Shown in pieces: positions 1 to 60,008 of a stretch of DNA of 60,008 bases. Location of the stretch: positions 1 to 60,008 of the IMG/VR virus record IMGVR_UViG_3300032330_000731; one strand, given 5' to 3'. This DNA is from a virus (Duplodnaviria; Caudoviricetes). The position numbers were made by a program, and so were the translations under genes. How positions within the stretch are numbered: the first letter of the stretch is position 1; every line of letters starts with the position of its first letter. The notes under the pieces are model-generated. The model saw nothing but the letters and a program-made list of their open reading frames with translations. It had not been told where the DNA came from and did no database searches.

Positions 1-123
1 CAAAACTTAGGAGTTAAAAATGAATGCAGCAAGACTTGACATTACACAGTCTTATCAGTTGATGGTCCTCGTTAAGGATGAGTTTGTAAGCTCCAACCTT
101 AACGATGGTGAATTTGCGGAGTA
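1..123. repeat. terminal direct repeat (assembly circularisation overlap), copy 1
   Basis: 1..123 is identical to 59886..60008 (caaaacttaggag...gcggagta). Confidence 0.97.
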
Positions 124-295
124 CGCCACAGATAAACTCAAGTTTCCTGTAAACAACGACCATGTAAAGACTCGGCGCAACGCACTGGGGATTGAACCAA
201 AGTCCCCAAAGAAAATTCTTGACCGCAATGCTATTTTTGAATTGATTCAAGAGCTTGAAGAGCGAGTTGCAAGGCTTGAGAGGATTTGCAAATGA
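20..295 (+). CDS. hypothetical protein
   Basis: SD AGGAG before ATG; ATGA overlap with next gene. Confidence 0.8.
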   Translation: MNAARLDITQSYQLMVLVKDEFVSSNLNDGEFAEYATDKLKFPVNNDHVKTRRNALGIEPKSPKKILDRNAIFELIQELEERVARLERICK

Positions 296-513
296 GTGAC
301 GAAATGGACCCACTAAATACTCAAGTTGGCGGCGATCATTACAGCAAGCTAAAGATTCAGCCAATGGAATACAGCATGGCAAATAAACTAGACCCTTGCC
401 AGCATACTATTATTAAGTATGTAACAAGGTTTAGGGATAAAGGCGGGACCAATGATCTTTTAAAAGCAAGGCATGTGATTGATATGCTGATTGCTTTTGA
501 GGAAGGAGTTTAA
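292..513 (+). CDS. DUF3310 family protein (SaV-like / T7 gp1.7-like)
   Basis: QVGGDHY...IQP.EY...IIKYVTR..DKGG..DL.KARH motif. Confidence 0.85.
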   Translation: MSDEMDPLNTQVGGDHYSKLKIQPMEYSMANKLDPCQHTIIKYVTRFRDKGGTNDLLKARHVIDMLIAFEEGV

Positions 514-515
514 AC

Positions 516-890
516 ATGAATCAAGAGGTTGCTGAACACCAAGCAATTGGTGCCATAAAATACTATAACTGGCATGAAATCAACAGTCTTGCAGTCAAAG
601 CAGCGAGTATGCATGCAGTCTGTGTCGGCAATGGCTTGGAATACGTCACACCTGAAGATAATGAGATTTGGCGGTGCATACAAGATAGTATGCGGAACAT
701 CTACGGCGACAAATCCAGTAAGTTCTACGATGTGATGAGTGGTTTGGTGAGCGGTGGCATGTTCTTTTTTGTCAGCCCTGATGAGGCGCGGCGGTTCTAT
801 CAGGTGTTTGAACTGCCGTTAGTAGATTCCAGTGCAGTCTATGCTTGTCTCTACAATTCCGACGGAACTTGCGCAACGGAGAACACATGA
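516..890 (+). CDS. hypothetical protein (apparent inserted cassette)
   Basis: SD GGAG; flanked by a 27-bp near-direct repeat. Confidence 0.75.
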   Translation: MNQEVAEHQAIGAIKYYNWHEINSLAVKAASMHAVCVGNGLEYVTPEDNEIWRCIQDSMRNIYGDKSSKFYDVMSGLVSGGMFFFVSPDEARRFYQVFELPLVDSSAVYACLYNSDGTCATENT

Positions 891-1012
891 ACCAAGAGGT
901 TGCTAAACACCCAGTAAATTGGTGGCTGGTTATTTTGCAGATCGTTATTATCTTTTTATCTGCGCTTGTTATTTTTACTGGGCTAAATATTGAAATGCCC
1001 TGCCTGCGGTAA
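887..1012 (+). CDS. small membrane peptide (41 aa, MNQEVAKHPVNWWLVILQIVIIFLSALVIFTGLNIEMPCLR)
   Basis: hand translation; ATGA coupling to the upstream gene; one TM segment. Confidence 0.55.
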   Translation: MNQEVAKHPVNWWLVILQIVIIFLSALVIFTGLNIEMPCLR

Positions 1013-1238
1013 TGCTGCGTCTGTTTTAGCCACCAGACAGCGCGGTGATTTTGTAACTTACAGGAGATATAAATGCTTCAATCAACATCGGTTCTCAACG
1101 CTGGAGCAACCGACAACAGCCCAACCGTCCGCAGATACCCAAGAACATTGGACGAAGCGTTCCCTAAAACAGCGTCTTACGGAAATGCAATCACGCATTA
1201 CAAAAGATCGTCAAACAGGTGGATCGTCAGGGTCGTAA
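990..1238 (+). CDS. zinc-ribbon protein (NrdR N-terminal-like)
   Basis: MKCPACG...TR....RRYKC...HRFSTLE. Confidence 0.65.
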   Translation: MKCPACGNAASVLATRQRGDFVTYRRYKCFNQHRFSTLEQPTTAQPSADTQEHWTKRSLKQRLTEMQSRITKDRQTGGSSGS

Positions 1239-1291
1239 CGTACTTGGCTATTTACAGCTTGATTGGCCTGATGGTCTACGCATACAAATAA
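1073..1291 (+). CDS. hypothetical membrane protein overlapping the zinc-ribbon gene
   Basis: SD AGGAG upstream; RRYPRTLDEAFP segment and C-terminal TM helix. Confidence 0.6.
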   Translation: MLQSTSVLNAGATDNSPTVRRYPRTLDEAFPKTASYGNAITHYKRSSNRWIVRVVTYLAIYSLIGLMVYAYK

Positions 1292-1294
1292 AAT

Positions 1295-1501
1295 ATGAAC
1301 GATATTGTTGACTACGCAATGCCAATGATGCAGATTGAAAAACTCATGCGTCAAATCCACGATCTTTGCTTAAAGAGCAACTACAAAGAGGCGGGCGAGA
1401 TTTGTTTGCTTGTAGCCGCCGAAGCTCGTCTTTTAAATGCGTCACTTGCAATCATGGAAAACAAGCAAGCCGCAATCAACAGCACTTACCCAAAAGGATA
1501 A
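1295..1501 (+). CDS. hypothetical protein
   Basis: tightly packed ORF in operon. Confidence 0.75.
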   Translation: MNDIVDYAMPMMQIEKLMRQIHDLCLKSNYKEAGEICLLVAAEARLLNASLAIMENKQAAINSTYPKG

Positions 1502-1504
1502 ATC

Positions 1505-1906
1505 ATGTTTAATGTAAACAGCCCTCGCTCTTGTGACCAAGGTATTGAACAAGAAATTAAAGCTAAAGGTTTGACTGCGCCCCGCATCACTCCTGAAGCG
1601 CTTGAACAAAACATTGTCAGCGAGCATTATTTCACTGCATATGATGGCAGGCACGGTGCCATTTCTAATGGTAGCTATGTTGGTAGAGAAGTGCCAAAAG
1701 CTAACGATGATGACTTGGTATCTCTTGAGTTGTTGACGTTCTGTGTGTTGATTCTTCGTAATGGATTTACTGTTACTGGTGAATCTGCTTGTGCCAGCCC
1801 TGAAAACTTTGACGCAGAGATTGGTAGGAAGATTGCCCGCGCCAATGCAGTTAATAAAGTGTGGCCGCTCATGGGTTATGCTTTGAAAGAAAAGCTGAAC
1901 GGGTGA
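1505..1906 (+). CDS. N4 Gp49 / Sf6 Gp66 family protein
   Basis: LTAPRITP...LTFCVLILRNGFTVTGESACASPENFDAEIGRKIARANA. Confidence 0.9.
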   Translation: MFNVNSPRSCDQGIEQEIKAKGLTAPRITPEALEQNIVSEHYFTAYDGRHGAISNGSYVGREVPKANDDDLVSLELLTFCVLILRNGFTVTGESACASPENFDAEIGRKIARANAVNKVWPLMGYALKEKLNG

Positions 1907-2202
1907 AGCATGTAATCACGGCGGTGGTGTATGACAAGCGTGGTAGGCCAATTGCTACTGCGCAGAATTCATACATCAAGACGCACCCATTGATGGCTAA
2001 AGCTGCGCGTGAAGCAGGCGAGCCATACAAGCTGTATTTACATGCTGAGATTGCTGCGCTGATTAAGGTGGATTGGACAAAAGCTCATTCCATCTTTGTC
2101 TCTCGATATAACACAGCAGGCAAACCGATGCACGCAGCCCCATGCCATATCTGCAGTAAGTTTATTGCAGACGCTGGGATTAAAATTATTAGGCACACAT
2201 AA
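1903..2202 (+). CDS. cytidine/dCMP deaminase-like protein
   Basis: HAE...PCxxC zinc motif (HAEIAAL, PCHIC); GTG start overlaps the upstream stop. Confidence 0.8.
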   Translation: MKHVITAVVYDKRGRPIATAQNSYIKTHPLMAKAAREAGEPYKLYLHAEIAALIKVDWTKAHSIFVSRYNTAGKPMHAAPCHICSKFIADAGIKIIRHT

Positions 2203-2438
2203 TGAATCAATTATACAAAGAGTTTGATTTTATTGAAGCTCTGCAAGCGGCACGCGATCTTTTAGCTGACATGCCGATCCCTGATGGATATTACAGTGCT
2301 AGCATCGAAGTAATTAGCAAGCTAGATAAAGCATTGTCCCAGGGAGAGTTTGAAAAATGGTACTCAAAATACGACCCTGAAGGCAAGGGTTATAAGCAAC
2401 GTTTGTGTGATGCGTATACTGCAGGCGCAAAAGGATAA
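2202..2438 (+). CDS. hypothetical protein
   Basis: coupled ORF (TAATG). Confidence 0.7.
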   Translation: MNQLYKEFDFIEALQAARDLLADMPIPDGYYSASIEVISKLDKALSQGEFEKWYSKYDPEGKGYKQRLCDAYTAGAKG

Positions 2439-2441
2439 GCT

Positions 2442-2795
2442 ATGCGCCCTAGTCCTGTTATTGTAAGTATTTTAAATATTCTGGAAGAAGATGGTCCAAT
2501 GACCAGAGCAGAGCTTGTTCATGCGCTAGGCATGTCAAGGAATATAGTTTCTTCTGTTTTGTCAAGATTAAACCGCAAACAAAAAACAGCACCCAAACGG
2601 ATTTACATTTCTCATTATCAATTAGACAACGAGACTGGCGGTCGCAAATATCCTCGCGCCTCATACGCTGTGGGGGATAAGCCTAACGCCAAAAAGGTTA
2701 AAGCAACGCGGGCGCAGAATTCGCTTCACTATCGCAATAACCTTAAAGGTCGAGTAGCTAGTGTGTTTGATTTAGGACGCACCCGCGAACGGTAA
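2442..2795 (+). CDS. winged-helix DNA-binding protein
   Basis: IL.ILEEDGPMTRAELVHALGMSRNIVSSVLSRL wHTH pattern. Confidence 0.75.
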   Translation: MRPSPVIVSILNILEEDGPMTRAELVHALGMSRNIVSSVLSRLNRKQKTAPKRIYISHYQLDNETGGRKYPRASYAVGDKPNAKKVKATRAQNSLHYRNNLKGRVASVFDLGRTRER

Positions 2796-2873
2796 CGCAG
2801 CTTGTTATTTACTGCGCAGTGAATATCACTGAAACAAAAAATAACATTTCTCAACCTTAATCAAGAAACTAAA

Positions 2874-3092
2874 ATGAAGCTCTGTCAAGTTATTATTGAA
2901 AACCACTCCGCAACTGAAACGCATTGGCTATCTAGCGTTAAACAAGCAAAAGCTTTTGTGAAAGACAAGGCGATTGCTGATGCAAATATTAACGCAAAGA
3001 TTGTGGAAGTAACAATTTCTCCTGGTAAAAAAGGTCTACTTGCTTGGCTTAATGCTCAGAATAATAAAACTGACGACCAAGTTCCTTTTTAA
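2874..3092 (+). CDS. hypothetical protein with SSB-like acidic C-terminus (DDQVPF)
   Basis: ORF track; C-terminal residues. Confidence 0.7.
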   Translation: MKLCQVIIENHSATETHWLSSVKQAKAFVKDKAIADANINAKIVEVTISPGKKGLLAWLNAQNNKTDDQVPF

Positions 3093-3106
3093 TAAAAGGT
3101 AATTAA

Positions 3107-3340
3107 ATGCCCAGGACAAACATTACAGACATTGCTTCGGATATTGTCAAAGACCTGGGCATTTTACGGCAGGCTTTGGCGCCTCAAATGGAAGAGGTTG
3201 AGGATGCTTGGGCTACTGTTGAAACATTTATAGCAATCTCTCTTAGGCTGATGGCTAAGACAAATCCATCAAAGATTAGAAGCATTGCAATGACTGTTGA
3301 AATTCAGTCCATCATTGAAAGCGTGGAGAGAAAGCAATGA
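3107..3340 (+). CDS. hypothetical protein
   Basis: SD AAGG; coupled to the next gene. Confidence 0.7.
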   Translation: MPRTNITDIASDIVKDLGILRQALAPQMEEVEDAWATVETFIAISLRLMAKTNPSKIRSIAMTVEIQSIIESVERKQ

Positions 3341-3597
3341 CAATTATTGAAAAGTTGACAATGATGTGGGGTCAACTTGATCCGCTTGACGAATGGCGCG
3401 GAGTCGTTGAAGATGCTATTTTAGAAATTGAAAGACTGAAAGCGGGCAAACAACCGCTTAGTGGTGAGGAATTGCGCAACCTCGCACGTTTATATAAAGG
3501 TAACACCCAACGCAGATTTCAGGAGCATTGGAGTGAAATAGTGTCCTTCGTCCGTGATGTTGAGTGCGCTCACGGGATTGTTGGAAAAAAGGAGTAG
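3337..3597 (+). CDS. hypothetical protein
   Basis: ATGA coupling. Confidence 0.7.
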   Translation: MTIIEKLTMMWGQLDPLDEWRGVVEDAILEIERLKAGKQPLSGEELRNLARLYKGNTQRRFQEHWSEIVSFVRDVECAHGIVGKKE

Positions 3598-3601
3598 AAC
3601 A

Positions 3602-3985
3602 ATGGAACTTGTTTTGATCCGAGGTCTTCCTGGCAGTGGGAAGACAACGATGGCTAAAGCGATGGGCTATGAGCATCACGAAGCAGACCAGTATTTTGAG
3701 CGTGATGGCGTTTACATGTTTGACCACGCGAAGCTGTCTAAGGCGCATGCATGGTGTCTTGACCGCACGAAAGACAGCCTGTCTCGCAAGGCCCCCTGCG
3801 TTGTGTCAAACACGTTTGTGAGGCGATGGGAGCTTGACCCTTACTTTGCTGCTGCCCAAGCTGCTGGTGTGCCTGTGCGTGTGATTGAGGCCAAAGGCAC
3901 TTGGAAGAACTGTCATGGCGTGCCGGATGATGTTCTTGAGCGGATGCGGGCGCAGTGGGAAGATGTTGTTTTAAACATTGGTTAG
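3602..3985 (+). CDS. P-loop kinase (AAA_33 / polynucleotide kinase-like)
   Basis: LIRGLPGSGKTT Walker A; EADQYF; VVSNTF; HGVP. Confidence 0.88.
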   Translation: MELVLIRGLPGSGKTTMAKAMGYEHHEADQYFERDGVYMFDHAKLSKAHAWCLDRTKDSLSRKAPCVVSNTFVRRWELDPYFAAAQAAGVPVRVIEAKGTWKNCHGVPDDVLERMRAQWEDVVLNIG

Positions 3986-3990
3986 TTCAA

Positions 3991-4179
3991 ATGAAAGAAT
4001 ACATTGCCGGGAAAGCAGTCTGGCGCTATCCCAAAGCAGGGGATGAGCTTCCACCTATAAATGCTAAGTGCCTAATCTTGACTAACGGCGGTGTTTGTAT
4101 TGTTGGGTCTTGGGGTGTTGGGTGTTTAGCATGGGCACCACTTCCAAAGCGGGATAAATTAAAGGAAAAGAACTCATGA
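3991..4179 (+). CDS. hypothetical protein (DUF551-like)
   Basis: PP...K.LILT.GG...G.W.....WAPLPKR pattern. Confidence 0.7.
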   Translation: MKEYIAGKAVWRYPKAGDELPPINAKCLILTNGGVCIVGSWGVGCLAWAPLPKRDKLKEKNS

Positions 4180-4610
4180 ACCACGACATTGAATTGCAAT
4201 TGGATAACACACTTCCACCCTTGCCGCCGCCCCAAGATTATGGCCGTGGTTTATATACTGCTGACCAGATGCGTGCGTATGCCCAGGCTGCGCTTGATGC
4301 CCTTGCTGAGACAGATCGTCCTTTATACGATGCGCCAATTTCAAAGCACGCAACACTTGCCGAATGGTGGGCAGAAAAGCAAGCCGCCAAACAATCACTT
4401 TGCCCGCATGAGCATGCGACCAACGACTGGCGCCTGCACAACAGCGGCACGCCTGCACCCCTGAAGCTGCGCGACTGGTGCACCGACCCCGACAACTGCC
4501 TTCGCTGCAAAGCGCCGCAGTGGGACCAGCAAAACCACGACCATGCCGGCATCCCGCTATCCGGCATCACCGCCACTACGGCGCCCACCACCGGGGACAA
4601 CTATTTATAA
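4176..4610 (+). CDS. hypothetical protein (mosaic)
   Basis: LPPLP...YTADQMRAYA segment; GC-richer 3' half. Confidence 0.65.
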   Translation: MNHDIELQLDNTLPPLPPPQDYGRGLYTADQMRAYAQAALDALAETDRPLYDAPISKHATLAEWWAEKQAAKQSLCPHEHATNDWRLHNSGTPAPLKLRDWCTDPDNCLRCKAPQWDQQNHDHAGIPLSGITATTAPTTGDNYL

Positions 4611-4718
4611 CTGTCCAAAAATAAATCTTGCAACTTCTAAAAGGATGATATAGTACAAAAGTTTGCGTTGAAATTTTGCAAACAGGTGAATTAACACAGT
4701 TTTCAAAAAAGGTTAGTT

Positions 4719-4937
4719 ATGAAAATTAGTGCTGCGCAAATGGTCCGTTTTATGAAACCAAGCTGCGCAGACTGCGCATATTTTCAACGAGAGGAAGCAG
4801 ATTGGGGGCTATGCAAAGCAAATGCCCCGCAGGTTCAAATGTTGACCGACGAGAATTTTGAGCCTTACTGCATGACGTTCTGGCCGCAAGTTGATCAGGA
4901 AGAACGCATATGTGGTCAATTTAAGGCGGGAAATTAA
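4719..4937 (+). CDS. small Cys-rich protein
   Basis: CADCAYF...GLC...P...WP.V......CGQF. Confidence 0.75.
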   Translation: MKISAAQMVRFMKPSCADCAYFQREEADWGLCKANAPQVQMLTDENFEPYCMTFWPQVDQEERICGQFKAGN

Positions 4938-4938
4938 A

Positions 4939-6114
4939 ATGGCCGACATAGACCAAAAGCTGTATGAGTTTTGCACCGTAAGGCAACTGGAGGTATTAGA
5001 GGCTATCCAAAAACACGGCAGTCAGCGCGCAGCAGCAAGGGCGCTTAACTGCACAAAAAATAACGTTAATCAAACATTTAAGTTAATTCAACGTAATGCG
5101 GCGCTTGCCGGTTACAGCCCAGACCATGACCTGATCCGTCCTGTTGCACCAGGGCAAAGGTTAAGTGGCGCTAGCACCCTTTATCGCAGGGGAGAACCTG
5201 AGCCGGTGCTGCAATGGGTTAAGTCCAAGACCGATGACGCGGAGCGGGAAAAAATCATCCGCGAAATCATCGCTAGCCTTATGGATGATGTTCCGCGCAC
5301 AGAGCCAGCACTGTTTAACGGGCCTACAGAATTTAGTCTATGCAATGTTTATACACTGACTGATTCACATGTCGGCGCGCTGTGTTGGCATCGCGAAGGG
5401 GGTGCTGATTGGGATTTAAAGATTGCTGAAGCTACCCTTGTTGGATGTTTTAAGAGAATGATTCAAGCATCACCAGCAGCCGATAAATGCGTAGTAGCGC
5501 AGTTGGGTGATTTTTTGCATCAGGACTCTATGCTTCCAATGACACCGGCAAGTGGTCATATCCTTGATGCGGATGGTAGATTCTCAAAGGTGGTTGCAGT
5601 TGCCGTCCGAGTGCTTCGGGCAGTCGTTGGACTAGCGTTGCAAAAACACAATAAGGTTGTAGTTTTGTTAGCGGAAGGCAACCACGATACCGCTTCATCG
5701 GTTTGGCTACGTGCGATGTTTGGCGCTTTGTATGAGCAAGAGCCAAGAGTTGAGATAATTGATTCTCCGCTGCCGTATTACGTTTATCAACACGGATTGA
5801 CTATGATTGGCTGGCATCATGGTCATCTTCGCAAGCCATCAGAACTGCCATTGTTGTTTGCTGCGCAATTTCCAACAGTGTGGGGAGCAACAACAAAACG
5901 CTACGTCCATTGCGGTCACCGGCATCATGTTGAAGAAAAAGAACACTCTGGCGTGCATGTAATCCAGCACCCAACACTGGCAGCGCGTGACGCTTACGCA
6001 GCACGAGGCGGGTGGATTGCAGACAGAACAGTAACTGCCGTGACGTACCACGATAAATTTGGTCGTTACTCCACAGCAACCGTGTGTCCTGAAATGTTGG
6101 ATGCTACTACTTAA
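4939..6114 (+). CDS. HTH plus calcineurin-like metallophosphoesterase
   Basis: DSHVG, GDFLH, GNHD, HHGH and GHRHH metallophosphoesterase motifs; N-terminal HTH. Confidence 0.85.
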   Translation: MADIDQKLYEFCTVRQLEVLEAIQKHGSQRAAARALNCTKNNVNQTFKLIQRNAALAGYSPDHDLIRPVAPGQRLSGASTLYRRGEPEPVLQWVKSKTDDAEREKIIREIIASLMDDVPRTEPALFNGPTEFSLCNVYTLTDSHVGALCWHREGGADWDLKIAEATLVGCFKRMIQASPAADKCVVAQLGDFLHQDSMLPMTPASGHILDADGRFSKVVAVAVRVLRAVVGLALQKHNKVVVLLAEGNHDTASSVWLRAMFGALYEQEPRVEIIDSPLPYYVYQHGLTMIGWHHGHLRKPSELPLLFAAQFPTVWGATTKRYVHCGHRHHVEEKEHSGVHVIQHPTLAARDAYAARGGWIADRTVTAVTYHDKFGRYSTATVCPEMLDATT

Positions 6115-6120
6115 TAAATT

Positions 6121-6348
6121 ATGATTTATATCAATTGGATTTTAGTCATCAGCGCGATCTGCGCCACGGTGGGCTTTTGGGCATTTACACTGGAGACGAT
6201 CCAAGGTCGCATCCAACGCCGCACACCTTGGAGTGATTTGAATCACTACCAAATAGAATTGGCTGTGCTGACAATACTAGGCGCCACCGTGTTTGTGGGC
6301 ACCTTGATCGTTAGAGCTATCCTAAAATTTTATCAACTAATTGGTTGA
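6121..6348 (+). CDS. two-TM membrane protein (possible holin)
   Basis: two hydrophobic helices; lies upstream of the lysozyme. Confidence 0.5.
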   Translation: MIYINWILVISAICATVGFWAFTLETIQGRIQRRTPWSDLNHYQIELAVLTILGATVFVGTLIVRAILKFYQLIG

Positions 6349-6427
6349 ATAATAACGTTATGTATAGAATATAGGGCATTTGTTAACATGTTTTGAGTAC
6401 ATGTTAAAAAACTAAGGAAATTTATAC

Positions 6428-6610
6428 ATGTCCCACGACGAAAACAAGATAAATCTCATTATTGATTTAATTGATGATTTAGAGCTTGAAAGGGACTATG
6501 ATGTATGTCCAAGCTGTGATGGCCTTGGAGAAGACGAGAACGAAAAAGAATGTAAGACTTGTGATGGTTATGGAGAAGTGTTGCGTGTTTTAAAAAAATA
6601 TAGGCCATGA
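6428..6610 (+). CDS. DnaJ-type zinc-finger small protein
   Basis: two CxxCxGxG repeats (CPSCDGLG, CKTCDGYG). Confidence 0.7.
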   Translation: MSHDENKINLIIDLIDDLELERDYDVCPSCDGLGEDENEKECKTCDGYGEVLRVLKKYRP

Positions 6611-7071
6611 AATCCTCTGACGACTGTTTAGCTTTAATCAAGTCCTGCGAGGGTTTTAGTGCAAAGCCTTATTTATGCCCTGCCGGCGTTCCCACTATTG
6701 GTTATGGTTCTACTAAATATGCAGACGGCAAGAAGGTTTCTTTAACCGATCCAAGCATAACTATTCAGCAAGCCGATGAAATTATGCGGTCCACCTTATT
6801 AGAATATGAAGCCGCAGTAAATAGATATGTAAATGTTCCGCTTACACAAGGGCAGTTTGATGCTCTTGTTGATTTTGCATATAACGCTGGAACACAAAAT
6901 CTACGCACAAGTACATTGCTGCGAATGATTAACGCAGGCGACTATGCTGGGGCTGTTAAGCAATTTGATAAATGGATATATGCTGGCGGCAAAGTTTTAT
7001 ATGGTTTAGTAAAACGTCGCAAATTAGAGGCTGATTTATTTCTTTCAAAACGTCAGCCTGAAAAATCTTGA
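6607..7071 (+). CDS. lysozyme / endolysin (GH24)
   Basis: EG.....Y.CPAGVPTIGYGST; QFDALVDFAYN.G; GLVKRR..E. Confidence 0.95.
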   Translation: MKSSDDCLALIKSCEGFSAKPYLCPAGVPTIGYGSTKYADGKKVSLTDPSITIQQADEIMRSTLLEYEAAVNRYVNVPLTQGQFDALVDFAYNAGTQNLRTSTLLRMINAGDYAGAVKQFDKWIYAGGKVLYGLVKRRKLEADLFLSKRQPEKS

Positions 7072-7367
7072 ATTACCAAAACAAAAAACTACTTGAGATT
7101 ATCAGGGAATCTCCGTGCCAAGCCTGCGGGATTAGTGATGGCACTGTTGTTGCTGCCCATTCCAATCAGTTAAGAGACGGAAAAGGAAAGGGCATTAAAG
7201 CACATGATTACAGGATTGCCGCGCTTTGCTTTAAATGCCACTTTGATTTAGATCAAGGCAATAAGATGAGCAAAGAAGAGCGGCGGGAGTTCTGGGAAGA
7301 AGCTCACCGCCGCAGCATAGGATGGTTATTTGAATCAGGCTTGATTATTGTAAAGCCTTCTTCATAG
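7068..7367 (+). CDS. DUF1364/Ref-like HNH-fold zinc nuclease
   Basis: CQACG...AAHSN...GKG.GIKA.D...A.LC..CH. Confidence 0.75.
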   Translation: MNYQNKKLLEIIRESPCQACGISDGTVVAAHSNQLRDGKGKGIKAHDYRIAALCFKCHFDLDQGNKMSKEERREFWEEAHRRSIGWLFESGLIIVKPSS

Positions 7368-10300
7368 CTTGAGTGTTGCTGGTCAGTTTGTTTTCTGCTG
7401 CCGTGATTTGCCTTAGTGCGTCACGCTTATCATCAGAAGACATACTAGACGAGTTGACCATAATCCGCATCTCTCGGAATTTCTTCATGGTCTTTTCAAG
7501 AGTTTTAACATACTCTTCAGCAACCAGCATCTTGCCGTTTTCTTTTAGATAATCAGCCCGGTCATTGAACCTGAATGTACGCTCAAGTAAGTTATCCGTG
7601 CGTACAACTTGGTCTGCTGCGTTTTTCATTTCGTAGTAAGCAGTGACTGTCCCGCGAGCTTCAGAATCAATCAAGAAGCGCTTTAGCACCGGCATTTGAT
7701 CAAGCCGCTTAGAAGGCTTTTCAATGTCGCTGTTCATGCTGTAAACAGAATCAACGACATCCATCAGGTACATGCCCATTGTTCCTGAGTAGCCTTTGAT
7801 CATGTGATCAAGCTTCATTGGTGAGATGTTTAAAGCCTTACCAATGTCGGCTGCGACACTTGTTGTGCCGGGTCCAGCCTGATACCCGGGAGCTACACCT
7901 TCCATGCCTTGCCCAACAATAGGACGCTGGGTAAAGAATGAGTAGTTTGTAACAGCTTCCACAACAGGTAACGCAGCTTGAGGAATTGGATTAACTGCTA
8001 GCGTTGTTGAAAGCTGCCTAGCCATTGACTTCATAAAATCTTGGCCCGTGTCGTCACCAAAGCTGTAAGCAAGAATCCGCTCAGGGATTACTTTAAACAA
8101 GATACCAATTTCAAACGGGATTGGAATCTTGATGCCCAGCGAAGGAAGAAGCCAGTAGTTATCCCTATTCTCGGATTCTTGTTTCTTGTACTCATCATCA
8201 TCGTGTGTCAGTGCCCAGTACATAGCCGATAGAGCCATCATTTGAGCGCCACGAATAAAGAATAACTTTTGAACCTTCTCTGCGTTTGCTGAGTTAATTT
8301 CACCAAAGCCGGCTCGGTACAGTACATCCAAGCCTTGAATACGTGCATTCAGGAATGGGATTGCAGCAGTGATGACGCGGATGACAGGGGAGTTGCCTTT
8401 GCGGTTGAAGTTCATCACTTCAAGAGCGCGGAACAAAGCTTCTGCCTCGTTGCCAGTCTCTGCCAAAGTCTTTTTATAGACTTCAATCCGGGTTGCTGCG
8501 TCAGAGGCAGTGGTTCCCTTTTCAAGGGCAGACCAAAGACCTGTAACCGGGGAAAGAATCTTCTCAGTCGTGGTCGTGGTTCCGGTCTTCTTGCGAAGCT
8601 CCTTTGACAAAACCTTACCGCTGTACTCAATGTTTTGAGAGAATTCGTGACCGCCCAGAACACCTGCGTTTAAAAGAGCCTGGAATTCAGGAGATTTGCC
8701 TGCGATTGCGCTAGTAAAGTTTTTGATGGTGTCAACGATAGGCACCATCTTGATACCTGAAGTGACATGCGCAGCCAAAGAATCACGCATCATGTTGGCA
8801 AGCATGAAGCCTGGGTCTTTGGTAACCATCGTGCGGAGAAGGTTCGCTGGCCCAGAGATAAATGCGTTAAACGGTAAATCTGCTGCGTTTAGTGCTTTAA
8901 GTGATTCAATCCAAAGTGGGTCAGAGGAACGGTAGTATTTCTTCAACCCTTTTTCAAGAATTACAATGTCGCTGGGAAGCGATGACGCATAGTTTAAAGG
9001 CTTAATAAAGTTAGGCCCAAGCTGCATTGCAACGTTTACAGCCCTCTGCGCAGCCGTGTTCTTAACACCAGCCTGAATGATGGACTGCGTGTTGCGAACG
9101 ATGGTTTCCATGAAGTCTGCAAGAGGCGCTTCACCACCCTTAATCTTCCTGGGCTGCTTTACACCACTGATTGATTGAAAGATGTTAGGGCCAATCGTGG
9201 CTTCACCATCTAATTGACGATAGAAGGGAATGTAATCAGAATGCTCTGAAAACTTCTTGGCGCCTTCTTTGTCAATGATTCCAGTGTCCAGCATGTATTT
9301 GACAAGGCCATCATTGAATTTAATGTAGTCTTTTTGGATGTTTACAAACTCAGGGTATCGAGCTTCAATATTTCTAGCTTCCTGCAAGTCTGCAGCCGTG
9401 TAAGGCGTGTCAATACCTTGTGCATTAAATCGACTAGCCCGTTTTGAGCCTGCCCACTGTTGGTAGGTTTGATAGATGTACGGGTCGCCCTTACCAAGCT
9501 CTGTTAGCTTGGCAAAAATCTGCATTGGCCCGCCGACAGTACCATTTACGTTACTAATAACAGTGATGCCATTACGGAAAACAGGGATACCACCAACACG
9601 GTCATGTACACCCAACGCAGACGCAGTTAAACCTGCACCAAGGTCAGACTGTAATGCAGCAGCTTCTGAGCTTGCATCGGCAAGAAGGCCAGGGATACTC
9701 ATTTGATCAGCAAGCATCTTGTCGTACTTGCCAAGCTGGTTATAACGGTTAAGGTATTGCTGACGGTATGTTGAGAATGCTGTAGGCGCGATTGCTTCCA
9801 TCATCCGCGAAATAAAGCCCTTATCTTTGCGGGCAGTGGTGATGCGGTCGATTGATGCTTGGGTTGATTGTGGGAATGTGGAGCGCAGGCTGAATTTACG
9901 GGGAGCGTAAACTTCTTTAATGTCTTCTCGCGTTAAGGTTCTTGCTTTTTTCCCATCATTAAAATCAACAACCGGGAATTTATAAGCTTTAGTACCAACT
10001 CTTACATCTCTTGAGCCAACAACAGTTGCTTGAGTTGGGGAGGGGTGCAGGTCTGACCAAGTTGCTAATACTTTAGTCCCAACGGGGATGGAGACAAACC
10101 CAGGGAAGACTTCTTCCAAGCTTGTCGCAGGCTTTGATTCATCTAACTTCTTTTGAAACACAAGAGCATCTACATACTCTTTGTTAGTTTCATCATATCG
10201 TTTTTGAAATTCATCAAAAGTTATTTTGCCGGAAGTGTATTCATTCCCAATTTGGTCCCTGATGTTTTGGATACGCTTAAGATAAGTGCCATCAATCTTT

Positions 10301-13300
10301 GGGCCAATAGTTGGTACTTCTTTACCGCTGCGCAGGCTAAACCTGGGCAGGCCAGTAGTCTTCACCTTGTCCTGCATGGCAGGGGTTACGTCGAAGCCGG
10401 GTTGTTGCACCCTTGCATCGTTAAGCAGTTGTTGCGTGGCTTGTTCTTTGGTTAAGTTAAATGCAATTGGCTCAAAATATGGGCCGTCAAATTCATCAAG
10501 CATGCGCTCTTCGATAGCGTATGTACCATCATCGTCTTTCACGATTCGTAAATCTTTACTGCGGGACAGACTAACTGTCCCCATCTGCCCGCCACCAACT
10601 TTTGGCAGCAGCTTCTTTACTGCCGTAGGTACGATGGTGTCGTAAAAAGCACGCATGCCTTTGGCTTCAATCTTTAAATCGTTGCCTTCGTAGTCACGGA
10701 CATTTTTCTTAAAATCGTCAGACGCGCCTGTTTTAACAACAGCCCCGGTTTCATTGATAATTTTGTCGGCCATCTCTTTACCGACAAGCTCTTCAAGAGC
10801 CTCTGGGGCGGCTCCATTTTTAGGCGTTATTTCTTGAGAAATATTGCTATCAATAGGCACCGCCCACAAAGTCCATTTTCCGTCTGAATGCTTAACAGCG
10901 CGGATTAGTTTGACCTGTTTATCAAGCGAAAATCTTTCAGTAGCTTGCTCCCCACGAACAAACGCCACCTTGTCATAGCCGCCTTCAGCGGCCATAACCA
11001 TGATGCGTTTGAGAGCGAGGTTTAGCCAGCCTTCGGTTTTGGTGACAAAGGGGGCTGCTGGAGGAAGCCCCATGCGCTTTGTTTCTTGAATCGCAAACTG
11101 TTGATCCTCGACCGGCATAGAGTCAAACTCTTCGCGGATCATTTGGTTTGCCTTTAAAACTGCCTCAATTGTTCCAGCAAAGCCTTTTTTCTTTCCTTCC
11201 TGGCCGAAATCACTTTGGAGTTCCTCTACAAACAGCACCTTATTACCATCAGCATCAGTGCGGTCGTTTACACGAATGTGGGCAAGGACGTTGGGCTGAT
11301 CCCAGTGGCTGGACTGGTAGTTGCTGTCCTCGACGGCCCTGCGGCCCCTCTGCAACTGGCGGAGCTTTTCGATTTCGTCAGCCGTCAGGTCGGCAAGCCC
11401 CGCCGCCCGGCCGTATTTGTCGAACAGCTCCTTGTTGTAGTCGTCGAGCGCGGAGTCGGGCTTCTTCTCCGGCAGCGTCAGCAATACCTCACGGTAGTTT
11501 TCACCACCGGGGAGGGTGTATTGGCCATACTTGGTGGGCTTTTCAACTTCAGCATTGAACAAATCACCATCAATATCCCTAAATCCACCCGTTGCAACAT
11601 CATCAAGAACTGTCTCCTCAACCTTTACACCACCTTCCTTTAGGTAGGTAAGAAGCTCATCCTTGGTAACTGTGCCCTTTTGTAGGTCAAGCCAGTCCTT
11701 TACACCTGACCATTCAATCTCATCAGGCTTTACACCCTTCTGCGTTAGGCCATTGATGTAGGCTTTCCAAGATGCTGCGGGAGCTTTGTTAGACCCTGCT
11801 TCAATCTTGTTTTCAAGCTCTGAGTACATGCCCAGCTTGTCACGCAGGCTGTAGCGAATGTCAGGATTTGTTTTGCTGTAGGTGCCAATGTTGCCTGTGG
11901 CTGATTTGATTTGAGTAGGCTCAAATGCGACAAATACATCCCCAAACTTTGGGTCAAATGTATTTTTAATAATTACGCCGTCGTGTTTTTGGGATTTTGC
12001 TTTTTTAATTAAATCAGCGTAAGAAATATCTCTAAATTCTTGCCCTTTCATGTCATAAACAAAAGGATTTTGCAGACTTAGGAATACCGGCATGATGTTT
12101 GCGCCGGACTTATTTTTTGTTAATAGAGTTTCAAACAAATCACTGGCTGCTTGATTTCTTGCACGCCACTCATCCGTCATCATCCAACCGTCAGTGCGGG
12201 CGCCCTTCGGCTTAAGTGAATCTCTATATTCTTGCGCATATTTAAATGCTTTTGCATCTTCTTCCGGCCATGAAGTAATAATCTCTTTTACCGAGATTTG
12301 ACCCTTTCTGGAGGCATTTCCTCCCGCGTACTCAGCAGCATTATCAGTTGAGTTTGTAAAGAAAAAGCCCTCGTATGCGCTTTTTGCTTTTGTGTTAACT
12401 CCAAGTGCATTTTTATTAAATTTAAAAATGTTTCCTGTAGTCCCGTGGTAAACCACCAGCGGCTCACCCTTATCATCTACCACCTTGCTATCACCAAACC
12501 AGTCTTTAAACGCTTCTGTTTTAGGAGCGCGCAGGCTGTAGCGGATTTTTACATTTTTATTAGCATCGTACTCAGACTTAATACCTTGATACTCTACAGG
12601 CACGTTATGGTTCAAAATTACCATCATGCCCATGTTAGGCACGGCATAGCCATCGTACCCCGCATCAACAATCAGCGACTCCATAGTATTGGCATCGCCG
12701 CGAGCTTTTGAGTAAATCTTACTTAAAGCAGCCGGTGGGATAATATTGTCAAATTTTTGAGTATAAACATAGCCGCCAACGCCAGACTCTGGCAGCGGCA
12801 TCGTTCCGTCTGTTTTCTCAATATAAAAGTAAACACGTTTCTTTACACGGTCATCCCAGTGCTGATCAAGCCGTCGAGCTTCTGCACCACGAAGGCCAGT
12901 GCCATACTTAGATGCGTCTAAGGTGTCAACTTTTGACTTGCCGTAATGAACGCCGCTAAAAGTAACAGAATCATCCTGCTTGGTGCCAAGGATTAAACCG
13001 TCCCTGGCAATTGCTTCCTTCCAAGTCCATTCAGGCATAAGACCAGTTTTTTGGTCCGCATAAATGGTGTCGGCGCCACTTGCTGTTTTGTTAAATTCAG
13101 CATTAGGACCAAAATTAACAGTTGAGTTTTGACCTCGCGTTTCGCTGGTCATTGCGCCAATAGCAGAGCCTGTAAACAGTTTTACATGAGCTTGCCATGC
13201 GTTTTCTTCGCCATCCGCCCTGAAGCCTGCACCTTCTAACCCATGCCCAAAAGCATCATGTACTGCGCGAAAAAGGTCATTAGCCAGAACTTTTTTCATC

Positions 13301-16300
13301 GGCCCATTGAGACTACCGCTAGGCCATTCAAAATCAGTTTTTGCCAATAACGGATTTGTGCTTACGTCCAAATCACTTGAGCCAAACCCAGCGGTCGTGG
13401 GGAAAACTCCCATCACTTGGTTTTTACGCAAATCACGAATTGCATTCCAAGGGGACGCAATGTAGTCTAAATTGTCTGCGCTATTAAAATCAATAAACCA
13501 GAATTTATACCCAGACTTCTTTAATGCAAGGTACTGATCGGTTGTTTGCTGGATAAGGTTTTTATAAGCCTCTTTGACAACAGGGTCTTGAGGATTATGC
13601 TGCATCGCCTCATAGGCGTCGGCCAGACGCTTTCCTCGGGCGGGGTCTGCCTTGACGTATTCCGTCTGCCGCCTTAGCTTTATTCCTTTGTCTTTTGCGT
13701 ACCGTTCAGCAACGTCAACAATTTTGGGGTCTGGCCCGTTAGCGCCTGGGACAGACGGAGCGCCTTGTAAAGGCGCAATTGTGCGGTCCTCTCCCCGTCG
13801 CTCTCCTCTGTCTCCGGGTTCTGCTGCTCGGATGGAAGACCTTGCCTTGCTTCCTTCGCGGCTTCCTTCATCGGGTCGAACGGCAGATTGTTTAGATCGT
13901 ACTTGTCCATTTTTTTCTCCTTCAACTTGTTGCAAGGTAGATTGTACGCTAGCTTGCGTTGCTTTAGGAGCCTTTAGCTGACCCTTAGCCACCTTGGTAA
14001 AGATTTGTTCTGCGATTTGATCAGACGTATAGAACCCGGTCCCGTTCAACGCAGACTTAATACCCTGAAACAGCATCTTCATGCGGGCAGTCAACGCAGC
14101 AAGCATGCCAGGAGGAGCCTTGACACTGAAGTCTCCAAAGGCATCAGCAATCGCCTCTTCAACAATCATGTCCATGTTGCCGTTGTACTTGACCATATAG
14201 GCGTCGTACCGGCTCATGGTCTTGCCATCAAGCTCTACCTGCCTGCTCTTGAGATACTGATCAATCCACTTACTATTAGCCTGACTGGTCAATGACTTCC
14301 ACTGACTGTCAGTGAAAAAGCCAAGCTCCTTTAAAGCATGGATGGTTTCATGCCTAAGAACACGCAAAGGATTGTCTGCATCAACAGCAATGCTCATTAG
14401 CTTTTCAGCATAAGAGCCTTCTTCTGCGGAGTTGATTTCTTCAATTAGCTTGACTGAAACATCCTTAAGACCCATGCGGGTAAGAATTGTTTTTAAAGCA
14501 TTAGAAAGCTGAACCTTCTTTTCAGCAATTTCTGCTTCAATCTTTTTGGTGTTCTCAGCCTTTTGTTGCTCAAGCTCTGCCCGCGTTTCTTTAGGAGCTT
14601 CTGTGCCGGGAGCTTCTGTCTTTTCGCGCAGAGATTCCTGAATAGGCGATGTTTGGAAAGCGTTAGGAAAATCTTTTACCAGCTTAGTGTTTTTAAACCT
14701 TAAAAGCGCAGCCTGATTGCCAGGGACTTGAAAAGACTGTCCTTGAAAGTTAAATGTGTGGCGGTTAGGAGCATTCGGAGCGGTAGACCCTTCAATTGCT
14801 TGATTAACCTTATCAAGAACAGTCTGCGCTTCTTCGTTTAAAGCAGTTACTGCCTTTGGAGCTTCTACGGGAGCTTCTTGCTTTGTTTTGCTGCCAGGAG
14901 TAACTTCAGTAATTGTTGTACCGAAGTGAATACCAGTGCCCTCGTTACCAATTGGGCTGGCTTCGCTATAGACCTCTACCGGGCTTAGGCCAACGCTGGG
15001 CGTGGTTTGATAAGGCACTGTAGCTAGTACCGTGCCGGCTTTTTTAGGACCGTAATCTTCTGTAAGCCTAAGCTCTAACTGCCCAGTAGGTTTATTGTCT
15101 TCAACGACAGGAACTAGCTCAGTGGCAATGTCTGCGTTTTGAAATACACCACCTACTTTGTTTACATCATCTGGGGTTAAGAATACAGTTTTAGCAGATC
15201 GCGGTTGCAGCCCAGTTGTGGTGTCAAGATGATTAGCACCGCTTCTGTTGCGCGTAGTGCTGTTATCGCTGTGATATGCGTATGTAGAACCACGTTCTGT
15301 TTTAAATGTGGAAACTACATCAGGCAAGTCTAGCAGTGGATTTACTGCAGTGGGTGCATTTCCTTCTCCACCAACAGGGACTCCAGCATCTTGCCCAGTA
15401 GGAATAGCTCCAGTTCGTTCAATTGACTCACCGTTTGCGGAGGTTCCAGCCGTGGGTTCCACAGCCACCGCAAGGTTTCCTCCACTTGGCTGTGCGACAG
15501 TTCTTGTAGCATCTTGTTCCTTTACAGATTGAATTTGATTAGCAATTGCAAGCGGTTGATTACCTGCTGCTAGTGCAGCTAACTCAGTGTTGGCATTGGC
15601 GATTTGGGCCGAAGGGTCTTGAGTGCCTTGCTGTAAATTACCAATCGCAGCCTGAGCATTAAGAATTTCTTGCTGAAGCCTGATTGTAGTTTGCTCTAGG
15701 CTTTCCCCTGCCCTTTGTCCAGGCTGAAGCGGGGCAGCAGGCGCACCTTGTCCAATAACGCCGCCAAGTACACCACCACCAATTGCACCAAGACCCGCAG
15801 CTTGACCTACACCTTGGGTCAATGAGCGGGTGGGATCAATCTGTTGAAGGTTGACATTGGATGCAAACTTGCCGCCACCTTCTTCAATCATTTCAGACGC
15901 AGCTTCGCCTAGTGCCGAACGAATGCGTCCTTCACCGGGAAGACCGGCCATCCTGCGTTCAATTGCTCGACCACCAGGAAGACGTTGGGCTAACAAAGAA
16001 ACAATGCCTGCTTCACCTGCGGTGGCTCTCGCCTTGCTAAGGGCTAAAGCCTGCCGGTCTTCTAAAGACATGCCAGGATATTGCTTTTCAGCTAAATCTA
16101 GTGCTTCTTTATAAGTGTCGGCACCAACATCTGCGCCCTGTTGTGCAACACCAGTGCCAATAGCCACCCTAGCTGCGCCGGCTCGGGCTGCAGCTTCTGC
16201 GGCTTCTTTGGTGCCATACTTGGCTAGTTGACGGGCGCCAGTTGAAAGAGCAGTGTACGCACCACCTGTCAACAACGCAGGAAGTAATTGAGGAACTTGC

Positions 16301-16743
16301 TCTGCGATAAATGAAACAAATAATGCAGGGTCTTTGATGGTAGAAGCTACTGCCGCGACACCCTCTGAAATAACACCATTCTTTGCTGCTTCTGCGATAA
16401 TTGATGCTTGCTGCGCTTCACGGGCCTTTAAACCTTCTGATTTAAGCGACTCAGCAAAGTCTTGCACCTTCTGCGGATACCGCATTGCTGCAGTGTCAAA
16501 GTTTCCAGTTGCCAGACCATAGACTTGACCCGGAAACTGGGCCATGCCAGCAAGGCCCTTTAACACAGCTACAGGAACATCTGCGGCCTTAAGGGCAGTG
16601 AGTTCAGTGCTTGGTGCAGGGGCCGGTTTAGCAGAGGACAAATGACTGCGTAACGCCTTAATCAGTAAGTTTGGATCAGCATTAGCCGGTCCTTCTACAT
16701 CATAAATTTTTCCATCAGGAGCCTGCACTTCATAGACCGGCAT
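7345..16743 (-). CDS. giant polyvalent virion/ejection protein (HExxH peptidase-like, ART-like domains, C-terminal LPD38-like)
   Basis: 3132 aa; HETIH at 14338..14352; FKDWFGDSKVVD..GEPLVVYHGT...QIKSA ART-PolyVal-like; IPFLNARIQG...IPIPFEIG LPD38-like; last gene of the virion arm. Confidence 0.85.
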   Translation of the reverse strand: MPVYEVQAPDGKIYDVEGPANADPNLLIKALRSHLSSAKPAPAPSTELTALKAADVPVAVLKGLAGMAQFPGQVYGLATGNFDTAAMRYPQKVQDFAESLKSEGLKAREAQQASIIAEAAKNGVISEGVAAVASTIKDPALFVSFIAEQVPQLLPALLTGGAYTALSTGARQLAKYGTKEAAEAAARAGAARVAIGTGVAQQGADVGADTYKEALDLAEKQYPGMSLEDRQALALSKARATAGEAGIVSLLAQRLPGGRAIERRMAGLPGEGRIRSALGEAASEMIEEGGGKFASNVNLQQIDPTRSLTQGVGQAAGLGAIGGGVLGGVIGQGAPAAPLQPGQRAGESLEQTTIRLQQEILNAQAAIGNLQQGTQDPSAQIANANTELAALAAGNQPLAIANQIQSVKEQDATRTVAQPSGGNLAVAVEPTAGTSANGESIERTGAIPTGQDAGVPVGGEGNAPTAVNPLLDLPDVVSTFKTERGSTYAYHSDNSTTRNRSGANHLDTTTGLQPRSAKTVFLTPDDVNKVGGVFQNADIATELVPVVEDNKPTGQLELRLTEDYGPKKAGTVLATVPYQTTPSVGLSPVEVYSEASPIGNEGTGIHFGTTITEVTPGSKTKQEAPVEAPKAVTALNEEAQTVLDKVNQAIEGSTAPNAPNRHTFNFQGQSFQVPGNQAALLRFKNTKLVKDFPNAFQTSPIQESLREKTEAPGTEAPKETRAELEQQKAENTKKIEAEIAEKKVQLSNALKTILTRMGLKDVSVKLIEEINSAEEGSYAEKLMSIAVDADNPLRVLRHETIHALKELGFFTDSQWKSLTSQANSKWIDQYLKSRQVELDGKTMSRYDAYMVKYNGNMDMIVEEAIADAFGDFSVKAPPGMLAALTARMKMLFQGIKSALNGTGFYTSDQIAEQIFTKVAKGQLKAPKATQASVQSTLQQVEGEKNGQVRSKQSAVRPDEGSREGSKARSSIRAAEPGDRGERRGEDRTIAPLQGAPSVPGANGPDPKIVDVAERYAKDKGIKLRRQTEYVKADPARGKRLADAYEAMQHNPQDPVVKEAYKNLIQQTTDQYLALKKSGYKFWFIDFNSADNLDYIASPWNAIRDLRKNQVMGVFPTTAGFGSSDLDVSTNPLLAKTDFEWPSGSLNGPMKKVLANDLFRAVHDAFGHGLEGAGFRADGEENAWQAHVKLFTGSAIGAMTSETRGQNSTVNFGPNAEFNKTASGADTIYADQKTGLMPEWTWKEAIARDGLILGTKQDDSVTFSGVHYGKSKVDTLDASKYGTGLRGAEARRLDQHWDDRVKKRVYFYIEKTDGTMPLPESGVGGYVYTQKFDNIIPPAALSKIYSKARGDANTMESLIVDAGYDGYAVPNMGMMVILNHNVPVEYQGIKSEYDANKNVKIRYSLRAPKTEAFKDWFGDSKVVDDKGEPLVVYHGTTGNIFKFNKNALGVNTKAKSAYEGFFFTNSTDNAAEYAGGNASRKGQISVKEIITSWPEEDAKAFKYAQEYRDSLKPKGARTDGWMMTDEWRARNQAASDLFETLLTKNKSGANIMPVFLSLQNPFVYDMKGQEFRDISYADLIKKAKSQKHDGVIIKNTFDPKFGDVFVAFEPTQIKSATGNIGTYSKTNPDIRYSLRDKLGMYSELENKIEAGSNKAPAASWKAYINGLTQKGVKPDEIEWSGVKDWLDLQKGTVTKDELLTYLKEGGVKVEETVLDDVATGGFRDIDGDLFNAEVEKPTKYGQYTLPGGENYREVLLTLPEKKPDSALDDYNKELFDKYGRAAGLADLTADEIEKLRQLQRGRRAVEDSNYQSSHWDQPNVLAHIRVNDRTDADGNKVLFVEELQSDFGQEGKKKGFAGTIEAVLKANQMIREEFDSMPVEDQQFAIQETKRMGLPPAAPFVTKTEGWLNLALKRIMVMAAEGGYDKVAFVRGEQATERFSLDKQVKLIRAVKHSDGKWTLWAVPIDSNISQEITPKNGAAPEALEELVGKEMADKIINETGAVVKTGASDDFKKNVRDYEGNDLKIEAKGMRAFYDTIVPTAVKKLLPKVGGGQMGTVSLSRSKDLRIVKDDDGTYAIEERMLDEFDGPYFEPIAFNLTKEQATQQLLNDARVQQPGFDVTPAMQDKVKTTGLPRFSLRSGKEVPTIGPKIDGTYLKRIQNIRDQIGNEYTSGKITFDEFQKRYDETNKEYVDALVFQKKLDESKPATSLEEVFPGFVSIPVGTKVLATWSDLHPSPTQATVVGSRDVRVGTKAYKFPVVDFNDGKKARTLTREDIKEVYAPRKFSLRSTFPQSTQASIDRITTARKDKGFISRMMEAIAPTAFSTYRQQYLNRYNQLGKYDKMLADQMSIPGLLADASSEAAALQSDLGAGLTASALGVHDRVGGIPVFRNGITVISNVNGTVGGPMQIFAKLTELGKGDPYIYQTYQQWAGSKRASRFNAQGIDTPYTAADLQEARNIEARYPEFVNIQKDYIKFNDGLVKYMLDTGIIDKEGAKKFSEHSDYIPFYRQLDGEATIGPNIFQSISGVKQPRKIKGGEAPLADFMETIVRNTQSIIQAGVKNTAAQRAVNVAMQLGPNFIKPLNYASSLPSDIVILEKGLKKYYRSSDPLWIESLKALNAADLPFNAFISGPANLLRTMVTKDPGFMLANMMRDSLAAHVTSGIKMVPIVDTIKNFTSAIAGKSPEFQALLNAGVLGGHEFSQNIEYSGKVLSKELRKKTGTTTTTEKILSPVTGLWSALEKGTTASDAATRIEVYKKTLAETGNEAEALFRALEVMNFNRKGNSPVIRVITAAIPFLNARIQGLDVLYRAGFGEINSANAEKVQKLFFIRGAQMMALSAMYWALTHDDDEYKKQESENRDNYWLLPSLGIKIPIPFEIGILFKVIPERILAYSFGDDTGQDFMKSMARQLSTTLAVNPIPQAALPVVEAVTNYSFFTQRPIVGQGMEGVAPGYQAGPGTTSVAADIGKALNISPMKLDHMIKGYSGTMGMYLMDVVDSVYSMNSDIEKPSKRLDQMPVLKRFLIDSEARGTVTAYYEMKNAADQVVRTDNLLERTFRFNDRADYLKENGKMLVAEEYVKTLEKTMKKFREMRIMVNSSSMSSDDKRDALRQITAAENKLTSNTQAMKKALQ
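13680..13910 (-). CDS. overprinted small protein inside the giant ORF (76 aa, MDKYDLNNLPFDPM...)
   Basis: alternative frame; SD GAAGGAG and TACAAT (-10-like, 13941..13946) directly upstream. Confidence 0.5.
   Translation of the reverse strand: MDKYDLNNLPFDPMKEAAKEARQGLPSEQQNPETEESDGERTAQLRLYKALRLSQALTGQTPKLLTLLNGTQKTKE
15342..15512 (-). CDS. overprinted small protein inside the giant ORF (56 aa, MLQELSHSQVEETLRWLWNPRLEPPQTVSQLNELELFLLGKMLESLLVEKEMHPLQ)
   Basis: hand translation in an alternative frame; SD AAGGA; amphipathic helical sequence while the main frame is low-complexity linker. Confidence 0.55.
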   Translation of the reverse strand: MLQELSHSQVEETLRWLWNPRLEPPQTVSQLNELELFLLGKMLESLLVEKEMHPLQ

Positions 16744-16755
16744 ATAAATTCCCTT

Positions 16756-18624
16756 TTATTGCTTCTTGACGCCCAAAACGTTATACCCGCTAGCTTGAAC
16801 AGTTCCTGGCTTTAAAGGCTCTGGAAGACCAATCAGTCTATCAGACAGCAACCACTTGCGATACTGAAGGTTGTAATTCTGATCTTCAAAAAACTTATTT
16901 TGTTTAGCTTTTTCTTCTTCGTGAGCGCTTTTGACCGCATCCCATTTCTTTTGTTCTTCTGGCGATCTTTTAAAACCAGCATCATCTTCAGCAGTTTTTG
17001 CTGGGTTATTTTTCCTAAATGTATCGTCTAATAGTTTGTTGGCCGTAGCATTGATCCTAGAGTTTTCAAGGATGCGAGATTCAATTGCATTGATGTCGCG
17101 GCTTTCCGTTGCAAGCTTACGACTTTCTGCATCAGCATGTGCTTTCATTTGAGCAATACTAAGATTTACAGCATTTGTAGCTTGATGAATTGCTGCTAGA
17201 CCTTTTTCACTCATTGACTTTGATTGCAAGTCTGCAATTTGCCTTTGAATATCGTTTTTGCTAATCCTGATTTTTTCATCACGATCATTCTTTGTGGCAA
17301 TATCACCAAGTAACATTGCCTTATTTCTCTCGTTAATCAACTCTCGTTGATTATTGATTTTGTCCATAAACTCTAGTTTCTTACCACCCCAAATAAGATC
17401 ATCAGCCTTTTGCAGCCTTTCAGCAGCTTGATAGGCTTGAGTGCCCCTAGCAAGACCAGAGAATAATGTTGGCGCACCACCAGAGTTGGTAAGCATGGTA
17501 ATTAGATTGTCCATGCCACGACTTTTATTTGCTTCAGTGCGAGCAGCTTCTTGGTTTGCAAACTCTTTTTCTAATGCGGCGGTACGAGCTTTAGATTCTG
17601 CGCCGTATAAATCTACACCCAAAGCCTTGGCGTCAGCTTCTCTTTCTGCCCGAAGTTGTTGAGTGGTATATGCGGTTGGAAGATTTTTTTGTTGTTCATT
17701 AACCGCATCAAGGGCGGCTTTTTTGTCTGCTTCCATTGCGCTTAGGTCTACTTTACCAAGAGCAGTCGCAAGCGATCCAAGACCGCCTGTGCTGGGCCGA
17801 GCAGGGAAATTAAGACGCTGTGCGGGTGCGGCTTGAGGGGCAGCTTGAGGAGTAGCTTGAGGAGTAGTTTGAGATACTTGGCGTTCCAATGCCCTAAGTT
17901 GCTCAAGACTAAGCCTTGGTCCTTCTGTGGGCTTAGGTTCTTGTTTATCTTCTGTCACCCCACCAGCCCTGCGCAGTGCGTCAGAAATTGGTGTAAAGCT
18001 TACATCACTCCCCTCTGCCTTGCGCTTCCATTCTGGAGTGCTAGCTGCAGCCAATGCCCGTACCGTATTAACTGGCAAACTAAGAACATCAATTGCGCCC
18101 GTTACAGGAAGACCGGCATATGCTAGCAACTTCTTAAGATCAGACGCCTTTTTTGGTTCATCAATAACTTCAGACTGCGGTGCTTCGACAAACTCACCCA
18201 TTGTCCCGTTAAATCCTACAACACCGCCATGTTGAAACTTCATGTTTCTTGCGCTTAAAGACGCAATACCACCGCGAGCCATCTGCTGCGGTTGTTGGCT
18301 TGCCATCTGCATAAGCTGTTTTTGTAATTGAGCTTGTTGCGCAGCTTTAATTTGATCAGCAACATTGGCGCGCATTGCCACTTCACCCATAGGGGTGTTA
18401 GGGACGTTTTGAATTACTTCGCCTGGAGCTTCTGAAGACTGATTAAGCGCAGCAAGGCCCTGCTGTTGAATTTGCTGTGCAACAGTCCCAGAGGGGGCTT
18501 GATTTGATTCAGCTTGTTGACTGCGTTGAAGTTCTTGCAGTCCTGCGTTGATTTTAAATAAAGCTTTAAGAGGCTCTGAAGCCTCTGCTTTCCTTGATTG
18601 CTCTGCAAAAAACGGGGTATTCAT
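16756..18624 (-). CDS. putative internal virion/ejection protein
   Basis: Q/A/K-rich coiled coil; position before the giant protein; MARGG and FQHGG motifs. Confidence 0.7.
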   Translation of the reverse strand: MNTPFFAEQSRKAEASEPLKALFKINAGLQELQRSQQAESNQAPSGTVAQQIQQQGLAALNQSSEAPGEVIQNVPNTPMGEVAMRANVADQIKAAQQAQLQKQLMQMASQQPQQMARGGIASLSARNMKFQHGGVVGFNGTMGEFVEAPQSEVIDEPKKASDLKKLLAYAGLPVTGAIDVLSLPVNTVRALAAASTPEWKRKAEGSDVSFTPISDALRRAGGVTEDKQEPKPTEGPRLSLEQLRALERQVSQTTPQATPQAAPQAAPAQRLNFPARPSTGGLGSLATALGKVDLSAMEADKKAALDAVNEQQKNLPTAYTTQQLRAEREADAKALGVDLYGAESKARTAALEKEFANQEAARTEANKSRGMDNLITMLTNSGGAPTLFSGLARGTQAYQAAERLQKADDLIWGGKKLEFMDKINNQRELINERNKAMLLGDIATKNDRDEKIRISKNDIQRQIADLQSKSMSEKGLAAIHQATNAVNLSIAQMKAHADAESRKLATESRDINAIESRILENSRINATANKLLDDTFRKNNPAKTAEDDAGFKRSPEEQKKWDAVKSAHEEEKAKQNKFFEDQNYNLQYRKWLLSDRLIGLPEPLKPGTVQASGYNVLGVKKQ

Positions 18625-18635
18625 TGCATTTCTCC

Positions 18636-20414
18636 TTAACCCGGCTTCACCGCAGTATCAACTGCTTTTTGCGTATTGAGGATTGCACCAATCCCCGCCG
18701 CAAGATCAGAGAATAATGAACCATTATCAGTGGCAGTCTGCGAAGAAATTGGCAGGCCAGTAAGAAGGCTTTGTTGAAACTGTAGTTGTTTATACGGATA
18801 CAGTTGAGCCTCTTGAAACTGACTGCGCTCTGCATCAAGAGCAGATTGTTCAATGGCACTTTGAGTTGCCCCTGCGCCAAGTTGAGCGTTTAGATTAGCC
18901 AAGCCTGCTTGATTCTGCTGAAGTCCTAGATTGCCTAACGCAGTGCCTGCATTAAGCTGTCCTTGTAGTCCGCTTAGGCCAAGGTTAGCACCAAATTGTT
19001 TAGATTGCTCAGTGCCTTGTTGCGCTTGCAAACCTAAACCTTGCTGCTTGTTAAACATATCCATCGCATTATTAAACGCGGTGTTGTATCCTTGCCCAGT
19101 GATGTTGGCTAAATTTTGACCTAAATTACGCTGAGTTTCTGTGTCCATCAGAAAACCACGCGAACCCCCAAAAGCACCTGCCTGGGTAGCTTTAGCCGCG
19201 TTCTGCATCTGGGTAATTTGTGACTGACGCCGCGCTTCTTCAAGCTGTGGCTCCAATGACATTTGCAGATACGGGTTCATATACTGCTGCACATTAGCAG
19301 TATTAAACTGATCTACATTAAACTTGGTTGGGTCATACTTTAAATTGCCCAGCTTATCACCAACTGAGCTAATCATATTTGCGCCCTGACCTACAGAGAC
19401 AGGCATGCTTAAATTAGACGCAGCATTAAATGCTTGTTGTTGCAGCGGGGAAGTTCCTGCAGTTAGTTGACCGCCATAAGCCTCATAAGGCTTGTTAGAA
19501 AGGGCAGCACCCTTCTCTAGCATACTGCCAACATAAGGCTGAACCCAAGGCGATAGACTACTAGAGACAGTCCCTGGCGCAGTAACCCTTGCAGCCCCGC
19601 CAGTCTCAAAAGCAACCTGCCCACCTTCTGCGTAGTTGTTTAAATTAGCTGAGTAGTTGTTTAAACTAGCAAGGCCACCGGGCATAAATTTATTAGGATC
19701 AATCTTTTTGCCTTGTTTTTTATTACCTGTCCGTGCTTGCCTAACACGATCAAGCATTTTATACAGTACATCTGCGCCTGCATCAGAATTGCCATTCCCA
19801 AGATGAGACACAACATCCGCAGGAACAACAAATTCTCCATGACTTAGCTTTGCAGGCTGTACACCATCAATGCTGGTGTCAAGCTTATCTGCCATGCCAT
19901 CTGTTTTGCCGCTTAAATAGTTTGTTGCGCCGCCAGAGGCTAGGCCCATTAGACCGCCTTCTGCAGCAAAAACAGGTGAACCATACTGTTGACCCATTGC
20001 TCCAGCCCCGTAAGCGCGAGGCGCAGGCTTATTACCAGTGCCCGGAGCAAAGGTATATTTATTCATGTTAATTGGCGTCTGCGTGACTTGATTAGCATTC
20101 CTTTGTTTGTTCTTTTGCAATGCGTCAAGAAGGCCAAGTAATCCTACCGCAGTCCCGGCGTAAGTGCCAAGAGAACTTTTGCCGGATAAAAAATTCTTTA
20201 ATGCTTTTACAACAGAAGAATCAGGGGCACTAGCGCCTGTAACGGCACCAATACCGCTACCTCCGCTCAAAGTACCGTCTGGATTAAGAATTACTCCTAC
20301 ATCACCACCACCGGGGGCGCCATAGTTAAAGTCACTATCATACCCGCCAGAACTGTAATCAATATCTTGCGTTGGATAAACGTATGTATTGATGTCAAAA
20401 TCTTCATCAGGCAT
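18636..20414 (-). CDS. putative DNA ejection/pilot protein
   Basis: DGMAD...AKLSHGEFVVPADVVSHLGNG; YMNPY; GAFGGSR; Q/G/A-rich. Confidence 0.75.
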   Translation of the reverse strand: MPDEDFDINTYVYPTQDIDYSSGGYDSDFNYGAPGGGDVGVILNPDGTLSGGSGIGAVTGASAPDSSVVKALKNFLSGKSSLGTYAGTAVGLLGLLDALQKNKQRNANQVTQTPINMNKYTFAPGTGNKPAPRAYGAGAMGQQYGSPVFAAEGGLMGLASGGATNYLSGKTDGMADKLDTSIDGVQPAKLSHGEFVVPADVVSHLGNGNSDAGADVLYKMLDRVRQARTGNKKQGKKIDPNKFMPGGLASLNNYSANLNNYAEGGQVAFETGGAARVTAPGTVSSSLSPWVQPYVGSMLEKGAALSNKPYEAYGGQLTAGTSPLQQQAFNAASNLSMPVSVGQGANMISSVGDKLGNLKYDPTKFNVDQFNTANVQQYMNPYLQMSLEPQLEEARRQSQITQMQNAAKATQAGAFGGSRGFLMDTETQRNLGQNLANITGQGYNTAFNNAMDMFNKQQGLGLQAQQGTEQSKQFGANLGLSGLQGQLNAGTALGNLGLQQNQAGLANLNAQLGAGATQSAIEQSALDAERSQFQEAQLYPYKQLQFQQSLLTGLPISSQTATDNGSLFSDLAAGIGAILNTQKAVDTAVKPG

Positions 20415-20416
20415 GA

Positions 20417-22252
20417 TTAACCCTTGCGTTGTAGTAAGCGGACCAGATCATCCATAGAGCCGGATGATGAGTCTTGGTAAAAAGAATTTGGGTCAAAGTT
20501 TAACCCTTTTACTAGCTCCATGGGAAGTGGCTTAGATTCTTTTCCACCCATTCCTAATAGCATCATAAGACTAGCCAAGTCAAAATCATCATTTTGGCTT
20601 TTTGTAGGTGCATTGGTGATGGGTTTTTCACTAGCCTTGTTTACACCAGTGACTTTATTTTTATCAACATCTCCAGCCTTAATGTCTGGGATAGTGCCTG
20701 TGACATCTTTTGGCAAAGCATTTAATACATTACCTAAGTCTAAATCTACAGGCGGCTGAATCGCAGTTACTTCTCTTTGGACAGGGTTGTACGGGTTACT
20801 TTCAGTTTTACCTGTAATCTCTACTTGCTGCTGTTCCTGCCCTTGAGAGATAGGAGGGGGCGCACCATCGTACCCTGGCGGGACATAAGCGTCTCCACCG
20901 GGCGTTTTTTGCCCTGTAACTTCTACCTGTGCCAAAAGGTCTTCAAGAGTCTGCGCTGGTTCTGTTTGCGTGTCTGCTGGGTAGGAAGCCTCAACACCGT
21001 CCCCGCCGTCATCAAACCCATCGTCACCAAAACTGTCGCCTTTACCTGCATCGGGCTTGCCGGTTTTTGTGCCAAATGTACCTACAAGGTTTACAAAATC
21101 ATTTGGAGTTAATTCATTGCCACGCAAAACTTTAGATGCAATACCAAGACCAGCCTGAACTTGATTTAAAGGCAGTTTGTATTCGTCAGAAATGCCTTGT
21201 GCAACAGCGGGGATTAGTGAATTTACAACATCAACATTTCCACCTGTGATTCCTGCTTTTGCTAAACCACCTGCAAGCCCGCCGATGCCTTTTACAATTG
21301 CGTTATCAACATTTGCATTGACGTTTATATTGTCTGGCAATACGTTACCAACAGCATTACTAACACCTGACCCTACGCCGCCAGCTAACGCGCCGGTAAG
21401 TAGATCGTTGTAATTGCCACTAATTACAGCACCGGGCAAAGCACCTGCTGCGCCTTTGACTGCGCCAGAGGCAGCGTCAGCCAACCACGCTGGGCCACCA
21501 GCGTTTGCGACACCTGATGCAGCAGAGGATGCTAAAGGCGCCGCAGCCCCACCAACTCCACCAGTTAAGCCGCCTGTTAAAATGCCTTTTAAAACATCCC
21601 CACCCTGAATGCCTGCGTTAATACCACCAGAAATGGCACCTGAAGCAATACCTGTAGAGATAGCCCCCGGTGCTGCTACACCAAGTGCGCCTAATAATGG
21701 CCCAGCAAGTGCGCCGCCACTTATGGCAGCAATACCAAGTGGTACAAGTCTTTCAAACCAGCTTGGTTTATCTACATACTTATTGATATTACCAATAGTG
21801 TTTCCGGATTTGTCAAGCAGCGCCATTTGCTGCTCAGGTCCAATATTACGATAACCAAAAGAATATTGATTGTCGTTCAACCATTTTTTAAACGCAGGTG
21901 AATAGACAGATTCTTCTCCGTATCCAAGGCGAGTTGCAATAGCCTCACCTTCGCCCACTGGATCGTATTTTGTATACCAATGGTTATTTGGGTTTATTAA
22001 ATCACCAGAATAGCCTGCCTGCCCAAAAGCAGGTTTAAGCGCATTAAAATAATTACTGATTGCCTCATCATCAGCAACATCATTTCCAGAAGTTGCTCCT
22101 GTTAATTTAACAATATTCCAAGCTGGTCCTTGCGTAGCTACGGGGGCAGCTATAGGGGCGGGCATTGGTTTAAATGACTTCTGCGGGGCAGTAGGAGTAT
22201 TAACAATATCTACTAAGTCTTCATTGTAAAGACCTGGGTTGTTCTGTGACAT
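20417..22252 (-). CDS. Gly/Ala-rich putative internal virion protein
   Basis: glycine-zipper-like hydrophobic core; position in the ejection cluster. Confidence 0.65.
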   Translation of the reverse strand: MSQNNPGLYNEDLVDIVNTPTAPQKSFKPMPAPIAAPVATQGPAWNIVKLTGATSGNDVADDEAISNYFNALKPAFGQAGYSGDLINPNNHWYTKYDPVGEGEAIATRLGYGEESVYSPAFKKWLNDNQYSFGYRNIGPEQQMALLDKSGNTIGNINKYVDKPSWFERLVPLGIAAISGGALAGPLLGALGVAAPGAISTGIASGAISGGINAGIQGGDVLKGILTGGLTGGVGGAAAPLASSAASGVANAGGPAWLADAASGAVKGAAGALPGAVISGNYNDLLTGALAGGVGSGVSNAVGNVLPDNINVNANVDNAIVKGIGGLAGGLAKAGITGGNVDVVNSLIPAVAQGISDEYKLPLNQVQAGLGIASKVLRGNELTPNDFVNLVGTFGTKTGKPDAGKGDSFGDDGFDDGGDGVEASYPADTQTEPAQTLEDLLAQVEVTGQKTPGGDAYVPPGYDGAPPPISQGQEQQQVEITGKTESNPYNPVQREVTAIQPPVDLDLGNVLNALPKDVTGTIPDIKAGDVDKNKVTGVNKASEKPITNAPTKSQNDDFDLASLMMLLGMGGKESKPLPMELVKGLNFDPNSFYQDSSSGSMDDLVRLLQRKG

Positions 22253-22262
22253 GCTCTACTCC

Positions 22263-23627
22263 TTACCGCTGTTCAATCCAAGTCAATGAACCGACCATAT
22301 CTTTGTTAGTAGTTGTAGCCGCAGCAGCTAATGTAAGGGTGTCGCTGACAGTGCCTAATGAACTACGGCCAAGTTGGTAAACAGTATCTGGGTCTAGTGT
22401 ATTAACTACACCACCACTAGAGTTGGGTATAAACCCACTAAATAAATCTGTGCCGTTGGTGATGGCCCCGGTACTTGTGTAGTTGTATTGCGCAAAAGAA
22501 TTTGCATCTGGCATATCTACCCAAGTCCCATTTACTGTGGCATTACGAATGATCTTAAAAAAGATATTAGCATTGTCTAAAGTAGCAACTTGGAATGATG
22601 TAGGCAGTACAACACCTTGAAGTGCAGTGCTTTTTAGTCGAATGCTAACAACTGGATAAAATGTATTCGCCGCAGCGGCTCTAATACCCGCTAATGGAGT
22701 TAGGATATTTTGCCCGATGCCTAACTTAACTGTGCTGCCATCAGAGATAAGCGAGTTAGAACCTTGCCATAAATAGTGCGTACCCGCTGCGCCTGTTGTG
22801 TTCTTAATTTCTAAGCGAATAGGCAGGAATGGTGTTCTGCACCAAGGCGCGGTCTGTAAATTGGCTGAACTAAACGTTTGAACAGTGATAGGGTTACCGT
22901 CAATAATGAATTGGAAAATTACTTGCCCCGCACCGTACCACTCATACTGCACATTGATTAACTGAATTGCTGCAGGATCGGCAGTAATACCACTAGCACC
23001 AGTGCCGTCTAATTTATCGCCATTCCAATTAGCGCGTGTTACACGGTTGTACACCGTTGACCCTGAAGTGTTGCTAACAATTACGCAGGAATAAACCCCG
23101 CCATCGTCCTCAAAAAAGAACCCGTTATTGCCGTCAAAAAGACCAAAGCGCCTACGAATCCCTACTACTGGGGTTTGTAAACGCACAGAAAAAGCTAATG
23201 AAGAGGAGCGACCAGGGATATACCGCTGCACAATTAATGTCTGCCGAATACACTCAGAATTTGTAGTAGAAGTAACTGCCATTTGCACAGAGCTAGTAGC
23301 AGCTTCAAACGTGGCAGTACCCCCACTAACTGTGCTGGTTTCCCATACATCAGTCTCAAGGCCAAACTGAAATGTATTGAAAAAGATAGTCTGCGGATTG
23401 GTTACATGTAAACGTCCCCGGCTATCATAGGTGCCTACATACAGCGGATCAGCTTCAGTGCCAGCGGGAATGATGGTCGCCACAATCTGCCCTATCAGTT
23501 GGTCTAGTTGGTTGAAGTACAGACGAAGGATATTAGCCATCTGATTAGTGGCTAGTTCGTTGTACTCTTTAGTAGCTAACGGGAGCGCAGGCGCCCGAAA
23601 GTTTTTAACAAGTGATAGTAGTCCCAT
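22263..23627 (-). CDS. virion structural protein
   Basis: APALPLA..EY.......LRLYFNQLD N-terminus followed by a beta-rich domain (RYIPG, DKLDGTG.SG). Confidence 0.7.
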   Translation of the reverse strand: MGLLSLVKNFRAPALPLATKEYNELATNQMANILRLYFNQLDQLIGQIVATIIPAGTEADPLYVGTYDSRGRLHVTNPQTIFFNTFQFGLETDVWETSTVSGGTATFEAATSSVQMAVTSTTNSECIRQTLIVQRYIPGRSSSLAFSVRLQTPVVGIRRRFGLFDGNNGFFFEDDGGVYSCVIVSNTSGSTVYNRVTRANWNGDKLDGTGASGITADPAAIQLINVQYEWYGAGQVIFQFIIDGNPITVQTFSSANLQTAPWCRTPFLPIRLEIKNTTGAAGTHYLWQGSNSLISDGSTVKLGIGQNILTPLAGIRAAAANTFYPVVSIRLKSTALQGVVLPTSFQVATLDNANIFFKIIRNATVNGTWVDMPDANSFAQYNYTSTGAITNGTDLFSGFIPNSSGGVVNTLDPDTVYQLGRSSLGTVSDTLTLAAAATTTNKDMVGSLTWIEQR

Positions 23628-25501
23628 CAACGTCGGCCATCAAGTTTGACATCGAGTCGTGGCGCACCTAGCTGCCACTGCACACCTAGCGCGCTAGATT
23701 CCACTTTAAACGCCATTTGGCGTCCACGGACACGGATGTTAATCTGCCCAGTGAATTGGTCTACATAAGCGCTTGTGGCGGTTCTAGTGACTGTTCCTGA
23801 GCTACTGCCCCCTTGAGACTGCGGATTGTTGTACCCTGAACCTGAGTTTTGCAATGGTAGCAAAGTCATGGTTACATTGGGACTGCTGGCAGTGGAGCTA
23901 CGGAAGTTAATGTCCGGTAGTACCCGCCACACAAACCCAAAGTTATGACCGTCATCAATGTCAAATTCAGAAGATGTAATATACGCGGCAATTGGGGCTG
24001 GTGTTAGCGCAGCGTTATCGTCAATGCCAGTTTCTTGGTAGATTAGGCGGCCATTATAATCAGCCGACACAGGTACACTAGACACCACGCTATCATCTAC
24101 CCAAGCAGTACGGGCTAATGTGCCGTCATACCAAGCATTTTCTAAGTAGTTGTAAACCACATAGCGATTAATAGTATTGCTATCTGCAGTGCAGTAGAAC
24201 CACCAAATTTCATTAAATTGCTCTACCGTAGAGGCAAATACTTGCTGTAGCTGGCCAAAGTTAAAGTCGCTAAATACAGACGCTCTTAGATCACAATTTA
24301 ATGTTTCAGTACGCCCGCTGTATTTATAGAACTTCTCATCCCCCATCCAGTAAGTTACACCTGATGCAGTAGCCCATGCACGGTCACTAACGATAGAAAT
24401 GTTGTCAGCTAGTAGCTGAGAACCCCAGACAATAGGCGCCCCTAGATACTGCAAAGAGTACATAGAGGTATCAGTCCAAATCAAAATTTCTTGACGTACC
24501 TGCGCTACAGCTTGGATGGATGAGCCATGTGATAATAGTAGGCTACCTGCCTGATTGGTAGTTTCGGGGTACCACTCAACTGCGTTTTCTTGGTCAGACC
24601 AGCGGATTAGCATTGGGCTTTTATCTACCGAATCATAAGGATTAGTGCCAAATGCCAACACAAATCTAGATGCGTCAGATACTAGGATGTTGTCTGCCAT
24701 CAATGGCACAAATGAGGCTCCTGGCCGCGAGGACAAAAGCACTCCACGGCTGGCGAGTCCTGATGAAGCGGGCCAGTAATATAAGGCACCGCCCCTGGGT
24801 CCGTAGATTAGGTCGGTACCAAAGTTGTAAGCATTCCAGACACGAAGTGATGAATTAGCACCCACTTCTCCGATGCCCCAACCACCAGCACCCCAACCAC
24901 CAGCACCCCAACCAATTGCGGGTAGTTGAATTGCAGCCCCAACATTTACTTGGTAAGCAGCAACAGTTGACCCGCCACCATTGCCTGAATCTGCGGACGT
25001 TGCATTAACAGCCGCAGTGATGGTATAGGTATTTACTGTTAATACAGTAATTTGATATTCTTTGTTTAACACTGCGGCAGTGACATTCCCGCCCAGTGAT
25101 ACAGCCCCACTAAATGTAACAAAATCACCAGTAATGCCACCGTGCGCTGTATTAGTTACAGTGATAACAGTGTTAGAGGAAATGTTAGCAGCAACACTGG
25201 CTGCAAAAGTTACTGCGCCTGCAGCCGTAGTAGTACGAATAGGTGTAATGTCGTAATACGCGCCGCTAAACTGAACGTAATACTTTAAATTAGTGCCTGT
25301 GCCGATGTAAACAGACCAGGGCCATAAAGACCTACATACACCCAGGTATTGTGAATCAGAAATACGCTGCCATCCGCCGATCTTTTCGGGGGTGCCTTGA
25401 CGGAATCTAACCTTGTCGCATTCATACCAACCGCCTTCGGTTGTGTAGCGGGTATTCTCTCGATTTACACCCGACTTAAATAACAACTTTTTTAGCGGCA
25501 T
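23627..25501 (-). CDS. tail nozzle / P22 gp10-like head-stabilisation protein
   Basis: beta-propeller-like; RFRQG.PEKIGGW; IRWSDQE; RVRGRQ. Confidence 0.75.
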   Translation of the reverse strand: MPLKKLLFKSGVNRENTRYTTEGGWYECDKVRFRQGTPEKIGGWQRISDSQYLGVCRSLWPWSVYIGTGTNLKYYVQFSGAYYDITPIRTTTAAGAVTFAASVAANISSNTVITVTNTAHGGITGDFVTFSGAVSLGGNVTAAVLNKEYQITVLTVNTYTITAAVNATSADSGNGGGSTVAAYQVNVGAAIQLPAIGWGAGGWGAGGWGIGEVGANSSLRVWNAYNFGTDLIYGPRGGALYYWPASSGLASRGVLLSSRPGASFVPLMADNILVSDASRFVLAFGTNPYDSVDKSPMLIRWSDQENAVEWYPETTNQAGSLLLSHGSSIQAVAQVRQEILIWTDTSMYSLQYLGAPIVWGSQLLADNISIVSDRAWATASGVTYWMGDEKFYKYSGRTETLNCDLRASVFSDFNFGQLQQVFASTVEQFNEIWWFYCTADSNTINRYVVYNYLENAWYDGTLARTAWVDDSVVSSVPVSADYNGRLIYQETGIDDNAALTPAPIAAYITSSEFDIDDGHNFGFVWRVLPDINFRSSTASSPNVTMTLLPLQNSGSGYNNPQSQGGSSSGTVTRTATSAYVDQFTGQINIRVRGRQMAFKVESSALGVQWQLGAPRLDVKLDGRR

Positions 25502-25508
25502 ATAGACC

Positions 25509-25892
25509 TTACTTGGTTACACCCTTGATTTTTTCAAAACTGCGCAACCCGCCTAACCCCAACATACCAAGCATAAGCTGCCATAGGTTATCATCAATCC
25601 CCGGCAGTGTGGGCCAATTATTTCCTGTGATGACCCCTACCCACATTAGCATGGGTCTAAAAATATACTGGAAAGCTAAAGCTAATGCACATACCCAGCC
25701 AATTGCAGGGCGCCATCCAGAGGTAAATGGGCTAGGATTACTTGCTTCTGCTTTGTTTATATCAAGCTGACCTTGGACAATAGCGACTGCAGCAGCTAAC
25801 TGCGCAGCTTCCTGTGCTGATTTATCAGGCCAAATTTTGTTAATAACTGTTGTGGCTAAGTCTACACCAGCAGTAAGAGGGTCTAAGGCCAT
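25509..25892 (-). CDS. 3TM holin (GTA-type holin family)
   Basis: GQLDINKAEA...F.SGWRPAIGWVC...LLGMLGLGGLRSFEK. Confidence 0.85.
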   Translation of the reverse strand: MALDPLTAGVDLATTVINKIWPDKSAQEAAQLAAAVAIVQGQLDINKAEASNPSPFTSGWRPAIGWVCALALAFQYIFRPMLMWVGVITGNNWPTLPGIDDNLWQLMLGMLGLGGLRSFEKIKGVTK

Positions 25893-25924
25893 ATTATGTC
25901 CAAAGAGTTGATTTCATAAAGGTG

Positions 25925-26818
25925 TTAAGCTAACGTGATATTAGCCACCCGTGTCGTGCCATCACTCCCGCGTACACTAATACGTAAATTAGTATTGCTA
26001 GTTAGATTAAAAACCATCTGTTGGTTTGTTGCTAATGTAGGTGGTGTAGTTTGGGCAATTGGGATCATGTTCCCGCTGCTGTCAATCTGCATGCGCTCAA
26101 GTCCCGATGTGCCGAAAACCATTTTGGCACTGGACAAGTTAAAAATATAAGCATCATTAGCTGAGTTTTGTTGGATATTAAGACCCCCAACGCCCGGGGT
26201 ATTATTGTTGGCAGCTAACTCCAAGCTTGCGGATGATGTTGACGCCGAACGAATTACTACCAGATTATTTGATGCGTTATAAACATCTAACTTATAGCCT
26301 GCTGTTGGCGCGGCCCCAATACCAACATTCCCGCTAGCATCTTTATAAAGCTGCCCGCTACCTAAATTAACAACACCAGTGCCACCAGTGAATGTGCCGG
26401 TATAGCTTAGGTTAGTAATATTATCTACAGCTTCGCGGACGTTTGTACCGTCGCACAATACCACCATTGATTTACCGTTGGGGATGCTGACAGTTGTTCC
26501 AGACCCTATGGTTACAGTGATTGCGAACCCGCCAGTTGTATTGTTCCTAATAAAATACAGTTTACTCCTGGCCGGAATAGTTACAGTACCCGTCGCCGTA
26601 AGAGTACCAGTAACATTTAACATCATACTACGAGCCTGGTTTGCCGCCCCATCTGTAGTAGTTAGAGTGGCCGCATTACTAGTAGTTGGTACACCTGTAT
26701 ACCCCGCAATAGCTGAATCAATTAAGCTGGTTGTGCCATTGTTTATAGTCGTGCCCCAGCCAGTATCACCGTCAGCGGGCAGAGTTAAACCTAATAGGGG
26801 GGTATAAGTGGCGGTCAT
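25925..26818 (-). CDS. tail fibre-like protein
   Basis: LGLTLPA.G...WG...N N-terminus; GNVGIG and ERMQIDSSGN fibre repeats. Confidence 0.75.
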   Translation of the reverse strand: MTATYTPLLGLTLPADGDTGWGTTINNGTTSLIDSAIAGYTGVPTTSNAATLTTTDGAANQARSMMLNVTGTLTATGTVTIPARSKLYFIRNNTTGGFAITVTIGSGTTVSIPNGKSMVVLCDGTNVREAVDNITNLSYTGTFTGGTGVVNLGSGQLYKDASGNVGIGAAPTAGYKLDVYNASNNLVVIRSASTSSASLELAANNNTPGVGGLNIQQNSANDAYIFNLSSAKMVFGTSGLERMQIDSSGNMIPIAQTTPPTLATNQQMVFNLTSNTNLRISVRGSDGTTRVANITLA

Positions 26819-26826
26819 AGTTTGTC

Positions 26827-27240
26827 TCAGCTAAAGCGGATTACAGCAGTTGTGGCAGAGCCTGGAGGAAAAGTAACTTTAAACGTCGCATTGGTCACAG
26901 ACCTATCTGCGCCAAAATCAAGTACAGCAATTGCTGTGTTACTTTGCGTGCTATCGTAGATCAATGCACCACGGGCTGTGATAGTAGCAAGCGGCCAGTA
27001 AACATCATCGAATGTGAGCCATCCGGTGTTACCAGAATATCCTGCAGTTCTGCCAGTTAAAGTCAGTCCACCAGCAGCATACCCAGAACCAACAATTTCA
27101 CCACTTGATGTATACGCAGTAGTAGAACTACTTAGATTGGCTAGACTGGTGTATAAAGCAATCTTTAATACATCGGTTGTTGGTAGGCCCCGTAAAAACA
27201 GAGCATTGCCCGCGCCACATAGACCTTGAATAATTGCCAT
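26827..27240 (-). CDS. virion structural protein
   Basis: KIALYT...TTAY...GE..G.GY.AGG; ARGALIY; VLDFGAD. Confidence 0.75.
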   Translation of the reverse strand: MAIIQGLCGAGNALFLRGLPTTDVLKIALYTSLANLSSSTTAYTSSGEIVGSGYAAGGLTLTGRTAGYSGNTGWLTFDDVYWPLATITARGALIYDSTQSNTAIAVLDFGADRSVTNATFKVTFPPGSATTAVIRFS

Positions 27241-27902
27241 TAGATCACCTGTGTACGCACTTGACCATTTCGGTAAGCATCTTGACGCAGCTTGCCATCA
27301 ACCAGATTCTTAAACAGGGTAAGTGACTGTTTGTATTGGTCCGCGTATAGAGCGACCATATCTTGCTCACCCTTCATAAAGCGGATAGCTTCTACCATTA
27401 CCCCGTTGAATAACACAGAGTCAAAGTTGGTACTTAGCCAAGTAGACCCTGCAGTAACAATAGTCTCAGGATAATATGAATAAGTGAGTGTTGCAGAGCC
27501 GCCTGATGCTAATGCTGTGGTTGGTGTAGGGCCAAGAATAAACGCCGTCAGAAGCTGATTTGCAGCTTGCGGACCATTAACAGCATAGTATTTAGGAGTG
27601 CCAGTCGTAGCCGGTGTTGGGTACGCTTCATAGATGAAGTTGGCATCCTTATTTACCAAGTAGTTATAGGCACCTGTGGTATCAATAACCGCGAGAGAGA
27701 ATGCGTTTAAAAAGTCAGACGGCGCATTTAAAACGTTGCTACCCCCGGTAAGGGATAGTGATTGCGTCTTGCGCATAATTGGTAGCTGAACAGAGTTATA
27801 AATCTTCTGTTCAGCTAGTTGAGTCATAGTGGCGAAGTCTACCGATGAAAACGTGTTTTCGGTGTAATCCTGTACAGCGACTTGTAATGCAGCGTAGTTC
27901 AT
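27240..27902 (-). CDS. head-tail adaptor / tail tubular protein A-like
   Basis: MNY..L...VQDYTEN; AEQKIYN; GTPKYYA; LGPTP; YYPE. Confidence 0.75.
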   Translation of the reverse strand: MNYAALQVAVQDYTENTFSSVDFATMTQLAEQKIYNSVQLPIMRKTQSLSLTGGSNVLNAPSDFLNAFSLAVIDTTGAYNYLVNKDANFIYEAYPTPATTGTPKYYAVNGPQAANQLLTAFILGPTPTTALASGGSATLTYSYYPETIVTAGSTWLSTNFDSVLFNGVMVEAIRFMKGEQDMVALYADQYKQSLTLFKNLVDGKLRQDAYRNGQVRTQVI

Positions 27903-27914
27903 CGCCACTCCTAT

Positions 27915-28130
27915 TTAGGCCATAGGGCCACGACTCATGGTGCCTTTGGTAGCTGCACCTGCACCGCGCATTTTGATGCCAGTTGTTTTGGGTTCATGCA
28001 AAGGACCGATGGTCACTGGAGTACTACGACCCATCATGCTAGTACCACCTTTAACTTCAGTATGAGGTTCAGCATAAACAGCAGCATCACCCACTTCTTT
28101 ACCCATCATTTTCTTGCTGAATTTAGGCAT
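27915..28130 (-). CDS. small basic protein
   Basis: KTTGIKMRGAGAATKGTMSRGPMA C-terminus. Confidence 0.75.
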   Translation of the reverse strand: MPKFSKKMMGKEVGDAAVYAEPHTEVKGGTSMMGRSTPVTIGPLHEPKTTGIKMRGAGAATKGTMSRGPMA

Positions 28131-28132
28131 GA

Positions 28133-28258
28133 TTAGTTTCCTTGATTCTTAGCGCGAGAAAGATTGCGACCATATTTGGCACGATCATCCGTAGTAGGAC
28201 CACCCGGCTTACCTTTGGGGGCTTTAACAGATTTGTCAATTGGAGCTTTTTTGTCCAT
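28133..28258 (-). CDS. small basic protein (41 aa, MDKKAPIDKSVKAPKGKPGGPTTDDRAKYGRNLSRAKNQGN)
   Basis: hand translation; fills the gap; SD AAGGA. Confidence 0.65.
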   Translation of the reverse strand: MDKKAPIDKSVKAPKGKPGGPTTDDRAKYGRNLSRAKNQGN

Positions 28259-28267
28259 GATGTTTCC

Positions 28268-28702
28268 TTAATTTTCAACAATATATTGTTGGGTTAAAAA
28301 GTTTAAATACAGAGAGTAAGTAAACTCTCCCGCCGTTACAGCGCCAACTGCGCCGATTGCTACTAAATTGTTTGGGGTTAGTGAGTTTGCTGACCCACCA
28401 CCTACGGGTGCCCATCCCCACTGGAAAATTCGGCTTCCCTCGCCAATTGAACCATTTGCGGTCGGGCCTGAAGTGAAGTAGCTGCGATCAGGTCTAGGGT
28501 TACGCAAAGCTTGGGGATCATCAATCGGATACATACCCAACTGCAATTGAGGATGATCCATTTCCCAACACTGTCTACAGACCAGAATATTAACATTCTT
28601 GGTCTTAATAACCAGCCCTTTTAGCTCTTTAAGCTTAAAGCGAAAACCACATCGGTCGCATTCCGATATGGCTTTTATGCCATTTGCAAACCGATTGCCC
28701 AT
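28268..28702 (-). CDS. zinc-binding virion-associated protein
   Basis: CDRCGF...VC..CWE.DHPQ...DPQALRNPRPD. Confidence 0.75.
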   Translation of the reverse strand: MGNRFANGIKAISECDRCGFRFKLKELKGLVIKTKNVNILVCRQCWEMDHPQLQLGMYPIDDPQALRNPRPDRSYFTSGPTANGSIGEGSRIFQWGWAPVGGGSANSLTPNNLVAIGAVGAVTAGEFTYSLYLNFLTQQYIVEN

Positions 28703-28705
28703 GAT

Positions 28706-29398
28706 TTATGAGATAAATTGTTGGCGTGGGACGAATCTTACCGCTGCCTTCTCACGGTCTTCGGTCGAGGCAAATTCCCAAGCTTCATCATATTGAGCTT
28801 TTAGAACTTGCATGCGATCTAAAGCGCCTGGAAGCTTCATTGACAAATAATAAGCTAATCCCGCTACCATGCAAGGTAAAAACCGGAATGGTACATCCAT
28901 CGTATTAACGCCTGATCCAGCATCCTGAATGCGACGCAGACGCCAGTAAACAAAGGTGTATGTAGTACCTGCATCAGGTATTGGCCATACAGTAATGTTT
29001 GGGATAGGAGATTGGCGGTTAATATAAACTTGGATCGGTCGAGCTTGGGTTAATTTATTTGGAATAGTTGCATAGGTAGAAACACTAATGCGGGTGATGT
29101 TTAAATCAGCCTGCGTAGATGCTACACCAGCACCAGTCCGAATTACATGCTCAAGTAGGTCTACGGTATCTGCGGGGAGATCATAAGTAGCCGTGCCTGC
29201 GACAAGAGTAATTGACCCTTGCTCTACCGTCCAAAGATTGATGCCTTGGTTTGCCCAAGCTGCAAATAAAAGATTTAAAGACCTTCGTGCAGTTTTCAGG
29301 TCATAGCCTGTGCGTAACTCTGCACCACACCGCTCAAAGGCTTCCTCTACTAACTCAGTGAGTTCTAAGTTAAATGCTGTGGTGCCTGAAGTTGCCAT
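28706..29398 (-). CDS. head-tail adaptor / connector-like protein
   Basis: MATSGT..F.L...ELVEEAFERCG...ARRSLNLL...WAN.GINLWT; VWP.PD. Confidence 0.75.
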   Translation of the reverse strand: MATSGTTAFNLELTELVEEAFERCGAELRTGYDLKTARRSLNLLFAAWANQGINLWTVEQGSITLVAGTATYDLPADTVDLLEHVIRTGAGVASTQADLNITRISVSTYATIPNKLTQARPIQVYINRQSPIPNITVWPIPDAGTTYTFVYWRLRRIQDAGSGVNTMDVPFRFLPCMVAGLAYYLSMKLPGALDRMQVLKAQYDEAWEFASTEDREKAAVRFVPRQQFIS

Positions 29399-29637
29399 TA
29401 TCTGTAACCTGCTGTTTTCTTAGCGATGCGTTTAGGTTGTGCTACAAACTGTTTGCCTTCAGCTTTACCCTTGCGCTTTGCGGTTGTAGTGGCTGCGTAT
29501 TCTGCTGGGGTTAATGCTTTGATGGCTGCGGATGGTAAGTAGCGTTCTCCAGTTTTAGAAGAAGGTTTGCCTGACTTAGTTCGCCATTCAGCGTCACCCC
29601 AAGCCTTTAAACTTTGCTGCTCTTTTCGCAATGCCAT
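29398..29637 (-). CDS. small basic protein (DUF5872-like)
   Basis: QQSLKAW....WRTKSGKPS.KTGERYLP. Confidence 0.75.
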   Translation of the reverse strand: MALRKEQQSLKAWGDAEWRTKSGKPSSKTGERYLPSAAIKALTPAEYAATTTAKRKGKAEGKQFVAQPKRIAKKTAGYR

Positions 29638-29645
29638 GTTATAGC

Positions 29646-29924
29646 CTAGTCACGGTAAGAACCACCAGCAGCCTTGTACTTCTTAGCCACTAACTGTGCT
29701 TTACGCCCGCTCCATTCGCCTGCGTCTGTGGCTTGGGTAGCTGCGGCTTTAACTTGAGCTACGATGCGTTTACGCAGTTCAGGCTTGGTATAGTTGCCTG
29801 CAGCATTGACAGTGCCACCCTCCTTGTAGACATCTACAACGTTAGGGTTGTCCTTGCGCTTCACCTTTTTGCGTGAAGGCATTTTGTCTGGGTTGATGGC
29901 ACCCATGCCTCGGCTAGCTAACAT
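29646..29924 (-). CDS. small basic protein
   Basis: SRGMGAINP.K; NYTKP.LRKRI; GEWS.RKAQL..K.YK..GG.Y. Confidence 0.75.
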   Translation of the reverse strand: MLASRGMGAINPDKMPSRKKVKRKDNPNVVDVYKEGGTVNAAGNYTKPELRKRIVAQVKAAATQATDAGEWSGRKAQLVAKKYKAAGGSYRD

Positions 29925-30883
29925 TAGCAAATCTTCCCTTTGGTTTTGCCCTTTTGAGCAATGCCGTCTGCTCGCTTAGAGGCCATACTAACAGAGCCGC
30001 CGGAAGCATATTTCTTTACCTTGCCGCCACGTTTAAATTCCATTCCTGTCTCATCTTCATTAAAACGAGTCCGGTTAGGTTTTTTAACGCCGCCAAAATC
30101 TTCTTTCTTTGGCATTTGGCGATTTTTTGCATTACTGCCACGCAGAATATCAAGAACCTCATCTGTTAAGCTCTTCTCTTCAGCCTTGCTGCCGGCAATT
30201 TGACGAGGAGCCAAAGGCTTTGCTTCAGCCTTGGCAAGCCTACCCAGGTCACTTCGCTCAATCTTTGCTGCGCCAGCTTCGATACGAGGAGCCTGCCGCA
30301 TTCCAATCTGTTCAGCCGGGGTGATATTTTTAGCCCCACTACGGCCCAGAAATGTTAGGGGGGTATCACTGGTAACCAAACCCCGTTCAGCAGAACCAGC
30401 AGCCTCTGCGGCCCCTTTACGCCCCATTAGCCCACGAAGACCGCCTCCAAGCAGCGCAGCCTCTGGATAAACACCTTCAATGGCATCCCGGCCAGGACGC
30501 ATCATTTCGTCTTCGGCTGCTTTATCCCTTGCCATCTTAGCTGCGCGCTCGATAGTTGGTCCAACCCGGGGACCGCTGCGGCTAACGGGAGCTTCTTCGT
30601 AACTACTGGGGAAACGACTGCTGTTATCCGTATAAGCAGCATCACTATTGGTTTTGCGACGAGTTAAGCCACGCTCTTTATTTAAAAAATCACGCAGACT
30701 AAGACCAGAATCTTCTAACTCTTTTTTGCTAACAATGCGCTGCTTAGGCTTTGATGCTCCTCCTAGCATTGACCTAGCATAACTGCCAGAAGGGTCTTCC
30801 GGATCAGCAACAACATCACGACCTTCGGCAATTGCTTGCGCGTAGTCAGACATGCCGCCCTCGGCAAATTTACGCTTTTTCAT
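29924..30883 (-). CDS. low-complexity basic protein with RADGIAQKGKT tail
   Basis: FAEGG, FKRGG and YASGG motifs; shared C-terminal motif. Confidence 0.75.
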   Translation of the reverse strand: MKKRKFAEGGMSDYAQAIAEGRDVVADPEDPSGSYARSMLGGASKPKQRIVSKKELEDSGLSLRDFLNKERGLTRRKTNSDAAYTDNSSRFPSSYEEAPVSRSGPRVGPTIERAAKMARDKAAEDEMMRPGRDAIEGVYPEAALLGGGLRGLMGRKGAAEAAGSAERGLVTSDTPLTFLGRSGAKNITPAEQIGMRQAPRIEAGAAKIERSDLGRLAKAEAKPLAPRQIAGSKAEEKSLTDEVLDILRGSNAKNRQMPKKEDFGGVKKPNRTRFNEDETGMEFKRGGKVKKYASGGSVSMASKRADGIAQKGKTKGKIC

Positions 30884-30885
30884 GT

Positions 30886-31260
30886 TTACACCACCTTACA
30901 GCGGGTTTTACCACGTTGAGCGCAGCCATCAGCGCGGCGTGAAACATTACCAATCATGCCGCCAGAAGCATACTTCTTAACGCTCTTGATTGGAATTTCA
31001 TCCGGCACAAGAGGGTTCTTCCTGGTGTTCTTAGTTGGACCTTCATCCGGCATAGGAGGAATGCCCTTCTCTGCCGTATAAATGTCGTCGTATGAGTCTT
31101 CTGCCGGGACAGCTTTTGCTCCCTTGCCTCGGTTAGGCATTGGAGTGTCTTTAGGCATTGGGGTAACCTTAATGGCTGATCCCATCCTTGGGAGACGCTG
31201 CGTTCCAGGGCGTTCGCTGTCCGGCGCATCAGGTGTCAGGTCATTTACAGGTCTTGGCAT
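30886..31260 (-). CDS. small protein with RADGCAQRGKT tail
   Basis: YASGG plus shared C-terminal motif. Confidence 0.75.
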   Translation of the reverse strand: MPRPVNDLTPDAPDSERPGTQRLPRMGSAIKVTPMPKDTPMPNRGKGAKAVPAEDSYDDIYTAEKGIPPMPDEGPTKNTRKNPLVPDEIPIKSVKKYASGGMIGNVSRRADGCAQRGKTRCKVV

Positions 31261-31269
31261 ATCAACCTC

Positions 31270-31674
31270 TCAGCATTTACCGCCACGGGTCATTTTAACC
31301 TGCATAGCCTTGGTCTTGCCCTTCTGAGCAATACCGTCAGCAACACGTGTAAAACCGCCTGTAGCCATCTTTTTAGCCATGCCACCACGCTTTAGTTCTA
31401 GCGAAGTACCCTTGCCGCCTTTATGCTCTTGGGCATCATGCTGCTTAAAAGCTTTCTTGATCATAGCTTTATCTTGGGCTTTATCCATCATGCCGCCTTC
31501 AGCCATCATTTTCTTAGTAGCCATAGTTTCACCGCCTTTTGCGAATTTACGGCCCTTGTCGGCCTTTTCAAAATCAGAGCCAACGCTCTGGGGGATACCC
31601 ACCTTTTTGGCAAAAGCAGGTGAATGAGATACTGCCAGCATGAAATTATGCTGCTTCTTTGTGCTACTCGGCAC
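31270..31674 (-). CDS. small basic protein with ADGIAQKGKT tail
   Basis: KQHNFM.AV.HSPAFAKKVGIPQSVG; several xxxGG motifs. Confidence 0.75.
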   Translation of the reverse strand: MPSSTKKQHNFMLAVSHSPAFAKKVGIPQSVGSDFEKADKGRKFAKGGETMATKKMMAEGGMMDKAQDKAMIKKAFKQHDAQEHKGGKGTSLELKRGGMAKKMATGGFTRVADGIAQKGKTKAMQVKMTRGGKC

Positions 31675-31855
31675 TTTTATTCTCCAAAGGTTTACCGTGG
31701 ATTAATTTCTGCACCGTTGGGGTTTCGTAGATACGAATACCAGTCCAAACAATAGTAAATAGCGCAGCGATGGCAGGGAGCATATCCATAAGGGTGCCCG
31801 CTACTGTTAAAACAGACAGAGCATCTACAGTGTATTTGGTGGCTTCGTTACTCAT
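31664..31855 (-). CDS. small membrane protein
   Basis: VAGTL..MLPAIAALFTIVWTGIRIYET.TVQ hydrophobic helices. Confidence 0.7.
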   Translation of the reverse strand: MSNEATKYTVDALSVLTVAGTLMDMLPAIAALFTIVWTGIRIYETPTVQKLIHGKPLENKSAE

Positions 31856-31856
31856 T

Positions 31857-32117
31857 TTAACACCGCCAAGCTTTGAGAGATTTATTAACGCGACTGTTGG
31901 GGTCTTTGGCCGTCTTTGCGCTAGTAAGTTTCTTTTTTAAACCTTCCATCCGGGCACAGAATGAGTCCCTACGTGGGCCACCTTCAGGCTGCGGTGCTTT
32001 GAGTCCAGGTTTGCCAGGATTAGCCTTGTTGTAAGAAGCGCGTCCTTTGGCGTTCAAACCGCCCGTCTCGCTTTGGCCTTCAACCCTAGACCAAGCAGGG
32101 GTTTTGTGTTTCTTCAT
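31857..32117 (-). CDS. DUF6321-like small basic protein
   Basis: GGLNAKGRASYN...LKAP...RRDSFCARM.G...KDPNSR.N.SL..W.C. Confidence 0.8.
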   Translation of the reverse strand: MKKHKTPAWSRVEGQSETGGLNAKGRASYNKANPGKPGLKAPQPEGGPRRDSFCARMEGLKKKLTSAKTAKDPNSRVNKSLKAWRC

Positions 32118-32830
32118 ACCGTTGCCCCAAGAATGCGTTTGCACCACATCAAAAGCTCTTTTTGAAGCAACTCTTGCTTCATGCGGTTAACAACATCGCA
32201 TACAAATTGCACGTTACCGCGTACATAGCCTACAGAACTATCAATCCGGTCAATGCTTATGTTGGTGTTGACACGCCCAGACCCCGCAATGTACGTCATT
32301 TCAACTCCAGACAAAGCACAGAAGCCTTGCTGTTTTGCGTAAATTTGAAGAAGGTAGACAAGATCGATATCAAACCCAAGATGTTGTTTGCGTTTTGCGG
32401 CGTGATTAAGGATTCCGGAGATAAAGTTTTTTGGACTTGACGACCGCCTTTGCGCTTTTGATGCGTAAGTTTTTGGGTGCTCTTGTTTTGCCCTTGTAAG
32501 TACGCAACTTTTGCATCGGCTACGGTATTTTTTTGTACCATCTGTAAAACAGCCATTTGCATAAAACTCTTTAAGCGGCTTGTCAACATTGCAAATTTTG
32601 CAAGTTTGTGCGTTTGCTGAAAGGATAGCGGCATAAGCGGGCCTTGCCCAATTCTTTCTGCCCCCTTTAACGCGGCACTCTTTGCAATACGGACGATACC
32701 TTGTTGCTCCGTCCTGGCGCTTGCTGTGAGCATAGTATGCCGATGGCGGCTTGTCTTGTCCGCATTTGGCACAAAAAGCTGGAGAAGTATCCCCCGTTGC
32801 GCGGACAATGTAAGAGTTGAAGCGTTGCAT
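32114..32830 (-). mobile_element. free-standing HNH-type (putative homing) endonuclease gene
   Basis: two CxxC...CxxC zinc ribbons plus CALSG...SIDRIDSSVGYVRGNVQFVC..VN.MK; interrupts the DUF6321-like gene start. Confidence 0.75.
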
Positions 32831-32859
32831 GTAGCCATCTTAACACATCCATGAAAAAC

Positions 32860-32904
32860 TTCAGCCTTGCCTTCTTTACGTTGCCATGCTGGAGATTTAG
32901 CCAT
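32860..32904 (-). pseudogene. orphaned original 5' end of the DUF6321-like gene (MAKSPAWQRKEGKAE)
   Basis: similar to TPAWSRVEGQSE at the present gene start 32117. Confidence 0.6.
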
Positions 32905-32906
32905 GA

Positions 32907-33197
32907 TTAAGCCCAACGACGACTAGGAGTTTTAGGGGTGACTACCCAAGCCTGTAGCTCCGGCATTTCTGCGGTGTGCCGTACATTTACATGCCAACCT
33001 TCGATAGGGGCCATTGCGGGCCAACTGCCGTCTTCAGACTCAACCATTTTACCAGTGGGCTTATAAATAGCGCCAATAATATCAATGGCAGCGTACTTAG
33101 GCACCTTGTAGGTTTCACCGTCTTCAGACCGTTCGGTAAACAACACCGCATTAGCCTCTGCTTCGTCTTTAAACTTGAGGTTTAGATCGTAGTACAT
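32907..33197 (-). CDS. fibre-associated small protein (possible chaperone)
   Basis: ID.IG.IY......GWHVNVR.......V.PKTP.R.WA; follows the fibre genes. Confidence 0.7.
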   Translation of the reverse strand: MYYDLNLKFKDEAEANAVLFTERSEDGETYKVPKYAAIDIIGAIYKPTGKMVESEDGSWPAMAPIEGWHVNVRHTAEMPELQAWVVTPKTPSRRWA

Positions 33198-33198
33198 A

Positions 33199-34374
33199 TT
33201 AAGAGGTTAGAGCTTGGAGTTCAGAATTGGTTAGACGCTTGGGGTAGTAAATGACACGCTGTAGGTAACCATTTAAAAATCCATCATCTGCCGCAGCGTT
33301 GGAACCTAGACGGAAATTAGTTACCGTTTGCGCGGTCGTGCCACTACTTGTACCAGCTACAGCACCATTGTCAACAAGGACAGAATCACTTGACTTACTG
33401 CCAAGCGCTAGTTTTCTGGTATTTGTAGTTACCCAAGAACCACCTGTAATTGTGGTGCCAAATACTACCGCAGTAGTCACACCAGTGCTTGCGCGGTAAG
33501 AACCAATTCTATTAGTGTTAGTACCATCACTGAGTAAAGCTGTGTTTTGATTTTGGGTAGCAGACAACCCAATTAGCTGCACTTGTGCGTATACCGTGCC
33601 TTCAGTTGCGTTATACCAAGGGCTAAGGGTATTGATCGATGCTACGTCCGCTGCGCGGGTAGTCGGTGAACCAGAAGCAATAGTATCGATATAGCTAGTA
33701 GCAAATGCGCCCTCTTCAAGCTGCGGAAAAGCTAGATAGACTATAGGAGTATTAAGCGCAGTTGCAGTGTAGAAAAAACGAAAACGAGCAAATAGAGTCG
33801 TGTTAGTAGTTGTTGTAAGCGTAATTCTATACCAAGAATTTTTATATGCGGATATGGTGGCAGACGTACCCGTAAAATTACCATCGTTAACAGCACTTGT
33901 TAACGTACCAGTAATAAGATTGAAAATTGCTCTCCCGCGATTGGTTGTCGTGCCGTCATCTAAAGTCAAAGTGAATGATGATACACCGCCTTTAACCCAA
34001 AGACTTACTGTATATGTAATAGCAGTGGCAGTTTTATCTATTACATAAAACGCTTGAGGTATTGTACCTGCGCCACCAGTGGGAGCCATGCCAAAGGAGT
34101 AAATAGACCCAGCGGGATCAACACCCTCATAATAATCTATAGTACAGTTTGTAGGATACCAATAACCAGTATCAAGAGCGTACATAATTTGATTAGAACG
34201 CTGTTCTTCTACTAAAAATCCCAGAGGGGCTAGTGTTATTGGATCGTAGCTAAAACGAGGTACATCATATTCAAGTAAAAATGTAACATACCCATTACTA
34301 TCTACATAGGTTGCTGCATAACTAGCCCGTGTAAACGTGATTAGGTTACTAAAAGTTGTATTAACTAATGCCAT
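33199..34374 (-). CDS. spike/fibre protein (lectin-like domains)
   Basis: TFTRAS.ATYVD; GFLVEEQRSN; QLEEGAFATSYI; TRAAD; YYPKRLTN.ELQALT. Confidence 0.8.
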   Translation of the reverse strand: MALVNTTFSNLITFTRASYAATYVDSNGYVTFLLEYDVPRFSYDPITLAPLGFLVEEQRSNQIMYALDTGYWYPTNCTIDYYEGVDPAGSIYSFGMAPTGGAGTIPQAFYVIDKTATAITYTVSLWVKGGVSSFTLTLDDGTTTNRGRAIFNLITGTLTSAVNDGNFTGTSATISAYKNSWYRITLTTTTNTTLFARFRFFYTATALNTPIVYLAFPQLEEGAFATSYIDTIASGSPTTRAADVASINTLSPWYNATEGTVYAQVQLIGLSATQNQNTALLSDGTNTNRIGSYRASTGVTTAVVFGTTITGGSWVTTNTRKLALGSKSSDSVLVDNGAVAGTSSGTTAQTVTNFRLGSNAAADDGFLNGYLQRVIYYPKRLTNSELQALTS

Positions 34375-34376
34375 GT

Positions 34377-36452
34377 TTACACCGTTAGGGCTTGGAGTTC
34401 ATAGTTAGCCATACTACGTGGGTAGTAGGTAATGCGCTGAATGTGGCCGTTAATAACATTTACTGCAGTGCCACTTGGGTCTGTGCCAATATTCATCTGC
34501 GTGAGTCCTACAGGCAACGCACCAGCCGTGCCAGCAACAATAGTCCCACCATTTCTATTGGCTCTAAAGTTGTCTACTGCGTAAGATGTAGCTACTTTAT
34601 TTACCGTGCCAACAGTGCCAATGGCGCCTAACGAGAGGATAGCCACCGGGGCTGACCCAGAGTAATACACAGAGCGCATTAAACCACTATCATTATCAAT
34701 ATAAATTGAATTTTGCGCGGTTACACCATTAGAAATATCCACATAAGCAGTGTAAGTGTTTGGTGACGCTTCAAACTGCGCAAACAACGTGCCTTGAGAA
34801 CTATTGAACCAGGGGCTTAAAGTGTTAATAGCTACTAGGTCTGCTTCGCGGGTGACTGATGCGTTAGTGGAAACATCTGCTGAACGAGGGGCACCACCTA
34901 CTGTACTGACATTGGGAATATAGCTGGTAGGGAGAGCGCCAGTGCTGGTTTCTGTTTGAGCACCCCAGACAATAAAAGTCTGCGCTGAGCCAGAGCTATT
35001 TGCGCGAATAAACCCGCGAACTGATGTGGTGTCGGCAACGTATGTAAACCAATAGCGCCACCAGCCATTACCAAAAGCCTGTGACCCTGAGTTAAGAAGA
35101 GTGCCTGATGTGGCTGTAATCACACCTGTAGAAGGGTTAAATACTATATGTCGGCCAGCCCCAGTGTCGTCCCGAAACATCATAGATGTTGCTGTACCTG
35201 CTTTGACAAAAATTGATTGAGAATATGTTGTACTAATAACTGCTACAATACTTTGAAACACACCTGTATCTTGATTTGCTGTTACGGTATCAGCAGTTGT
35301 AGTTCCATCAGGTGCGACTGTTGTATTTGCCGATACAGTTACTGCTACTGTGCTTTTAGTCCATACAGCATTATCAAACTGCTCTGTGTAAAGAAGGCGA
35401 TTGGTTGCCGCCGCTTCTAATAGCAAAAATGGAGCCGCAGTTAAATTTTCTGGGTTATATTGGTATCTAGCCACGTTGATAGCCGCAGTTGCAATAAGCC
35501 CGCTTGAGTCTACGTAAGTAGCCGTACTAGCTCTGCTGACAAAAGTAGGGATGGTGGGAATGTAGCTAGTAACAAATGCGCCTCTTTCTATTTGCGCACC
35601 CCACATTGTTAATGTAAGTGTTGCAGAAGTTGCGGTAGTCTCGTTTGCTGTAGAGTGGTTCATCTGCCAGCGGAGGCTAGTTGCAGACGCACCGGTAGTA
35701 CGCACTACAGAACAGCGATACCACCCGTTACCATAGTTCTGAATGGTAGCGTTTGACATTCCTGTTTCTACACTGCCAATAGTCCCGCTAATTAAATTGA
35801 ACCATGTTCTAGGAGTAGTAGAACCATCAAACCCTGCAAGAATAACCCAGGTGCTAGTTCCGGCTTTAAAAAAGCCACTGATTACATAAGCGGTTGACGC
35901 TGCCGCCGAAACTGCTTGAAACATGCCCATAGCTCCACCACTCGCGCCAGTACCAGTGGTAAGGTCTGCGGAAGTCGTGCCATCCGGGGCAGTAGATACG
36001 TTAGCGGTTACTGTAACTCTTTGTACACTCCAAGCGGCGTTATCAATTTGCTCTGAACAAAGAACTAAATTAGTGCGCGCTTCTTCAACCAAAAAGCCAT
36101 TGGCAACTAGCGTTGTTGGGTTGTAGTCAAACCGTGGAGTGTTAGTTGTTGCGGTTTGTATTAGCCCATTACTACCTACAAACGTTCCCGCACTAGCCCG
36201 CGTGAAGGTAATAATGTCGCTAAATGTCTTAGCTGTCAGCGCGCCTGTGGTGTTGTCCCATACAGAATACTGGGCAGGAAGTTGGTATTGCTGCGATAAG
36301 AAATTAAGGTCTAAAGACTGCCCTACAAAAGTGCTGTCTACTGTAGGCACTCCTGTAAAGATTAAATCTAAAGTAGGCCCAGACTGCGTAAACGGCCCCA
36401 CGTTAGGGGGGTTATCATACGCAGGGAACGCAAACGCAATACCAAGGGACAT
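34377..36452 (-). CDS. spike/fibre protein with internal module duplication
   Basis: two copies of the TF.RAS...E...TN...EQ.DNA.W...GW.R...WGAQ.E...TSYIP module. Confidence 0.8.
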   Translation of the reverse strand: MSLGIAFAFPAYDNPPNVGPFTQSGPTLDLIFTGVPTVDSTFVGQSLDLNFLSQQYQLPAQYSVWDNTTGALTAKTFSDIITFTRASAGTFVGSNGLIQTATTNTPRFDYNPTTLVANGFLVEEARTNLVLCSEQIDNAAWSVQRVTVTANVSTAPDGTTSADLTTGTGASGGAMGMFQAVSAAASTAYVISGFFKAGTSTWVILAGFDGSTTPRTWFNLISGTIGSVETGMSNATIQNYGNGWYRCSVVRTTGASATSLRWQMNHSTANETTATSATLTLTMWGAQIERGAFVTSYIPTIPTFVSRASTATYVDSSGLIATAAINVARYQYNPENLTAAPFLLLEAAATNRLLYTEQFDNAVWTKSTVAVTVSANTTVAPDGTTTADTVTANQDTGVFQSIVAVISTTYSQSIFVKAGTATSMMFRDDTGAGRHIVFNPSTGVITATSGTLLNSGSQAFGNGWWRYWFTYVADTTSVRGFIRANSSGSAQTFIVWGAQTETSTGALPTSYIPNVSTVGGAPRSADVSTNASVTREADLVAINTLSPWFNSSQGTLFAQFEASPNTYTAYVDISNGVTAQNSIYIDNDSGLMRSVYYSGSAPVAILSLGAIGTVGTVNKVATSYAVDNFRANRNGGTIVAGTAGALPVGLTQMNIGTDPSGTAVNVINGHIQRITYYPRSMANYELQALTV

Positions 36453-36709
36453 TAGTACACCCGCACGATGTTGGCTGCTGTGGTATTGGTAGACCACACT
36501 TGATCTACCTGCACAGGGATAACGCCCCCAGCAGGGACGTTAGAAAACACCACATCATCCCCTTGCGCAGTAGTTACCCGCACATTGCCCGCAGTGCCTA
36601 CATAAATCACCGAAGGTGATGGGAACATAACCGTGTCGCTAGGAGTAACAGCTACGGCCCCACCGGGGAACATGGGGAATGTCGGGCTAAAATTAGTCGC
36701 TTTTCCCAT
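36452..36709 (-). CDS. small virion protein (spike base-like)
   Basis: AVTPSD......IYVG.AGNVRV.......F..VPAG..IPVQV..V.ST.TTA. Confidence 0.75.
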   Translation of the reverse strand: MGKATNFSPTFPMFPGGAVAVTPSDTVMFPSPSVIYVGTAGNVRVTTAQGDDVVFSNVPAGGVIPVQVDQVWSTNTTAANIVRVY

Positions 36710-36720
36710 GATTTCACCTA

Positions 36721-37203
36721 TTACGAAGCAGCGCCGTAGGTGCCGTCAGCATTACGAACTACATAAATCAGAGTCAAAGTGCCCGCGCCAGAAGTAGCAG
36801 TAACGTTTGCCTGGGTGAAGGTAATGATTGCGTCAGTAGTACCAACGTTATTACACAGCACAGCGCCAGCAGCACTGTTATTGCCAACTGGTAGATTTAC
36901 CACGCCCGTATTTGTAAACACGCTACCGTTAGCAGCCGTGTTAATTGCACTACCATTAACAAACAACGCATAAGTAGGCGTTGTAGTAGCGTAAGCAACG
37001 GTAGTATTAAAGAATGCTTGGAGAATTTGTGACCCGGCAGGGATCGTAAACGCAACGGTGCCAGCAGTAATGTCTGTATACAGAACATCTTTAGACTGCA
37101 TAGAAACAGTCGGACCCATATTGCGAATGGTGCCAGCGGTGGTGCCGGTAGTGTTAAGAACAGTACCCAGCAGCCAGGGGCCTAGACGAGAAGCAACACC
37201 CAT
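36721..37203 (-). CDS. virion structural protein
   Basis: beta-rich; IPAGSQI; follows the major capsid gene. Confidence 0.7.
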   Translation of the reverse strand: MGVASRLGPWLLGTVLNTTGTTAGTIRNMGPTVSMQSKDVLYTDITAGTVAFTIPAGSQILQAFFNTTVAYATTTPTYALFVNGSAINTAANGSVFTNTGVVNLPVGNNSAAGAVLCNNVGTTDAIITFTQANVTATSGAGTLTLIYVVRNADGTYGAAS

Positions 37204-37286
37204 GATATTTCCTCAGATTGCACCTACTGTCCTTGAGGGGAGGTCTGACCAAGAAACAGTCAGTAGGCTAAATAGCTTGGTATGCC

Positions 37287-37317
37287 CAGATTAACACCTA
37301 AGTACAAGTATTGTCAA
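37287..37317 (-). promoter_or_regulatory. sigma70-type promoter downstream of the capsid terminator
   Basis: TTGACA followed by TG-T-TAATCT on the minus strand. Confidence 0.5.
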
Positions 37318-37322
37318 GCAAC

Positions 37323-37347
37323 AAAAAAGCCCTCCGAAGAGGGCTTT
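37323..37347 (-). terminator. rho-independent terminator after the major capsid gene
   Basis: AAAGCCCTC-TTCG-GAGGGCTTTTTT. Confidence 0.9.
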
Positions 37348-37374
37348 GTGTTGTAGTTACTAGTCCCCTTGGTG

Positions 37375-38286
37375 TCAACTGCTTCCAGGCGAACCGAAGA
37401 TACCCAGCGGATCCGACACTCCAAACGAATACCGCTCTCGCGCCTTATAGCGAATATTGCCAGTATCGAAGTCACCATCGCTTGAAGTTGACAGCGGCAC
37501 GCGGATGAAGTGCTTCAGACCGTTAGGTACATCGGTGGTTAGATACCAGCCGTTGGGGTCGGTCAGGAAGTGGTTAACGGTGTAGCCTTCCGGGATGCTG
37601 CCATTGTTCTTGATGGCGTTGATGTCGTTGTCGGTGGTGCCGACACGCAGTGACGTCTCAAGCAGACGGGTGGCAACGAACATCAGGCTCGGGGGGACAA
37701 TCAGCTTCTTTGGCTTTGCAGCGATCAGCAGGCTGCGCTCATCGGTCCAAGCTGCAATCTGAATAACAGCCGATTCCAGCGAGGTTTCATTCAGGTCAGC
37801 AGCAGTCGCAGGACGATTGCTGTTGGTGCCACCAGAAACCAGCGGGTGAGCGGTTGAGAACAGTGAAACACCGTCGCCGTAGGTCACAGCATTGCTAAAG
37901 CCATTGTTTAGAATGGAAGCAGCCTTAACCTGTTTGGTGTAAGCCATACCACGGGCCAGAGCCTTGGTATAACGAGCCGACAGTGAGTCGTACAGGTTAT
38001 CTTCCATTGCCTCTTCGGTGATGGAGAAGCCAAGAGCAATGGTTTCGTGATTGTAGCGAGCGGTCCAAGCTTCTTGGCCGTTGTCGTACTGAATCGCTTG
38101 ACCTTCATTCTTCACCGGGGCGGCAGAGAAACCTGACAGCTTGGTTTCTTCTTCAAACGAACGCTCGGAAGTCTCGGTATCGTAGATTTCCTTGTGTTCT
38201 TCGCCGTAACGGGCGTACTCCAAACCAAACAGGGCGTTAAGACCCGGCAGGAGTTCCTTCAGTAGTTGTGCGCGTGAAATAGCCAT
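37375..38286 (-). CDS. major capsid protein
   Basis: MAISRAQLLKELLPGLNALFGLEY...YKARERYSFG.SDP.G.FGSPG; follows scaffold; strong terminator downstream. Confidence 0.9.
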   Translation of the reverse strand: MAISRAQLLKELLPGLNALFGLEYARYGEEHKEIYDTETSERSFEEETKLSGFSAAPVKNEGQAIQYDNGQEAWTARYNHETIALGFSITEEAMEDNLYDSLSARYTKALARGMAYTKQVKAASILNNGFSNAVTYGDGVSLFSTAHPLVSGGTNSNRPATAADLNETSLESAVIQIAAWTDERSLLIAAKPKKLIVPPSLMFVATRLLETSLRVGTTDNDINAIKNNGSIPEGYTVNHFLTDPNGWYLTTDVPNGLKHFIRVPLSTSSDGDFDTGNIRYKARERYSFGVSDPLGIFGSPGSS

Positions 38287-38297
38287 GATTTAACTCC

Positions 38298-39122
38298 TTA
38301 TGCGATGGAAGTACCAGCGTAATACTGGTGCTGACCAAAGTTAATCTTTACAAGTAATTCAGGGTACTGGGTGAAAACCAGAGTGCCAGAAAACGTTGCA
38401 TTAGGAGCTTGATTTAGGATAAACGAAGTCGCACCAGCAGAAGCGGCCGTATCCACAAACGAGCCCGATGAAATAAACTGACCATTTGCAGCGATAGAGC
38501 CAACATCAGTACCGACTGGCAGAGCAAACGGTAGCGCAGAGCAAGTCACCGTAGCTGTAGAAATGCTAGTATATGTAGCAGTCCCCAGACTCACAGCCGT
38601 ATCATTAACCACACCCAACACACGCACCGGCAGTGAGCTAGTGGTTGCAGGGGTATCGCTTGGTGCCAGCAAGGCATTAGCTGAGTTACCAGTATTAACG
38701 CTACCAGTGTTGTTGATACAAGCCAGATTCTGACCAATCATGGCGCGGGCACCTGATGCAACAACCGTAGTGGCAGAGCAAACAACGGCCTTAAACACAG
38801 TGTCAGGGTCATCAGAGACAATAGCGAGTGCATCGCCCGCCAGGGTGGAGGCAGGCCAATACTGCGAAAAGCGCTTCTGCTTTGTCACTGGGTCAGTGAA
38901 CGAGCAGCCCAGGAAAATACCTGACTGGTTACCAGCAGTGCCGGTTGTCACAGATAAACGCGCAATTTCACCACGGGTCAAACCAACATAATCTCCATAG
39001 AAAATGTTAGTAGAGTAGCCGTAGGGAATATTGTACATCCGCGTAGAACCCGCGAATACCTGACCGCCGATCAGATTGACCGGCTTTAGGCCATACGGGG
39101 CGTCGATAGTGGGGTAAGCCAT
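38298..39122 (-). CDS. capsid decoration / minor capsid protein
   Basis: APYGLKPVNLIGGQVFAGSTR; G.F.GCSFTDP; DDPD..F; position before MCP. Confidence 0.7.
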   Translation of the reverse strand: MAYPTIDAPYGLKPVNLIGGQVFAGSTRMYNIPYGYSTNIFYGDYVGLTRGEIARLSVTTGTAGNQSGIFLGCSFTDPVTKQKRFSQYWPASTLAGDALAIVSDDPDTVFKAVVCSATTVVASGARAMIGQNLACINNTGSVNTGNSANALLAPSDTPATTSSLPVRVLGVVNDTAVSLGTATYTSISTATVTCSALPFALPVGTDVGSIAANGQFISSGSFVDTAASAGATSFILNQAPNATFSGTLVFTQYPELLVKINFGQHQYYAGTSIA

Positions 39123-39140
39123 TTATCACTCCAATTTAAG

Positions 39141-39590
39141 TTAAGAACCTTTGCCAAAAGTCACCTTGCTGCTGCGCTCTTTAAATAGCGGCATACGAGG
39201 ATCGTTTTCGCGCATGAAATTGTTGTCAATAGAATTCATCTGATTTTCCGCTTGCGCATTAAAATAAGCATCGCGTTGTTCAGTGAACTCCGTAGGTGTC
39301 TTGCATAGCATTAGCCCGCCAATTTCAACACTGTCTGGATAACGGGCATTGCCGCTTCCTGTCAGGTGAATCTCAGGGTGATCAGAAGCCTTGACTGGCT
39401 CCCAGCCTTCACGAAGTTTGGAAGATACGTTCATTGGGTCTGCGGTGCCCAATGTGCTGGTACGTACCCAGCGGAATGAATACCCTGGTTCCGGGTTAGG
39501 AGAGGGAAGCAATTCAGGTGGCATCCACTTAGTAGGACGCTCTGTTTTTGCTCGGGTTTCAAGTTCACGGGGGGTGCGGGTATCAGCCAT
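39141..39590 (-). CDS. conserved head-module protein
   Basis: W.PP..LP.P....G..FRWVR...G..DP.NVS.KLREGWEPV. Confidence 0.75.
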   Translation of the reverse strand: MADTRTPRELETRAKTERPTKWMPPELLPSPNPEPGYSFRWVRTSTLGTADPMNVSSKLREGWEPVKASDHPEIHLTGSGNARYPDSVEIGGLMLCKTPTEFTEQRDAYFNAQAENQMNSIDNNFMRENDPRMPLFKERSSKVTFGKGS

Positions 39591-40530
39591 TATTCTTCCT
39601 AAAATCAGCAGCCACTTGTTTGGCATAGGCTTCCAGAGGAACCCCAAGCCGCTTGGCGATATTTACTTGTGATTGAGTCAGCACGATTTTGCGCGGTGCT
39701 GTACTGCGAGTAGCGGATGCCACAACTGTTGGTTTCTTCGGTTTTTCCGATTCCTGCTTTTCCGAGGTGAACGCATCTGGAAAAAGCTGGCGTACACGAG
39801 AGTTAATCTTCTCGTAATACTCATCACTAGTTGGGTCAATCTTGCTTTCAACAAGCTTTTTGTGAACAGTTAATGCTACGGCGGTCATTTCGTCGTCTGA
39901 GCCAAACCAAGGATTTTCATCCTGCCACGCTCTTGCCCTGGTATCAACGACTGGTGATTGCTGCGTTTGTACTACAGGTTTAGTTTCTTGTAAAGGGGCC
40001 GGCTTAAAATTATTTACACGGTCAAGTTTAATCTTGGCGCTAGTAAGTTCTTCTTGAGCCTCAAGCAAAGCATCTGCGTCTCCAGATTCATAAGCAGCTT
40101 TATATCGGCGCTTTGCATCTTCAATTTCAGACGAGACAACCTTCTTAGCTTGGTCAATTAAAGCAGCTTGCCCTTGACCTAGTGAGCCTTGAAGACGTTT
40201 ATTTTCTTCAACAAGGCTTTGTGCGAGAGCAATTGCTTCTTCACGCTCACGTAAAGCAGCTTCTTTGGACCGGCGCTCTTCGTGGTAACCCTTGGTGAAG
40301 TGTTGAATCCGCTTCTTAACACTGTCGCTATATTGATCAAGCTCTTCTTCGGTTACATCAGCCGGAGCTTCCTTCATCGGCTTGCGATTACGATCTTCTT
40401 CAGGGGTGTCGTCCTGAACTTCAATCTCAATCTTTTCGTCGTCGGGCTTAACAACGATATTCTCGTCGGGGAAGCTATAACTTTCATGCCCTTGATCGTT
40501 TTTACCTGCGCTAGGTTGTGTTTTATCCAT
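39583..40530 (-). CDS. scaffolding protein
   Basis: acidic coiled coil; W...NPWFG; C-terminal QV.IAKRLGVPLE.YAK. Confidence 0.75.
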   Translation of the reverse strand: MDKTQPSAGKNDQGHESYSFPDENIVVKPDDEKIEIEVQDDTPEEDRNRKPMKEAPADVTEEELDQYSDSVKKRIQHFTKGYHEERRSKEAALREREEAIALAQSLVEENKRLQGSLGQGQAALIDQAKKVVSSEIEDAKRRYKAAYESGDADALLEAQEELTSAKIKLDRVNNFKPAPLQETKPVVQTQQSPVVDTRARAWQDENPWFGSDDEMTAVALTVHKKLVESKIDPTSDEYYEKINSRVRQLFPDAFTSEKQESEKPKKPTVVASATRSTAPRKIVLTQSQVNIAKRLGVPLEAYAKQVAADFRKNNG

Positions 40531-40539
40531 GTTTACTCC

Positions 40540-40944
40540 TTATGCACGGCTAATACCGCGGGGGTCTTCCACTACTGCCTCAACGCTGTCATCGTTAATG
40601 ATGCGGCATTCCCGGCCATGAATTTTTACCCGCGTTCCAGAGTTTGGCCGCACCAAAACAAAATCTCCAACTTTGCAAGACGGCCCGCTAGGGAATCGAG
40701 TCTTGTCGGCATAACAGTCTGGCCCCATTTTTACAACAAACAATACTGGAGATAAAACCTCCTCAAAGTGCATCGTCTGACCAGATTTAACAATCCCACT
40801 ATCATATTTTTCATCTGTCTCTGGGATCATACAGAGAAGGTGGTAAGTAGATGGCTCAGGCAGTTGCTTTGCCTTATCCATAGTAACCTTTGGCAAGGTC
40901 GTGGGAATATCAAATAGGTTAGAAGCTAGCAAAATATCACTCAT
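40540..40944 (-). CDS. groES: GroES-like co-chaperonin
   Basis: SGI...V.KMGPDCY.D..RFP.GP.CKVGDFV.....SG.R......RIINDD.VEAVV. Confidence 0.8.
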   Translation of the reverse strand: MSDILLASNLFDIPTTLPKVTMDKAKQLPEPSTYHLLCMIPETDEKYDSGIVKSGQTMHFEEVLSPVLFVVKMGPDCYADKTRFPSGPSCKVGDFVLVRPNSGTRVKIHGRECRIINDDSVEAVVEDPRGISRA

Positions 40945-41128
40945 CGTTTTCTTCCATTTTACGCACAAGGTCACTTAAGGAAAGTTGAGCAAAGGAAAGA
41001 CCCCGGATTTCCCCTACTAACTGCTTGTAATCTTCATAAGATTTTGCTGCCCCATTCGCAAGGGCATCTGCAATTTGCTTTTGACGATCAGCAAGGCTTT
41101 TATTTAGGTATTCTAAATACTTGTCCAT
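40937..41128 (-). CDS. hypothetical protein
   Basis: G.AKSYEDYK..VGEIRGL; between portal and GroES-like gene. Confidence 0.75.
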   Translation of the reverse strand: MDKYLEYLNKSLADRQKQIADALANGAAKSYEDYKQLVGEIRGLSFAQLSLSDLVRKMEENDE

Positions 41129-43557
41129 TATTTACCTCCCGGCTTACTTGTTAAGCTTTTAATTAAATCAGCTTGGATTTTTTGATTATGCTGTTGTTGT
41201 TTAGCAACAGTTCGCATAACTTCTGATTGGGTGTTTGTTTGAGCTTGTTTAGCTGCCTTCGCTGCGTCTAGTTGGACTCGCTGCGCATCAAGCTGTAAAC
41301 GCTGTTGAGCGATTTGGTTGTCTGCTACGTCCTTTTGTTGCTTGCGCTGTAAATCCTGTTGTTGGATTTGAAGCTCTGCTTGCTGCATTTGGATGCGTGG
41401 GTCTTGCTGGGCTTGTTGAGCTTGTTGAGCCTGGGCCTGCCTCATGGCCTTCTGTTGGTTGATCTGCGCTAGTTGTTGCGATGCTTGAGCAACTAGACGA
41501 GAAAGCTGCACTTCGGTGTCTTCATCAAGCTCTGCGTTTGGTGGTGTTAACGGTGCGCCTAGTTGTTTTTCAATATTTGCACGGTAGTTAAACGACAAAT
41601 GCTCTGCAATGTGCGCCATGATTGCAGCTTGCATCTGTTGAGCCATTGGGCTTTGACCAATCATTTGCATAACTGATGGGTCTTGCAGCAAAGACATGTG
41701 AGATGCAATGTGGGCATCGTGGTCTTGATAAATAAACGCTTTGGTAGGTTTACCAACAATGAATGCCATGTTTTCACTAACCGGGTCTTTTGGTGTTTGA
41801 TCATCCTCGACCGGGACCAGCTTTTCTGCGTTTTTGATACCTAGAACTTCTAGCATCTGACGATGAAGCTGCGGCAGGTCATAGATTTGTGGAGCGCCTT
41901 GTGCAAGCTGGATTGCAGCTTGGTACTGCATGATCCGTTGAGCCATTGTGGCTGCATTGGGATCGCTGACTGGAATGACATCGGTTAGGTCATAGTCAGA
42001 CTGTTTGACTTGACGGGTTGCGCCTTGCGGGTCATAGCTATAGCTTGTCGGGGTGAAGTCACGAATGATTTCTTTTAGAAGCTTAAACTCAATCCGCATA
42101 GACGCATGGACACGCGCCTGAACCGCAGACATTGTTTTAAGCGTCCGCTCAAGCAGGGCCAGCGTGGTCCCAACTGGAGCGTTAGAACTCAAGTCGCTAA
42201 TATTCATGTCACTGATGGCGCCAAGCCGGCGACCTTCTTCAGTGATTTGATTTAAAAGCGCAAGCAGAGTTTGTGATGGCTCCTTATAAGGAAGCGGCAT
42301 GATGTTGTCGCGGACGGTCCCGCTTGGAATGTCAACATCACGGAATTCGCCAGGGGCAATTGGGGTGTCATCCCCTTTAATGCGCAGTCCACGGGCCTTT
42401 AAACCACCGGGTAGGTTGCTTAACGATCCTGCGTCCACCAACTGACGAATAAGAGAAGTCCCAGCACGAGCATACCCACCAATGAGATGAATAAGGCCCA
42501 GACCATAAGAGCCAAAGCCAGGGATGTAAGTGTATTGTACAAAATGCTGCCTCTTTAAACGCTTTTTGTCGTCTTCATTCCAGTTACGACGAATTGCAAG
42601 GACAGTTTGAGTCCCGCGCTCAATGGTGATTACATAGGGTAGCGCAATACCATCTTCATCCTCAAAGCCTGGGAGGTCATAGTCTGCATGGATTTCAAGG
42701 AACTGATAACGATCATCATCAGTTACAGAATAACCCTGCTCTTCTGCCTTCTTTTTCTCAACATCTGTAAAAATGCGAACAGGATCACCAAGATCAACAT
42801 CCCGGTAGAAGCCTGCAACTTGTAGTTTGCGGACTTCATTCTCTGTTTTACGCATTACATGCGTTACACGTTCTGCGCTGTAGATGTTGCTTGCCCCATA
42901 GGGCATCACAATGTCTTCTGCGGGCAGGAAAATTGCAATTTGCCGGCCAATTGCTGGGTCTGAGTAGACCTTTTTAAACGCAGCGCCTGACAAACCTAAG
43001 CTGTACAGCATCCGCTCATGCTCAGGGCGGTACTCAACCATTACTTCGGTGAGTTGATAGTTCATGTCATCACGAACCCGCTCTGCAGCTTCTTCTTTTA
43101 GCTTGTCTATAGCCCCAACAATCTGCGTTTTGACTGGTCCTTGTGCCGGGAACGTCTCAGTAATCATTTCAGCTTGAAACCGAATAGCTGCTTCGGTCAA
43201 AAGCGTGGAATAGACGCCACAAGCCCCGTTCCAAGGCTCAGTGCGCTCCTCATACTTCATGCCAAGGACTTCTAAGCCCTTTACAAAAGCATCTACCCAG
43301 TCTTTTCGGCTGTTGATGTCTGCTTCAACAAGGTCAATTAGCTCATTTGCAATAGAAGCAAGATGGTTTTCATCAATGACTTCGGCCAGATTTTCATTAA
43401 AATCATCTTCTTCATCAGGAATGATGGTCACTTCTAGGCCACCAATGCCAATACTGACCGATTCCGGGTCTTCAATCTCAATCTCAATGCCTGGATCACT
43501 GTTTACATCATCATCCATTGTAAACGGTAGGGCTGCTTTATCAAAATTAGTAGGCAC
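41128..43557 (-). CDS. portal protein (P22-like, with C-terminal barrel)
   Basis: follows terL; PW.GACGV; G.AFKKVY; GLGLIHLIGG; Q-rich C-terminal coiled coil. Confidence 0.88.
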   Translation of the reverse strand: MPTNFDKAALPFTMDDDVNSDPGIEIEIEDPESVSIGIGGLEVTIIPDEEDDFNENLAEVIDENHLASIANELIDLVEADINSRKDWVDAFVKGLEVLGMKYEERTEPWNGACGVYSTLLTEAAIRFQAEMITETFPAQGPVKTQIVGAIDKLKEEAAERVRDDMNYQLTEVMVEYRPEHERMLYSLGLSGAAFKKVYSDPAIGRQIAIFLPAEDIVMPYGASNIYSAERVTHVMRKTENEVRKLQVAGFYRDVDLGDPVRIFTDVEKKKAEEQGYSVTDDDRYQFLEIHADYDLPGFEDEDGIALPYVITIERGTQTVLAIRRNWNEDDKKRLKRQHFVQYTYIPGFGSYGLGLIHLIGGYARAGTSLIRQLVDAGSLSNLPGGLKARGLRIKGDDTPIAPGEFRDVDIPSGTVRDNIMPLPYKEPSQTLLALLNQITEEGRRLGAISDMNISDLSSNAPVGTTLALLERTLKTMSAVQARVHASMRIEFKLLKEIIRDFTPTSYSYDPQGATRQVKQSDYDLTDVIPVSDPNAATMAQRIMQYQAAIQLAQGAPQIYDLPQLHRQMLEVLGIKNAEKLVPVEDDQTPKDPVSENMAFIVGKPTKAFIYQDHDAHIASHMSLLQDPSVMQMIGQSPMAQQMQAAIMAHIAEHLSFNYRANIEKQLGAPLTPPNAELDEDTEVQLSRLVAQASQQLAQINQQKAMRQAQAQQAQQAQQDPRIQMQQAELQIQQQDLQRKQQKDVADNQIAQQRLQLDAQRVQLDAAKAAKQAQTNTQSEVMRTVAKQQQHNQKIQADLIKSLTSKPGGK

Positions 43558-43597
43558 GTTGCATCCTTTAGAAGATTGTAGAGTATAGCTTTACATT

Positions 43598-45094
43598 TTA
43601 ATAGTATTCAACCCTGCGACGAGGCAAATCATACTCTGCTTCATCTGTGTCAATTGTGATAAATCCACCTTGTCTAAACCTAATCAATGCTTGACTAGAA
43701 GAGTCCACAAGGTCATCGTTATCACCATTGGGAAAAGCTGCAAGTTCTTCCATCACTTCATCTGCCCATCTAGTCTCAGGGCACCAAACAACACCTGAAG
43801 CGAAAAGATCAGAAATAGCATTTACACGCGCAATCTTGTCATGTCCTTTGCCTGGGGTGTACTCAGACAATGGAATACCAATCTTCCTTAATTCATAAAT
43901 CAAAGGGGCACCTGCAGCCTTCTTTTCAATAATTAAGGTATCAGGCTCCCATTCCTTCCACATATCAAACGCAGCCTTCTTAAGCTCAGGAAACTCCATT
44001 CGTTTCTTAAAAGCATTTAGCAAGATGATATTTGGTTTTAAATTACCATACTTGTCAGGATGGTAAAAAACACCCCAAGTTGTACAAGCAGAGTAGTCAG
44101 CCCTGTTTGATTTTTCAAATGCTGTGTCCCAAGACTGAATAAGATAATCACAAGAGGGTGGGTCTTCTTTTTTCCAAATCTGCCATTGATCCCTCTTGAT
44201 GATCGCACCCTCTTCTGAGGTTGGATTTTGTTGGTACTGCGCTTCCCATTTGGATACAGGTAGTTCAGCCTTGAGGGCTTCTAGCTCTTCTTTACTCCAA
44301 AACGCAGGCCATAACGGAGTACCAGAAGGAAGGATTGCAGGGAACTCAATAACTTCCCACTCATTTACACCATCCTTCTCTGAGCCTTTAAGAATCTTTC
44401 CTGTTAAATCTCTGGTACTCCATCGAGTCATAACAACAACAATGGCCCCTCCAGGCTGTAAACGCTGACGGGGGCCTGATGTGTACCACTCATACACATT
44501 ATCAAAGATTGCAGGATTGTTTTGCTTTGCTTCCTGTTCACTATGAGGGTCGTCAATAATTAAAAGATCAGCACCCTTACCTGTTACAGCACCACCTACA
44601 CCAATAGCAAAATAATCACCACCTTTATTGGTATTCCATCGTCCTGCAGCTTTTGAATCACTAGATAGCTTTGTATCAAAAACTTTACTATATTGTTCAG
44701 AAGAAACTAGATTTCTAACTTTACGTCCAAAGCCTACAGCCAACTCCGCAGTGTGTGCTGTTTGAATAATCTTCTTCTCCGGGAACTTACCTAAAAACCA
44801 TGAAGGAAGTAAAAAAGAAGCAAACTCAGACTTAGTATGCCTAGGCGGCATGTTAATAATTAACCGCTTCAATTCTCCAGAAGCAACTCTCTCAAAAGCA
44901 TCAGCCATGATCTTATGGTGTTTACCTGAAATAAACACCGGCCACATCTGTTGAGTAAAGAACAAAAAAGACTCTTTACACCGTTCTACACGGTCAAGCT
45001 CCATTAAAGCAAATATCTTATTTCTCTCTGCTTCAGGAACTTGATCAACAATTGCTAAATAACTAGCAATCTCTTGTTTTGTCAAAAGACTCAC
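43598..45094 (-). CDS. terL: terminase large subunit
   Basis: MPPRHTKS Walker A, LLIIDD Walker B, QSWDTAF and DDLVDS nuclease motifs. Confidence 0.95.
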   Translation of the reverse strand: MSLLTKQEIASYLAIVDQVPEAERNKIFALMELDRVERCKESFLFFTQQMWPVFISGKHHKIMADAFERVASGELKRLIINMPPRHTKSEFASFLLPSWFLGKFPEKKIIQTAHTAELAVGFGRKVRNLVSSEQYSKVFDTKLSSDSKAAGRWNTNKGGDYFAIGVGGAVTGKGADLLIIDDPHSEQEAKQNNPAIFDNVYEWYTSGPRQRLQPGGAIVVVMTRWSTRDLTGKILKGSEKDGVNEWEVIEFPAILPSGTPLWPAFWSKEELEALKAELPVSKWEAQYQQNPTSEEGAIIKRDQWQIWKKEDPPSCDYLIQSWDTAFEKSNRADYSACTTWGVFYHPDKYGNLKPNIILLNAFKKRMEFPELKKAAFDMWKEWEPDTLIIEKKAAGAPLIYELRKIGIPLSEYTPGKGHDKIARVNAISDLFASGVVWCPETRWADEVMEELAAFPNGDNDDLVDSSSQALIRFRQGGFITIDTDEAEYDLPRRRVEYY

Positions 45095-45315
45095 AGGTCT
45101 TTCTCCACAACTTTTACAGAATAAAACTTACGTTTTGTATATTCCAAATGACCAGACTCAACAAGCCTCATAACAATCCTGTGCATATTAGACCTTGATT
45201 TCATCTTAAAACCTTTTGCTAAAGCCTCATACGATGGACTAATACCATGTAGCTTGTTATAAGCTTTAATAAAGTCCAATACAGACTGCCATCGTCTAGT
45301 CAATTTTTTAGCCAT
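45091..45315 (-). CDS. LexA-like DNA-binding domain protein (no protease domain)
   Basis: LT.R...VLDFI......HG.SPSY..LA......SRS..HR....L...G.L. Confidence 0.85.
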   Translation of the reverse strand: MAKKLTRRWQSVLDFIKAYNKLHGISPSYEALAKGFKMKSRSNMHRIVMRLVESGHLEYTKRKFYSVKVVEKDL

Positions 45316-45349
45316 GATTACATTGTAAATACAAGTGTACGCACTTATT

Positions 45350-45545
45350 TTTTTACAAAAATATATATACCGGGGGGTATAGATTAAGAAAGTGATGGGG
45401 GGGGTGTTAAATATAAGATATTGTAATGAGGCAAGTGGAAATTAGTGGATTAATTTGGGTAAGTATTAGTTTGAGTGGATTAGAGCGTTACTGTTGGACG
45501 GGTCACTGCTAACCACAAAGGGGTATACCCCGGTGGGTGGGTCAA
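45350..45545. other. G-tract/palindrome-rich intergenic region, candidate packaging (pac) site
   Basis: ATATATATACCGGGGGG, a G8 run, and the perfect palindrome GGGGTATACCCC (45520..45531) between terS and terL. Confidence 0.4.
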
Positions 45546-45590
45546 ACCATATCCACATATTCACCCAAACCCTCTCCCCACATTTACACA

Positions 45591-46187
45591 CTACGCCTTC
45601 TTCTTCGTGTTATCCAGCAGACGTAAATGCCCAGACAGTTCCTTCTTCAATTGATCGGCTGTCACGACTGGTGCTGTTTCGGATGTGGATTGTGTAAATA
45701 CGCCTGATGCTTTGCCGAGTAATTCAAGGGCCTTTAAACGTGATCCTTCCTGTTTATCGTTCCGACTATGCGCAACCAACTCCCTCAGCACATACCTTCG
45801 TGCCGCCGCCAAGTCATCCGACAACGCCTCTACTGTCTGTCCCCACGCATCATTTAACATTTGGGACACCCTCGGGTGCCGACTTAATTTGTACGCAGAC
45901 GATGCGATTATTTGATCTGAGCTAGTGTCGTTTGGATAAGCAGCCTTATAGGCATCCTTCATTGTCATCCCTGAAATGATGTTGTTAATAAACGCCTGCT
46001 GTGCGATGGTCAGTGGGCGTTGTTTGGGTAACCCCCTTAGTGTTCCGTCTGATCTAGGTTTTGGTCCTGGTGCGAGACTAGCTAACTGTTCCACTTCAGA
46101 CTTTTCCGCGTTTTCTAGATTTAAATCATCCTCAGCGTCTTGACGGTCTAACTCTGCCAAATAATCTCTAATCGGTGCTTTGCTCAT
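45591..46187 (-). CDS. terS: terminase small subunit
   Basis: LT..QQAF......G.....AY.AAY HTH; A..L...P.V; RLKALELLGK..G.F. Confidence 0.85.
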   Translation of the reverse strand: MSKAPIRDYLAELDRQDAEDDLNLENAEKSEVEQLASLAPGPKPRSDGTLRGLPKQRPLTIAQQAFINNIISGMTMKDAYKAAYPNDTSSDQIIASSAYKLSRHPRVSQMLNDAWGQTVEALSDDLAAARRYVLRELVAHSRNDKQEGSRLKALELLGKASGVFTQSTSETAPVVTADQLKKELSGHLRLLDNTKKKA

Positions 46188-46256
46188 TTTTGAAACCTCG
46201 TTTATGCGAACGACCATACCCTTATCAGGATAGTGCTTTGTACGCAGTGTAAACCC

Positions 46257-46300
46257 TTGTCCACAGCTTGTCCACATACTCTATCCACATCTTATCCACA
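46257..46300 (+). promoter_or_regulatory. four tandem DnaA boxes (TTATCCACA orientation)
   Basis: TTGTCCACA 46257, TTGTCCACA 46268, CTATCCACA 46281, TTATCCACA 46292. Confidence 0.8.
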
Positions 46301-46346
46301 AGACGTAAGCACCCGGAGTCTGCCTGTAAACCCAGGGTAAACCCGA

Positions 46347-46429
46347 GTCTTCTATAAGACCTATTCCCACTCTTATATAAGACACAAGACTAGTCTTCTA
46401 TAAGACCTGACCGCAGTCTTCTATAAGAC
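46347..46429. repeat. four 14-bp palindromic repeats GTCTT-(C/A)TAT-AAGAC with a 23-bp period
   Basis: copies start at 46347, 46370, 46393 and 46416. Confidence 0.92.
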
Positions 46430-46432
46430 CTG

Positions 46433-46476
46433 TGTGGATAAACCTGTGGATAACTTATGTATAACCCTGTGGATAA
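46433..46476 (-). promoter_or_regulatory. four tandem DnaA boxes (TGTGGATAA orientation)
   Basis: TGTGGATAA 46433, 46445, 46468; TATGTATAA 46456. Confidence 0.85.
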
Positions 46477-46672
46477 CTTCGTTGTATAAAAGAGACAAAA
46501 CGCCTAGGATCGACGAACGGACCACGGTTGATAGCACGGTAGCTATCTGACCATTAAACGCAGCCTGGGCCGTTTTAATGCGTTCTAGGGGCATGTATGT
46601 TTAGACAGTGCTTGTGCTTTACAGGCCAGTCCAGTCTAGGTGTTTACCCTAGTCATGCCTTTTTGGTCTTTT

Positions 46673-46689
46673 CTGGCACGGTGGTTGCT
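46673..46689 (+). promoter_or_regulatory. sigma-54 (-24/-12) consensus site
   Basis: CTGGCACG-GTGG-TTGCT matches YTGGCACG-N4-TTGCW; faces the early operon. Confidence 0.6.
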
Positions 46690-46857
46690 ACGCGGGCGCG
46701 CACGGGCGCACGTTGGGTAGATTGATTGATGCTTGTCGGTCTGACGCGAGAACGACCATCACTTAGGGTAAGCACCTAGGCTATCGTGTTTACAGTGCGC
46801 GCAGCAATCGATAGCATCGGGGCTGGTTTAACAGCCCATGATGGGCATGGAGTGAAA

Positions 46858-47370
46858 ATGAACAGAGAGCAATGGTTAATGCAGGCGGTGGAAGAACTGC
46901 GCCCACTATTCCAGGCTGCTGGATACTCTTTGCCCACCACTGTGCGGGTTACCTGCGGGTTCCCTAGCACTGCCCGACGCAGTGGCACGTTGGGTGAAAC
47001 GTGGTCCGCAGCAGACTCTGCGGACGGCGCCACGGAAGTGATGATCAGCCCGGTACTGGCCGGCGCTGCGGATGTGCTGGCGGTGCTGCTGACACAATTG
47101 TCAGTGGCCGCTGATGGGCGTAAGCATGCCCAGGTGCTGTCGGCTGTCGGGTCCAATCCTGATGACTATGCCGGCCTGCTGGCGGACCTGGGCGACTATC
47201 CCCATGCTGCCCTGGCACTGCCCACCAAAGCCACTCAGGTCACCCGCATGCTGAAGGCCTGCTGCCCCTCGTGCGGTTACACCGTGCGACTCACGCAGAA
47301 ATGGGTTAGCAAAGGCCTGCCCATTTGCGGCACTTGTGGTGAAGGGTTTAAATTGGAGGCTGCAGAATGA
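46858..47370 (+). CDS. SprT-like protein lacking HExxH, with C-terminal zinc ribbon
   Basis: REQWL...LRP.F...VRVTCGFP...GE.W....SADG..E..ISP; TRMLK..CP.CGYTVR...KW...GLP.C. Confidence 0.75.
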   Translation: MNREQWLMQAVEELRPLFQAAGYSLPTTVRVTCGFPSTARRSGTLGETWSAADSADGATEVMISPVLAGAADVLAVLLTQLSVAADGRKHAQVLSAVGSNPDDYAGLLADLGDYPHAALALPTKATQVTRMLKACCPSCGYTVRLTQKWVSKGLPICGTCGEGFKLEAAE

Positions 47371-48956
47371 GCCGCGCTATTGTTTCGATTCTCAAGCACC
47401 CTGCTAGCACTGTGCTGGCTGCCGCCCGCGCACTGGGCTACACCGGGGCAGACGACAAAATGACCGCCGCAGAATGGATCGTTGTTTGCGGGCATGTCCA
47501 GGCGTTTGAGGGGCTTGTCGCGTCAGCGCAGCCGGCGCCAATCCTGGCGTATAAACCCAGCACCGCGATGGCAGCACTGCCACCCGCAAAACCTGCTAAA
47601 CCTGATCCGGTGTTTGTCCCGGTTGTCAATGACTGGGGGCAGAAAGCGATGTCGGCCATTACTGCGGTGGACAATCAACTCCAGGCAGTGGTGGTGGCTG
47701 TTGCTAAGCTCACGGGTGATCTGTCGGGCATCGATTCCCGCGCTGACAGCGCAAAGCTGGCCGCCGCTACTGCCCGTTCAGAGGCTCAACGCGCAGCAAC
47801 GCAGGCGGGCGACATGGTGCAGCAGGCCCGCGCCGACATGCAAAAAACCGAGACCGAATTGCGCCGCGCTATCGCTGATGCGGTGGCCCAGTTGCAGGCC
47901 CGTCCCGCGCCTGTCATTGACCCTGCTGCAGTCGCTACGGAGGTCTCCCAGGCTGTCGCTGCTGCGTTTAAACCGTTTGCCCAGGCTGTGACTGATGCCG
48001 GCGCAGAATCGACCATCGGCGCGATGACGTCAGCTAGCATTGTTGATCGGAAAACCGCAAAACAGGTTTTCGGAGTGAATGTTAATGACGCAAAGGGCAG
48101 TCCGGTAATGGTTGATATTTGGGACCATCCCGGCGCCCCTGCGGTTGACCCGACCTTTATTTGGTCTAAACCCATTCTGCGGCACCTGCTGCTGTCGCAA
48201 TCGACGGGCGAAAATGTTTGGTTTGGTGGAGATAAGGGCACAGGTAAGTCTGAGACTGCCCGACAATTTGCTGCACGCACGGGCCGTGGATTTACACGGA
48301 TTAACTTTCACAAGTATTCCGCCCAGGAGGACTATCTCGGCGCGACTGGCCTTCAAGCCGGGTCTACCGCCTTCGAGCCGCAAGCCTTTTTGAAGGCTTA
48401 CACAAGCCCTAGCACGGTCATCCTGCTGGATGAAGTGACTAACGCTGATCCGGGCAATCTGGCGCCCCTGAATGGCCTGCTGGAGCCCGGCGCTGCGGTT
48501 TCAATCGGTGGTCACGTTTGGAGGCGTGCCCCGGGCGTGCTTGTCTTTGCTGCAGACAATACCCTAGGCAGTGGAGATCAGTCGGGCCGGTATGCTGGCA
48601 CCCGTGAGATGAATAGCAGTCTGATTGACCGTTTTCCTCGGATTGTGCGGTTTGATTTTCTGCCCATGAAATCGGAAGTGGAAGCTGTCGTCCGACATAC
48701 TGGGTGCGTGCCCGAGTTGGCAGAGCATATTCTGCAGGCAGTTAATATCGCCCGTCAAAAAGTCACTACGGGCGATATTGTGGACGCACCCTCGATCCGC
48801 TCGGTGATCGGTTTCATCCGTGCGCTGGCGATGATGCCAGTAGAGGATGCGTGGGCCTCCAGTATTGCCGCACGCCAGCCCGCTGAGTCTGCCCTGGCGC
48901 TGGAGGCTATCCGCACGGCATCAATTGATGAATCTAAAATTAAAGGCTGGATTTAA
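47367..48956 (+). CDS. MoxR/CobS-like AAA+ ATPase with N-terminal coiled coil
   Basis: GDKGTGKS Walker A, ILLDE Walker B, AADNTLG.G, LIDRF. Confidence 0.9.
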   Translation: MSRAIVSILKHPASTVLAAARALGYTGADDKMTAAEWIVVCGHVQAFEGLVASAQPAPILAYKPSTAMAALPPAKPAKPDPVFVPVVNDWGQKAMSAITAVDNQLQAVVVAVAKLTGDLSGIDSRADSAKLAAATARSEAQRAATQAGDMVQQARADMQKTETELRRAIADAVAQLQARPAPVIDPAAVATEVSQAVAAAFKPFAQAVTDAGAESTIGAMTSASIVDRKTAKQVFGVNVNDAKGSPVMVDIWDHPGAPAVDPTFIWSKPILRHLLLSQSTGENVWFGGDKGTGKSETARQFAARTGRGFTRINFHKYSAQEDYLGATGLQAGSTAFEPQAFLKAYTSPSTVILLDEVTNADPGNLAPLNGLLEPGAAVSIGGHVWRRAPGVLVFAADNTLGSGDQSGRYAGTREMNSSLIDRFPRIVRFDFLPMKSEVEAVVRHTGCVPELAEHILQAVNIARQKVTTGDIVDAPSIRSVIGFIRALAMMPVEDAWASSIAARQPAESALALEAIRTASIDESKIKGWI

Positions 48957-48957
48957 A

Positions 48958-50535
48958 ATGAATCTCCAAACCATTATTGGCCGCCCGCAGGTGCTGGGCT
49001 GGGAATTGCGCACCGCAATCGAGCAGGCTTTGCCACGCATCACCCAGGCGCTGGCAATCAATCCTGTTAGCGTTTTTTGGGCGCCCGGCGCCACTACGGC
49101 ATCCATCGGACAGTATGGTGACATCCGGCTTCCCATGGTCAGTGATGATGCCGTTATCGGTCGGTCTATGGTGACGCGGTACGTGGGTTATATCGTCCAC
49201 GAGCTTCTGCACCGCAAATATACTGACTTTAATGTAAACGCTCCAAACGAGTATTTGGCCCGCTTCCACAATGCCGTGGAGGACGTTTGGATTGAGCGTA
49301 GGGCTGTCTCTGCTGCTTTGCTGGGCAATATTGAAAACCTTTTGTCCGGTTTGGTTGACGGTATTGTTGGCGAAGCCCTGGCACAGACTATTGATTGGAC
49401 AAACCCGGCCCAGTTTCCATTCTCTTTTGCGGTGTTTGGCCGTAAATACGTTTCCCGCAAAATCCCTGTCCCGGGCAATCTGCTGTCAATTTACATTGAA
49501 GCAGACAAGCGCATTGATTCCTGTCAATCATCCGCAGACACCCTAGAAGTGGCCCGCTGGATTGTGGATCAAATTGGGAAACAAGACAGCAAGCCAAACA
49601 AGCCCAGGGAGGCCCAGGGAGGCGCGCAGGGCGACGCACAGGGGGAAGCCCAGGGCGATGCACAGGAAGGCGATCAGGAAGCCCAGGGTGACGCGAAGGA
49701 AGGCGCCCAGGAAGCCCCTGATGCGGGGCAAAGCAAGCCCCTAAACGGCAAGCACGATACGGCAGTCGAAGTGGAACCCGGCCTGCCTGCTCGCCCTGGC
49801 GATAGGGGGACGTTCTGCCGTGGAAATAGTGTTTTGCCTGATCGGATTCACACTCCCACATGGGCATCGTATAGGTTAGAAGATTCTGATGTTCCTGCAG
49901 CACTGCGGGTTGATATTCGGAAGCTGTTTGCCAACACAGCAAACGACGATTGGCAAATGCACCGCAAAACAGGGTCAATTGATACCCGTCAATTGGCGAC
50001 TGGAGGCGCCAGCATGTTTAAACGTCGTCTGGAAACCTCCGGTGTTGATTCTTCGGTTGTTATCCTGCTGGATGTTTCCGGGTCTATGTTCCCTCGCCTG
50101 ATTGGACCGGCTGCAGGTGCCTGCATGGCCCTTATGTCTGCACTTGATGGTGCTGGAGTTGAATCCGCGCTGCTTACGTTCGGCGACGGTGTTTCGACGG
50201 TCAAACCGTTTGGCAAGAATAGTCGCCAAACAAAGCAACATCTTCAACATATAAACATGGGCGGAGGAACTGATGACTATGTTGCTTTGCTGCATGCGCA
50301 TAGTCTTTTGCATACCCGCAAAACAGGCCGGAAGGTTTGTTTTGTAGTGACCGACGGAGAGGGCCGTGTTTCAGAGACTAGAGCGCAAGCAAAAATTGGC
50401 GCAAACCTGGGCATTACGACCATCGGTATCGGTATTGATAAAGATGTTTCATATATTTATAAACATGCCGTGATGGTGAGAAAAGTGTCCGACCTGGGCG
50501 CCGCGATGTTCTCAAAGATCAAAGGAGTTCTTTGA
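48958..50535 (+). CDS. CobT-like VWA-domain protein with HExxH
   Basis: HELLH...N.VED..IE; acidic linker; LLDVSGSM (MIDAS), GGT, VTDG. Confidence 0.88.
   Translation: MNLQTIIGRPQVLGWELRTAIEQALPRITQALAINPVSVFWAPGATTASIGQYGDIRLPMVSDDAVIGRSMVTRYVGYIVHELLHRKYTDFNVNAPNEYLARFHNAVEDVWIERRAVSAALLGNIENLLSGLVDGIVGEALAQTIDWTNPAQFPFSFAVFGRKYVSRKIPVPGNLLSIYIEADKRIDSCQSSADTLEVARWIVDQIGKQDSKPNKPREAQGGAQGDAQGEAQGDAQEGDQEAQGDAKEGAQEAPDAGQSKPLNGKHDTAVEVEPGLPARPGDRGTFCRGNSVLPDRIHTPTWASYRLEDSDVPAALRVDIRKLFANTANDDWQMHRKTGSIDTRQLATGGASMFKRRLETSGVDSSVVILLDVSGSMFPRLIGPAAGACMALMSALDGAGVESALLTFGDGVSTVKPFGKNSRQTKQHLQHINMGGGTDDYVALLHAHSLLHTRKTGRKVCFVVTDGEGRVSETRAQAKIGANLGITTIGIGIDKDVSYIYKHAVMVRKVSDLGAAMFSKIKGVL
49609..49716 (+). 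repeat. degenerate 12-bp tandem repeat encoding (E/D/G)AQG units
   Basis: EAQGGAQGDAQGEAQGDAQEGDQEAQGDAKEGAQEA linker. Confidence 0.7.
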
Positions 50536-50547
50536 CCCTAGCCGCTA

Positions 50548-50565
50548 GCCCTGGTTCGCCAGGGC
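50548..50565 (+). other. GC-rich hairpin in the early intergenic region (no U-tract)
   Basis: GCCCTGG-TTCG-CCAGGGC. Confidence 0.6.
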
Positions 50566-50610
50566 GTGCGAGTGGGGCCACAGTGGCAACACATACCCGG
50601 ATATAAAACA

Positions 50611-50934
50611 ATGTCAAACGACGAACTGAACGTGCAGCAGGGCGCTGCATATGAAGCACTTCGCAACGCAATCGAAGCCGCAGTGGATGCCCTGGCAAGC
50701 GCTACAACCGCAGCCAACGTCTACGCCCATGTAGTGGCACTGCAGAGCGATGACCCTGCTCAGACCCTGGCGCAGTTAGCCTGGACGAACCGGGGAAGCT
50801 GGAGCGGTGGCCCGTTGGGCAAGAACAATCTGCAGGAGAACCTGCTGCGCGAGGAGGCTCTGCAACTGATGGTGCGCGATGAGTGGATGCGCCGCCCCTT
50901 GCGCAAGCTGCGCCCCATGAAAGGCCCGCAATGA
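50611..50934 (+). CDS. hypothetical protein
   Basis: ORF with GC-rich codon use. Confidence 0.7.
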   Translation: MSNDELNVQQGAAYEALRNAIEAAVDALASATTAANVYAHVVALQSDDPAQTLAQLAWTNRGSWSGGPLGKNNLQENLLREEALQLMVRDEWMRRPLRKLRPMKGPQ

Positions 50935-51014
50935 TGGAGGAAGTCTGGGATTTGCTGTTTGCCGCAGCACTGGGCGTGGCGGGTGCCTACCTGCTGGTGC
51001 TGTGGATAGCATGA
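50931..51014 (+). CDS. small membrane peptide (MMEEVWDLLFAAALGVAGAYLLVLWIA)
   Basis: hand translation; ATGA coupling. Confidence 0.5.
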   Translation: MMEEVWDLLFAAALGVAGAYLLVLWIA

Positions 51015-51069
51015 AATTAGTTACTGCTTAACGCGACATTTTTGCAATCATGTAAACGGAGATATTTAA

Positions 51070-51387
51070 ATGAACTTTATTAACTTGACCCCTCACGCCC
51101 TCACGATTGAGGGAATCGGCACCATTGAGTCATCAGGCGTGGCCCGCGTCAATGTCACGGCATTCCCTAGCATCAGTGCGTCTGGTGTGCGAGTGATGAA
51201 GAATGTGTTTGGCAATGTGAGCGGGTTGCCTGCTCCTAAGACGAACACTGTTTATATCGTCTCGGCGATGGTATTGAACGCAATCGGAATCCGCGCAGGG
51301 TCTGATGTTTTTGCGCCTGATACTGGCGAAGATGCAGTCCGAAACGACAAAGGCCACATCGTGGCCGTGAAGGGTCTGGTGTTTTGA
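51070..51387 (+). CDS. conserved phage hypothetical protein (NLTPH motif)
   Basis: INLTPH...GLP.P......IVS..V......D...PDTG...VR...G.I..V. Confidence 0.8.
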   Translation: MNFINLTPHALTIEGIGTIESSGVARVNVTAFPSISASGVRVMKNVFGNVSGLPAPKTNTVYIVSAMVLNAIGIRAGSDVFAPDTGEDAVRNDKGHIVAVKGLVF

Positions 51388-51602
51388 TCAAGCTGGTCAC
51401 AGACCGGCCTGCGATGATTAAAAACGAAGTTAATATAAGACAATCACTGGTTTTCGCAAGCCTGTCGGAGATTAAAACAAACGAGGTTTACATATCTTTT
51501 ATGGGGAGATGGTCAGTATATAGAATGGATAAAGATAGAATACCCCGATTGTGCGGGCATTACCCCGACATTCAATCCGCAATGTTTAGAGCTAGGAGAT
51601 AA
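51384..51602 (+). CDS. hypothetical protein
   Basis: coupled ORF. Confidence 0.55.
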   Translation: MIKLVTDRPAMIKNEVNIRQSLVFASLSEIKTNEVYISFMGRWSVYRMDKDRIPRLCGHYPDIQSAMFRARR

Positions 51603-51603
51603 T

Positions 51604-51747
51604 ATGTTGTTTGATGTATTTGATAATGACTTCAAAAAGGTGGGGACCGTCCAGGCCCCTGACCCGATTACCGCACTTCAAAAGGCCAAGCAACAGTTTA
51701 AATATGTTGCCGCGCCGATGGTGCAAGAATCCAGAGACAAACAATGA
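51604..51747 (+). CDS. small hypothetical protein (MLFDVFDNDFKKVGTVQAPDPITALQKAKQQFKYVAAPMVQESRDKQ)
   Basis: hand translation; SD AGGAG upstream. Confidence 0.6.
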   Translation: MLFDVFDNDFKKVGTVQAPDPITALQKAKQQFKYVAAPMVQESRDKQ

Positions 51748-51810
51748 TTTTATGTATTGGGTTGTTGTTGGTACTCGCTGTTTTGTTTACAGTCTATGAT
51801 GAATGGTAAT

Positions 51811-52011
51811 ATGAATACAAACACCAAGAGAAACGAGCACCCGTCCTGCGGTTGCACTTCATGCCGTCGAGGCGGAGCAAGCCACTGGGGGCAGTACATT
51901 CACACTGCCGTAAACCGTGCCATCCGGCGCCGAAACAAGGCCGCACTTAAAGCGATGAAGGACATTGACACCTATATGGCGCTTGTCAAATCAACACCAT
52001 ACACAGATTAA
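51811..52011 (+). CDS. small basic Cys-containing protein
   Basis: SCGCTSCRRG; last gene before the terminator. Confidence 0.6.
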   Translation: MNTNTKRNEHPSCGCTSCRRGGASHWGQYIHTAVNRAIRRRNKAALKAMKDIDTYMALVKSTPYTD

Positions 52012-52034
52012 AAAAGGGGCTTAGGCCCCTTTGT
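52010..52034. terminator. bidirectional rho-independent terminator
   Basis: AAAAAAGGGGC-TTAG-GCCCCTTT between convergent genes. Confidence 0.85.
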
Positions 52035-52038
52035 TGTT

Positions 52039-54786
52039 TTAAAACTTATCCACTAATTCAGAATACGTTCCTGCGGTTTTGTTATATAGCAAAGCCGTCT
52101 CGCCCTGGGTGCCAACCCATCTATATCTGCACTTCCAGACTGCAATCTCTACCATCTTGTCTGCCCGGTGGACGGTAATACCGCAGTCTGTTTTGGCCCA
52201 CCATGCCATTGAATTACCAGATACAACAACCTTGCCATTCCTCCGCGTGATGTATGCGCCTGTCGATACAGTCAAGCAATACACCTTACCTGCGTAAGGT
52301 ACAACAACCATATTTCGGGCGGGTTCAACCGTTCTTTCTTTTTCATTTCTGATCATTACGATATAACGGTCGTAATGATGAGACAGCGCCCCAGCGTAGG
52401 ATGAAATGTGCGCCCACATACCAAGCTCAATACATAGCCTCTGCACATCGTCTGCAAGCTGCTTGCTGGCAGTGTGATAAGTCGTATACCCTGATTCTTG
52501 TACGCTTCCGTCCCCAAAAATCATCCCGTCAAGCAACGCCTTCTTTGCTTCAATGGAAGATGACCATATCAGATTTGGAAGCCGCTTATTGGCGCAGCCT
52601 TCACCACAGTTTTCAATAACAAATTTCTGAAGCTCAGGGTTAGATCGCTTAAACATCCTGTTAACCCACATTGGCTTTTCGTATTCGCGTGCTGATTTAC
52701 GAACAACGCAAGAGGATTTGACGCCAAGAGCGCTTACAACTTCCCTTGGCAGACTAGAGTTCTCATCTACTTGGCAAACTGACAGTGCGCCCATAGACAC
52801 ATGCCCCTCCGCTATCCAAAAACCAACGTACCACCAGAACGGGTGGAGCGCATAGCCGTGATCAAAGTTTAAATTAGTAGGCGACGAGGCTTGGACTGGA
52901 TTGCCGACCATTGGAATAGACCAGCGTGATGTGGTTACATCCTCGCTATTGCAAAAATTAAATCCTTTACTCCAAGTGCATGGACGGCCCGTCTTTTTTG
53001 ACCCCTTAGTCTTCTTCCGGCTAAATGCAGGCTTAACCAACATTCTGTGGTTTGGAGTTATCAGGAAGTCGGTTCCATTACCAGACCAGTGATGCATTGG
53101 TCCGTCATGGTCGTATTCATGGATATGCTCCGGCAGTTCATAAAAAACATCCTGGGTATCTGGATTGAAGACGGCAACCCTATCTTCGTAGGATACTTGA
53201 GAGTGGTTGACCCATCCCCTCATCGTCAAGACTTCCGTATCTGACGAATAACACCCGCTAATGCTCATTCCATCCGGCCTGGGTTGATCGACGCCTGAAC
53301 GATTGACCTTACTAGGGTGAGCAACGAAAAATGTGTGGACATCGAACGCCTTACAGAACTTTTGAATTCTGGTCAGCATGTTACTGATTGCTTCTGTTTC
53401 TGTAGTGTTGTCCCGGGGAAGCTCAAGATAGTTATAAGGGTCAATCACCAAACCCCGGATTCCCATACGCTTTACACCGACCCTTGCTCTGTCAAGGATT
53501 GAGTCTAGGGTCGATGGTTCCTCTCCGTTTGAGTCGATGAATAGGAAGTGGTCATTCACCCAGTCAAGCGCAGCAGACTTTTCTGAATGAGACATGCGGT
53601 CCTTACCCTCAAAGAACCGTTTACCCGTGTAAATCTCCATCAGCCGGGATATATGAATCTCGGGTTGATTCTCAAAGCTACAAACCGCAAACTTCCAGTC
53701 ATCTTTCCTGGCAATGTTTACCATCATTTGATCAACGAAATTACTTTTGCCCGATGACGGATAACCCGTCACGACCGTAAGCTGCCCAGGTGCAACTGTG
53801 TAAATCTGGTCAACCGAGGAATATCCAGTCGAGAATCCCTTGCCTGTTCCTTTGGCGTATAAATCATTCAGCCTGTCTTCATACGAGGCTGCGATGGTCA
53901 GGCCGGCGATTGGATACGGCGCGGCAGCATCAATAATTTCATTAACCCTGACCCTCCCCGTCCGTGATGGGTCATTCCGTGATGGGTCAAGGAAGACTTC
54001 ATTCAGGTCTTTACTAGAGAACTTTGCAATCCTGCATTTCTCTTTGCCAATTCTGCGTGCCAGTTCTTCGGCTAACGCTTGGCCGGGACCATCCTGGTCT
54101 GTTGCTAATACTACATACGGTGCTGCGTCCAGTATCTCCCGCGCATTCCATACATAAGCAAACTTTTTATCCTCAGACGGCAGTACCTTTCCATCTGCGA
54201 CTTTGATTGGCGCCCCGGAAGGCACACTAACTGCATTTAAAACTCCAGACTCAATCAATGTCAGGCAATCAATCTCACCTTCGACAATGATGATTGGCTT
54301 GCCTTTTTCTACAAGGTCAATACCAAAGAAGTCATGCGCACCCCCGGCGTCTTGTGTAAAATCCTTTTCAGGGAACGATCTATATTTGGCAGATACTAAC
54401 GCCCCGTTCCTGAAATAAGGAAAACCAATTGCATCTGCGGTTTTGTTTAGGCGACTAAAGAATTTATCCGCAGCAAATAACTGCATTTTGTCTGCGGTTT
54501 CTTTAGTTATACCCCTTGTAAGTAAATAAGCATAATGTTTTTCTTCTAACTTATTACTGATAATTTCTTTAGTCACTATAGCTGCCAATTTAAACTCCCG
54601 TTTGGTCTTTGGTTGTATAGCGCCTGTCTCTTGACAGTGGTGACAGTAGTAAAGAACTGCCCCGTCACCCTTGCGGGTGAGCGTCATGTCTTTTGCCCTG
54701 CTGTTTTTTCTGTCTCCCGAGCATGCGGGGCAGGCTACTCTCGTTGATTCATTGAAGTCAAATTGCTCAATGAACTCAGGTGTCAT
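52039..54786 (-). CDS. Twinkle/T7 gp4-like primase-helicase, intein-containing
   Basis: N-terminal CPAC...CHHC zinc finger; TOPRIM (EGEID, DQD); GYPSSGKS; VIDPY; VAHP. Confidence 0.93.
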   Translation of the reverse strand: MTPEFIEQFDFNESTRVACPACSGDRKNSRAKDMTLTRKGDGAVLYYCHHCQETGAIQPKTKREFKLAAIVTKEIISNKLEEKHYAYLLTRGITKETADKMQLFAADKFFSRLNKTADAIGFPYFRNGALVSAKYRSFPEKDFTQDAGGAHDFFGIDLVEKGKPIIIVEGEIDCLTLIESGVLNAVSVPSGAPIKVADGKVLPSEDKKFAYVWNAREILDAAPYVVLATDQDGPGQALAEELARRIGKEKCRIAKFSSKDLNEVFLDPSRNDPSRTGRVRVNEIIDAAAPYPIAGLTIAASYEDRLNDLYAKGTGKGFSTGYSSVDQIYTVAPGQLTVVTGYPSSGKSNFVDQMMVNIARKDDWKFAVCSFENQPEIHISRLMEIYTGKRFFEGKDRMSHSEKSAALDWVNDHFLFIDSNGEEPSTLDSILDRARVGVKRMGIRGLVIDPYNYLELPRDNTTETEAISNMLTRIQKFCKAFDVHTFFVAHPSKVNRSGVDQPRPDGMSISGCYSSDTEVLTMRGWVNHSQVSYEDRVAVFNPDTQDVFYELPEHIHEYDHDGPMHHWSGNGTDFLITPNHRMLVKPAFSRKKTKGSKKTGRPCTWSKGFNFCNSEDVTTSRWSIPMVGNPVQASSPTNLNFDHGYALHPFWWYVGFWIAEGHVSMGALSVCQVDENSSLPREVVSALGVKSSCVVRKSAREYEKPMWVNRMFKRSNPELQKFVIENCGEGCANKRLPNLIWSSSIEAKKALLDGMIFGDGSVQESGYTTYHTASKQLADDVQRLCIELGMWAHISSYAGALSHHYDRYIVMIRNEKERTVEPARNMVVVPYAGKVYCLTVSTGAYITRRNGKVVVSGNSMAWWAKTDCGITVHRADKMVEIAVWKCRYRWVGTQGETALLYNKTAGTYSELVDKF
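52213..53253 (-). mobile_element. intein with LAGLIDADG endonuclease (347 aa)
   Basis: SISG|CYSSDTEVLT...GFWIAEG...LLDGMIFGDG...VYCLTV...RRNGKVVVSGN|SMAWW. Confidence 0.93.
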
Positions 54787-55022
54787 TTCATAGACCCATC
54801 TGATTTTCTAGGGAATGATCGGTTTTTTGACGGCTTCTCCAGCCGTACCCCGTCTTTATTAAGCCCTCCTTTGGATAGGGCTTTTACGTGCGCAACATCT
54901 TTACCAGTTCGATCAACTCCTTTGGCATCGAGCTTTCGTCTAGCCCGCTGTCGCTCCATGCGGTCTTCATGCTCTCCTCTGGCGAGTTGAGTTGCGTATT
55001 CGGTTTTGTAATCTCTGGGCAT
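54783..55022 (-). CDS. small HNH-like protein
   Basis: RDYK.EY...R.RARR......GKDVAHVKALSKGG.N.......S.NRS. Confidence 0.75.
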   Translation of the reverse strand: MPRDYKTEYATQLARGEHEDRMERQRARRKLDAKGVDRTGKDVAHVKALSKGGLNKDGVRLEKPSKNRSFPRKSDGSMK

Positions 55023-55134
55023 AGCAATTCCTCAAATGGAATCTCAAATGTTACCTTGTCTGCTGGGTCTTTCATAACAAATCCTGTTAATGATGTACAG
55101 AAACCCCTGTAGATTCTTATTATTGATATTGACC

Positions 55135-55353
55135 ACCTAAAGGCCCCCCTTCCCCATTGAAGGGGATCGGGGGAAGGTGCCACCGCCTTGCGGCATCTGC
55201 ATGCTAGTCTCCTAGCCCCTGGGCTTGCAGATAAGTCCAGCCCCACGGATTGTAGGGTAGTTGCCCTTGCCTTTCGGCTACCGTGTACCCTGTTCTTCCA
55301 CGCTGCCGGGTTCGCACTTGCTATCGGATGGAGTCCGAGGGGTGTCCCCCTGG
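55135..55353 (-). ncRNA. structured RNA / leader upstream of the primase operon (unknown family)
   Basis: three GNRA-capped hairpins and a possible pseudoknot on the minus strand; upstream TTGCAC-N16-TACAGT. Confidence 0.55.
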
Positions 55354-55453
55354 GGTCGCACTGTAGCAGGCTGCGCGCAAAGTGCAAGCCCCTTTGTGTG
55401 TTGTATGTTGGCAACAAAGCCCATGATGTGAGCCATATGTTTAAACACAGGTC

Positions 55454-55482
55454 TTGATACATTTAATTGTCTTTGCTACACT
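55454..55482 (+). promoter_or_regulatory. sigma70 promoter (extended -10)
   Basis: TTGATA-N17-TACACT with TGn before the -10. Confidence 0.7.
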
Positions 55483-55488
55483 AGCCGT

Positions 55489-55577
55489 GCCGGCTACTCC
55501 CCCGGCTCCGGGTCGCAGGCTCTGTCTCCCCGGGTCTTAGCCCTCACCTTGCTTACGCTTGGTGGGGGCCTTTTTTT
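55489..55577 (+). ncRNA. candidate ~90-nt sRNA with C-rich anti-SD loops
   Basis: promoter, two hairpins with CUCCC loops, then a terminator hairpin plus T7. Confidence 0.65.
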
Positions 55578-55973
55578 GGGCGCCACATCTTCCATAGGCT
55601 CGATCAGGATGTCCGTCCTGGGCGACACAGGATCAAGATGCCAGTAGATGTGCTTCTCCTTTACCTGCCTGTCGTTGATGTAAACAACGTCTTGAAGTAG
55701 ATCAAGAATCAAAGACTCATCTAGGTCAGGGCGTCTACTCGCATAGTAGATGTGCAAGGTCACCCGTACATCACAACTCAACAACGGGCTACATCGCTTG
55801 CACTGTCGTTTAAATGACTCAGAGTAGGTCAACGCCTTCTCTGACTTGATCAGTCTTGACATCCCGCCGTACCGCACCACACGACGACTGTTCGCCTTGC
55901 TGGCCGGCTCATCAAAAATTGTTTGCGATAGTGCTTGCGCGCCATCATTGCGTGTGCTATCGTCTAGGCTCAT
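55494..55973 (-). CDS. rusA: RusA-like Holliday junction resolvase
   Basis: PASKANSRR; RRPDLD...ILD.LQ...Y.NDRQV; exact start uncertain. Confidence 0.85.
   Translation of the reverse strand: MSLDDSTRNDGAQALSQTIFDEPASKANSRRVVRYGGMSRLIKSEKALTYSESFKRQCKRCSPLLSCDVRVTLHIYYASRRPDLDESLILDLLQDVVYINDRQVKEKHIYWHLDPVSPRTDILIEPMEDVAPKKRPPPSVSKVRAKTRGDRACDPEPGE
55540..55577 (+). terminator. rho-independent terminator
   Basis: GCCCTCACC-N12-GGTGGGGGC-C-TTTTTTT. Confidence 0.75.
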
Positions 55974-55986
55974 CGAAGGAGTTCTT

Positions 55987-56841
55987 ATGAAGGTGACCAA
56001 CAAGCACAACGCACCAGCTACGCTGATGACGTTGGCAACCACTGAATACTACAGCAAGGGTGCTGCGCAGTATTCTGTAACAGAGATCATGGGGCCACCC
56101 AAGATCAGGAGGCTAAGGGAGCAGTACAACGAGCAAATCACTACCGACGTCTCAGACATGCTGTGGCAGCTTCTAGGCTCTGCCCTACATGTAGTGATGG
56201 AACGCGGACAGACCGAGAACCATATCACCGAAGAACGCTTGTTCACTGTTGTAAATGGTGCAACCATCAGCGGGCAGATCGACCTCCAGGAAGTCACCCC
56301 TCAAGGGATCATCATCACCGACTACAAGTTGACAAGTGGCTGGGCAGTGATGCAGAACAAAGCTGAGTGGGAAGAGCAGCTTAACATTTACAAATGGCTG
56401 GTCGAGGTAGCTAAGAAAGAGAAAGTCACTGCGCTTTACATCTGCGCTTTGATCCGGGACTTTGACAAGCACAGCAACAAAGAAGGTTATCCAGAAGCCC
56501 CGATCCACATGCTTAGTATCCCCATGTGGACCGCTGGAAAGGCTCAGGCTCACGTAGAACAACGCATTGCCCTCCACAGTGCAGCCAAGGCAAAACATGA
56601 GCTTGGAGAGCCTTTAGACGACTGCACAGACCAAGAGCGATGGATGTCTGAACCTGTCTTTGCTGTTAAGCGAGAAGGTAGGAAGACGGCCATCAAGTTG
56701 TTTACATCTAAAGAAGCAGCAGAGGAGTTGGCAATCAAAGAAAAAGGTTATGTTGAAACGCGCCTTGCAGAGCCTAAGCGATGCACAGGTAATTACTGCG
56801 GTGTCGCAGAGTGGTGTACTCAATATCAGGAGTCAAAGTGA
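55987..56841 (+). CDS. PD-(D/E)xK (Cas4/RecB-like) exonuclease
   Basis: G.ALH...E; ISGQID; ITDYK; QLNIY; C-terminal RC..NYC.V..WC.QY. Confidence 0.85.
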   Translation: MKVTNKHNAPATLMTLATTEYYSKGAAQYSVTEIMGPPKIRRLREQYNEQITTDVSDMLWQLLGSALHVVMERGQTENHITEERLFTVVNGATISGQIDLQEVTPQGIIITDYKLTSGWAVMQNKAEWEEQLNIYKWLVEVAKKEKVTALYICALIRDFDKHSNKEGYPEAPIHMLSIPMWTAGKAQAHVEQRIALHSAAKAKHELGEPLDDCTDQERWMSEPVFAVKREGRKTAIKLFTSKEAAEELAIKEKGYVETRLAEPKRCTGNYCGVAEWCTQYQESK

Positions 56842-57107
56842 AAAAACTACTTGCAGATTTTAGTATGGCTTCCGGTTTGTTAATAAAGCATATCGGTGGT
56901 TTTCACCCATCATACAACCCTCTTCGCAGAGAAGTTGATGGGTTTACATATGACGAAGAGCTTCAAGAACCCGGCGTTATTAGCGCTGTAGCTACAACTT
57001 ACACAAGTTGCGATTTGCGAGAATTTGCTGCAGCTTTTATTGAAGTTGCAGACTGGCTGGATAAGCGCGCAGAACTGGCGCAGCTTGAACTGGAGAAGTC
57101 GAAGTGA
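56838..57107 (+). CDS. hypothetical protein
   Basis: GTG start coupled to neighbours on both sides. Confidence 0.6.
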   Translation: MKKLLADFSMASGLLIKHIGGFHPSYNPLRREVDGFTYDEELQEPGVISAVATTYTSCDLREFAAAFIEVADWLDKRAELAQLELEKSK

Positions 57108-57805
57108 ATGCCAATGATCTTTTGAAGCTCAATGTAAATGATCACGTTGAGAAGAAGAATGGCCTAAGCTATCTTTCATGGGCCTGGGCCTGGGCCGAGG
57201 CTTTGAAGGCTGACCCTACAGCAACGTTCCACGTTGAGTCCTATGAAGTTGACGGGCAAACGCAGTGCTACATGGATGTAAACGGAACTGCGATGGTGTG
57301 GGTGCGGGTCACCATGTTTGGTAAACCCATGACTTGTATGCTTCCGGTGATGAACTCAAAGAATGAACCCATCCCACTGATAGGACGGACGTTCAAAGAC
57401 AAGTTTGGTAAGGATAAGACAGAGAGGGTTGATGCCTTCAATGTCAACTCCGCAATCATGCGTTGCATGACCAAGGCTTTGGCCCTACATGGTCTTGGCC
57501 TTTACATCTATGCCGGAGAAGACCTGCCGGAAGAAGATGACAAGAAGGAAGACAAGAAGGAAGACAAAAAAGAAGAGCGAAAAGTTGACGAAAAAGCAAC
57601 AAAAGCCCCTAAGAGCGATGCTGATATTGAGTTGTTTGCTAAGAGCATGATCGAGTACACTCTTTTTTCAAAGACAGCAAGCGGACTGAATTCATTCTGG
57701 ATTGCCAACAAAGCGCAGCTAGATGAACTGAAGGTGTCGCATCCCGGGTTGTATGCAACGGTTCTTGATTCTTTTAAGGCTGCTAAGGCCGCAATTGGAG
57801 AGTAA
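57104..57805 (+). CDS. sak: Sak-like (DUF1071, Rad52-type) single-strand annealing protein
   Basis: EKKNGLSYLSWAWAW; LPVM; N.AIMRC.TKALA.HGLGLYIYAGEDLP. Confidence 0.9.
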   Translation: MNANDLLKLNVNDHVEKKNGLSYLSWAWAWAEALKADPTATFHVESYEVDGQTQCYMDVNGTAMVWVRVTMFGKPMTCMLPVMNSKNEPIPLIGRTFKDKFGKDKTERVDAFNVNSAIMRCMTKALALHGLGLYIYAGEDLPEEDDKKEDKKEDKKEERKVDEKATKAPKSDADIELFAKSMIEYTLFSKTASGLNSFWIANKAQLDELKVSHPGLYATVLDSFKAAKAAIGE

Positions 57806-58080
57806 TGATGGCAGATTTTGAACAACAGGCCGACTCTGGCCGACTGATGGCAAACGCAACCAAGAAGACTCAGAAGTCTCCCGACTACTGGGGTGAGATT
57901 GCGATTGATCCCAAAGACTTGACCAATGTGCAGGTGGTCAATGGTTTACATGTCTTCAAGCTCAGTGGCTGGAAGAAGACTAGCAAGTCAGGAGCGGTTT
58001 ACTTGTCTGTCTCGGTGAATAGATACGTTCCTGAAGGCACAGTTACTAAGCAAGACCAACAAGACGATGTTCCGTTTTAA
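57805..58080 (+). CDS. putative ssDNA-binding protein
   Basis: SG.L.......K.PDY.G; LSGWKK.SK.G..YLS; acidic DDVPF tail; follows Sak. Confidence 0.7.
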   Translation: MMADFEQQADSGRLMANATKKTQKSPDYWGEIAIDPKDLTNVQVVNGLHVFKLSGWKKTSKSGAVYLSVSVNRYVPEGTVTKQDQQDDVPF

Positions 58081-58099
58081 TTAAAACTTGGATATAAAA

Positions 58100-58522
58100 A
58101 TGAAAAACTTTATTGTTATTGTTTTGGTATTTTCTGTTTCTGCATGTAGCTCTAAGCTTGCTTCGCAAGACATCGTAGACACAAACATGACTATCTCTCG
58201 CCTAAATGCTCAGAAAAATGCAAATAGTTACTTGCCTCAAGCTTGGCCCGAAGGTTCTGTCCATCCACAATGGAACTCCAAGCCAACGCGCATTTTGATG
58301 CAGTCTGATTCAAGTATCACTGCGGAATGCCGATACGGCGATGGTTGGGCTTCAGGTGATCTGCAGTTTGAAAACGGCAGGTCCATCAAAATTAAGTGCC
58401 AAACAAATGGTGTTGGCAAAGGCATCAATGGCTGCATGCAAGATGCAGAGTTTCAGACCAAAGCATACAAAGCCGAAGACGGCAAGTGCGCCAATCTTGA
58501 TAAATTGGAGAAATTCCAATGA
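58100..58522 (+). CDS. lipoprotein
   Basis: MKNFIVIVLVFSVSAC signal peptide and lipobox; four further Cys. Confidence 0.8.
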   Translation: MKNFIVIVLVFSVSACSSKLASQDIVDTNMTISRLNAQKNANSYLPQAWPEGSVHPQWNSKPTRILMQSDSSITAECRYGDGWASGDLQFENGRSIKIKCQTNGVGKGINGCMQDAEFQTKAYKAEDGKCANLDKLEKFQ

Positions 58523-58620
58523 TGGGAGACTTAGCAGCAGCTTTAATTTTTGTGTTTGGCTTAATTGTTGGTTGCATGCTAAACATTTTAGTAAAGCGAT
58601 TCTTCGGCAAATTCAAATAA
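58519..58620 (+). CDS. small membrane peptide (33 aa)
   Basis: hand translation MMGDLAAALIFVFGLIVGCMLNILVKRFFGKFK; ATGA coupling. Confidence 0.5.
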   Translation: MMGDLAAALIFVFGLIVGCMLNILVKRFFGKFK

Positions 58621-58626
58621 AGTTAT

Positions 58627-59013
58627 ATGCCAATGAACTTTGAATGCCTCAAGGTGGCGCTCAAGCAAGACCGCACAGGTTTTGTCTTGACGCTAAAGAT
58701 TCACCCCGATGAAATCCCGGAAGCACTTATCCGCGACTTTGTTGGTGCCCGGTATGGCTGCGCTTTAGTTCGTATAAATGACGACGAGACGCCGGTTGTT
58801 TACAACGACCGGGTAATGAGGGCAGCAACTCTCTGCAAAGACAAAGAGTTTCATGGATTCCTCGGTGTTCTTAGTGAGGATACTGCAGTAGAAGCTCTGT
58901 ATAAATACTGTAGGATTTCTTCTAGGTCTGAGCTTAACGGTAATAAGAAAGCTCAGGATTTGTTTGATACCCTATTTGCAGAATACAAAGAAAGTCAAAA
59001 TGACCCATTCTAA
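58627..59013 (+). CDS. conserved phage hypothetical protein
   Basis: FE..KVALKQD..G.VLTL.IHPDE.PE...RDFVGARY; SRSEL. Confidence 0.75.
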   Translation: MPMNFECLKVALKQDRTGFVLTLKIHPDEIPEALIRDFVGARYGCALVRINDDETPVVYNDRVMRAATLCKDKEFHGFLGVLSEDTAVEALYKYCRISSRSELNGNKKAQDLFDTLFAEYKESQNDPF

Positions 59014-59293
59014 ACTAAAGTCCTTCCTAGCTTATATTGAGCCAGAGTCATACGATGAGCTAAAGAAGTTTGCATTGGCTAATAAGATTCCAATGACAAG
59101 GGTTGCGCGAGAAGCAATTAACGCACGGCTGTCTGGCAATGAACCTTACACAGCAGGATTTGATGAGGGCATTCAGCGGGCCATTGATTCTGTAAACAAG
59201 AATAAAGCAGCGCAGATGCGGTTTCCGAATGGCGAATCTGTTGCAGATTTAATTATCAAAGAGCTAAAAAATGAAATCATTGCCAAGCCCTGA
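59000..59293 (+). CDS. ribbon-helix-helix-like DNA-binding protein
   Basis: F.AYI....Y..LKKFA....IPMT.V.REAI..RL. Confidence 0.65.
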   Translation: MTHSKLKSFLAYIEPESYDELKKFALANKIPMTRVAREAINARLSGNEPYTAGFDEGIQRAIDSVNKNKAAQMRFPNGESVADLIIKELKNEIIAKP

Positions 59294-59344
59294 ACAACGC
59301 AGGGAGATTCGTTCTACAAAAAACATCAAAAATCGAGCAAAGAA

Positions 59345-59674
59345 ATGAAAAAGATTGATATGATCCGATCAGAGCTTGCCAAAGACATCAACCGCAGCGC
59401 AGCACTTATTGCAGAAATGACTGATAGTCAACCGCAATATGTAAACATGATTCGCCGTAGGGTTAAAGCAGAGATTGCTAACACCACGTCAAAGGTGCTT
59501 GAAAAGCCTAAGCGTAAGTCGTCAAAGGCGGTGGGAATTGCAAGTTTATATCTGCCAAAGCCTGAGCCTGTGAAGAAAAAATTTTATAACACAGAGCATA
59601 AAAACTACTATTGGATTGGTGCCGTTTCAATTGTTTGTATCTTTGCTTATGTCATTTGGCATGCTGCGCAATGA
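59345..59674 (+). CDS. hypothetical protein with C-terminal TM
   Basis: N-terminal HTH-like segment; hydrophobic C-terminus. Confidence 0.65.
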   Translation: MKKIDMIRSELAKDINRSAALIAEMTDSQPQYVNMIRRRVKAEIANTTSKVLEKPKRKSSKAVGIASLYLPKPEPVKKKFYNTEHKNYYWIGAVSIVCIFAYVIWHAAQ

Positions 59675-59895
59675 TTATTGGCAAAGGAAAAGCTGGTAGG
59701 CCACCTAGTATTGGATGGTGGCCTACTGGAGAACACACTCTGCGATGGTGGGATGGGGAGTTTTGGAGTTGGCCTTGCATAGACACAGACAAAGAGATTG
59801 ATGTTAGGTACTACAGTGCAAAGCGCGACCCGGCGCAAGACAAGATTAAATGGTATCCGCGCCCAAAAGAATGGCCGGAAAGAAGCAAAACTTAG
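59671..59895 (+). CDS. Trp-rich hypothetical protein
   Basis: PPSIGWWP......RWWDG..WS...W..RP..WP. Confidence 0.7.
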   Translation: MIIGKGKAGRPPSIGWWPTGEHTLRWWDGEFWSWPCIDTDKEIDVRYYSAKRDPAQDKIKWYPRPKEWPERSKT

Positions 59896-60008
59896 GAGTT
59901 AAAAATGAATGCAGCAAGACTTGACATTACACAGTCTTATCAGTTGATGGTCCTCGTTAAGGATGAGTTTGTAAGCTCCAACCTTAACGATGGTGAATTT
60001 GCGGAGTA
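59886..60008. repeat. terminal direct repeat (assembly circularisation overlap), copy 2
   Basis: identical to 1..123; ORF 59671..59895 runs into it and the 20..295 gene start is repeated. Confidence 0.97.

Follow-up and report, generated by a model that had tools for sequence, protein, structure and literature searches.

In Escherichia coli, the chromosomal loci datA and DARS titrate and recharge the replication initiator DnaA, and depend on IHF or Fis sites placed in a defined geometry. Classical sigma-54 promoters carry an upstream enhancer and an IHF site, and we know of no case in which DnaA activates sigma-54. In phages, sites for host factors have so far been known singly, as LexA boxes or as a few DnaA boxes. 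The role of the DnaA boxes of phage T5 is given as a proposal only in the available text of the preprint that describes them (10.1101/866236), and in the literature accessible to us we found no report of a natural sigma-54 promoter in a phage genome. What is new in the locus reported here is a whole control region that appears to be assembled from sites for three unrelated host systems.

The window, that is, the whole stretch of DNA analysed, is a complete viral record of 60,008 bp. The annotated genes on its minus strand from 46190 down to 7345 are packaging and structural genes (terS, a 74-aa LexA_DNA_bind protein, terL, portal, head, tail and a 3132-aa protein). A non-coding gap of 667 bp (46191-46857) separates the start codon of terS (ATG at 46190, minus strand) from the start of the divergent phrog_6361 gene at 46858. 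The features of the gap and its neighbours are as follows.

45091..45315, minus strand: gene of the 74-aa LexA_DNA_bind winged-helix protein (Pfam PF01726, E 2.2e-8, above cut-off)
45591..46190, minus strand: terS, first gene of the leftward structural and packaging block of ~39 kb (phrog_51 terminase small subunit, E 7.3e-10)
46246..46274, minus strand: sigma-70-like promoter TGGACA-N17-TACACT facing terS (consensus scan, pattern match only)
46249, 46305, 46326 and 46337 (within 46249..46344), plus strand: GTAARCMC motifs
46257..46300, plus strand: left DnaA-box array, four boxes at 46257, 46268, 46281 and 46292 (spacing 11, 13, 11 bp)
46347..46429, unstranded: four putative operator copies, 23 bp apart (GTCTTCTATAAGAC three times, CTCTTATATAAGAC once)
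46433..46476, minus strand: right DnaA-box array, four boxes (period ~12 bp)
46560..46612, plus strand: conserved non-coding block CCTGGGCCGTTYTRATGCGTTYTAGRGSCATGTA..ATACAGTG, including a near-LexA dyad (from alignments)
46640 (minus strand), 46768 (plus strand) and 46786 (minus strand): further GTAARCMC copies
46674..46689, plus strand: sigma-54 -24/-12 element TGGCACGGTGGTTGCT directed at the early operon, 184 bp ahead of the first gene's ATG
46789..46817, plus strand: sigma-70-like promoter TTTACA-N17-TAGCAT (consensus scan), with the dyad TAGGGTAAGCACCTAGG just before it
46858..47370, plus strand: phrog_6361 gene, first of the GC-rich rightward operon (phrog match)
47367-48956, plus strand: MoxR/CobS-like AAA gene, after the phrog_6361 gene
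48847-50535, plus strand: VWA/CobT-like gene, after the AAA gene

An earlier note on this DNA had described a dense array of host-protein sites between terS and the early operon, beside the packaging region and before GC-rich genes. Our analysis confirms this arrangement, with terS adjoining the gap and a GC content of up to 0.62 at 47-48 kb, at the start of the rightward operon. The single elements that the note had listed were likewise recovered: four phased palindromes (four dyads at a 23-bp period, only in the gap), several GTAA(A/G)C(A/C)C motifs (seven in the gap), a consensus sigma-54 site (one exact intergenic -24/-12 match) and a near-LexA box (ATGT-N8-ACAG at 46593-46608). Of its four plus four opposed DnaA boxes, seven stood with at most one mismatch, and the eighth proved degenerate, with two. 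Tandem Repeats Finder identified three arrays in the gap, with periods of 11, 23 and 12 (46256-46300, 46346-46432 and 46433-46476); these three alone lie outside the reading frames identified, and all other arrays of the window lie inside them. Judged by its motifs, the gap is a mosaic of modules matching putative host-protein sites, for DnaA, a metabolic HutC-type regulator and sigma-54, and each of these modules is backed by conservation or by host genomes.

Replication and recombination are represented by a Toprim+DnaB_C primase-helicase with a LAGLIDADG insert, RusA, a Sak annealing protein and nucleases. Neither PolA nor PolB was found above cut-off in the window, and the phage must use a host polymerase. 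Searches of the window also returned no DnaA domain IV, no Sigma54_activat (enhancer-binding protein) domain (best 13.1 bits) and no GntR domain (best noted 13.1 bits, in a 117-aa winged-helix protein) above cut-off, and the genes annotated gave no sign of lysogeny. Actinophage records annotate phrog_6361 proteins as 'SprT-like protease'. In TerL, the window phage shares 51-59% identity with phage 023Pt_psg01 and the HTVC023P-type pelagiphages (51-55% for the latter). According to the portions of the sources available, HTVC023P-type pelagiphages encode PolA (10.1101/2019.12.14.876532; PMC9599517), which the window phage lacks, indicating that the common part is the packaging module only. The GenBank relative 023Pt_psg01 was rejected as a comparison for the gap, as it is not syntenic there. 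Hints as to the host point to Burkholderiales.

A search with the phrog_6361 protein retrieved 34 IMG/VR loci, 30 of which also show terS in the same layout: terL, the LexA-like gene and terS leftward, then the gap, then the phrog_6361, AAA and VWA genes rightward. The TerL proteins of these relatives are 63-96% identical to that of the window, and the same layout was found in a Burkholderiales MAG contig (L159) and in a further IMG/VR contig (L313). The relatives' gaps were dereplicated to 22 lineages (23 including L159). For the 22 lineages, the first 700 bp after terS (14.7 kb in all) were compared with a control of 134 kb of flanking DNA. By blastn, the gap hardly aligns between lineages besides the DnaA boxes, and similar DNA in plasmid and phage collections was confined to short DnaA-box matches.

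Matches to the DnaA box TTATCCACA with at most one mismatch numbered 28 in the window, against 13.6 +/- 3.5 in shuffles, and seven of them fall within 46257-46476, including all four perfect copies of the window. The right array has perfect boxes at 46433, 46445 and 46468 and, at 46456-46464, the degenerate fourth box TATGTATAA; the cluster as a whole thus comprises seven boxes and one degenerate box within 220 bp, helically phased with periods of 11 and 12. The first left box lies at +67 from the terS ATG, as in relatives, and the -35 hexamer of the leftward sigma-70-like promoter falls within box 2. Across the 22 lineages we counted 66 boxes in the 14.7 kb of gap versus 50 in the 134 kb of control (4.49 versus 0.37 per kb), making DnaA boxes the most enriched motif at this position among relatives. 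At least three boxes are present in 14 of 23 lineages, two in 2 and one or none in 7, and in 15 of the 16 lineages having at least two the distance from the terS ATG to the first box is +55 to +111. An unbiased 7-/8-mer scan of the gaps ranked pieces of the extended box AAGTTATCCACAGG at the top, and GTGGATAA occurs in 18/23 gaps versus 8/175 control windows. As little else of the gap aligns between lineages, we conclude that the DnaA boxes are under selection.

The box cluster is unique within each of three box-bearing records searched whole (G001, G004 and G005), and is missing from G002 (97% complete) and G003, although both encode the same primase-helicase (63-65% identity) and lack PolA. 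The DnaA array is therefore facultative in this phage family. An unwinding element that seems weak, like the facultative array, would speak against an origin of replication. Among 40-mers of the gap, stability is lowest in the operator array (AT 0.68) and at 46450-46489 (AT 0.70); spots nearby are less stable, and neither is an extreme of the genome. Relatives have an A/T tract of 15-20 bp that the window lacks, and no initiator gene adjoins the arrays, whose neighbours are terS and the SprT-like gene. GC skew, which tracks the coding strand throughout the window, was for that reason rejected as an origin marker and has no independent bearing on an origin. The tandem pair TGTGGATAA-ACC-TGTGNATAAC was also tried as a means of identifying the host and rejected as not diagnostic, with matches in at least 120 stretches of bacterial genome contigs from many phyla.

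For sigma-54, exact matches to TGGCAC-N5-TTGCW numbered three in the window versus 0.26 expected, and only that at 46674-46689 is intergenic; on reading the sequence, the others lie inside the 3132-aa frame (16144) and in an unlisted short reading frame (7139). Exact TGGCAC-N5-TTGC precedes the first gene's ATG at -184 in the window, at -167 in L003 and at -172 in L021, L027 and L028, so that the site is exact in place in three diverged lineages, and it is degenerate in three more. L159 has it with one mismatch; in L006 and L008 the corresponding position reads TGGCAT...TGCT and is followed by inserted genes. Exact sites across lineages numbered four in gaps versus none in the 134 kb control, one of the four (in L012) facing terS instead. 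L004 has a sigma-70-like hexamer pair at the place of the sigma-54 site, upstream of the same GC-rich leader, which would fit a real promoter position. We found rpoN in 30/31 sampled genomes of the family of the Hydrogenophaga MAG described below, the assignment of this family as host being itself inferred. No host activator site or upstream activating site for a sigma-54 promoter was recognised in the gap. Nearer to the operon, the module of TAGGGTAAGCACCTAGG and promoter-like sequence, of which GTAARCMC motifs are part, also precedes two genes in the relative L002.

Upstream of the sigma-54 site, a block of ~50 bp ending in nTGT-N8-ACAG is conserved in relatives. ATGT-N8-ACAG occurs five times in gaps versus twice in controls. 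The exact beta/gamma LexA box CTGT-N8-ACAG is not in the window's gap, which has the ATGT form; it is found in the gaps of 7/22 lineages (seven matches versus four in controls), and GTTC-N7-GTTC has five matches in relatives' gaps versus three in controls, both motifs being enriched there and mostly beside terS. The 74-aa LexA-like protein has a tblastn match in 21/34 loci, always between terL and terS, with a recognition helix conserved in 18/18 aligned sequences, and is a candidate binder of the LexA-like dyads; the near-LexA dyad may thus belong to the phage's own LexA-N-terminal-like protein. Covariation between this protein and dyad type was looked for and not seen, the helix being invariant in the 18 sequences. 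GTAARCMC occurs 13 times in the window versus 7.4 expected, seven of them inside the gap, where they make up short dyads and also inverted repeats nested around the arrays. As a candidate host operator, GGGTAAACCC showed no enrichment, with ~220 matches versus ~190 for the reversed control in 41 genomes, and no host factor was linked to GTAARCMC. Structured RNA was rejected (no Rfam match and no tRNAs in the window), as was an RNA fold of the conserved block (RNAalifold -0.14 kcal/mol, no conserved fold). A 57-aa minus-strand frame (46421-46594) that matches L004 and L005 weakly was rejected as a small ORF: it stops after six codons in L021 and has no ATG in L025, and the conservation is at the DNA level.

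The palindromes between the two DnaA arrays were traced to bacterial chromosomes. The consensus GTCTTNTATAAGAC with up to two mismatches gives four sites in the window, each on both strands (eight matches versus 0.97 expected), all in the gap and none elsewhere. A composite pattern (dyad, 1-8 nt, DnaA-like box) retrieved three bacterial contigs, one from a Hydrogenophaga sp. MAG, in which GTCTTATATAAGAC and GTCTTCTATAAGAC, both of the phage variants, lie 29 bp apart and ~75-105 bp before a gene with Pfam ICL (E 1.4e-114). This MAG has three sites in all, the third just upstream of a GntR+UTRA gene. Compared with this operator, three window sites are exact and one has one mismatch. In bacterial genomes, these 14-mers stand either ahead of isocitrate lyase or in the interval that separates mdh from gntR. 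The exact operator was found in 93/121 genomes of the MAG's family, versus seven reversed-control matches in total, mostly at 1-3 operators per genome and often paired 29-31 bp apart. At 10 of 14 sampled loci it stands 65-150 bp ahead of an isocitrate lyase that is 68-94% identical to the enzyme of the MAG, and at the other 4 between the malate dehydrogenase gene and a divergent GntR gene; the GntR gene of L293 also has a UTRA domain. The GntR regulator resembles HutC-subfamily models but falls below all NCBIfam cut-offs, and in the literature available to us we found no paper that names it.

We judge that the palindrome is a bacterial operator, a conserved and non-random regulatory element beside a regulator gene, and the candidate for its binder is the HutC-type GntR protein, assigned by gene neighbourhood only. 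The proposal that the gap holds a metabolic repressor site is borne out to the extent that the palindromes match, letter for letter, the putative operator at isocitrate lyase and the HutC-type GntR gene. With the conserved DnaA boxes and sigma-54 site, this also supports the wider claim of sites for unrelated host factors (initiator, metabolic repressor and sigma factor), as predicted from their sequences. The finding predicts a regulon of the unnamed HutC-type regulator, consisting of aceA, mdh and the regulator's own gene, and the operator sequence provides a means of linking such phages with hosts in the Hydrogenophaga MAG's family.

The same palindromes could alternatively be read as iterons, that is, as an origin or operator set for a dimeric DNA-binding protein encoded by the phage, with auxiliary DnaA boxes as in P1 oriR or R6K gamma, and the 117-aa winged-helix protein (2442-2795) or the 74-aa LexA-like protein would then be the candidates. 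Four repeats at 23 bp flanked by DnaA boxes do resemble iteron origins, 23 bp is also the spacing of the lambda OR operators, and the 117-aa protein has winged-helix matches. The repeat, however, is identical to a chromosomal operator in the 93 bacterial genomes noted above and recurs in phages that share no tested proteins with the window phage, and no Rep-like gene adjoins it, making this reading improbable. As a mimic of the host GntR protein, the 117-aa protein was rejected: it shows no similarity to it, its GntR Pfam score is below cut-off, and it is absent from five relatives searched.

Inside the phage family, L313 and L020 alone share the dyad with the window, L020 with one or two copies. 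In contrast, tandem pairs of the exact operator were identified in 28 IMG/VR contigs, with 2-6 sites each if one mismatch is allowed. A period of 23 bp is commonest, and periods of 22, 26 and 30 bp were also seen. L313 is the sole relative of the window phage among these contigs, 24 of which share none of 26 window proteins tested (E <= 1e-5). Gene contexts differ among them: the array follows a T7-like TerL in L228 and L321 and precedes a tail-spike gene in L163. Five of the 28 contigs have at least three DnaA boxes within 300 bp, and 23 have fewer. As the arrays stand in varied contexts, mostly with few DnaA boxes nearby, the operator module needs no such setting. No ICL, MDH or GntR gene was found in any of the 28 contigs. 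In L162, whose TerL is of a different family, GGGTAAACCC and a DnaA box are followed by two operators at a 23-bp distance and by about six DnaA-like boxes. This cassette matches window 46391-46477 at 73% identity over 98 nt; downstream of it come an HNH gene, two small unassigned ORFs, one of which may be terS, and then terL and portal.

These distributions bear on a second reading, possible though doubtful, in which the arrays are a DNA sponge or decoy without a role in cis, and phage DNA, as it amplifies, binds up DnaA and a host metabolic repressor that is in short supply. The result would be derepression of isocitrate lyase and malate dehydrogenase, the array acting as a gene-free equivalent of an auxiliary metabolic gene, and a block on further rounds of initiation at the host chromosome. 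Each phage copy has four operators against the 1-3 of a host genome, and the recurrence of arrays of 2-6 operators, mostly 23 bp apart, in viral contigs of varied context that lack the three metabolic and regulatory genes would be expected of a sponge. The cassette shared with the unrelated L162 fits as well, except that it lies upstream of packaging genes in both phages; and while the arrays are dispensable in L002, the DnaA array keeps a fixed place beside the start of terS throughout the family, which speaks for a local function. A sponge also leaves helical phasing and opposed orientation unexplained, and the literature available to us yielded no precedent for a phage DnaA-box or operator sponge. 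The same idea can be stated more broadly, namely that the operator arrays of Burkholderiales phages, joined here by DnaA boxes, are amplifying sponges titrating the HutC-type regulator and DnaA, which would turn on host ICL and MDH without an auxiliary metabolic gene, keep the host from re-initiating and, as a clock of copy number, release the late promoter. We hold this broader form to be conceivable but on the whole unlikely.

The position of the gap next to terS could also suggest an element of DNA entry or packaging, either an injection stop or ratchet near a physical end or a cos/pac site. T5-like phages have eight paired DnaA boxes in first-step-transfer DNA, according to the accessible text of the preprint (10.1101/866236), and the two T7-like contigs with an operator array just after TerL have it at a place inferred to be near their ends. 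The ends of the window record give no such indication: its 123-bp terminal direct repeat starts with a stretch like a ribosome-binding site and an ATG, and was therefore read as an assembly overlap rather than as physical ends, and it lies ~13.8 kb away from the gap. Neither first-entering DNA nor a binding ratchet, both proposed in the earlier note, is supported. The closest relative, L002, has a TerL 96% identical and a TerS 78% identical to those of the window phage, yet its gap keeps only three left DnaA boxes, with neither the operators nor the right array nor the sigma-54 site; elements recognised in packaging should co-vary with TerS. As the elements match host factors and not TerS, we regard an entry or packaging element as very improbable, the least probable of the readings considered.

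We tentatively favour, at rather less than even confidence, a reading of the gap as the main cis-control hub of the phage, built from putative host-protein sites and driving replication and transcription through host factors. Cis-control, including a possible origin, thus ranks first and a decoy second. It is favoured because the DnaA array is pinned beside the start of the late operon and overlaps the leftward promoter-like site, because the gap has the only tandem arrays outside identified frames, and because the phage depends on host polymerase. Under cis-control, host DnaA would multimerise on the box arrays, and would there either mark the start of replication by the host polymerase or cover the leftward late promoter that overlaps them. 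The four operators between the arrays would be bound by the host metabolic regulator, which would gate the region by carbon state, and host sigma-54 RNA polymerase with a host activator would drive the early operon. Each new phage copy would bring eight DnaA boxes and four operators, against the 1-3 operators of a host genome, and replication should therefore drain DnaA and the regulator. Such a drain could set the timing of the late switch and relieve repression of aceA and mdh in the host. The cis-control and sponge readings are not mutually exclusive, and the clock for the late genes could itself consist in titration by the replicating DNA.

Also new here is the recurrence of the operator of an uncharacterised regulator of the glyoxylate shunt and TCA cycle, in 2-6 copies, in at least 28 viral contigs. 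This recurrence, mostly in contigs sharing no tested proteins with the window phage, suggests a general way for phages to read the carbon state of the host, or to reprogram the host without metabolic genes.

Compared with known systems, the gap is like oriC and the theta origins P1 oriR, R6K gamma and RK2 oriV in having DnaA boxes in two opposed arrays, with an 11-12-bp phase, that flank repeats of ~23 bp in an intergenic region. It differs from these origins in having no clear AT-rich unwinding element and no adjoining initiator gene. Its repeats match a putative host metabolic operator rather than Rep iterons, and the array is missing in some lineages with the same replication genes. The likeness to datA and DARS is that of a non-origin DnaA-box cluster that would act on the DnaA pool. 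With classical sigma-54 promoters, the window shares the exact -24 GG and -12 GC, and relatives have an A/T tract and conserved upstream blocks between the sigma-54 element and an array of sites for an AAA+ protein, whereas no enhancer-binding protein or site for one was recognised here. The injection-stop region of T5, as described in the available text (10.1101/866236), likewise has ~8 DnaA boxes in close pairs, inverted, untranslated and conserved in relatives; the boxes of T5 lie in the first-entering terminal repeat, and those of the window at the boundary of early and late genes. Finally, phage GIL01, as far as the accessible parts of the sources describe it (PMC6182141, PMC4551915), has LexA boxes and a LexA-like gp6, and so likewise bears host-factor sites at its own promoters. 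The family of the window phage resembles GIL01 on both counts, with putative host-factor sites at promoters and an encoded LexA-N-terminal-like protein, and differs from it in that the annotated genes show no sign of lysogeny and that the factor would be a HutC-type metabolic regulator of aceA and mdh, assigned by neighbourhood, with its sites in arrays of 4-6 copies.

Besides the site in the non-coding gap between terS and the early operon, exact matches to the sigma-54 consensus were identified at two further positions of the window, both apparently intragenic, and at one in L012, a relative that has no DnaA boxes:

Window 7139-7154, + strand: exact sigma-54 consensus match, in coding sequence as judged from sequence reading.
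Window 16144-16159, - strand: exact sigma-54 consensus match, in coding sequence as judged from sequence reading.
L012 476-491, - strand: exact sigma-54 site, directed at terS (late operon) and not at the early operon.

The two window matches encode the peptides DGTVVA and IGTGVA, respectively, and codon usage is probably behind them; intragenic sigma-54 binding has, however, been reported in E. coli (PMC4591121). Given the orientation of the L012 site towards the late operon, sigma-54 use may be a trait of the phage family, with swappable targets.

The word GTTTAAAC was strongly over-represented in the relatives (IMG/VR loci L002-L035): their flanking DNA (134 kb) contains it 119 times and their gaps (14.7 kb) 32 times. 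In the whole window it occurs just 5 times (1.7 expected). Possibly the word acts as a promoter or operator element throughout the family and was swapped for GTTTAC-type motifs in the window lineage. Two relatives additionally contain a direct duplication, with a single perfect DnaA box preceding a GTGTA...TACAC dyad in each copy, and two viral contigs with a T7-like TerL (L228 and L321) carry arrays of the palindrome matching the putative host HutC-type GntR site:

L014 2717-2850: direct duplication of about 122 bp.
L019 2455-2590: direct duplication of about 122 bp.
L228 1308-1440: operator array, directly 3' of a T7-like TerL.
L321 4379-4418: operator array, directly 3' of a T7-like TerL.

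If these genomes are of the T7 type, both arrays would adjoin the terminal repeat and early promoters.

Elsewhere in the window, we identified a GC-rich island (0.55-0.62, versus about 0.46 elsewhere) and a primase-helicase:

Window 47000-51000: GC-rich island with a conserved trio of SprT-like, MoxR-like AAA and VWA proteins.
Window 52039-54786, - strand: primase-helicase with a LAGLIDADG-type insert.

The SprT-like protein has LLTQL at the metal-site region in place of the HExxH motif, and the N-terminal half of the MoxR-like protein is Ala-rich. Relatives align only to primase-helicase residues 4-512 and 858-915, indicating that about 345 residues are specific to the window phage; this segment is intein-like.

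Finally, two adjacent features were identified beside terS:

Window 45091-45315, - strand: 74-aa protein consisting of a LexA-type DNA-binding domain only, between terL and terS.
Window 45316-45590: interval between terS and the LexA-like gene.

The interval contains three AGTGGA(A/T)T repeats, the inverted repeat GGGGTATA/TATACCCC and the most AT-rich 40-mer of the vicinity. In several relatives, the IMG/VR contig breaks off no more than a few hundred bases from the terS 3' end. The interval may serve as a pac/cos site or promoter. The 74-aa protein occupies the terL-terS interval in 21 of the 34 relatives' loci, with its recognition helix kept across all 18 aligned sequences, and several relatives have exact CTGT-N8-ACAG or GTTC-N7-GTTC dyads adjoining the start of terS. 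This pairing of a LexA-type protein with dyads beside the terS start resembles GIL01 gp6, a LexA-like late activator.

Follow-up and report, generated by a model that had tools for sequence, protein, structure and literature searches.

A cassette of eight DnaA boxes lies in a 670-bp divergent control region, between the start of the small terminase gene terS (46187) and that of an SprT-like gene (46858), in the genome of an uncultured freshwater podophage (Table 1). The window, i.e., the whole stretch of DNA that was analysed, is the entire virus record of 60,008 bases, which on paper makes a circle of ~59.9 kb, and the genome is complete at that size. The end-repeat comparison showed an identical 123 bases at both ends of the record, and the end repeats of the records G002 and G003 are also exactly 123 bp long. 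Because the length is the same in all three records, these repeats are assembly overlaps and not physical ends; we take 123 to be the word size of the assembler. In Pfam and PHROG scans the genes proved to be those of a lytic, podovirus-like phage. Running from 46.2 to 7.3 kb, the minus strand carries terS, a 74-aa LexA-type winged-helix gene, terL and the genes for the portal, head, tail and ejection proteins and for a 3132-aa protein. The plus strand, from 46.9 kb round to 7.3 kb, encodes the SprT-like protein, a CobS-like AAA+ protein, a CobT-like VWA protein, an exonuclease, a Sak annealing protein, small ORFs and an endolysin. At 52-56 kb, a minus-strand island encodes RusA and a T7-gp4-type primase-helicase that carries a LAGLIDADG intein. 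The 3132-aa ORF (7345-16743, minus strand) ends the structural module, and its PHROG matches, which are to families of unknown function, are confined to the last ~700 residues. The intein (52214-53254) interrupts the primase-helicase gene (52039-54786, minus strand), and an intein-free allele was seen in relatives' contigs from two runs, which join 52213 to 53255 and skip exactly 1041 bases. No tRNAs were found in the window.

The original prediction had noted neither a polymerase nor a Rep protein, and this was borne out: the window has no match to PF00476 (DNA polymerase A), and Pfam, PHROG and NCBIfam scans of the ORFs returned no polymerase or Rep family. PolA, a core gene of the related marine HTVC023P-type phages (PMC9599517), was likewise found in 0 of 24 relatives' records, and it would appear that replication in the freshwater clade uses the host polymerase together with a primase-helicase of its own. 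An NCBIfam scan recognised no initiator among 22 proteins, a domain scan found no DnaA-type DNA-binding domain (domain IV) encoded by the phage, and the PDB had no sequence match to the 192-aa neighbour of the helicase; the only matches from a protein atlas were sestrin-like and were discarded for their low score. A nucleotide search with positions 45000-48000 of the window gave no match among cultured phages, and Rfam gave no match at E <= 1 for 46000-47000. By TerL, the nearest cultured relatives (51-59% identity) are 023Pt_psg01, the pelagiphages HTVC027P and HTVC023P and the lake phage DSL-LC04, and in 023Pt_psg01 and DSL-LC04 the gene order upstream of terL differs from that of the window. 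The closest TerL copies in genome bins (85 and 75%) come from bins labelled Burkholderiales and Burkholderiaceae, labels that give a weak hint of a possible host in this group.

Table 1. Features of the divergent region and its two flanking genes (window coordinates).
Feature	Position	Strand	Details
terS, small terminase, 198 aa	45591..46187	-	phrog_51 E 7e-10, phrog_1595 E 3e-5 'terminase small subunit'
PterS, predicted sigma70-type promoter	46239..46274	-	-35 TGGACA 46274..46269, 17-bp spacer, -10 TACACT 46251..46246
Left DnaA-box array	46257..46300	+	four same-orientation boxes, 2/4/2-bp gaps
Left boxes	46257, 46268, 46281, 46292	+	46257 TTGTCCACA, 46268 TTGTCCACA, 46281 CTATCCACA, 46292 TTATCCACA
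Right DnaA-box array	46433..46476	-	three perfect boxes and one 2-mismatch box, 3/2/3-bp gaps
Right boxes	46433, 46445, 46456, 46468	-	46433, 46445, 46468 perfect TTATCCACA; 46456 TTATACATA, 2 mismatches, weak
Palindromic repeats, core GTCTTCTATAAGAC	46346..46431	+	four copies, 23-bp-spaced: 46347, 46370 (variant CTCTTATATAAGAC), 46393, 46416
(T/G)GTAAACCC, two copies	46325..46344	+	third copy 46248-46256, inverted copy 46642-46650
Dyad TTGTATAAAAGAGACAA	46482..46498		directly after right array
Conserved non-coding block ATGCGTTCTAGGGGCAT	46578..46594	+	dyad ATGC-N9-GCAT; aligned in L004, L005, L009, L083
Sigma54-type -24/-12 element TGGCACGGTGGTTGCT	46674..46689	+	perfect match; faces SprT/CobS/CobT-like operon, 198 bp from right array
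Sigma70-like promoter	46771..46824	+	-35 TTTACA at 46789, -10 TAGCAT at 46812; bracketed by dyad GCTATCG...CGATAGC; conserved in L082
First gene of rightward operon, 170 aa	46858..47370	+	phrog_6361; actinophage homologues annotated 'SprT-like protease'

The eight predicted boxes, with their start-to-start spacing (11/13/11 on the left and 12/11/12 on the right), their opposed orientation and their four perfect copies, were all matched in the sequence. Seven boxes have at most one mismatch (four of them none) and one has two, and all four perfect boxes of the 60-kb genome fall in the cassette. The perfect box of the left array is the one farthest from terS, and the boxes that lie over the promoter are weaker (TTGTCCACA). 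Counted over the window, boxes with at most one mismatch number 28 against 13.6 +/- 3.5 in shuffled sequence, where 0/100 shuffles reach 28; a span of 220 bp has seven such boxes and four perfect ones, and none of 300 first-order Markov genomes exceeds 3 and 1, respectively. A chance origin of the cluster is excluded. According to the available text of PMC5716108, cooperative binding of ATP-DnaA needs boxes in the same orientation with gaps of 2-5 bp, and consensus boxes act as the cores of assembly. Here each of the two four-box arrays keeps one orientation, with gaps of 2-4 bp.

The cassette had been described as symmetric, four boxes, a spacer and four inverted boxes. This is true of the boxes, but four AGTCTTCTATAAGACCT-like repeats, spaced at 23 bp, occupy part of the 132-bp "spacer". 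They are placed off-centre, 3 bp from the right block and 46 bp from the left, and the symmetry is confined to the boxes. Within 3 mismatches, the core GTCTTCTATAAGAC has 10 matches in the window against 3.5 expected (0/100 shuffles reach 10), and every exact copy of this palindromic core sits in the repeat array. The four repeats have the arrangement of iterons, i.e., direct repeats of ~20 bp at about two helical turns, and they look like the operators or iterons of a dimeric DNA-binding protein. No Rep gene adjoins them, the neighbours being the SprT-like gene and terS. Of the DNA nearby, this repeat array (46350-46400) is the least stable, and it ranks in the top ~0.5% of 30-50-bp windows. 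Since even such windows reach only ~65-68% A+T, the stability scan agreed with the prediction that the region has no long AT-rich unwinding element.

Further elements fill the remainder of the region. Relatives carry another dyad, TTTCAyAATGTGAAA or TGCACCAAAATGGTGAA, at the place that TTGTATAAAAGAGACAA takes after the right array. A dyad always follows the box cluster (relatives L021, L023, L028, L033 and L086; 46482-46498 in the window), with a sequence that depends on the lineage; in L023 and L028 it is TGCACCAAAATGGTGAA, ~115 bp upstream of a sigma54-like element, and it seems to resemble the NtrC enhancer consensus. In 12/59 relatives, a sigma54-like element with variable N5 occupies the homologous place on the plus strand, 261-402 bp from the start of terS. 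Perfect matches to the sigma54 consensus (TGGCAC-N5-TTGCW) occur three times in the 60 kb, at 46674-46689 (+), 7139-7154 (+) and 16144-16159 (-), against ~0.06 expected by composition on a rough estimate. A domain scan found no sigma54 activator domain in the phage. The element suggests that a phage operon may be driven by host sigma54, and our literature search found no report of a host sigma54-dependent phage operon. The sigma54-like element and the beginning of the SprT-like operon's leader are enclosed by a 19-nt inverted repeat (46633-46651/46764-46782, 89% complementary). The motif GTTTAAAC is common in relatives and weakly enriched in the window (5 copies against 1.7 expected; 4/100 shuffles reach 5). 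Copies of GTTTACANTGCG with 2 mismatches are at chance level (18 against 19.7 expected), and only its exact copies are notable, of which there are two, one before each divergent unit.

On the terS side, the start codon of the gene (CAT at 46185-46187, minus strand) has GAGG 8 nt upstream, and the N-terminus is conserved in relatives. The promoter PterS is predicted from a 9-of-12 consensus match; box 2 contains its -35 hexamer and box 1 lies within its spacer. The 8-mer TGCGTACA is found at the predicted terS start region (46246..46239) and again upstream of the winged-helix-terL unit (45343..45336), and it has 6 copies in the window against 1.7 expected, 5 of them on the late strand. The promoter rule used on the window was also run on the 260 bp beside terS in all 60 loci. 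This yielded 36 terS-facing sigma70-like sites in 34/60 loci versus 4 sites in 4/60 loci facing away. A box overlaps the -35 hexamer at 17 of these 36 terS-facing sites, and at most others the first box lies within a few bases (in L011, for example, TTGACA-16-TATAAT has a box 5 bp upstream). In these 34 loci the predicted promoter is thus placed at, or within, the edge of the cluster that is nearer to terS. Boxes that overlap or abut the core promoter, as at DnaA-regulated promoters, were thus found at these predicted promoters. The 74-aa protein between terS and terL (45091-45315, minus strand) consists of a LexA-type DNA-binding domain alone (Pfam E 2e-8); its gene is kept in relatives, often behind a CGAACGTTCG palindrome (13/56 regions), and it is a candidate regulator of the late genes.

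Uncultured relatives were gathered by searches with the TerL and SprT-like proteins, and 72 loci in which terS and the SprT-like gene have the same divergent arrangement gave 59 distinct intergenic sequences. The results showed that boxes are 7.5 times denser in these 59 regions than in their flanks (212 in 73.9 kb, or 2.87/kb, versus 137 in 359 kb, or 0.38/kb), and perfect boxes 34 times denser (106, or 1.43/kb, versus 15, or 0.042/kb). The box 8-mer GTGGATAA is the most widely shared 8-mer, being present in 52/59 regions. At least three boxes within 200 bp were found in 41/59 regions, two boxes in 5/59 and none or one in 13/59. In 33 of the 41 loci, 64-116 bp separate the terS start from the first box, and the cluster remains proximal to terS where extra small genes stretch the region to 1.3-2.3 kb; in three lineages it lies 330-345 bp from terS. 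By orientation, the 41 clusters comprise 6 that are all plus, 7 that are all minus and 28 that are mixed, the latter often with head-to-head pairs. Three records, of which two are ~85% complete and one is rated 100% (G006, G007 and G013), have no cluster at the locus and none elsewhere in the record, and Pfam and PHROG scans found no initiator in the extra ORFs of box-poor relatives. With PolA absent from 24/24 relatives' records, the presence of boxes could not be linked to its loss.

Comparison with single lineages pointed to a composite history of the cassette. The nearest relative (L082, TerL 96%) has boxes 1-3 in common with the window and lacks the palindromic repeats and the right block, in place of which it has unrelated sequence. 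In L088, L005 and L029 the homologue of the right block is their only cluster, which is all-minus. From these two homologies, the 4+4 symmetry is read as a lineage-specific mosaic in which two cluster types have recombined. L110/L111 and L108 also have convergent box sets, 123-145 bp apart, and the palindromic repeat recurs in L004, where three copies are interleaved with boxes, and once each in L005, L007 and L009. The pentamer GTTCG/CGAAC is enriched beside terS in relatives (8.6 vs 1.8 per kb) and GTTCG is found upstream of the winged-helix-terL unit in 38/56 regions. Its mean count per 160 bp is 1.83 in box-poor lineages versus 1.17 in the others, from which it would appear that operator-like repeats have replaced the boxes there.

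Given the enrichment of perfect boxes in the relatives' intergenic regions and the lack of a DnaA-type DNA-binding domain in the phage, it is well supported that the boxes serve as functional docking sites for host DnaA. To that extent the original prediction stood; the choice it offered, between an origin and a sink for DnaA, left out the association with the terS promoter. We propose that the cluster is a DnaA-gated promoter of terS and the late genes, which is the best-supported reading and to which we assign a probability of about 45%; the phage would thereby probably use host DnaA to time its late genes. The reading rests on the position of boxes 2 and 1 over PterS, on the perfect box upstream of them and on a geometry suited to cooperative binding, and it is also supported by the conservation of the boxes in the family, by the cluster being held next to terS and by the bias of predicted promoters toward terS. 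The distribution of TGCGTACA and the enrichment of GTTCG/CGAAC fit it as well. Inversion of one box abolished replication at the RK2 origin, so that orientation matters at plasmid origins, according to the available part of PMC4980987. A site that acts through occupancy tolerates free box orientation, which supports gating. Several observations count against the reading: DnaA boxes themselves resemble -35 hexamers, and PterS is a 9-of-12 match; eight high-affinity sites exceed the needs of a simple repressor; in the three lineages with the cluster 330-345 bp from terS it lies away from the promoter; the right array, 176 bp from the left one, has no assigned promoter; and 13/59 relatives manage with none or one box.

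Much of the same evidence can be read in terms of a DnaA-dependent origin, in which opposed filaments would open the 132-bp core, the phage T7-gp4-like primase-helicase would load, the host polymerase would copy the DNA and the four repeats would be iterons for a phage factor as in P1 and RK2. Two four-box arrays, each of one orientation with 2-4-bp gaps, reproduce the geometry of the E. coli DnaA-oligomerisation region as given in the available text of PMC5716108, the sequence of boxes, iterons and boxes is laid out like that of P1 with its two box arrays (PMC4980987, available sections), and the core is locally the least stable DNA. The position between divergent transcription units, a genome with no polymerase or recognised initiator (and relatives' records without PolA) and the recurrence of convergent sets in L110/L111 and in L108, where an A/T run follows two tandem boxes, would also suit an origin. 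Yet there is no AT-rich unwinding element and there are no 13-mer-type repeats, no Rep gene stands beside the repeats, and the number and orientation of boxes vary among relatives; 13/59 loci have none or one box, and in G006, G007 and G013, which lack a cluster anywhere, no other initiator was recognisable in the region. The arrays moreover point inward, the reverse of E. coli as judged from the R1 and R4 sequences and from the word 'leftward' in the part of PMC5716108 available, and the Sak, exonuclease and RusA genes offer a recombination-driven route of replication. GC skew in the window follows the strand of the genes, including the minus-strand island at 52-56 kb, and is therefore uninformative on the origin. 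On balance an origin is possible but somewhat unlikely. If the array were instead a sink or modulator that binds or inactivates host DnaA as phage copies rise, stopping new rounds of the host chromosome and altering DnaA-controlled host genes, then occupancy would suffice, which fits the free orientation; each genome copy brings eight sites, including the four perfect ones, and the host polymerase has to serve the phage as well. Head-to-head pairs in many relatives recall the DnaA-reactivating sequences (DARS) as presented in the available text of PMC6868365; the cores of datA and DARS loci consist of three boxes, one of which is opposed, or of a box set with an IHF site, together with a site for IHF or Fis. 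In the comparison with such cores, head-to-head pairs were seen in relatives, and each array of the window showed a single orientation. A fixed place is not required of a sink, however, while the cluster keeps its position at the terS promoter; box-free relatives exist; and no IHF or Fis site was identified, the stretch 46480-46670 showing no IHF consensus by eye. We regard this role as plausible but improbable.

The cluster is placed immediately upstream of terS, a common location of cos and pac sites, and this brings a packaging or DNA-entry element into consideration, in which boxes near the packaging site or a genome end would let DnaA, which is largely membrane-bound, hold or bend the DNA. 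In 15/48 truncated loci the contig ends accumulate at a distance of ~0.8-1 kb, within the gap that separates terS from the winged-helix gene, and the T5-like phages have eight boxes in inverted repeats in a non-coding terminal region, for which, in the available text of the preprint (10.1101/866236), a role of DnaA in the injection-stop region is proposed. That model is itself only a proposal, the 123-bp end repeats are assembly overlaps and give no physical end, and the contig of the source run crosses both the gap and the cassette unbroken; no molecule ends were seen in the contigs of four sequencing runs. Such a function is very unlikely in our estimate. The gap itself (45316-45590, 275 bp, non-coding) has G runs at 45370-45377 and 45397-45404, the palindrome GGGGTATACCCC at 45520-45531 and the conserved motif ACGCTCTAATCCACTCA at 45472-45488 (minus strand). 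The 15/48 truncated loci in which relatives' contigs end 250-750 nt upstream of terL are far above expectation, and one contig ends in a fold-back; the gap may hold a packaging site or a genome end, or it may simply be difficult to sequence. Finally, the 9-mers could be bound by a phage protein, such as TerS or a small winged-helix protein, and match the DnaA consensus by coincidence. Repeats close to the terS gene are known targets of TerS proteins, and the phage encodes several small helix-turn-helix proteins, but the motif stays at the exact DnaA consensus while TerS falls to 43-62% identity, GTGGATAA is the 8-mer shared by most regions, and the phage has no DnaA domain IV. We give this coincidence hardly any credence.

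Under the gated terS promoter, DnaA would bind first to the perfect box at 46292, farthest from terS, and ATP-DnaA would then spread cooperatively over the same-orientation boxes, 2-4 bp apart, onto the weaker boxes of the promoter, so that TerS synthesis would be off while active DnaA is abundant. Multiplication of the phage genome would add eight sites per copy, and the host replication machinery would turn over DnaA-ATP; the filament would thin, terS would be released and packaging would be coupled to replication. The right array and the four palindromic repeats may provide a second DnaA anchor and the input of a phage regulator. DnaA bound in this way might at the same time help to melt DNA or titrate DnaA; these roles are not exclusive. 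Taken to its full extent, the scheme would be a replication-counting switch, in which an ATP-DnaA filament nucleated at the perfect boxes shuts PterS until new genomes, with eight sites each, and replisome-driven hydrolysis of DnaA-ATP strip it, so that packaging begins once many genomes are present and the host origin is starved of DnaA; the same complex may fire the first round of phage replication. We consider the switch in this complete form unlikely. T4 late genes are coupled to replication through the sliding clamp, and the switch, if true, would be the DnaA-based counterpart of that coupling.

DnaA-controlled promoters and box clusters outside origins are known from E. coli (dnaA, nrdAB, mioC), from B. 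subtilis (box clusters) and from phage lambda (pR), and the array, read as a gated promoter, would be a variation on them. As in these promoters, the boxes overlap or abut a sigma70-type core promoter (predicted here), would act through occupancy and not orientation and are conserved beside one gene; unlike the cellular and lambda promoters, which have one or two sites, the phage has eight in two opposed arrays, on a lytic phage, at a packaging gene and in combination with a second repeat family. The DnaA-oligomerisation region of E. coli oriC, in the available text of PMC5716108, shares the two opposed arrays of same-orientation boxes, 2-5 bp apart, in each of which weaker boxes adjoin a terminal consensus box. 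The phage arrays differ from oriC in that they face each other, have no flanking AT-rich element or IHF site and enclose foreign palindromic repeats in their core, and in that the element is not universal in the family. P1 oriR and RK2 oriV also place box arrays beside ~22-23-bp repeats, with boxes at both ends in P1 (PMC4980987, in the sections available); unlike them, the phage has no adjacent Rep gene or AT-rich element, and its repeats are palindromic, operator-like and flanked by terS and the SprT-like gene. The iss of T5-like phages resembles the cassette in having about eight DnaA or DnaA-like boxes, symmetric and non-coding, in a lytic phage, with a function that is itself proposed. 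In the available text of that preprint (10.1101/866236), the iss lies in the terminal repeat and has box pairs 3 bp apart, within inverted repeats whose spacer is fixed at 52 bp. The boxes described here, unlike those of the iss, form tandem arrays around a 132-bp core at a promoter.

The phage belongs to an abundant group of uncultured phages of fresh water, which are relatives of the HTVC023P-type pelagiphages. DnaA is not mentioned in the main genomic paper on the HTVC023P-type group (PMC9599517), and in the literature on phage DnaA boxes the T5 preprint was the only report of phage arrays of this kind that we found. A phage that has neither a polymerase nor an initiator could use DnaA as a portable sensor of the replication state of its host. 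Nearly all bacteria have DnaA, which to our knowledge is the only sequence-specific DNA-binding protein so widely shared, and its site hardly varies among them. A family-wide DnaA array on the promoter of the gene that initiates packaging would couple late functions to DNA replication, simply and testably.

What the first reader, a model, noticed from the sequence alone, without database searches (positions are those of the whole stretch)
46347..46429. Four GTCTT-N4-AAGAC palindromes at an exact 23-bp period, resembling a Burkholderiales TCA-regulator operator
Seen: GTCTTCTATAAGAC (three copies) and CTCTTATATAAGAC at 46347, 46370, 46393 and 46416; copy 2 extends as TCTTATATAAGACACAAGAC. From recall, not verified here: the predicted site of the GntR/HutC-family regulator SdhR of Burkholderiales TCA genes has a GTCTTATATAAGAC core extended by ATAAGA. 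Inference: the phage may titrate a host metabolic repressor using DNA alone, derepressing the TCA cycle. Alternatively these are iterons for a phage protein.
Basis: partly seen in the sequence, partly recalled or inferred. Interest (0 to 1): 0.8.

Follow-up and report, generated by a model that had tools for sequence, protein, structure and literature searches.

The report
Host metabolic-repressor binding sites arrayed on phage
This phage carries four tightly packed copies of the DNA site that its host's repressor of energy-metabolism genes binds, framed by binding sites for the host replication starter DnaA, so it probably captures or listens to host regulators with bare DNA, and many other phages do the same.

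Summary
Boxes sit at 46347, 46370, 46393 and 46416 at an exact 23-bp period; 0 of 100 shuffles reach this count.

GTCTTATATAAGAC is concentrated in Burkholderiales (60 of 80 titled hits). There it lies between mdh and a divergent GntR/UTRA regulator next to sdhA, and upstream of isocitrate lyase, icd, aconitase and malate synthase (26 of 28 loci examined). The host site carries the recalled ATAAGA extension.

New findings:
- The array is framed by 4 + 3 DnaA boxes, in the 670-bp hub upstream of terS.
- Paired boxes occur in 108 viral contigs, in about 16 groups. The 23-bp period dominates (76 spacings), whereas host pairs sit at 29-30 bp.
- No phage protein tracks the boxes. The closest relative has TerL 96% and the wHTH 92% identical, yet no boxes.

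So these are host-operator copies, not phage iterons. What binding achieves is untested: a decoy for the repressor (about 0.45) or cis control of the hub (about 0.3). The name SdhR could not be verified.

Earlier work in this scan noted DnaA-box arrays in the hubs of other phages, but not this palindrome array.

The parts
46347..46360 (.). Box 1, GTCTTCTATAAGAC (one change from the perfect host palindrome)
46370..46383 (.). Box 2, CTCTTATATAAGAC. This is the same variant as the operators upstream of isocitrate lyase in the Polynucleobacter (G003) and Limnohabitans (G004) genomes.
46384..46390 (+). Third heptamer ACAAGAC after box 2 (host extension is ATAAGAC). Box 2 plus flanks matches the Polynucleobacter aceA site at 22 of 23 bases by my reading of the two printed strings.
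46393..46406 (.). Box 3, GTCTTCTATAAGAC
46416..46429 (.). Box 4, GTCTTCTATAAGAC. It ends 3 bp before a perfect DnaA box.
46257..46300 (+). Left DnaA-box cluster: TTGTCCACA, TTGTCCACA, CTATCCACA, TTATCCACA at 46257, 46268, 46281, 46292 (spacing 11, 13, 11). The terS-proximal boxes are conserved in relative L005.
46433..46476 (-). Right DnaA-box cluster: three perfect TTATCCACA (46433, 46445, 46468) and a degenerate copy near 46457, in the opposite orientation to the left cluster
46246..46274 (-). Promoter-like site TGGACA-17-TACACT pointing at terS, overlapped by DnaA boxes. Both hexamers are conserved in L005.
45591..46187 (-). Small terminase subunit gene (start taken at the ATG 46187-46185), first gene of the leftward packaging/structural block
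45091..45315 (-). 74-aa LexA-type winged-helix protein between terS and terL. It is kept in relatives that have no box.
46766..46817 (+). Motif GGGTAAGCACCTAG followed by promoter-like TTTACA-17-TAGCAT in front of the rightward genes. The same arrangement occurs in L005. A second motif copy lies on the - strand at 46636-46649.
46858..47370 (+). First rightward gene (phrog_6361, unknown function), followed by a CobS-like AAA_5 ATPase and a VWA/CobT-like protein

Best explanation
The four palindromes are copies of the operator of a host repressor: the GntR/HutC-type regulator encoded beside the succinate dehydrogenase genes of Burkholderiales, whose sites precede TCA-cycle and glyoxylate-shunt genes. 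The phage carries them close-packed in its main non-coding hub, between two opposed DnaA-box clusters. The array works by binding that host protein; no phage protein is needed. That these are host-operator copies I hold at about 0.85. As the most likely consequence, I commit to sequestration. A host genome holds only about five such sites, so four consensus-grade sites on every replicating phage genome would outnumber them. That would draw the repressor off aceA, acn, icd, mdh and sdh and raise energy and precursor supply during infection. The adjoining DnaA boxes may do the same to DnaA. Shown: the sequence identity with the host operator, selection on boxes and spacing, spread among phages, and independence from phage proteins. 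Inferred: which host protein binds, that it is a repressor, and the decoy effect.
For: (1) Host operator. Exact GTCTTATATAAGAC hits in genome contigs carry Burkholderiales/betaproteobacterial titles in 60 of the 80 titled loci; 17 are other phyla and 3 are unclear (the taxon placement of the names is my knowledge). In 28 of these loci that I picked for Pfam, 26 have a TCA or glyoxylate gene beside the site: 5 mdh with a divergent GntR+UTRA regulator, 14 isocitrate lyase, 4 icd, 2 aconitase, 1 malate synthase. Two have none. In a Polynucleobacter genome the sites are at mdh/GntR, aceA and acnB.
(2) Flanks. 134 host half-sites give TCTTAT-G-TCTTAT|ATAAGA-C-ATAAGA. Phage boxes keep part of this (T at -6 in 52%, T at -3 in 47%, A at -2 in 52%), and many phage units carry one exact extension.
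(3) The commonest phage boxes are the commonest host forms: 53 perfect and 48 CTCTT-variant among 193.
(4) Selection. Window against L342: boxes 40 of 42 identical, spacers 11 of 27, with TerS only 48% identical.
(5) No phage binder. No GntR domain in the 67 ORFs scanned. No window protein is shared with array loci outside its own lineage. L005 has TerL 96%, wHTH 92% and TerS 78% identical, yet 0 boxes.
(6) Decoy-like design. Phage arrays hold up to 6 boxes at 23 bp (76 spacings), whereas host pairs sit at 29-30 bp (64 of 77 spacings), none at 23, and 72 of 80 host clusters have just 2 boxes. Orientation and distance to promoter-like sites vary: about 90-500 bp. Box number among relatives ranges from 0 to 4.
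Against: There are no binding or expression data. The host binder is inferred only from gene neighbourhood. Three of the four window boxes carry C at position 6, which is rare in host sites (1 of 31 exact sites in 81 genomes), and only one box has the heptamer extension. The array is always in the hub between early and packaging genes, in several lineages. In the window's lineage it abuts DnaA boxes within 2-5 bp, and one array is stretched by 11 bp to hold a DnaA box. These features suggest a local role. A strict 23-bp period is more than a sponge strictly needs. T7-like phages, which also carry arrays, are known to silence host transcription early (textbook knowledge), which would blunt any benefit from derepression.
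Confidence: 0.45

Rival explanations
1. Cis-acting gate. The same host repressor binds, but what matters is what it does locally. With DnaA it would build a nucleoprotein complex in the hub. That complex would tie firing of the divergent early and packaging promoters, or DnaA-dependent replication start, to the host's carbon state. Alternatively it would act as a copy-number timer that releases the late genes once replication has diluted the host proteins.
For: The array lies in the hub next to terS/terL or the early promoters in several lineages. Perfect DnaA boxes lie within 400 bp of 22 of 70 arrays (49 hits, against 0 for three control 9-mers). Boxes abut DnaA boxes within 2-5 bp in the window, L006, L288, L330 and L342, and an 11-bp stretch holds a DnaA box inside the array of L330 and L342. 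The two opposed four-box DnaA clusters resemble the two halves of a bacterial origin (the comparison is my knowledge). No DNA polymerase was found in the window. Spacing is conserved while spacers diverge.
Against: In the window no promoter-like site overlaps a box. The nearest lie about 70 bp to the left and 360 bp to the right. Distance and orientation relative to promoters vary between lineages. The closest relative works without the array. There is no marked AT-rich unwinding element: the most AT-rich 40-bp stretch of the hub is 70% AT, between the 95th and 99th percentile of the genome.
Confidence: 0.3
2. Iterons of a phage-encoded initiator or repressor. On this reading the array is the core of the phage replication origin, like the four dyad-symmetric O-binding repeats of lambda ori or plasmid iterons flanked by DnaA boxes, and the likeness to the host operator is coincidence or mimicry.
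For: Four repeats at a roughly 2-turn period are flanked by DnaA boxes. The phage encodes small DNA-binding proteins: a LexA-like wHTH at 45091-45315, a weak wHTH at 2442-2795 and a weak Arc-like hit at 58964-59293. A primase/helicase lies 6 kb away.
Against: The boxes equal the host operator, down to its common variants and one-sided extension. The same boxes occur in about 16 groups of loci that share no protein near the array. Relatives keep the wHTH, TerS and TerL with 0 boxes. No initiator gene adjoins the array.
Confidence: 0.08
3. Terminase recognition site (pac- or cosB-like): the small terminase subunit, or a host bending factor serving it, binds the repeats to start packaging.
For: The array lies 160 bp upstream of terS. 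Arrays adjoin terminase genes in at least three terminase lineages. At least 12 of the 80 arrays lie within 200 bp of a contig end (my count from the tables). One 36-kb record has the array at both ends.
Against: Unrelated terminases would have to read the same 14-mer. L005 has TerS 78% and TerL 96% identical and no box, and nine further terS relatives with box-free hubs exist. Contig ends can also come from assembly branching at shared hub modules. The window's own 123-bp end repeat lies inside a gene, so it is an assembly overlap.
Confidence: 0.04
4. Chance or neutral tandem duplication without function.
For: Some arrays, such as the one in G001, have identical spacers. That shows recent tandem duplication.
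Against: 0 of 100 shuffles reach the count. Boxes are conserved while spacers have diverged, with no indels.
Confidence: 0.01

Closest known systems
Host operator of the sdh-linked GntR/HutC regulator of Burkholderiales
   Same: Same 14-bp palindrome. Box 2 equals the variant found upstream of isocitrate lyase in Polynucleobacter and Limnohabitans genomes, including a third heptamer.
   Different: The phage sites precede no TCA gene. There are four in a row at 23 bp, whereas host promoters have one site, or two at 29-30 bp. Three boxes carry a centre base that is rare in hosts.
NtcA-binding sites on marine cyanophage genomes (Sullivan et al. 2010, PMC3037559; passages read)
   Same: Phage DNA carries sites for a host metabolic regulator and is proposed to exploit the host's metabolic signalling. 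Those genomes hold 1-16 sites each.
   Different: The NtcA sites are single sites at scattered promoters of an activator. Here the sites form one close-packed array of a presumed repressor's operator, away from promoter hexamers.
DnaA-titrating loci and DnaA-box arrays (E. coli datA; DnaA boxes of T5-like phages). From my knowledge and from earlier notes of this scan, not tested here.
   Same: A non-coding cluster of high-grade sites for a host DNA-binding protein that may hold it away from its normal targets. DnaA boxes flank this array as well.
   Different: Those clusters bind DnaA only. Here a metabolic repressor's operator is arrayed.
Iteron origins with flanking DnaA boxes (P1 oriR, RK2 oriV) and lambda ori with four dyad-symmetric O-binding repeats (my knowledge)
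   Same: Four repeats at about 20-23 bp, with DnaA boxes on both sides.
   Different: Iterons are read by an initiator encoded by the replicon and co-vary with it. Here the repeats equal a host operator and track no phage protein.
Regulator-binding sites inside bacterial origins (ArcA in E. coli oriC, CtrA in Caulobacter, Spo0A in Bacillus; my knowledge)
   Same: Sites for a transcription factor are interleaved with DnaA boxes, coupling initiation to cell state.
   Different: Those are chromosomal origins with a clear unwinding element. No such element stands out here.

Membership tests
Operator of the Burkholderiales sdh-linked GntR/HutC TCA/glyoxylate regulon | 14-bp palindrome GTCTTATATAAGAC, or its common variant CTCTTATATAAGAC | tested here: met
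   All four boxes are within 1 change of it. Box 2 equals the host variant.
Operator of the Burkholderiales sdh-linked GntR/HutC TCA/glyoxylate regulon | Outer heptamer extension (TCTTAT-G ... C-ATAAGA) seen in host sites | tested here: inconclusive
   Present, with one change, only after box 2 (ACAAGAC). It is absent at boxes 1, 3 and 4. Many other phage arrays have it on one side.
Operator of the Burkholderiales sdh-linked GntR/HutC TCA/glyoxylate regulon | Lies in the promoter region of a TCA or glyoxylate gene, or of the regulator gene itself | tested here: not met
   It lies in a phage hub between terS and genes of unknown function. It is therefore a copy of the operator, not a member of the host regulon.
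Operator of the Burkholderiales sdh-linked GntR/HutC TCA/glyoxylate regulon | Bound by the regulator | not testable with these tools
   Needs a gel-shift, footprint or ChIP experiment.
Iteron-type replication origin | Tandem repeats at about two helical turns, with DnaA boxes nearby | tested here: met
Iteron-type replication origin | Repeats are specific to, and co-occur with, an initiator encoded by the same replicon | tested here: not met
   No initiator gene adjoins the array. The same boxes occur in about 16 locus groups that share no protein. Relatives with the same small DNA-binding proteins lack boxes.
Iteron-type replication origin | Adjacent AT-rich unwinding element | tested here: inconclusive
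   The most AT-rich 40-bp stretch in the hub is 70% AT, at 46450-46490. The genome's 95th percentile is 67.5% and its 99th is 75%.
Terminase recognition site (pac / cosB-like) | Next to the terminase genes | tested here: met
   160 bp upstream of terS.
Terminase recognition site (pac / cosB-like) | Co-varies with the small terminase subunit | tested here: not met
   L005 (TerS 78% identical) and nine further terS relatives have no box. Unrelated terminase lineages share the box.
DnaA-box cluster (flanking elements) | Several matches to TTATCCACA, closely spaced, beyond chance, and kept in relatives | tested here: met
   All 4 perfect boxes of the window, plus 3 one-mismatch boxes, fall within 220 bp. 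Clusters lie upstream of terS in most relatives.

The most novel reading that the evidence does not exclude
The array is a non-coding 'auxiliary metabolic element'. Using DNA alone, replicating phage genomes soak up the host's TCA/glyoxylate repressor (and, through the flanking boxes, DnaA). This would switch on the glyoxylate shunt and TCA cycle and restrain host replication. The same dilution of host proteins over rising genome copies could also serve as the clock that releases the packaging genes. On this reading it is a widespread host-takeover device of phages of freshwater and soil Burkholderiales that needs no phage protein.
Probability: 0.35. Interest if true: 0.9.

Novelty: new variant of a known kind. 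Interest (0 to 1): 0.77.

Why it matters
Phages are known to reprogram host metabolism with borrowed genes, and to place single host-regulator sites at their promoters. A close-packed array of a host repressor's operator, recurring in more than a hundred phage contigs with its own spacing rule, would be a different route: manipulating or sensing central carbon metabolism with bare DNA. It also gives three practical things. One is a sequence-only host marker for uncultured phages of Burkholderiales. Another is a first sketch of an uncharacterised TCA/glyoxylate regulon: mdh, sdh, aceA, icd, acn and malate synthase, with a heptamer-repeat operator. The third is a directly testable case for how phage copy number and host regulators interact.

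Tried and rejected
- Literature. No paper holds SdhR with GntR and succinate dehydrogenase or with Burkholderia/RegPrecise. A broader search on GntR, isocitrate lyase and Burkholderia gave nothing on this regulator (listing only). The RegPrecise 3.0 paper has no mention. A search for phage decoy or titration sites returned only unrelated papers. The supplements of these papers were not opened.
- blastn of the hub (2.5 kb) against GenBank phages found no match. The array itself gave one weak hit. A consensus array from L287 found one record, MW202796.1.
- The single-box scan of viral contigs returned almost only single hits, uninformative except for L093.
- Rfam and tRNA scans of the hub and window found nothing.
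- Sequencing runs. No RNA holder was listed, and all runs are kept as contigs, so neither molecule ends nor expression could be read.
- NCBIfam gives the host regulator no specific name: all hits (HutC, PhnF and others) fall below their cut-offs.
- The palindrome TTTCACAATGTGAAA, seen beside DnaA boxes in relatives, is absent from the window.
- Five loci (L280, L311, L313, L324, L341) matched the paired pattern inside an ORF of 64-140-kb contigs with U-box/WW/UCH domains, at 42-bp spacing. I treated them as unrelated and left them out of the logo.
- Earlier notes of this scan hold nothing on this genome or on this palindrome.

Full report
**1. The observation**

The window is a complete 60008-bp virus record. 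Its 123-bp end repeat lies inside a gene, so it is an assembly overlap and not a physical end.
- They are the only matches in the record at up to 2 mismatches. The shuffle mean is 0.97, and 0 of 100 shuffles reach the observed 8 strand-hits.
- Boxes agree at 78 of 84 compared positions; the 9-bp spacers agree at 21 of 54.

**2. Surroundings**

The array sits in the largest non-coding stretch, about 46188-46857.
- To the left run the packaging and structural genes on the minus strand: terS (phrog_51), a 74-aa LexA-type winged-helix protein, terL and portal.
- To the right run a phrog_6361 gene, a CobS-like AAA_5 ATPase and a VWA/CobT-like protein. These lie in a stretch of 55-59% G+C against about 45% elsewhere.
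Four lie on the + strand (46257-46300, one perfect) and three perfect ones on the - strand (46433-46476). All four perfect TTATCCACA of the window are here.
- A promoter-like TGGACA-17-TACACT pointing at terS overlaps the left boxes. A second, TTTACA-17-TAGCAT, lies at 46789-46817 behind a GGGTAAGCACCTAG motif.
- No promoter-like hexamer overlaps a palindrome.
- No Rfam family or tRNA was found.
- No GntR-family protein and no DNA polymerase were found among the 67 ORFs scanned.

**3. Is it a host operator?**

The papers gave nothing under the name SdhR, so I tested genomes directly.
Of the 80 loci with titles, 60 name Burkholderiales or other betaproteobacteria, 17 other phyla, and 3 are unclear.
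- I picked 28 betaproteobacterial loci by their ORF layout and ran Pfam on the flanking ORFs. Twenty-six have a TCA or glyoxylate gene at the site: 5 mdh with a divergent GntR+UTRA regulator (followed by sdhA where the locus reached), 14 isocitrate lyase, 4 isocitrate dehydrogenase, 2 aconitase, 1 malate synthase. Two have none.
- In 81 genomes of the order, 24 hold an exact GTCTTNTATAAGAC. Of the 31 sites, 28 are the perfect palindrome, 2 have G and 1 has C at the free position.
- A 2-Mb Polynucleobacter genome has about five sites, at mdh/GntR, aceA (CTCTT variant) and acnB among others. A Limnohabitans genome has the CTCTT variant at aceA.
- 134 host half-sites give an extended consensus TCTTAT-G-TCTTAT|ATAAGA-C-ATAAGA.
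- Box 2 with its flanks differs at one of 23 bases from the Polynucleobacter aceA site.
- The regulator reaches no named NCBIfam family. That it is the binder, and a repressor, is inferred from the site's place in its own promoter region and close to start codons.

**4. Related phages**
- terS relatives (14 loci) almost all have DnaA-box clusters directly upstream of terS.
- The palindromes are variable: 4 in the window and L342, 3 in L330, 1 in L006 and in L285/L289/L295/L302, and 0 in L005 and L007-L018.
- L005 has TerL 96%, the winged-helix protein 92% and TerS 78% identical, but no box in the 6.8 kb held. Only the terS-proximal DnaA boxes and the promoter-like block align.
- Between the window and L342 (TerS 48% identical) the boxes are 40 of 42 identical and the spacers 11 of 27, without indels.

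**5. Spread and spacing rule**

A scan of viral contigs for two boxes 16-46 bp apart found 108 contigs.
- In the 80 fetched loci, spacings between boxes with at most 1 mismatch are 23 bp (76), 30 bp (13), 22 bp (7) and a few others. Arrays reach 6 boxes, and 10 loci kept fewer than two such boxes.
- The same scan of prokaryote genomes gave 30 bp (54) and 29 bp (10) of 77 spacings, and none at 23. Seventy-two of 80 clusters have two boxes, mostly in Comamonadaceae.
- The periods fit 7n+2. One extra heptamer gives 23 and two give 30, and many phage units carry one exact host-type extension.
- The loci fall into 16 groups that share no protein.
- The commonest neighbours are a 427-aa TerL (25 loci), an adjacent 163-aa protein (27 loci) and an SU10-type portal. 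Another set has T7-type TerL.
- In 59 of 71 loci no ORF spans the array. The commonest setting is a gap between divergent genes or a contig end.
- In a T7-like locus and in G001 the array lies 90-170 bp upstream of a cluster of strong sigma-70-type promoters.
- In GenBank MW202796.1 the array lies between leftward early-type genes and the rightward terL and portal.
- Perfect DnaA boxes lie within 400 bp of 22 of 70 arrays (49 hits, against 0 for three control 9-mers).
- At least 12 of the 80 arrays lie within 200 bp of a contig end (my count). One 36-kb record has the array at both ends.

**6. Interpretation**

That these are copies of a host operator, kept by selection and read by a host protein, is well supported (about 0.85). 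What the binding achieves is open.
- For a decoy: close packing beyond any host arrangement, up to six consensus-grade sites against about five in a whole host genome, variable orientation and distance to promoters, and accessory, patchy distribution like that of auxiliary metabolic genes.
- For a local role: the constant hub position, the tight juxtaposition with DnaA boxes (2-5 bp), the 11-bp insertion that holds a DnaA box inside the array of L330 and L342, and the two opposed DnaA clusters.
- No clear unwinding element supports an origin.
- I commit to the decoy at 0.45, with the cis gate at 0.3. The iteron and terminase-site readings are disfavoured by the lack of any co-varying phage protein.

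**7. Comparison and novelty**

Host-regulator sites on phage DNA are known, for example NtcA sites in cyanophages (PMC3037559, passages read). DnaA-box arrays in phage hubs were noted earlier in this scan on other genomes (AI notes, not evidence). A close-packed, widely shared array of a metabolic repressor's operator did not turn up in my searches. I class it as a new variant of a known kind.

Noticed in passing
window 46500-51000: G+C rises from about 45% to 55-59% across the phrog_6361 / CobS-like AAA_5 / VWA-CobT-like gene block. It looks like a module acquired from a higher-GC phage. L330 and L342 carry the same block at 64% protein identity for the ATPase.
   Followed up: partly
window 52039-54786 (-): The 915-aa primase/helicase (Toprim + DnaB_C) carries a LAGLIDADG domain near residue 750-800, so it may hold an intein or homing-endonuclease insertion. 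No DNA polymerase was found anywhere in the record.
   Followed up: no
window 46766-46779 (+) and 46636-46649 (-); L263 558 and 823; L005 2056; L006 1612: The motif GGGTAA(A/G)CACCTAG sits 7-10 bp upstream of the -35 hexamer of promoter-like sites. This holds in the window, in its relatives, and in an unrelated T7-like contig, where it precedes two TTGACA-16-TACAAT promoters. It may be a shared upstream promoter element or another protein site.
   Followed up: partly
L288 3108-3122; L330 3097-3111; L342 2327-2341 (also L226, L237, L355): A palindrome TTTCACAATGTGAAA lies just beyond the DnaA boxes next to the arrays in several relatives. It is absent from the window and may be the site of a further host or phage protein.
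   Followed up: partly
L263 (G001) about 513-528: TGTTCCACGTGAAACA is one base from the ParB parS consensus as I recall it. It lies 100 bp after the three-box array of a T7-like contig.
   Followed up: no
L287, L294, L282, L275, L285, L498 (MW202796.1 18340-18360): A G-rich motif (GGGGAGGGG and variants) accompanies the arrays in the podovirus-like groups. It may belong to the terminal repeat or the concatemer junction.
   Followed up: no
host loci L142-L221, L372-L451, L492-L497: By-product: an apparently uncharacterised Burkholderiales regulon (mdh, sdh, aceA, icd, acnA/acnB, malate synthase) with a heptamer-repeat operator. There are two full operators 29-30 bp apart in Comamonadaceae; at the three such loci checked (L167, L177, L216) they precede isocitrate lyase.
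   Followed up: partly
L280, L311, L313, L324, L341: Contigs of 64-140 kb matched the paired-box pattern inside an ORF, at 42-bp spacing. Neighbouring proteins carry U-box, WW and UCH domains, so they look like viruses of eukaryotes and unrelated to the finding.
   Followed up: partly
window 46248-46256, 46325-46333, 46336-46344: Three copies of (T/G)GTAAACCC lie in the hub, two of them directly before box 1. Function unknown.
   Followed up: no
window 7345-16743 (-): A 3132-aa ORF matches only PHROGs of unknown function and lies among virion and ejection protein genes.
   Followed up: no

Follow-up and report, generated by a model that had tools for sequence, protein, structure and literature searches.

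The window, the 60,008-bp stretch of DNA analysed here, is a complete phage genome, double-stranded and with terminal repeats, and carries a single copy of a structured RNA, termed RNA-2, on the minus strand at 55341..55128 (Table 1). The first conserved gene downstream encodes a 79-aa HNH-like protein, a homologous cluster of which is present in 35 loci, with the cluster representative matching phrog_4590 at 1.8e-18 and giving a weak Pfam HNH match, and behind it lies a gene for a primase-helicase. RNA-2 is contiguous with the mRNA of these two genes, neither a terminator nor a promoter lying between, and is physically its 5' leader. Both a terminator scan and reading of the sequence found no minus-strand terminator between RNA-2 and the next gene in the window, where the element is followed by an A/U-rich linker; an A/U-rich tail is found 3' of the element in nearly all homologues. 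Upstream, the promoter proposed by an earlier, sequence-only reading of this DNA is plausible, and its TTGCAC...TACAGTGCGA block recurs upstream of the element in L011, L142, L101 and L013, but it is weak by consensus and was not listed by a consensus promoter scan of the window. Transcription from this candidate is predicted to start at about 55357..55353, some 15-20 nt 5' of the first helix. One metatranscriptome run yielded two 151-nt contigs on the region (54924..55074 and 55105..55255), which carry no ends, strand or level, may reflect DNA carry-over, and are uninformative for the parts that they leave uncovered.

Table 1. Features of the RNA-2 locus and elements of the fold, in window coordinates.
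Feature	Position	Strand	Remarks
Candidate sigma-70-type promoter	55360..55387	-	TTGCAC 55387..55382, 16-nt spacer, TGC-TACAGT (-10 = 55365..55360)
5' module	55287..55338	-	H1, PK1, H2, PK2; ~55 nt
H1	55338..55334 with 55328..55324	-	UCGGA with UCCGA; loop CUCCA
PK1	55331..55328 with 55301..55298	-	CCAU with GUGG; col 14-47 GC32/AU30/GU1
H2	55316..55314 with 55306..55304	-	UGC with GCA
PK2	55311..55308 with 55290..55287	-	ACCC with GGGU; col 38-58 CG35/GC25/UA2
A-rich linker	between 3' strands of PK1 and PK2	-	GGAAGAACA
Three-way junction	55244..55285	-	H3/H4a/H4b
H3	55285..55281 with 55248..55244	-	CACGG with CCGUG; 100% paired; 4/5 pairs changed on both sides
H4a	55278..55269	-	GCC-GAAA-GGC; covariation in homologues
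H4b	55266..55264 with 55257..55255	-	GGG with CCC
Pseudoknot domain	55195..55243	-	H5, PK3, H6
H5	55243..55239 with 55225..55221	-	GGGCU with AGCCC; 13-nt loop; cols 119-141 CG43/GC12/GU8
PK3	55232..55226 with 55201..55195	-	H5 loop AUCUGCA with UGCAGAU; 99.1% paired; 4/7 pairs changed on both sides
H6	55216..55203	-	GCUAG-GAGA-CUAGC; hairpin between the two PK3 strands
3' domain	55134..55194	-	H7, joint GGUGG, H8a-c
H7	55194..55185	-	GCC-GCAA-GGC; then joint GGUGG
H8 (3' G/C-rich stem)	55179..55134	-	CCUUU bulge on 3' side
H8a	55179..55175 with 55138..55134	-	CACCU with AGGUG
H8b	55173..55169 with 55149..55145	-	CCCCC with GGGGG
H8c	55165..55162 with 55155..55152	-	CCCC with GGGG
A/U-rich linker	55133..55112	-	then weak 5-bp hairpin UACAG/CUGUA 55111..55096, no U-run
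HNH-like protein, 79 aa	54783..55022	-	phrog_4590, E 7.3e-08; first conserved gene downstream
Primase-helicase (Toprim + DnaB_C)	52039..54786	-	LAGLIDADG intein; operon ends at bidirectional terminator 52013..52032

The element was matched in about 220 of the 240 loci fetched from uncultured viral contigs, with 102 unique full-length short copies (~225 nt) and 19 long ones (341-424 nt). Counts from the two pattern scans are minimum values, and the family is present in well over a hundred uncultured freshwater phages, which probably infect Betaproteobacteria. Searches of cultured phage genomes gave no similarity match either to the window's element or to the paired upstream and main RNAs (RNA-1 plus RNA-2, see below) of locus L118, and among 185,579 bacterial species genomes the family is almost entirely missing. 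Conservation begins and ends sharply at the 5' and 3' boundaries, with unconserved flanks. No description of this RNA was found in the literature; PMC10690425 lists upwards of 10,000 structured-RNA candidates found in viral contigs, and the family may be among the unnamed ones of that collection.

The window's sequence scores 165.5 bits (E 9.8e-50, model positions 1-232) against the covariance model of the family, R1, a score that is partly by construction, since R1 was built from 63 homologues with the window included. Independently of R1, an nhmmer query with the window alone matches 17 of 35 RusA-anchored loci. All of helices H1-H8 and PK1-PK3 can be located in the window, which makes it a full-length member of the family. 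All of the strings quoted by the sequence-only reading are present on the minus strand, and its three GNRA hairpins (H4a, H6 and H7), its 3' G/C-rich stem (H8) and the pairing that it drew between a hairpin loop and a downstream segment (PK3) show covariation in homologues. The register given for the hairpin that bears this loop (CUGGACUU with AAGCCCAG, 55219..55240) has to be replaced, because covariation supports H5 instead, and the reading, which had called the fold possibly pseudoknotted, had missed PK1, PK2 and the three-way junction. On alignment A2, the PK3 pair types are AU29/UA20/GC13 at columns 133-173 and UA43/GC19 at columns 134-172. Two other partners for the H1 loop were discarded in favour of PK1, which covaries (GC32/AU30), namely an RNAalifold pairing of CUCC with the GGGG after H5, and a pairing with UGGGG of H8c.

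Statistical support for the fold comes from comparison among homologues. In the 14-helix model, with three pseudoknots and 63 pairs, 94.6% of cells are paired across 63 representatives as against 81.4% in shuffles, a value that none of 500 shuffles reached, and 32 of the 63 pairs show changes on both sides (471 cells versus 132.7 in shuffles). The covariation score is 0.410, compared with 0.175 for shuffles and 0.056-0.099 for slid partners. The folding energy of the single sequence, on the other hand, is within chance (z = -1.47; 9 of 100 shuffles fold as well), so the evidence for an excess over chance is comparative and not thermodynamic. The alignment holds 56 invariant columns; alignments A2 and A3 were assembled by means of sequence patterns, and invariance inside those patterns is therefore partly ascertainment, the 3' pattern having been checked separately. 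The 3' strand of H8, GGGGWAGGGGG, is retained even in members found without its use as bait, and the 5' strand varies only between C and U, exchanging G-C for G-U pairs, which gives the strand of the RNA. The joint and the 3' tail, around the 5' strand of H8a, repeat one another directly (X / Y / X'); this repeat varies in parallel in 122 of 125 members and could act as a switch.

Known RNA classes do not account for the element. The search proposed in the sequence-only reading, run over the whole window with Rfam 15 (4227 models at gathering thresholds), returned no match, from a set that includes catalogued ribozymes, riboswitches, RNase P, tmRNA, 6S and group I/II introns as well as GOLLD, ROOL, HEARO and Polynucleobacter-1. 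Relaxed to E values up to 10 on 54900..55650, it gave four sub-threshold matches on the plus strand and none on the strand of the element. There was likewise no match in eight homologous loci, and in 16 variant loci only one tRNA and Betaproteobacteria-1, both outside the element; ARAGORN found no tRNA or tmRNA gene in the window and none on the element in 40 loci.

Hardly any weight attaches to the idea that the element is not RNA at all, and is instead a priming or origin signal of folded single-stranded DNA, or a piece of coding sequence. The element does adjoin a primase-helicase gene, and a 192-aa ORF (54884..55462) does span it in the window, but in 79 of 96 homologues no frame stays open over its length, and among the 64 members in which the anchor motif was found the open frames fall into two anchor-relative frames (7 and 6). 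Element lengths are evenly spread modulo 3 (31/33/32 in 96 homologues), as is not the mark of coding selection, and Pfam gave no family match in the ORF. The single-stranded DNA option, which the sequence-only reading had kept alongside RNA, is unlikely given that one-sided changes from G-C to G-U occur on the minus strand only (helices 12-14), where the other strand would have A-C mismatches, that conserved promoters upstream and terminators around the element indicate transcription, and that the genome is double-stranded with terminal repeats; nor were iterons seen in the alignment. The covariation, the lack of an Rfam match and the layout of the locus bear out an uncatalogued, highly structured and pseudoknotted RNA that stands behind the candidate promoter and leads into the HNH/primase-helicase genes, and neither outcome named in the sequence-only reading as refuting it, missing covariation or coding selection on the ORF, was obtained. 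The minus strand at 55341..55128 is a phage-specific non-coding RNA of ~210-230 nt with a near-invariant, G-rich 3'-stem strand, and it is close to certain that it represents a real and new family of structured RNA.

The genes behind the element differ widely from phage to phage. The first downstream ORF of at least 70 aa falls in 40 different clusters, among them 2OG-Fe(II) oxygenase, replication initiator-like, PAPS-reductase-like, small terminase and HNH/primase-helicase proteins. Those downstream ORF clusters that are conserved share the strand of the element, many starting 20-120 nt behind it, and the element is promoter-proximal wherever a strong promoter is visible. A crude scan located a strong terminator within 110 nt downstream in at least 12 of 96 loci and sorted the other 84 into 29 weak, 32 with a hairpin only and 23 with none, counts that are lower bounds, because the scan misses bulged stems visible by eye; a hairpin, often with a weak U-tract, stands behind the element in 61 of the 96. 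These downstream hairpins lie beyond the A/U-rich linker and share no conserved complementarity with the element. Inspection by eye identified 11 loci (L147, L127, L119, L116, L117, L118, L100, L064, L094, L139 and L121) in which a T-run terminator and, after it, a new extended -10 promoter precede the next gene. Genes for tRNA immediately precede the element, on its strand, in two of the 40 loci scanned (L047 and L139) and also in L164, and GOLLD and ROOL RNAs, too, sometimes adjoin tRNA genes. In L013, the equivalent slot is held by the unrelated Betaproteobacteria-1 motif (RF02932, 94 bits), behind the terminator of an upstream RNA and before the same kind of genes, in what is likely the same host group; at 120 nt, Betaproteobacteria-1 is unrelated in sequence and fold, and its model does not match the window's RNA.

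The element is modular. The ~55-nt 5' module also heads other, unrelated RNAs of 300-400 nt and persists in 40 RNAs whose 3' bodies differ (99.3% paired, GC21/AU20), and in divergent members PK1 is swapped to UGGC:GCCA. H4a gives way, in the long class, to a stem of ~20 bp capped with a branched insert of 100-200 nt. Most relatives have, upstream of RNA-2, a separate terminator-containing RNA of ~100 nt, RNA-1, which is absent in the window and whose 5' hairpin loop pairs, in phage-specific letters, with a segment inside the terminator hairpin. The spacer before RNA-2 has complementary runs of at least 7 nt to the RNA-1 5' hairpin in 10 of 66 loci as against 46 of 972 cross-locus controls; such complementarity is striking in L094, L133, L095 and L107, but the overall excess over control is modest, and it was set aside as the basis for a reading. 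The lambda PR'-6S RNA-tR' unit and the P4 CI-RNA leaders similarly place a short promoter-proximal transcript and a terminator before a phage operon. They resemble the RNA-1 of relatives and not the RNA of the window, which is without RNA-1, and no Q-like or CI-like factor was identified.

Several described systems share features with RNA-2. GOLLD and ROOL (PMC12286853) are likewise phage-borne, intricately folded, without an assigned function and gene-agnostic in context, but they are about 580-800 nt long compared with about 210 nt and match RNA-2 neither in sequence nor in structure, and RNA-2, unlike them, usually stands directly in front of co-directional genes. HK022 put (PMC9378689) and Bacillus EAR are promoter-proximal, on the same strand as the genes, gene-independent and often before terminator-like hairpins, and the two hairpins of the RNA-2 5' module are about the size of put. 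In structure, put consists of two simple stem-loops without the three pseudoknots of RNA-2. Furthermore, RNA-2 differs from put and EAR in having a terminator upstream in most relatives and a new promoter after the element in some, and the put/EAR layout, in which the element lies between promoter and terminators, would fit loci with a terminator behind the element, no internal minus-strand terminator being predicted in the operon of the window. HEARO, the IscB omega-RNA (RF02033), is a structured RNA that shares with RNA-2 a length of about 200 nt, pseudoknots and a place upstream of an ORF with HNH. However, no RF02033 match was obtained, the 79-aa phrog_4590 protein downstream in the window has no Pfam family match and no RuvC, an HNH-like protein is found in only 35 loci, and no guide-like variable 5' end was seen.

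To our knowledge, a large RNA that combines several pseudoknots with invariant unpaired bases by the dozen almost always proves to be a ribozyme, a riboswitch or the core of a ribonucleoprotein. The reading slightly favoured here, with a probability of roughly 0.4, is that RNA-2 works autonomously as a functional RNA and is set free by termination or processing. Autonomy is supported by the terminators behind at least 12 of 96 elements and the 11 loci with a terminator and then a new promoter, by the 40 downstream clusters and the tolerance of peripheral inserts, and by the same-strand tRNA genes in L047, L139 and L164 and the RF02932 sRNA motif in the slot of L013. It is weakened by the unbroken passage from the RNA into the HNH/primase-helicase genes in the window, by the 84 loci without a strong terminator in the crude scan, and by the parallel-varying repeat flanking the H8a 5' strand, which looks switch-like, switch-like repeats being more typical of regulatory leaders. 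Same-strand ORFs downstream and a promoter-proximal position fit a cis-acting element equally well. Such a leader, controlling transcription read-through into early or replication genes, comes next and is only slightly less probable: it could be a processive antiterminator acting on RNA polymerase, by analogy with HK022 put or Bacillus EAR, or an attenuator that switches by means of its 3' hairpin (H8b/c plus UCUUU) together with the repeat X / Y / X', and polymerases passing the RNA-1 terminator would be set by RNA-2 for the rest of the operon. It gains from the placement of the element behind a promoter-proximal terminator RNA in most relatives, from the hairpins and strong terminators behind it (61 and 12 of 96 loci, again lower bounds of the crude scan), from its contiguity with the mRNA in the window, from the two-hairpin module common to RNAs with different bodies and from the repeat, and a gene-agnostic context is what a general elongation-control element predicts. 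Cis control would be dispensable, however, in the 11 loci where a strong terminator and a new promoter separate the RNA from the genes, and the window's operon has no predicted internal minus-strand terminator to be overcome. A mutually exclusive pairing with the downstream hairpins was not found, nor was a 6-nt complement to the repeat X/X' within 250 nt, in many members an X:Y hairpin would close on a loop of just 1-3 nt, and the size, the 56 invariant columns and the 100-200-nt inserts exceed those of known put/EAR elements.

Catalysis would explain the nested pseudoknots, GNRA loops and many invariant unpaired nucleotides, a peripheral helix that accepts large inserts, a trait of RNase P and group I introns too, the sharp boundaries with unconserved flanks, and a position between transcript modules that may need separating. 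Yet a ribozyme, whether a self-cleaving or processing RNA whose cut in the early transcript falls at its own edge or a larger catalyst acting on some other substrate, is improbable, as no catalogued class was matched even at E values up to 10, no conserved cleavage-site context is recognisable, and known self-cleaving classes are much smaller. Still harder to credit is a classical riboswitch, a one-metabolite aptamer regulating a defined downstream pathway, for which the 5'-leader position in the window, the aptamer-like complexity, the A-rich strands beside pseudoknots and a possible alternative pairing might be adduced. The association with one pathway expected of a riboswitch is contradicted by 40 clusters of unrelated functions, none consistently metabolic, and the fold has no Rfam match, a new promoter downstream in some loci and peripheral inserts of 100-200 nt. 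No expression platform was seen to overlap the conserved fold, the internal repeat X / Y / X' being a possible switch.

RNA-2, with transcription from the candidate promoter, folds compactly into the 5' module, whose two hairpin loops pair with the strand 3' of them (PK1 and PK2), the three-way junction, PK3 and the long 3' stem. If RNA-2 is an autonomous RNA, it would be made early in infection, with the fold itself as the functional product. Release would be by termination in those relatives with a strong terminator and a fresh promoter behind the element, and in the window might conceivably be by cleavage in the A/U-rich linker after H8. Its purine-rich joints, which are unpaired and invariant, would then bind a protein or a small ligand, and the RNA would work as a scaffold or decoy instead of adjusting any single gene downstream.

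It is also conceivable, if unlikely, that the RNA, and especially its shared 5' module, is a new RNA class that is catalytic or acts directly on the transcription machinery and that forms a gate together with RNA-1. Phages would in that case have an all-RNA, two-stage entry to their replication genes, with the gate at RNA-1 and commitment or processing at RNA-2, and the input or specificity of each phage would follow from which of the interchangeable 3' bodies it carries. The family has a modular grammar, running from promoter to optional terminator RNA to 5' module to exchangeable body, and because its modules are deletable, swappable and mutable with natural compensatory changes, the RNA is experimentally tractable. 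Working out the role of RNA-2 would provide a handle on a group of uncultured phages and yield either a new class of functional RNA or a new, RNA-only control of phage early genes.

Folded on its own, RNA-2 is no more stable than shuffled sequence (z = -1.47, equalled by 9 of 100 shuffles), and it is the comparative evidence, not single-sequence folding, that is decisive in setting the structure beyond chance. When only the window's intergenic region was used as an nhmmer query, a block of ~220 nt, corresponding to window ~55340..55121, was found in 17 of 35 viral contigs gathered via the neighbouring RusA protein, with no conservation of the flanks. Furthermore, at least 118 additional stretches in viral contigs carry a 21-nt pattern of the 3' strand, and at least 120 match a pattern from the 5' part. 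Profile matches were obtained in 220 of the 240 fetched loci (given L numbers below), which yielded 102 short (median 225 nt) and 19 long (341-424 nt) unique full-length copies, 44 loci with the 5' part alone and 15 partial copies. A search with the covariance model R1, constructed from the alignment A2 described below, located exactly one copy in the 60,008-bp genome, which is complete and bears direct terminal repeats. A similarity search of the cultured phages in the GenBank collection returned no recognisable copy, and across 185,579 species genomes the 21-mer is confined to 6 stretches. One of these is a complete element, lying on a 7.8-kb contig that was binned with a betaproteobacterium; another, from a Georgfuchsia bin, is partial.

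Features of RNA-2 and of its surroundings in the window
Feature	Position or paired segments	Strand
H1	55338..55334 with 55328..55324	minus
PK1	H1 loop CCAU 55331..55328 with GUGG 55301..55298	minus
H2	55316..55314 with 55306..55304	minus
PK2	H2 loop ACCC 55311..55308 with GGGU 55290..55287	minus
H3, enclosing H4a (GCC-GAAA-GGC) and H4b	55285..55281 with 55248..55244	minus
H5	55243..55239 with 55225..55221	minus
PK3, with H6 (GCUAG-GAGA-CUAGC) inside	H5 loop with 55201..55195	minus
H7 (GCC-GCAA-GGC)		minus
H8, three-part stem	55179..55134	minus
RusA-like resolvase	56042..55494	minus
Gap holding RNA-2, between RusA and HNH-like gene	470 nt	minus-strand gene order
HNH-like protein, 79 aa, phrog_4590	55022..54783	minus
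Primase-helicase, 915 aa, with LAGLIDADG intein	54786..52039	minus
Bidirectional terminator after primase-helicase	52013..52032	

RNA-2 is a conserved, strand-specific, non-coding RNA fold with multiple pseudoknots. In A2, an alignment of 63 representatives less than 93% identical to one another, a model of 14 helices, three of them pseudoknots, was counted. Standard pairs form in 94.6% of 3885 cells (81.4% in shuffles, 0 of 500 reaching the observed value), both sides change in 32 of 63 pairs (471 cells vs 132.7 in shuffles), and the covariation score of 0.410 exceeds both the 0.175 of shuffles and the 0.056-0.099 obtained on sliding partners by 1-3 columns. MAFFT mis-registers some variable hairpins (H4a, H4b, H6 and H8a), which lowers rather than raises their pair counts. 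Because A2 was collected mostly by the 3' pattern, invariance inside the 21-mer is partly ascertainment; of 37 unique members whose recovery did not depend on that pattern, only 8 contain the exact 21-mer, yet nearly all retain the GGGGUAGGGGG core. Every string quoted in the sequence-only reading lies on the minus strand in the RusA-HNH gap, and its three GNRA hairpins correspond to H4a, H6 and H7 of the covariation-counted model. The loop-to-downstream pseudoknot that it proposed is PK3, for which compensatory changes were already apparent in the first alignment, as they were for other pairs; the hairpin it drew at 55219..55240 has a different covarying register, that of H5.

The variation also reveals the functional strand. 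Within H8 the 3' strand, rich in G, does not vary while the 5' strand alternates between C and U, and each of the 11 pairs in helices 12 and 13 of A2 changes at a single partner, G-C exchanging with G-U. Since such changes would be A-C mismatches on the opposite strand, it is the minus strand of the window that is functional. The reservation that an ORF across the element might be under coding selection can be set aside, as in 79 of 96 full-length homologues every frame is interrupted; the remaining 17 use differing frames, and lengths modulo 3 are distributed 31/33/32. That the element is a DNA signal or a coding sequence is accordingly hardly credible. The suggested check against Rfam (release 15) gave no match at gathering thresholds anywhere in the window or in 8 homologous loci; with the cutoff relaxed to E 10, only four weak matches appeared, all on the plus strand and attributable to chance. 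ARAGORN found no gene in the window. By the tests applied, RNA-2 clearly shows the defining feature of no catalogued family.

Sequence comparison shows RNA-2 to be assembled from modules. Its first ~55 nt, comprising H1, H2 and PK1, plus PK2 in the RNA-2 family, also head other RNAs: in 51 of the 81 loci added by the 5' pattern, the match is limited to profile positions 2 to ~54-110, beyond which a different non-coding sequence of ~300-400 nt follows. The 11 pairs of this 5' module are 99.3% formed in 40 other-bodied RNAs and the window, and PK1's free R/Y pair is GC in 21 of these and AU in 20, never GU or AC; in divergent full-length members PK1 is swapped wholesale to UGGC with GCCA. The module probably defines a superfamily. 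It tops at least several other 300-400-nt non-coding RNA families (within L161-L241: L191, L203, L164, L174, L237, L239), one large group of which terminates in ...CACCCUUGGGG, and Rfam gave no match for 12 such RNAs among 16 loci scanned. The long class of RNA-2 keeps the whole core and replaces the H4a tetraloop hairpin by a ~20-bp stem with a branched 100-200-nt insert.

At the other end of RNA-2, 122 of 125 unique members carry the 6-9 nt right after H7 a second time in the 3' tail, and the two copies vary in parallel (GGGUGAA, GGGUGGAA, GGAGGAA, GAUGGCAUA, CCUGGA and others). They flank the 5' strand of H8a, which is complementary to both, an arrangement that looks like a switch; a local alternative pairing would, however, enclose very few loop nucleotides, and the sequence nearby offers the repeat no other partner. 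H8b/c is followed by a near-invariant UCUUU, a combination resembling a weak terminator or pause.

In most relatives a strong sigma-70 promoter precedes a ~100-nt RNA (RNA-1), a ~10-25-nt spacer and then RNA-2; among the 18 best-scoring loci, 12 have the -10 box ending 106-120 nt ahead of RNA-2. The 5' hairpin loop of RNA-1 pairs with a segment inside its long terminator hairpin, which ends in a T-run. Complementarity of at least 7 nt is seen in 41 of 73 own-locus vs 81 of 1078 cross-locus comparisons, so the predicted pairing is phage-specific. By eye RNA-1 falls into at least four sequence types, lies ~20-130 nt upstream of RNA-2 in L059, L095, L108, L133 and others, and has no Rfam match in 8 loci scanned. 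In L094, L133, L095, L107, L117 and L108 the spacer repeats the complement of the RNA-1 5' hairpin (in L094, GGCAGUGGAA against UUCCACUGCC), which would give the loop two alternative partners; over all loci this complementarity is weak (at least 7 nt in 10 of 66 vs 46 of 972). An extra ~110-nt module (GGAACUAGG...GGGUUAGCGCC...CUAGUUCCUCCUCC) separates the RNA-1 terminator from RNA-2 in L023, L075, L137, L077, L041, L150, L118, L053 and L004. The window is without RNA-1; its promoter block TTGCAC...TACAGTGCGA, the same as that ahead of RNA-1 in L011, L142, L101 and L013, stands only ~20 nt before H1.

The genes upstream of RNA-2 are most commonly RusA (29 loci) and Toprim primase (13 loci), and the first downstream ORFs of at least 70 aa fall into 40 clusters, among them 2OG-Fe(II) oxygenase, replication-initiator-like, PAPS-reductase-like, small terminase, and HNH-like plus primase-helicase. 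Behind RNA-2 an A/U-rich tail leads to a small GC hairpin with ribosome-binding site and start codon, to a true terminator and, behind it, a fresh promoter of extended -10 type (11 loci, judged by eye), or to another structured leader sequestering the ribosome-binding site. A crude scan for terminators in 96 loci gave 12 strong, 29 weak, 32 hairpin only and 23 none. One further conserved leader (GAGACACGGCUAGG...CCAGACCGAAA.GCG.ACCUCCCGC...), ~20-110 nt past RNA-2 in L080, L148, L060, L071, L076, L145, L059, L098, L112 and L134, looks like a translational switch because its CCUCC pairs with GGAGG of the next gene's ribosome-binding site; Rfam had no match for it in L080. Co-oriented tRNA genes immediately precede the RNA-1/RNA-2 unit at L047:8315-8469 (2), L139:2343-2864 (6) and L164:8872-8944 (1). 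At L013:4814-4931 the Betaproteobacteria-1 motif (RF02932, 94 bits) fills the slot of RNA-2 behind the RNA-1 terminator, which offers a clue to the host group and suggests that RNA cassettes may be interchangeable.

Other features of the window were noted. The primase-helicase intein, in the helicase domain, is of LAGLIDADG type (Pfam LAGLIDADG_3, residues 748-796), homologues without it being ~560-570 aa vs 915 aa. The RusA ORF (182 residues) extends ~35 codons past the Pfam RusA domain (residues 46-147), and its C-terminal tail (55494..55600) overlaps a plus-strand terminator, so that where RusA truly ends, or what its tail does, is in question. That clean intrinsic terminator (55547..55567 plus T-run) lies downstream of a promoter-like plus-strand site at 55454..55482 (TTGATA, 17 nt, TACACT, TG in front); the pair (55454..55577) lies opposite the final part of the RusA ORF and could produce an antisense RNA of ~85 nt; its weak Rfam matches, all below threshold, stem from the terminator alone. 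Two large plus-strand ORFs (47367..50535), inserted where the replication module gives way to packaging genes, match PHROGs 'porphyrin biosynthesis' and a cobaltochelatase CobT subunit.

RNA-2 is promoter-proximal, single-copy, modular and tied to no particular downstream gene. We tentatively favour, at a probability of about 0.4, that it would be a product in its own right, an autonomous functional RNA rather than a gene-specific riboswitch or autoregulatory leader, because the neighbouring genes are diverse, a terminator and fresh promoter isolate RNA-2 in some loci, the long class carries a peripheral insert, tRNA genes are neighbours, and another small RNA can replace it in the same slot. 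These observations make a classical riboswitch quite improbable. A put-like or attenuator element controlling transcription or read-through in cis is a serious contender, if short of even odds: co-directional genes regularly come after RNA-2, an attenuator-like RNA often precedes it, and in the window it is a plain 5' leader of the HNH/primase-helicase message. A ribozyme, which could overlap with either autonomous or cis-acting function, is unlikely.

Among known systems, GOLLD and ROOL, orphan phage RNAs described as 'ornate', come closest in lifestyle, put/EAR-type antiterminators are similar in position and the Betaproteobacteria-1 motif in slot, but all differ from RNA-2 in sequence and fold. 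No description of RNA-2 was found in the literature searched. The RNA-2 family may be among the more than 10,000 structured-RNA candidates, all unnamed, that a 2023 study (PMC10690425) catalogued from viral contigs. We rate RNA-2 as a new family, of high interest for RNA biologists and readily testable.
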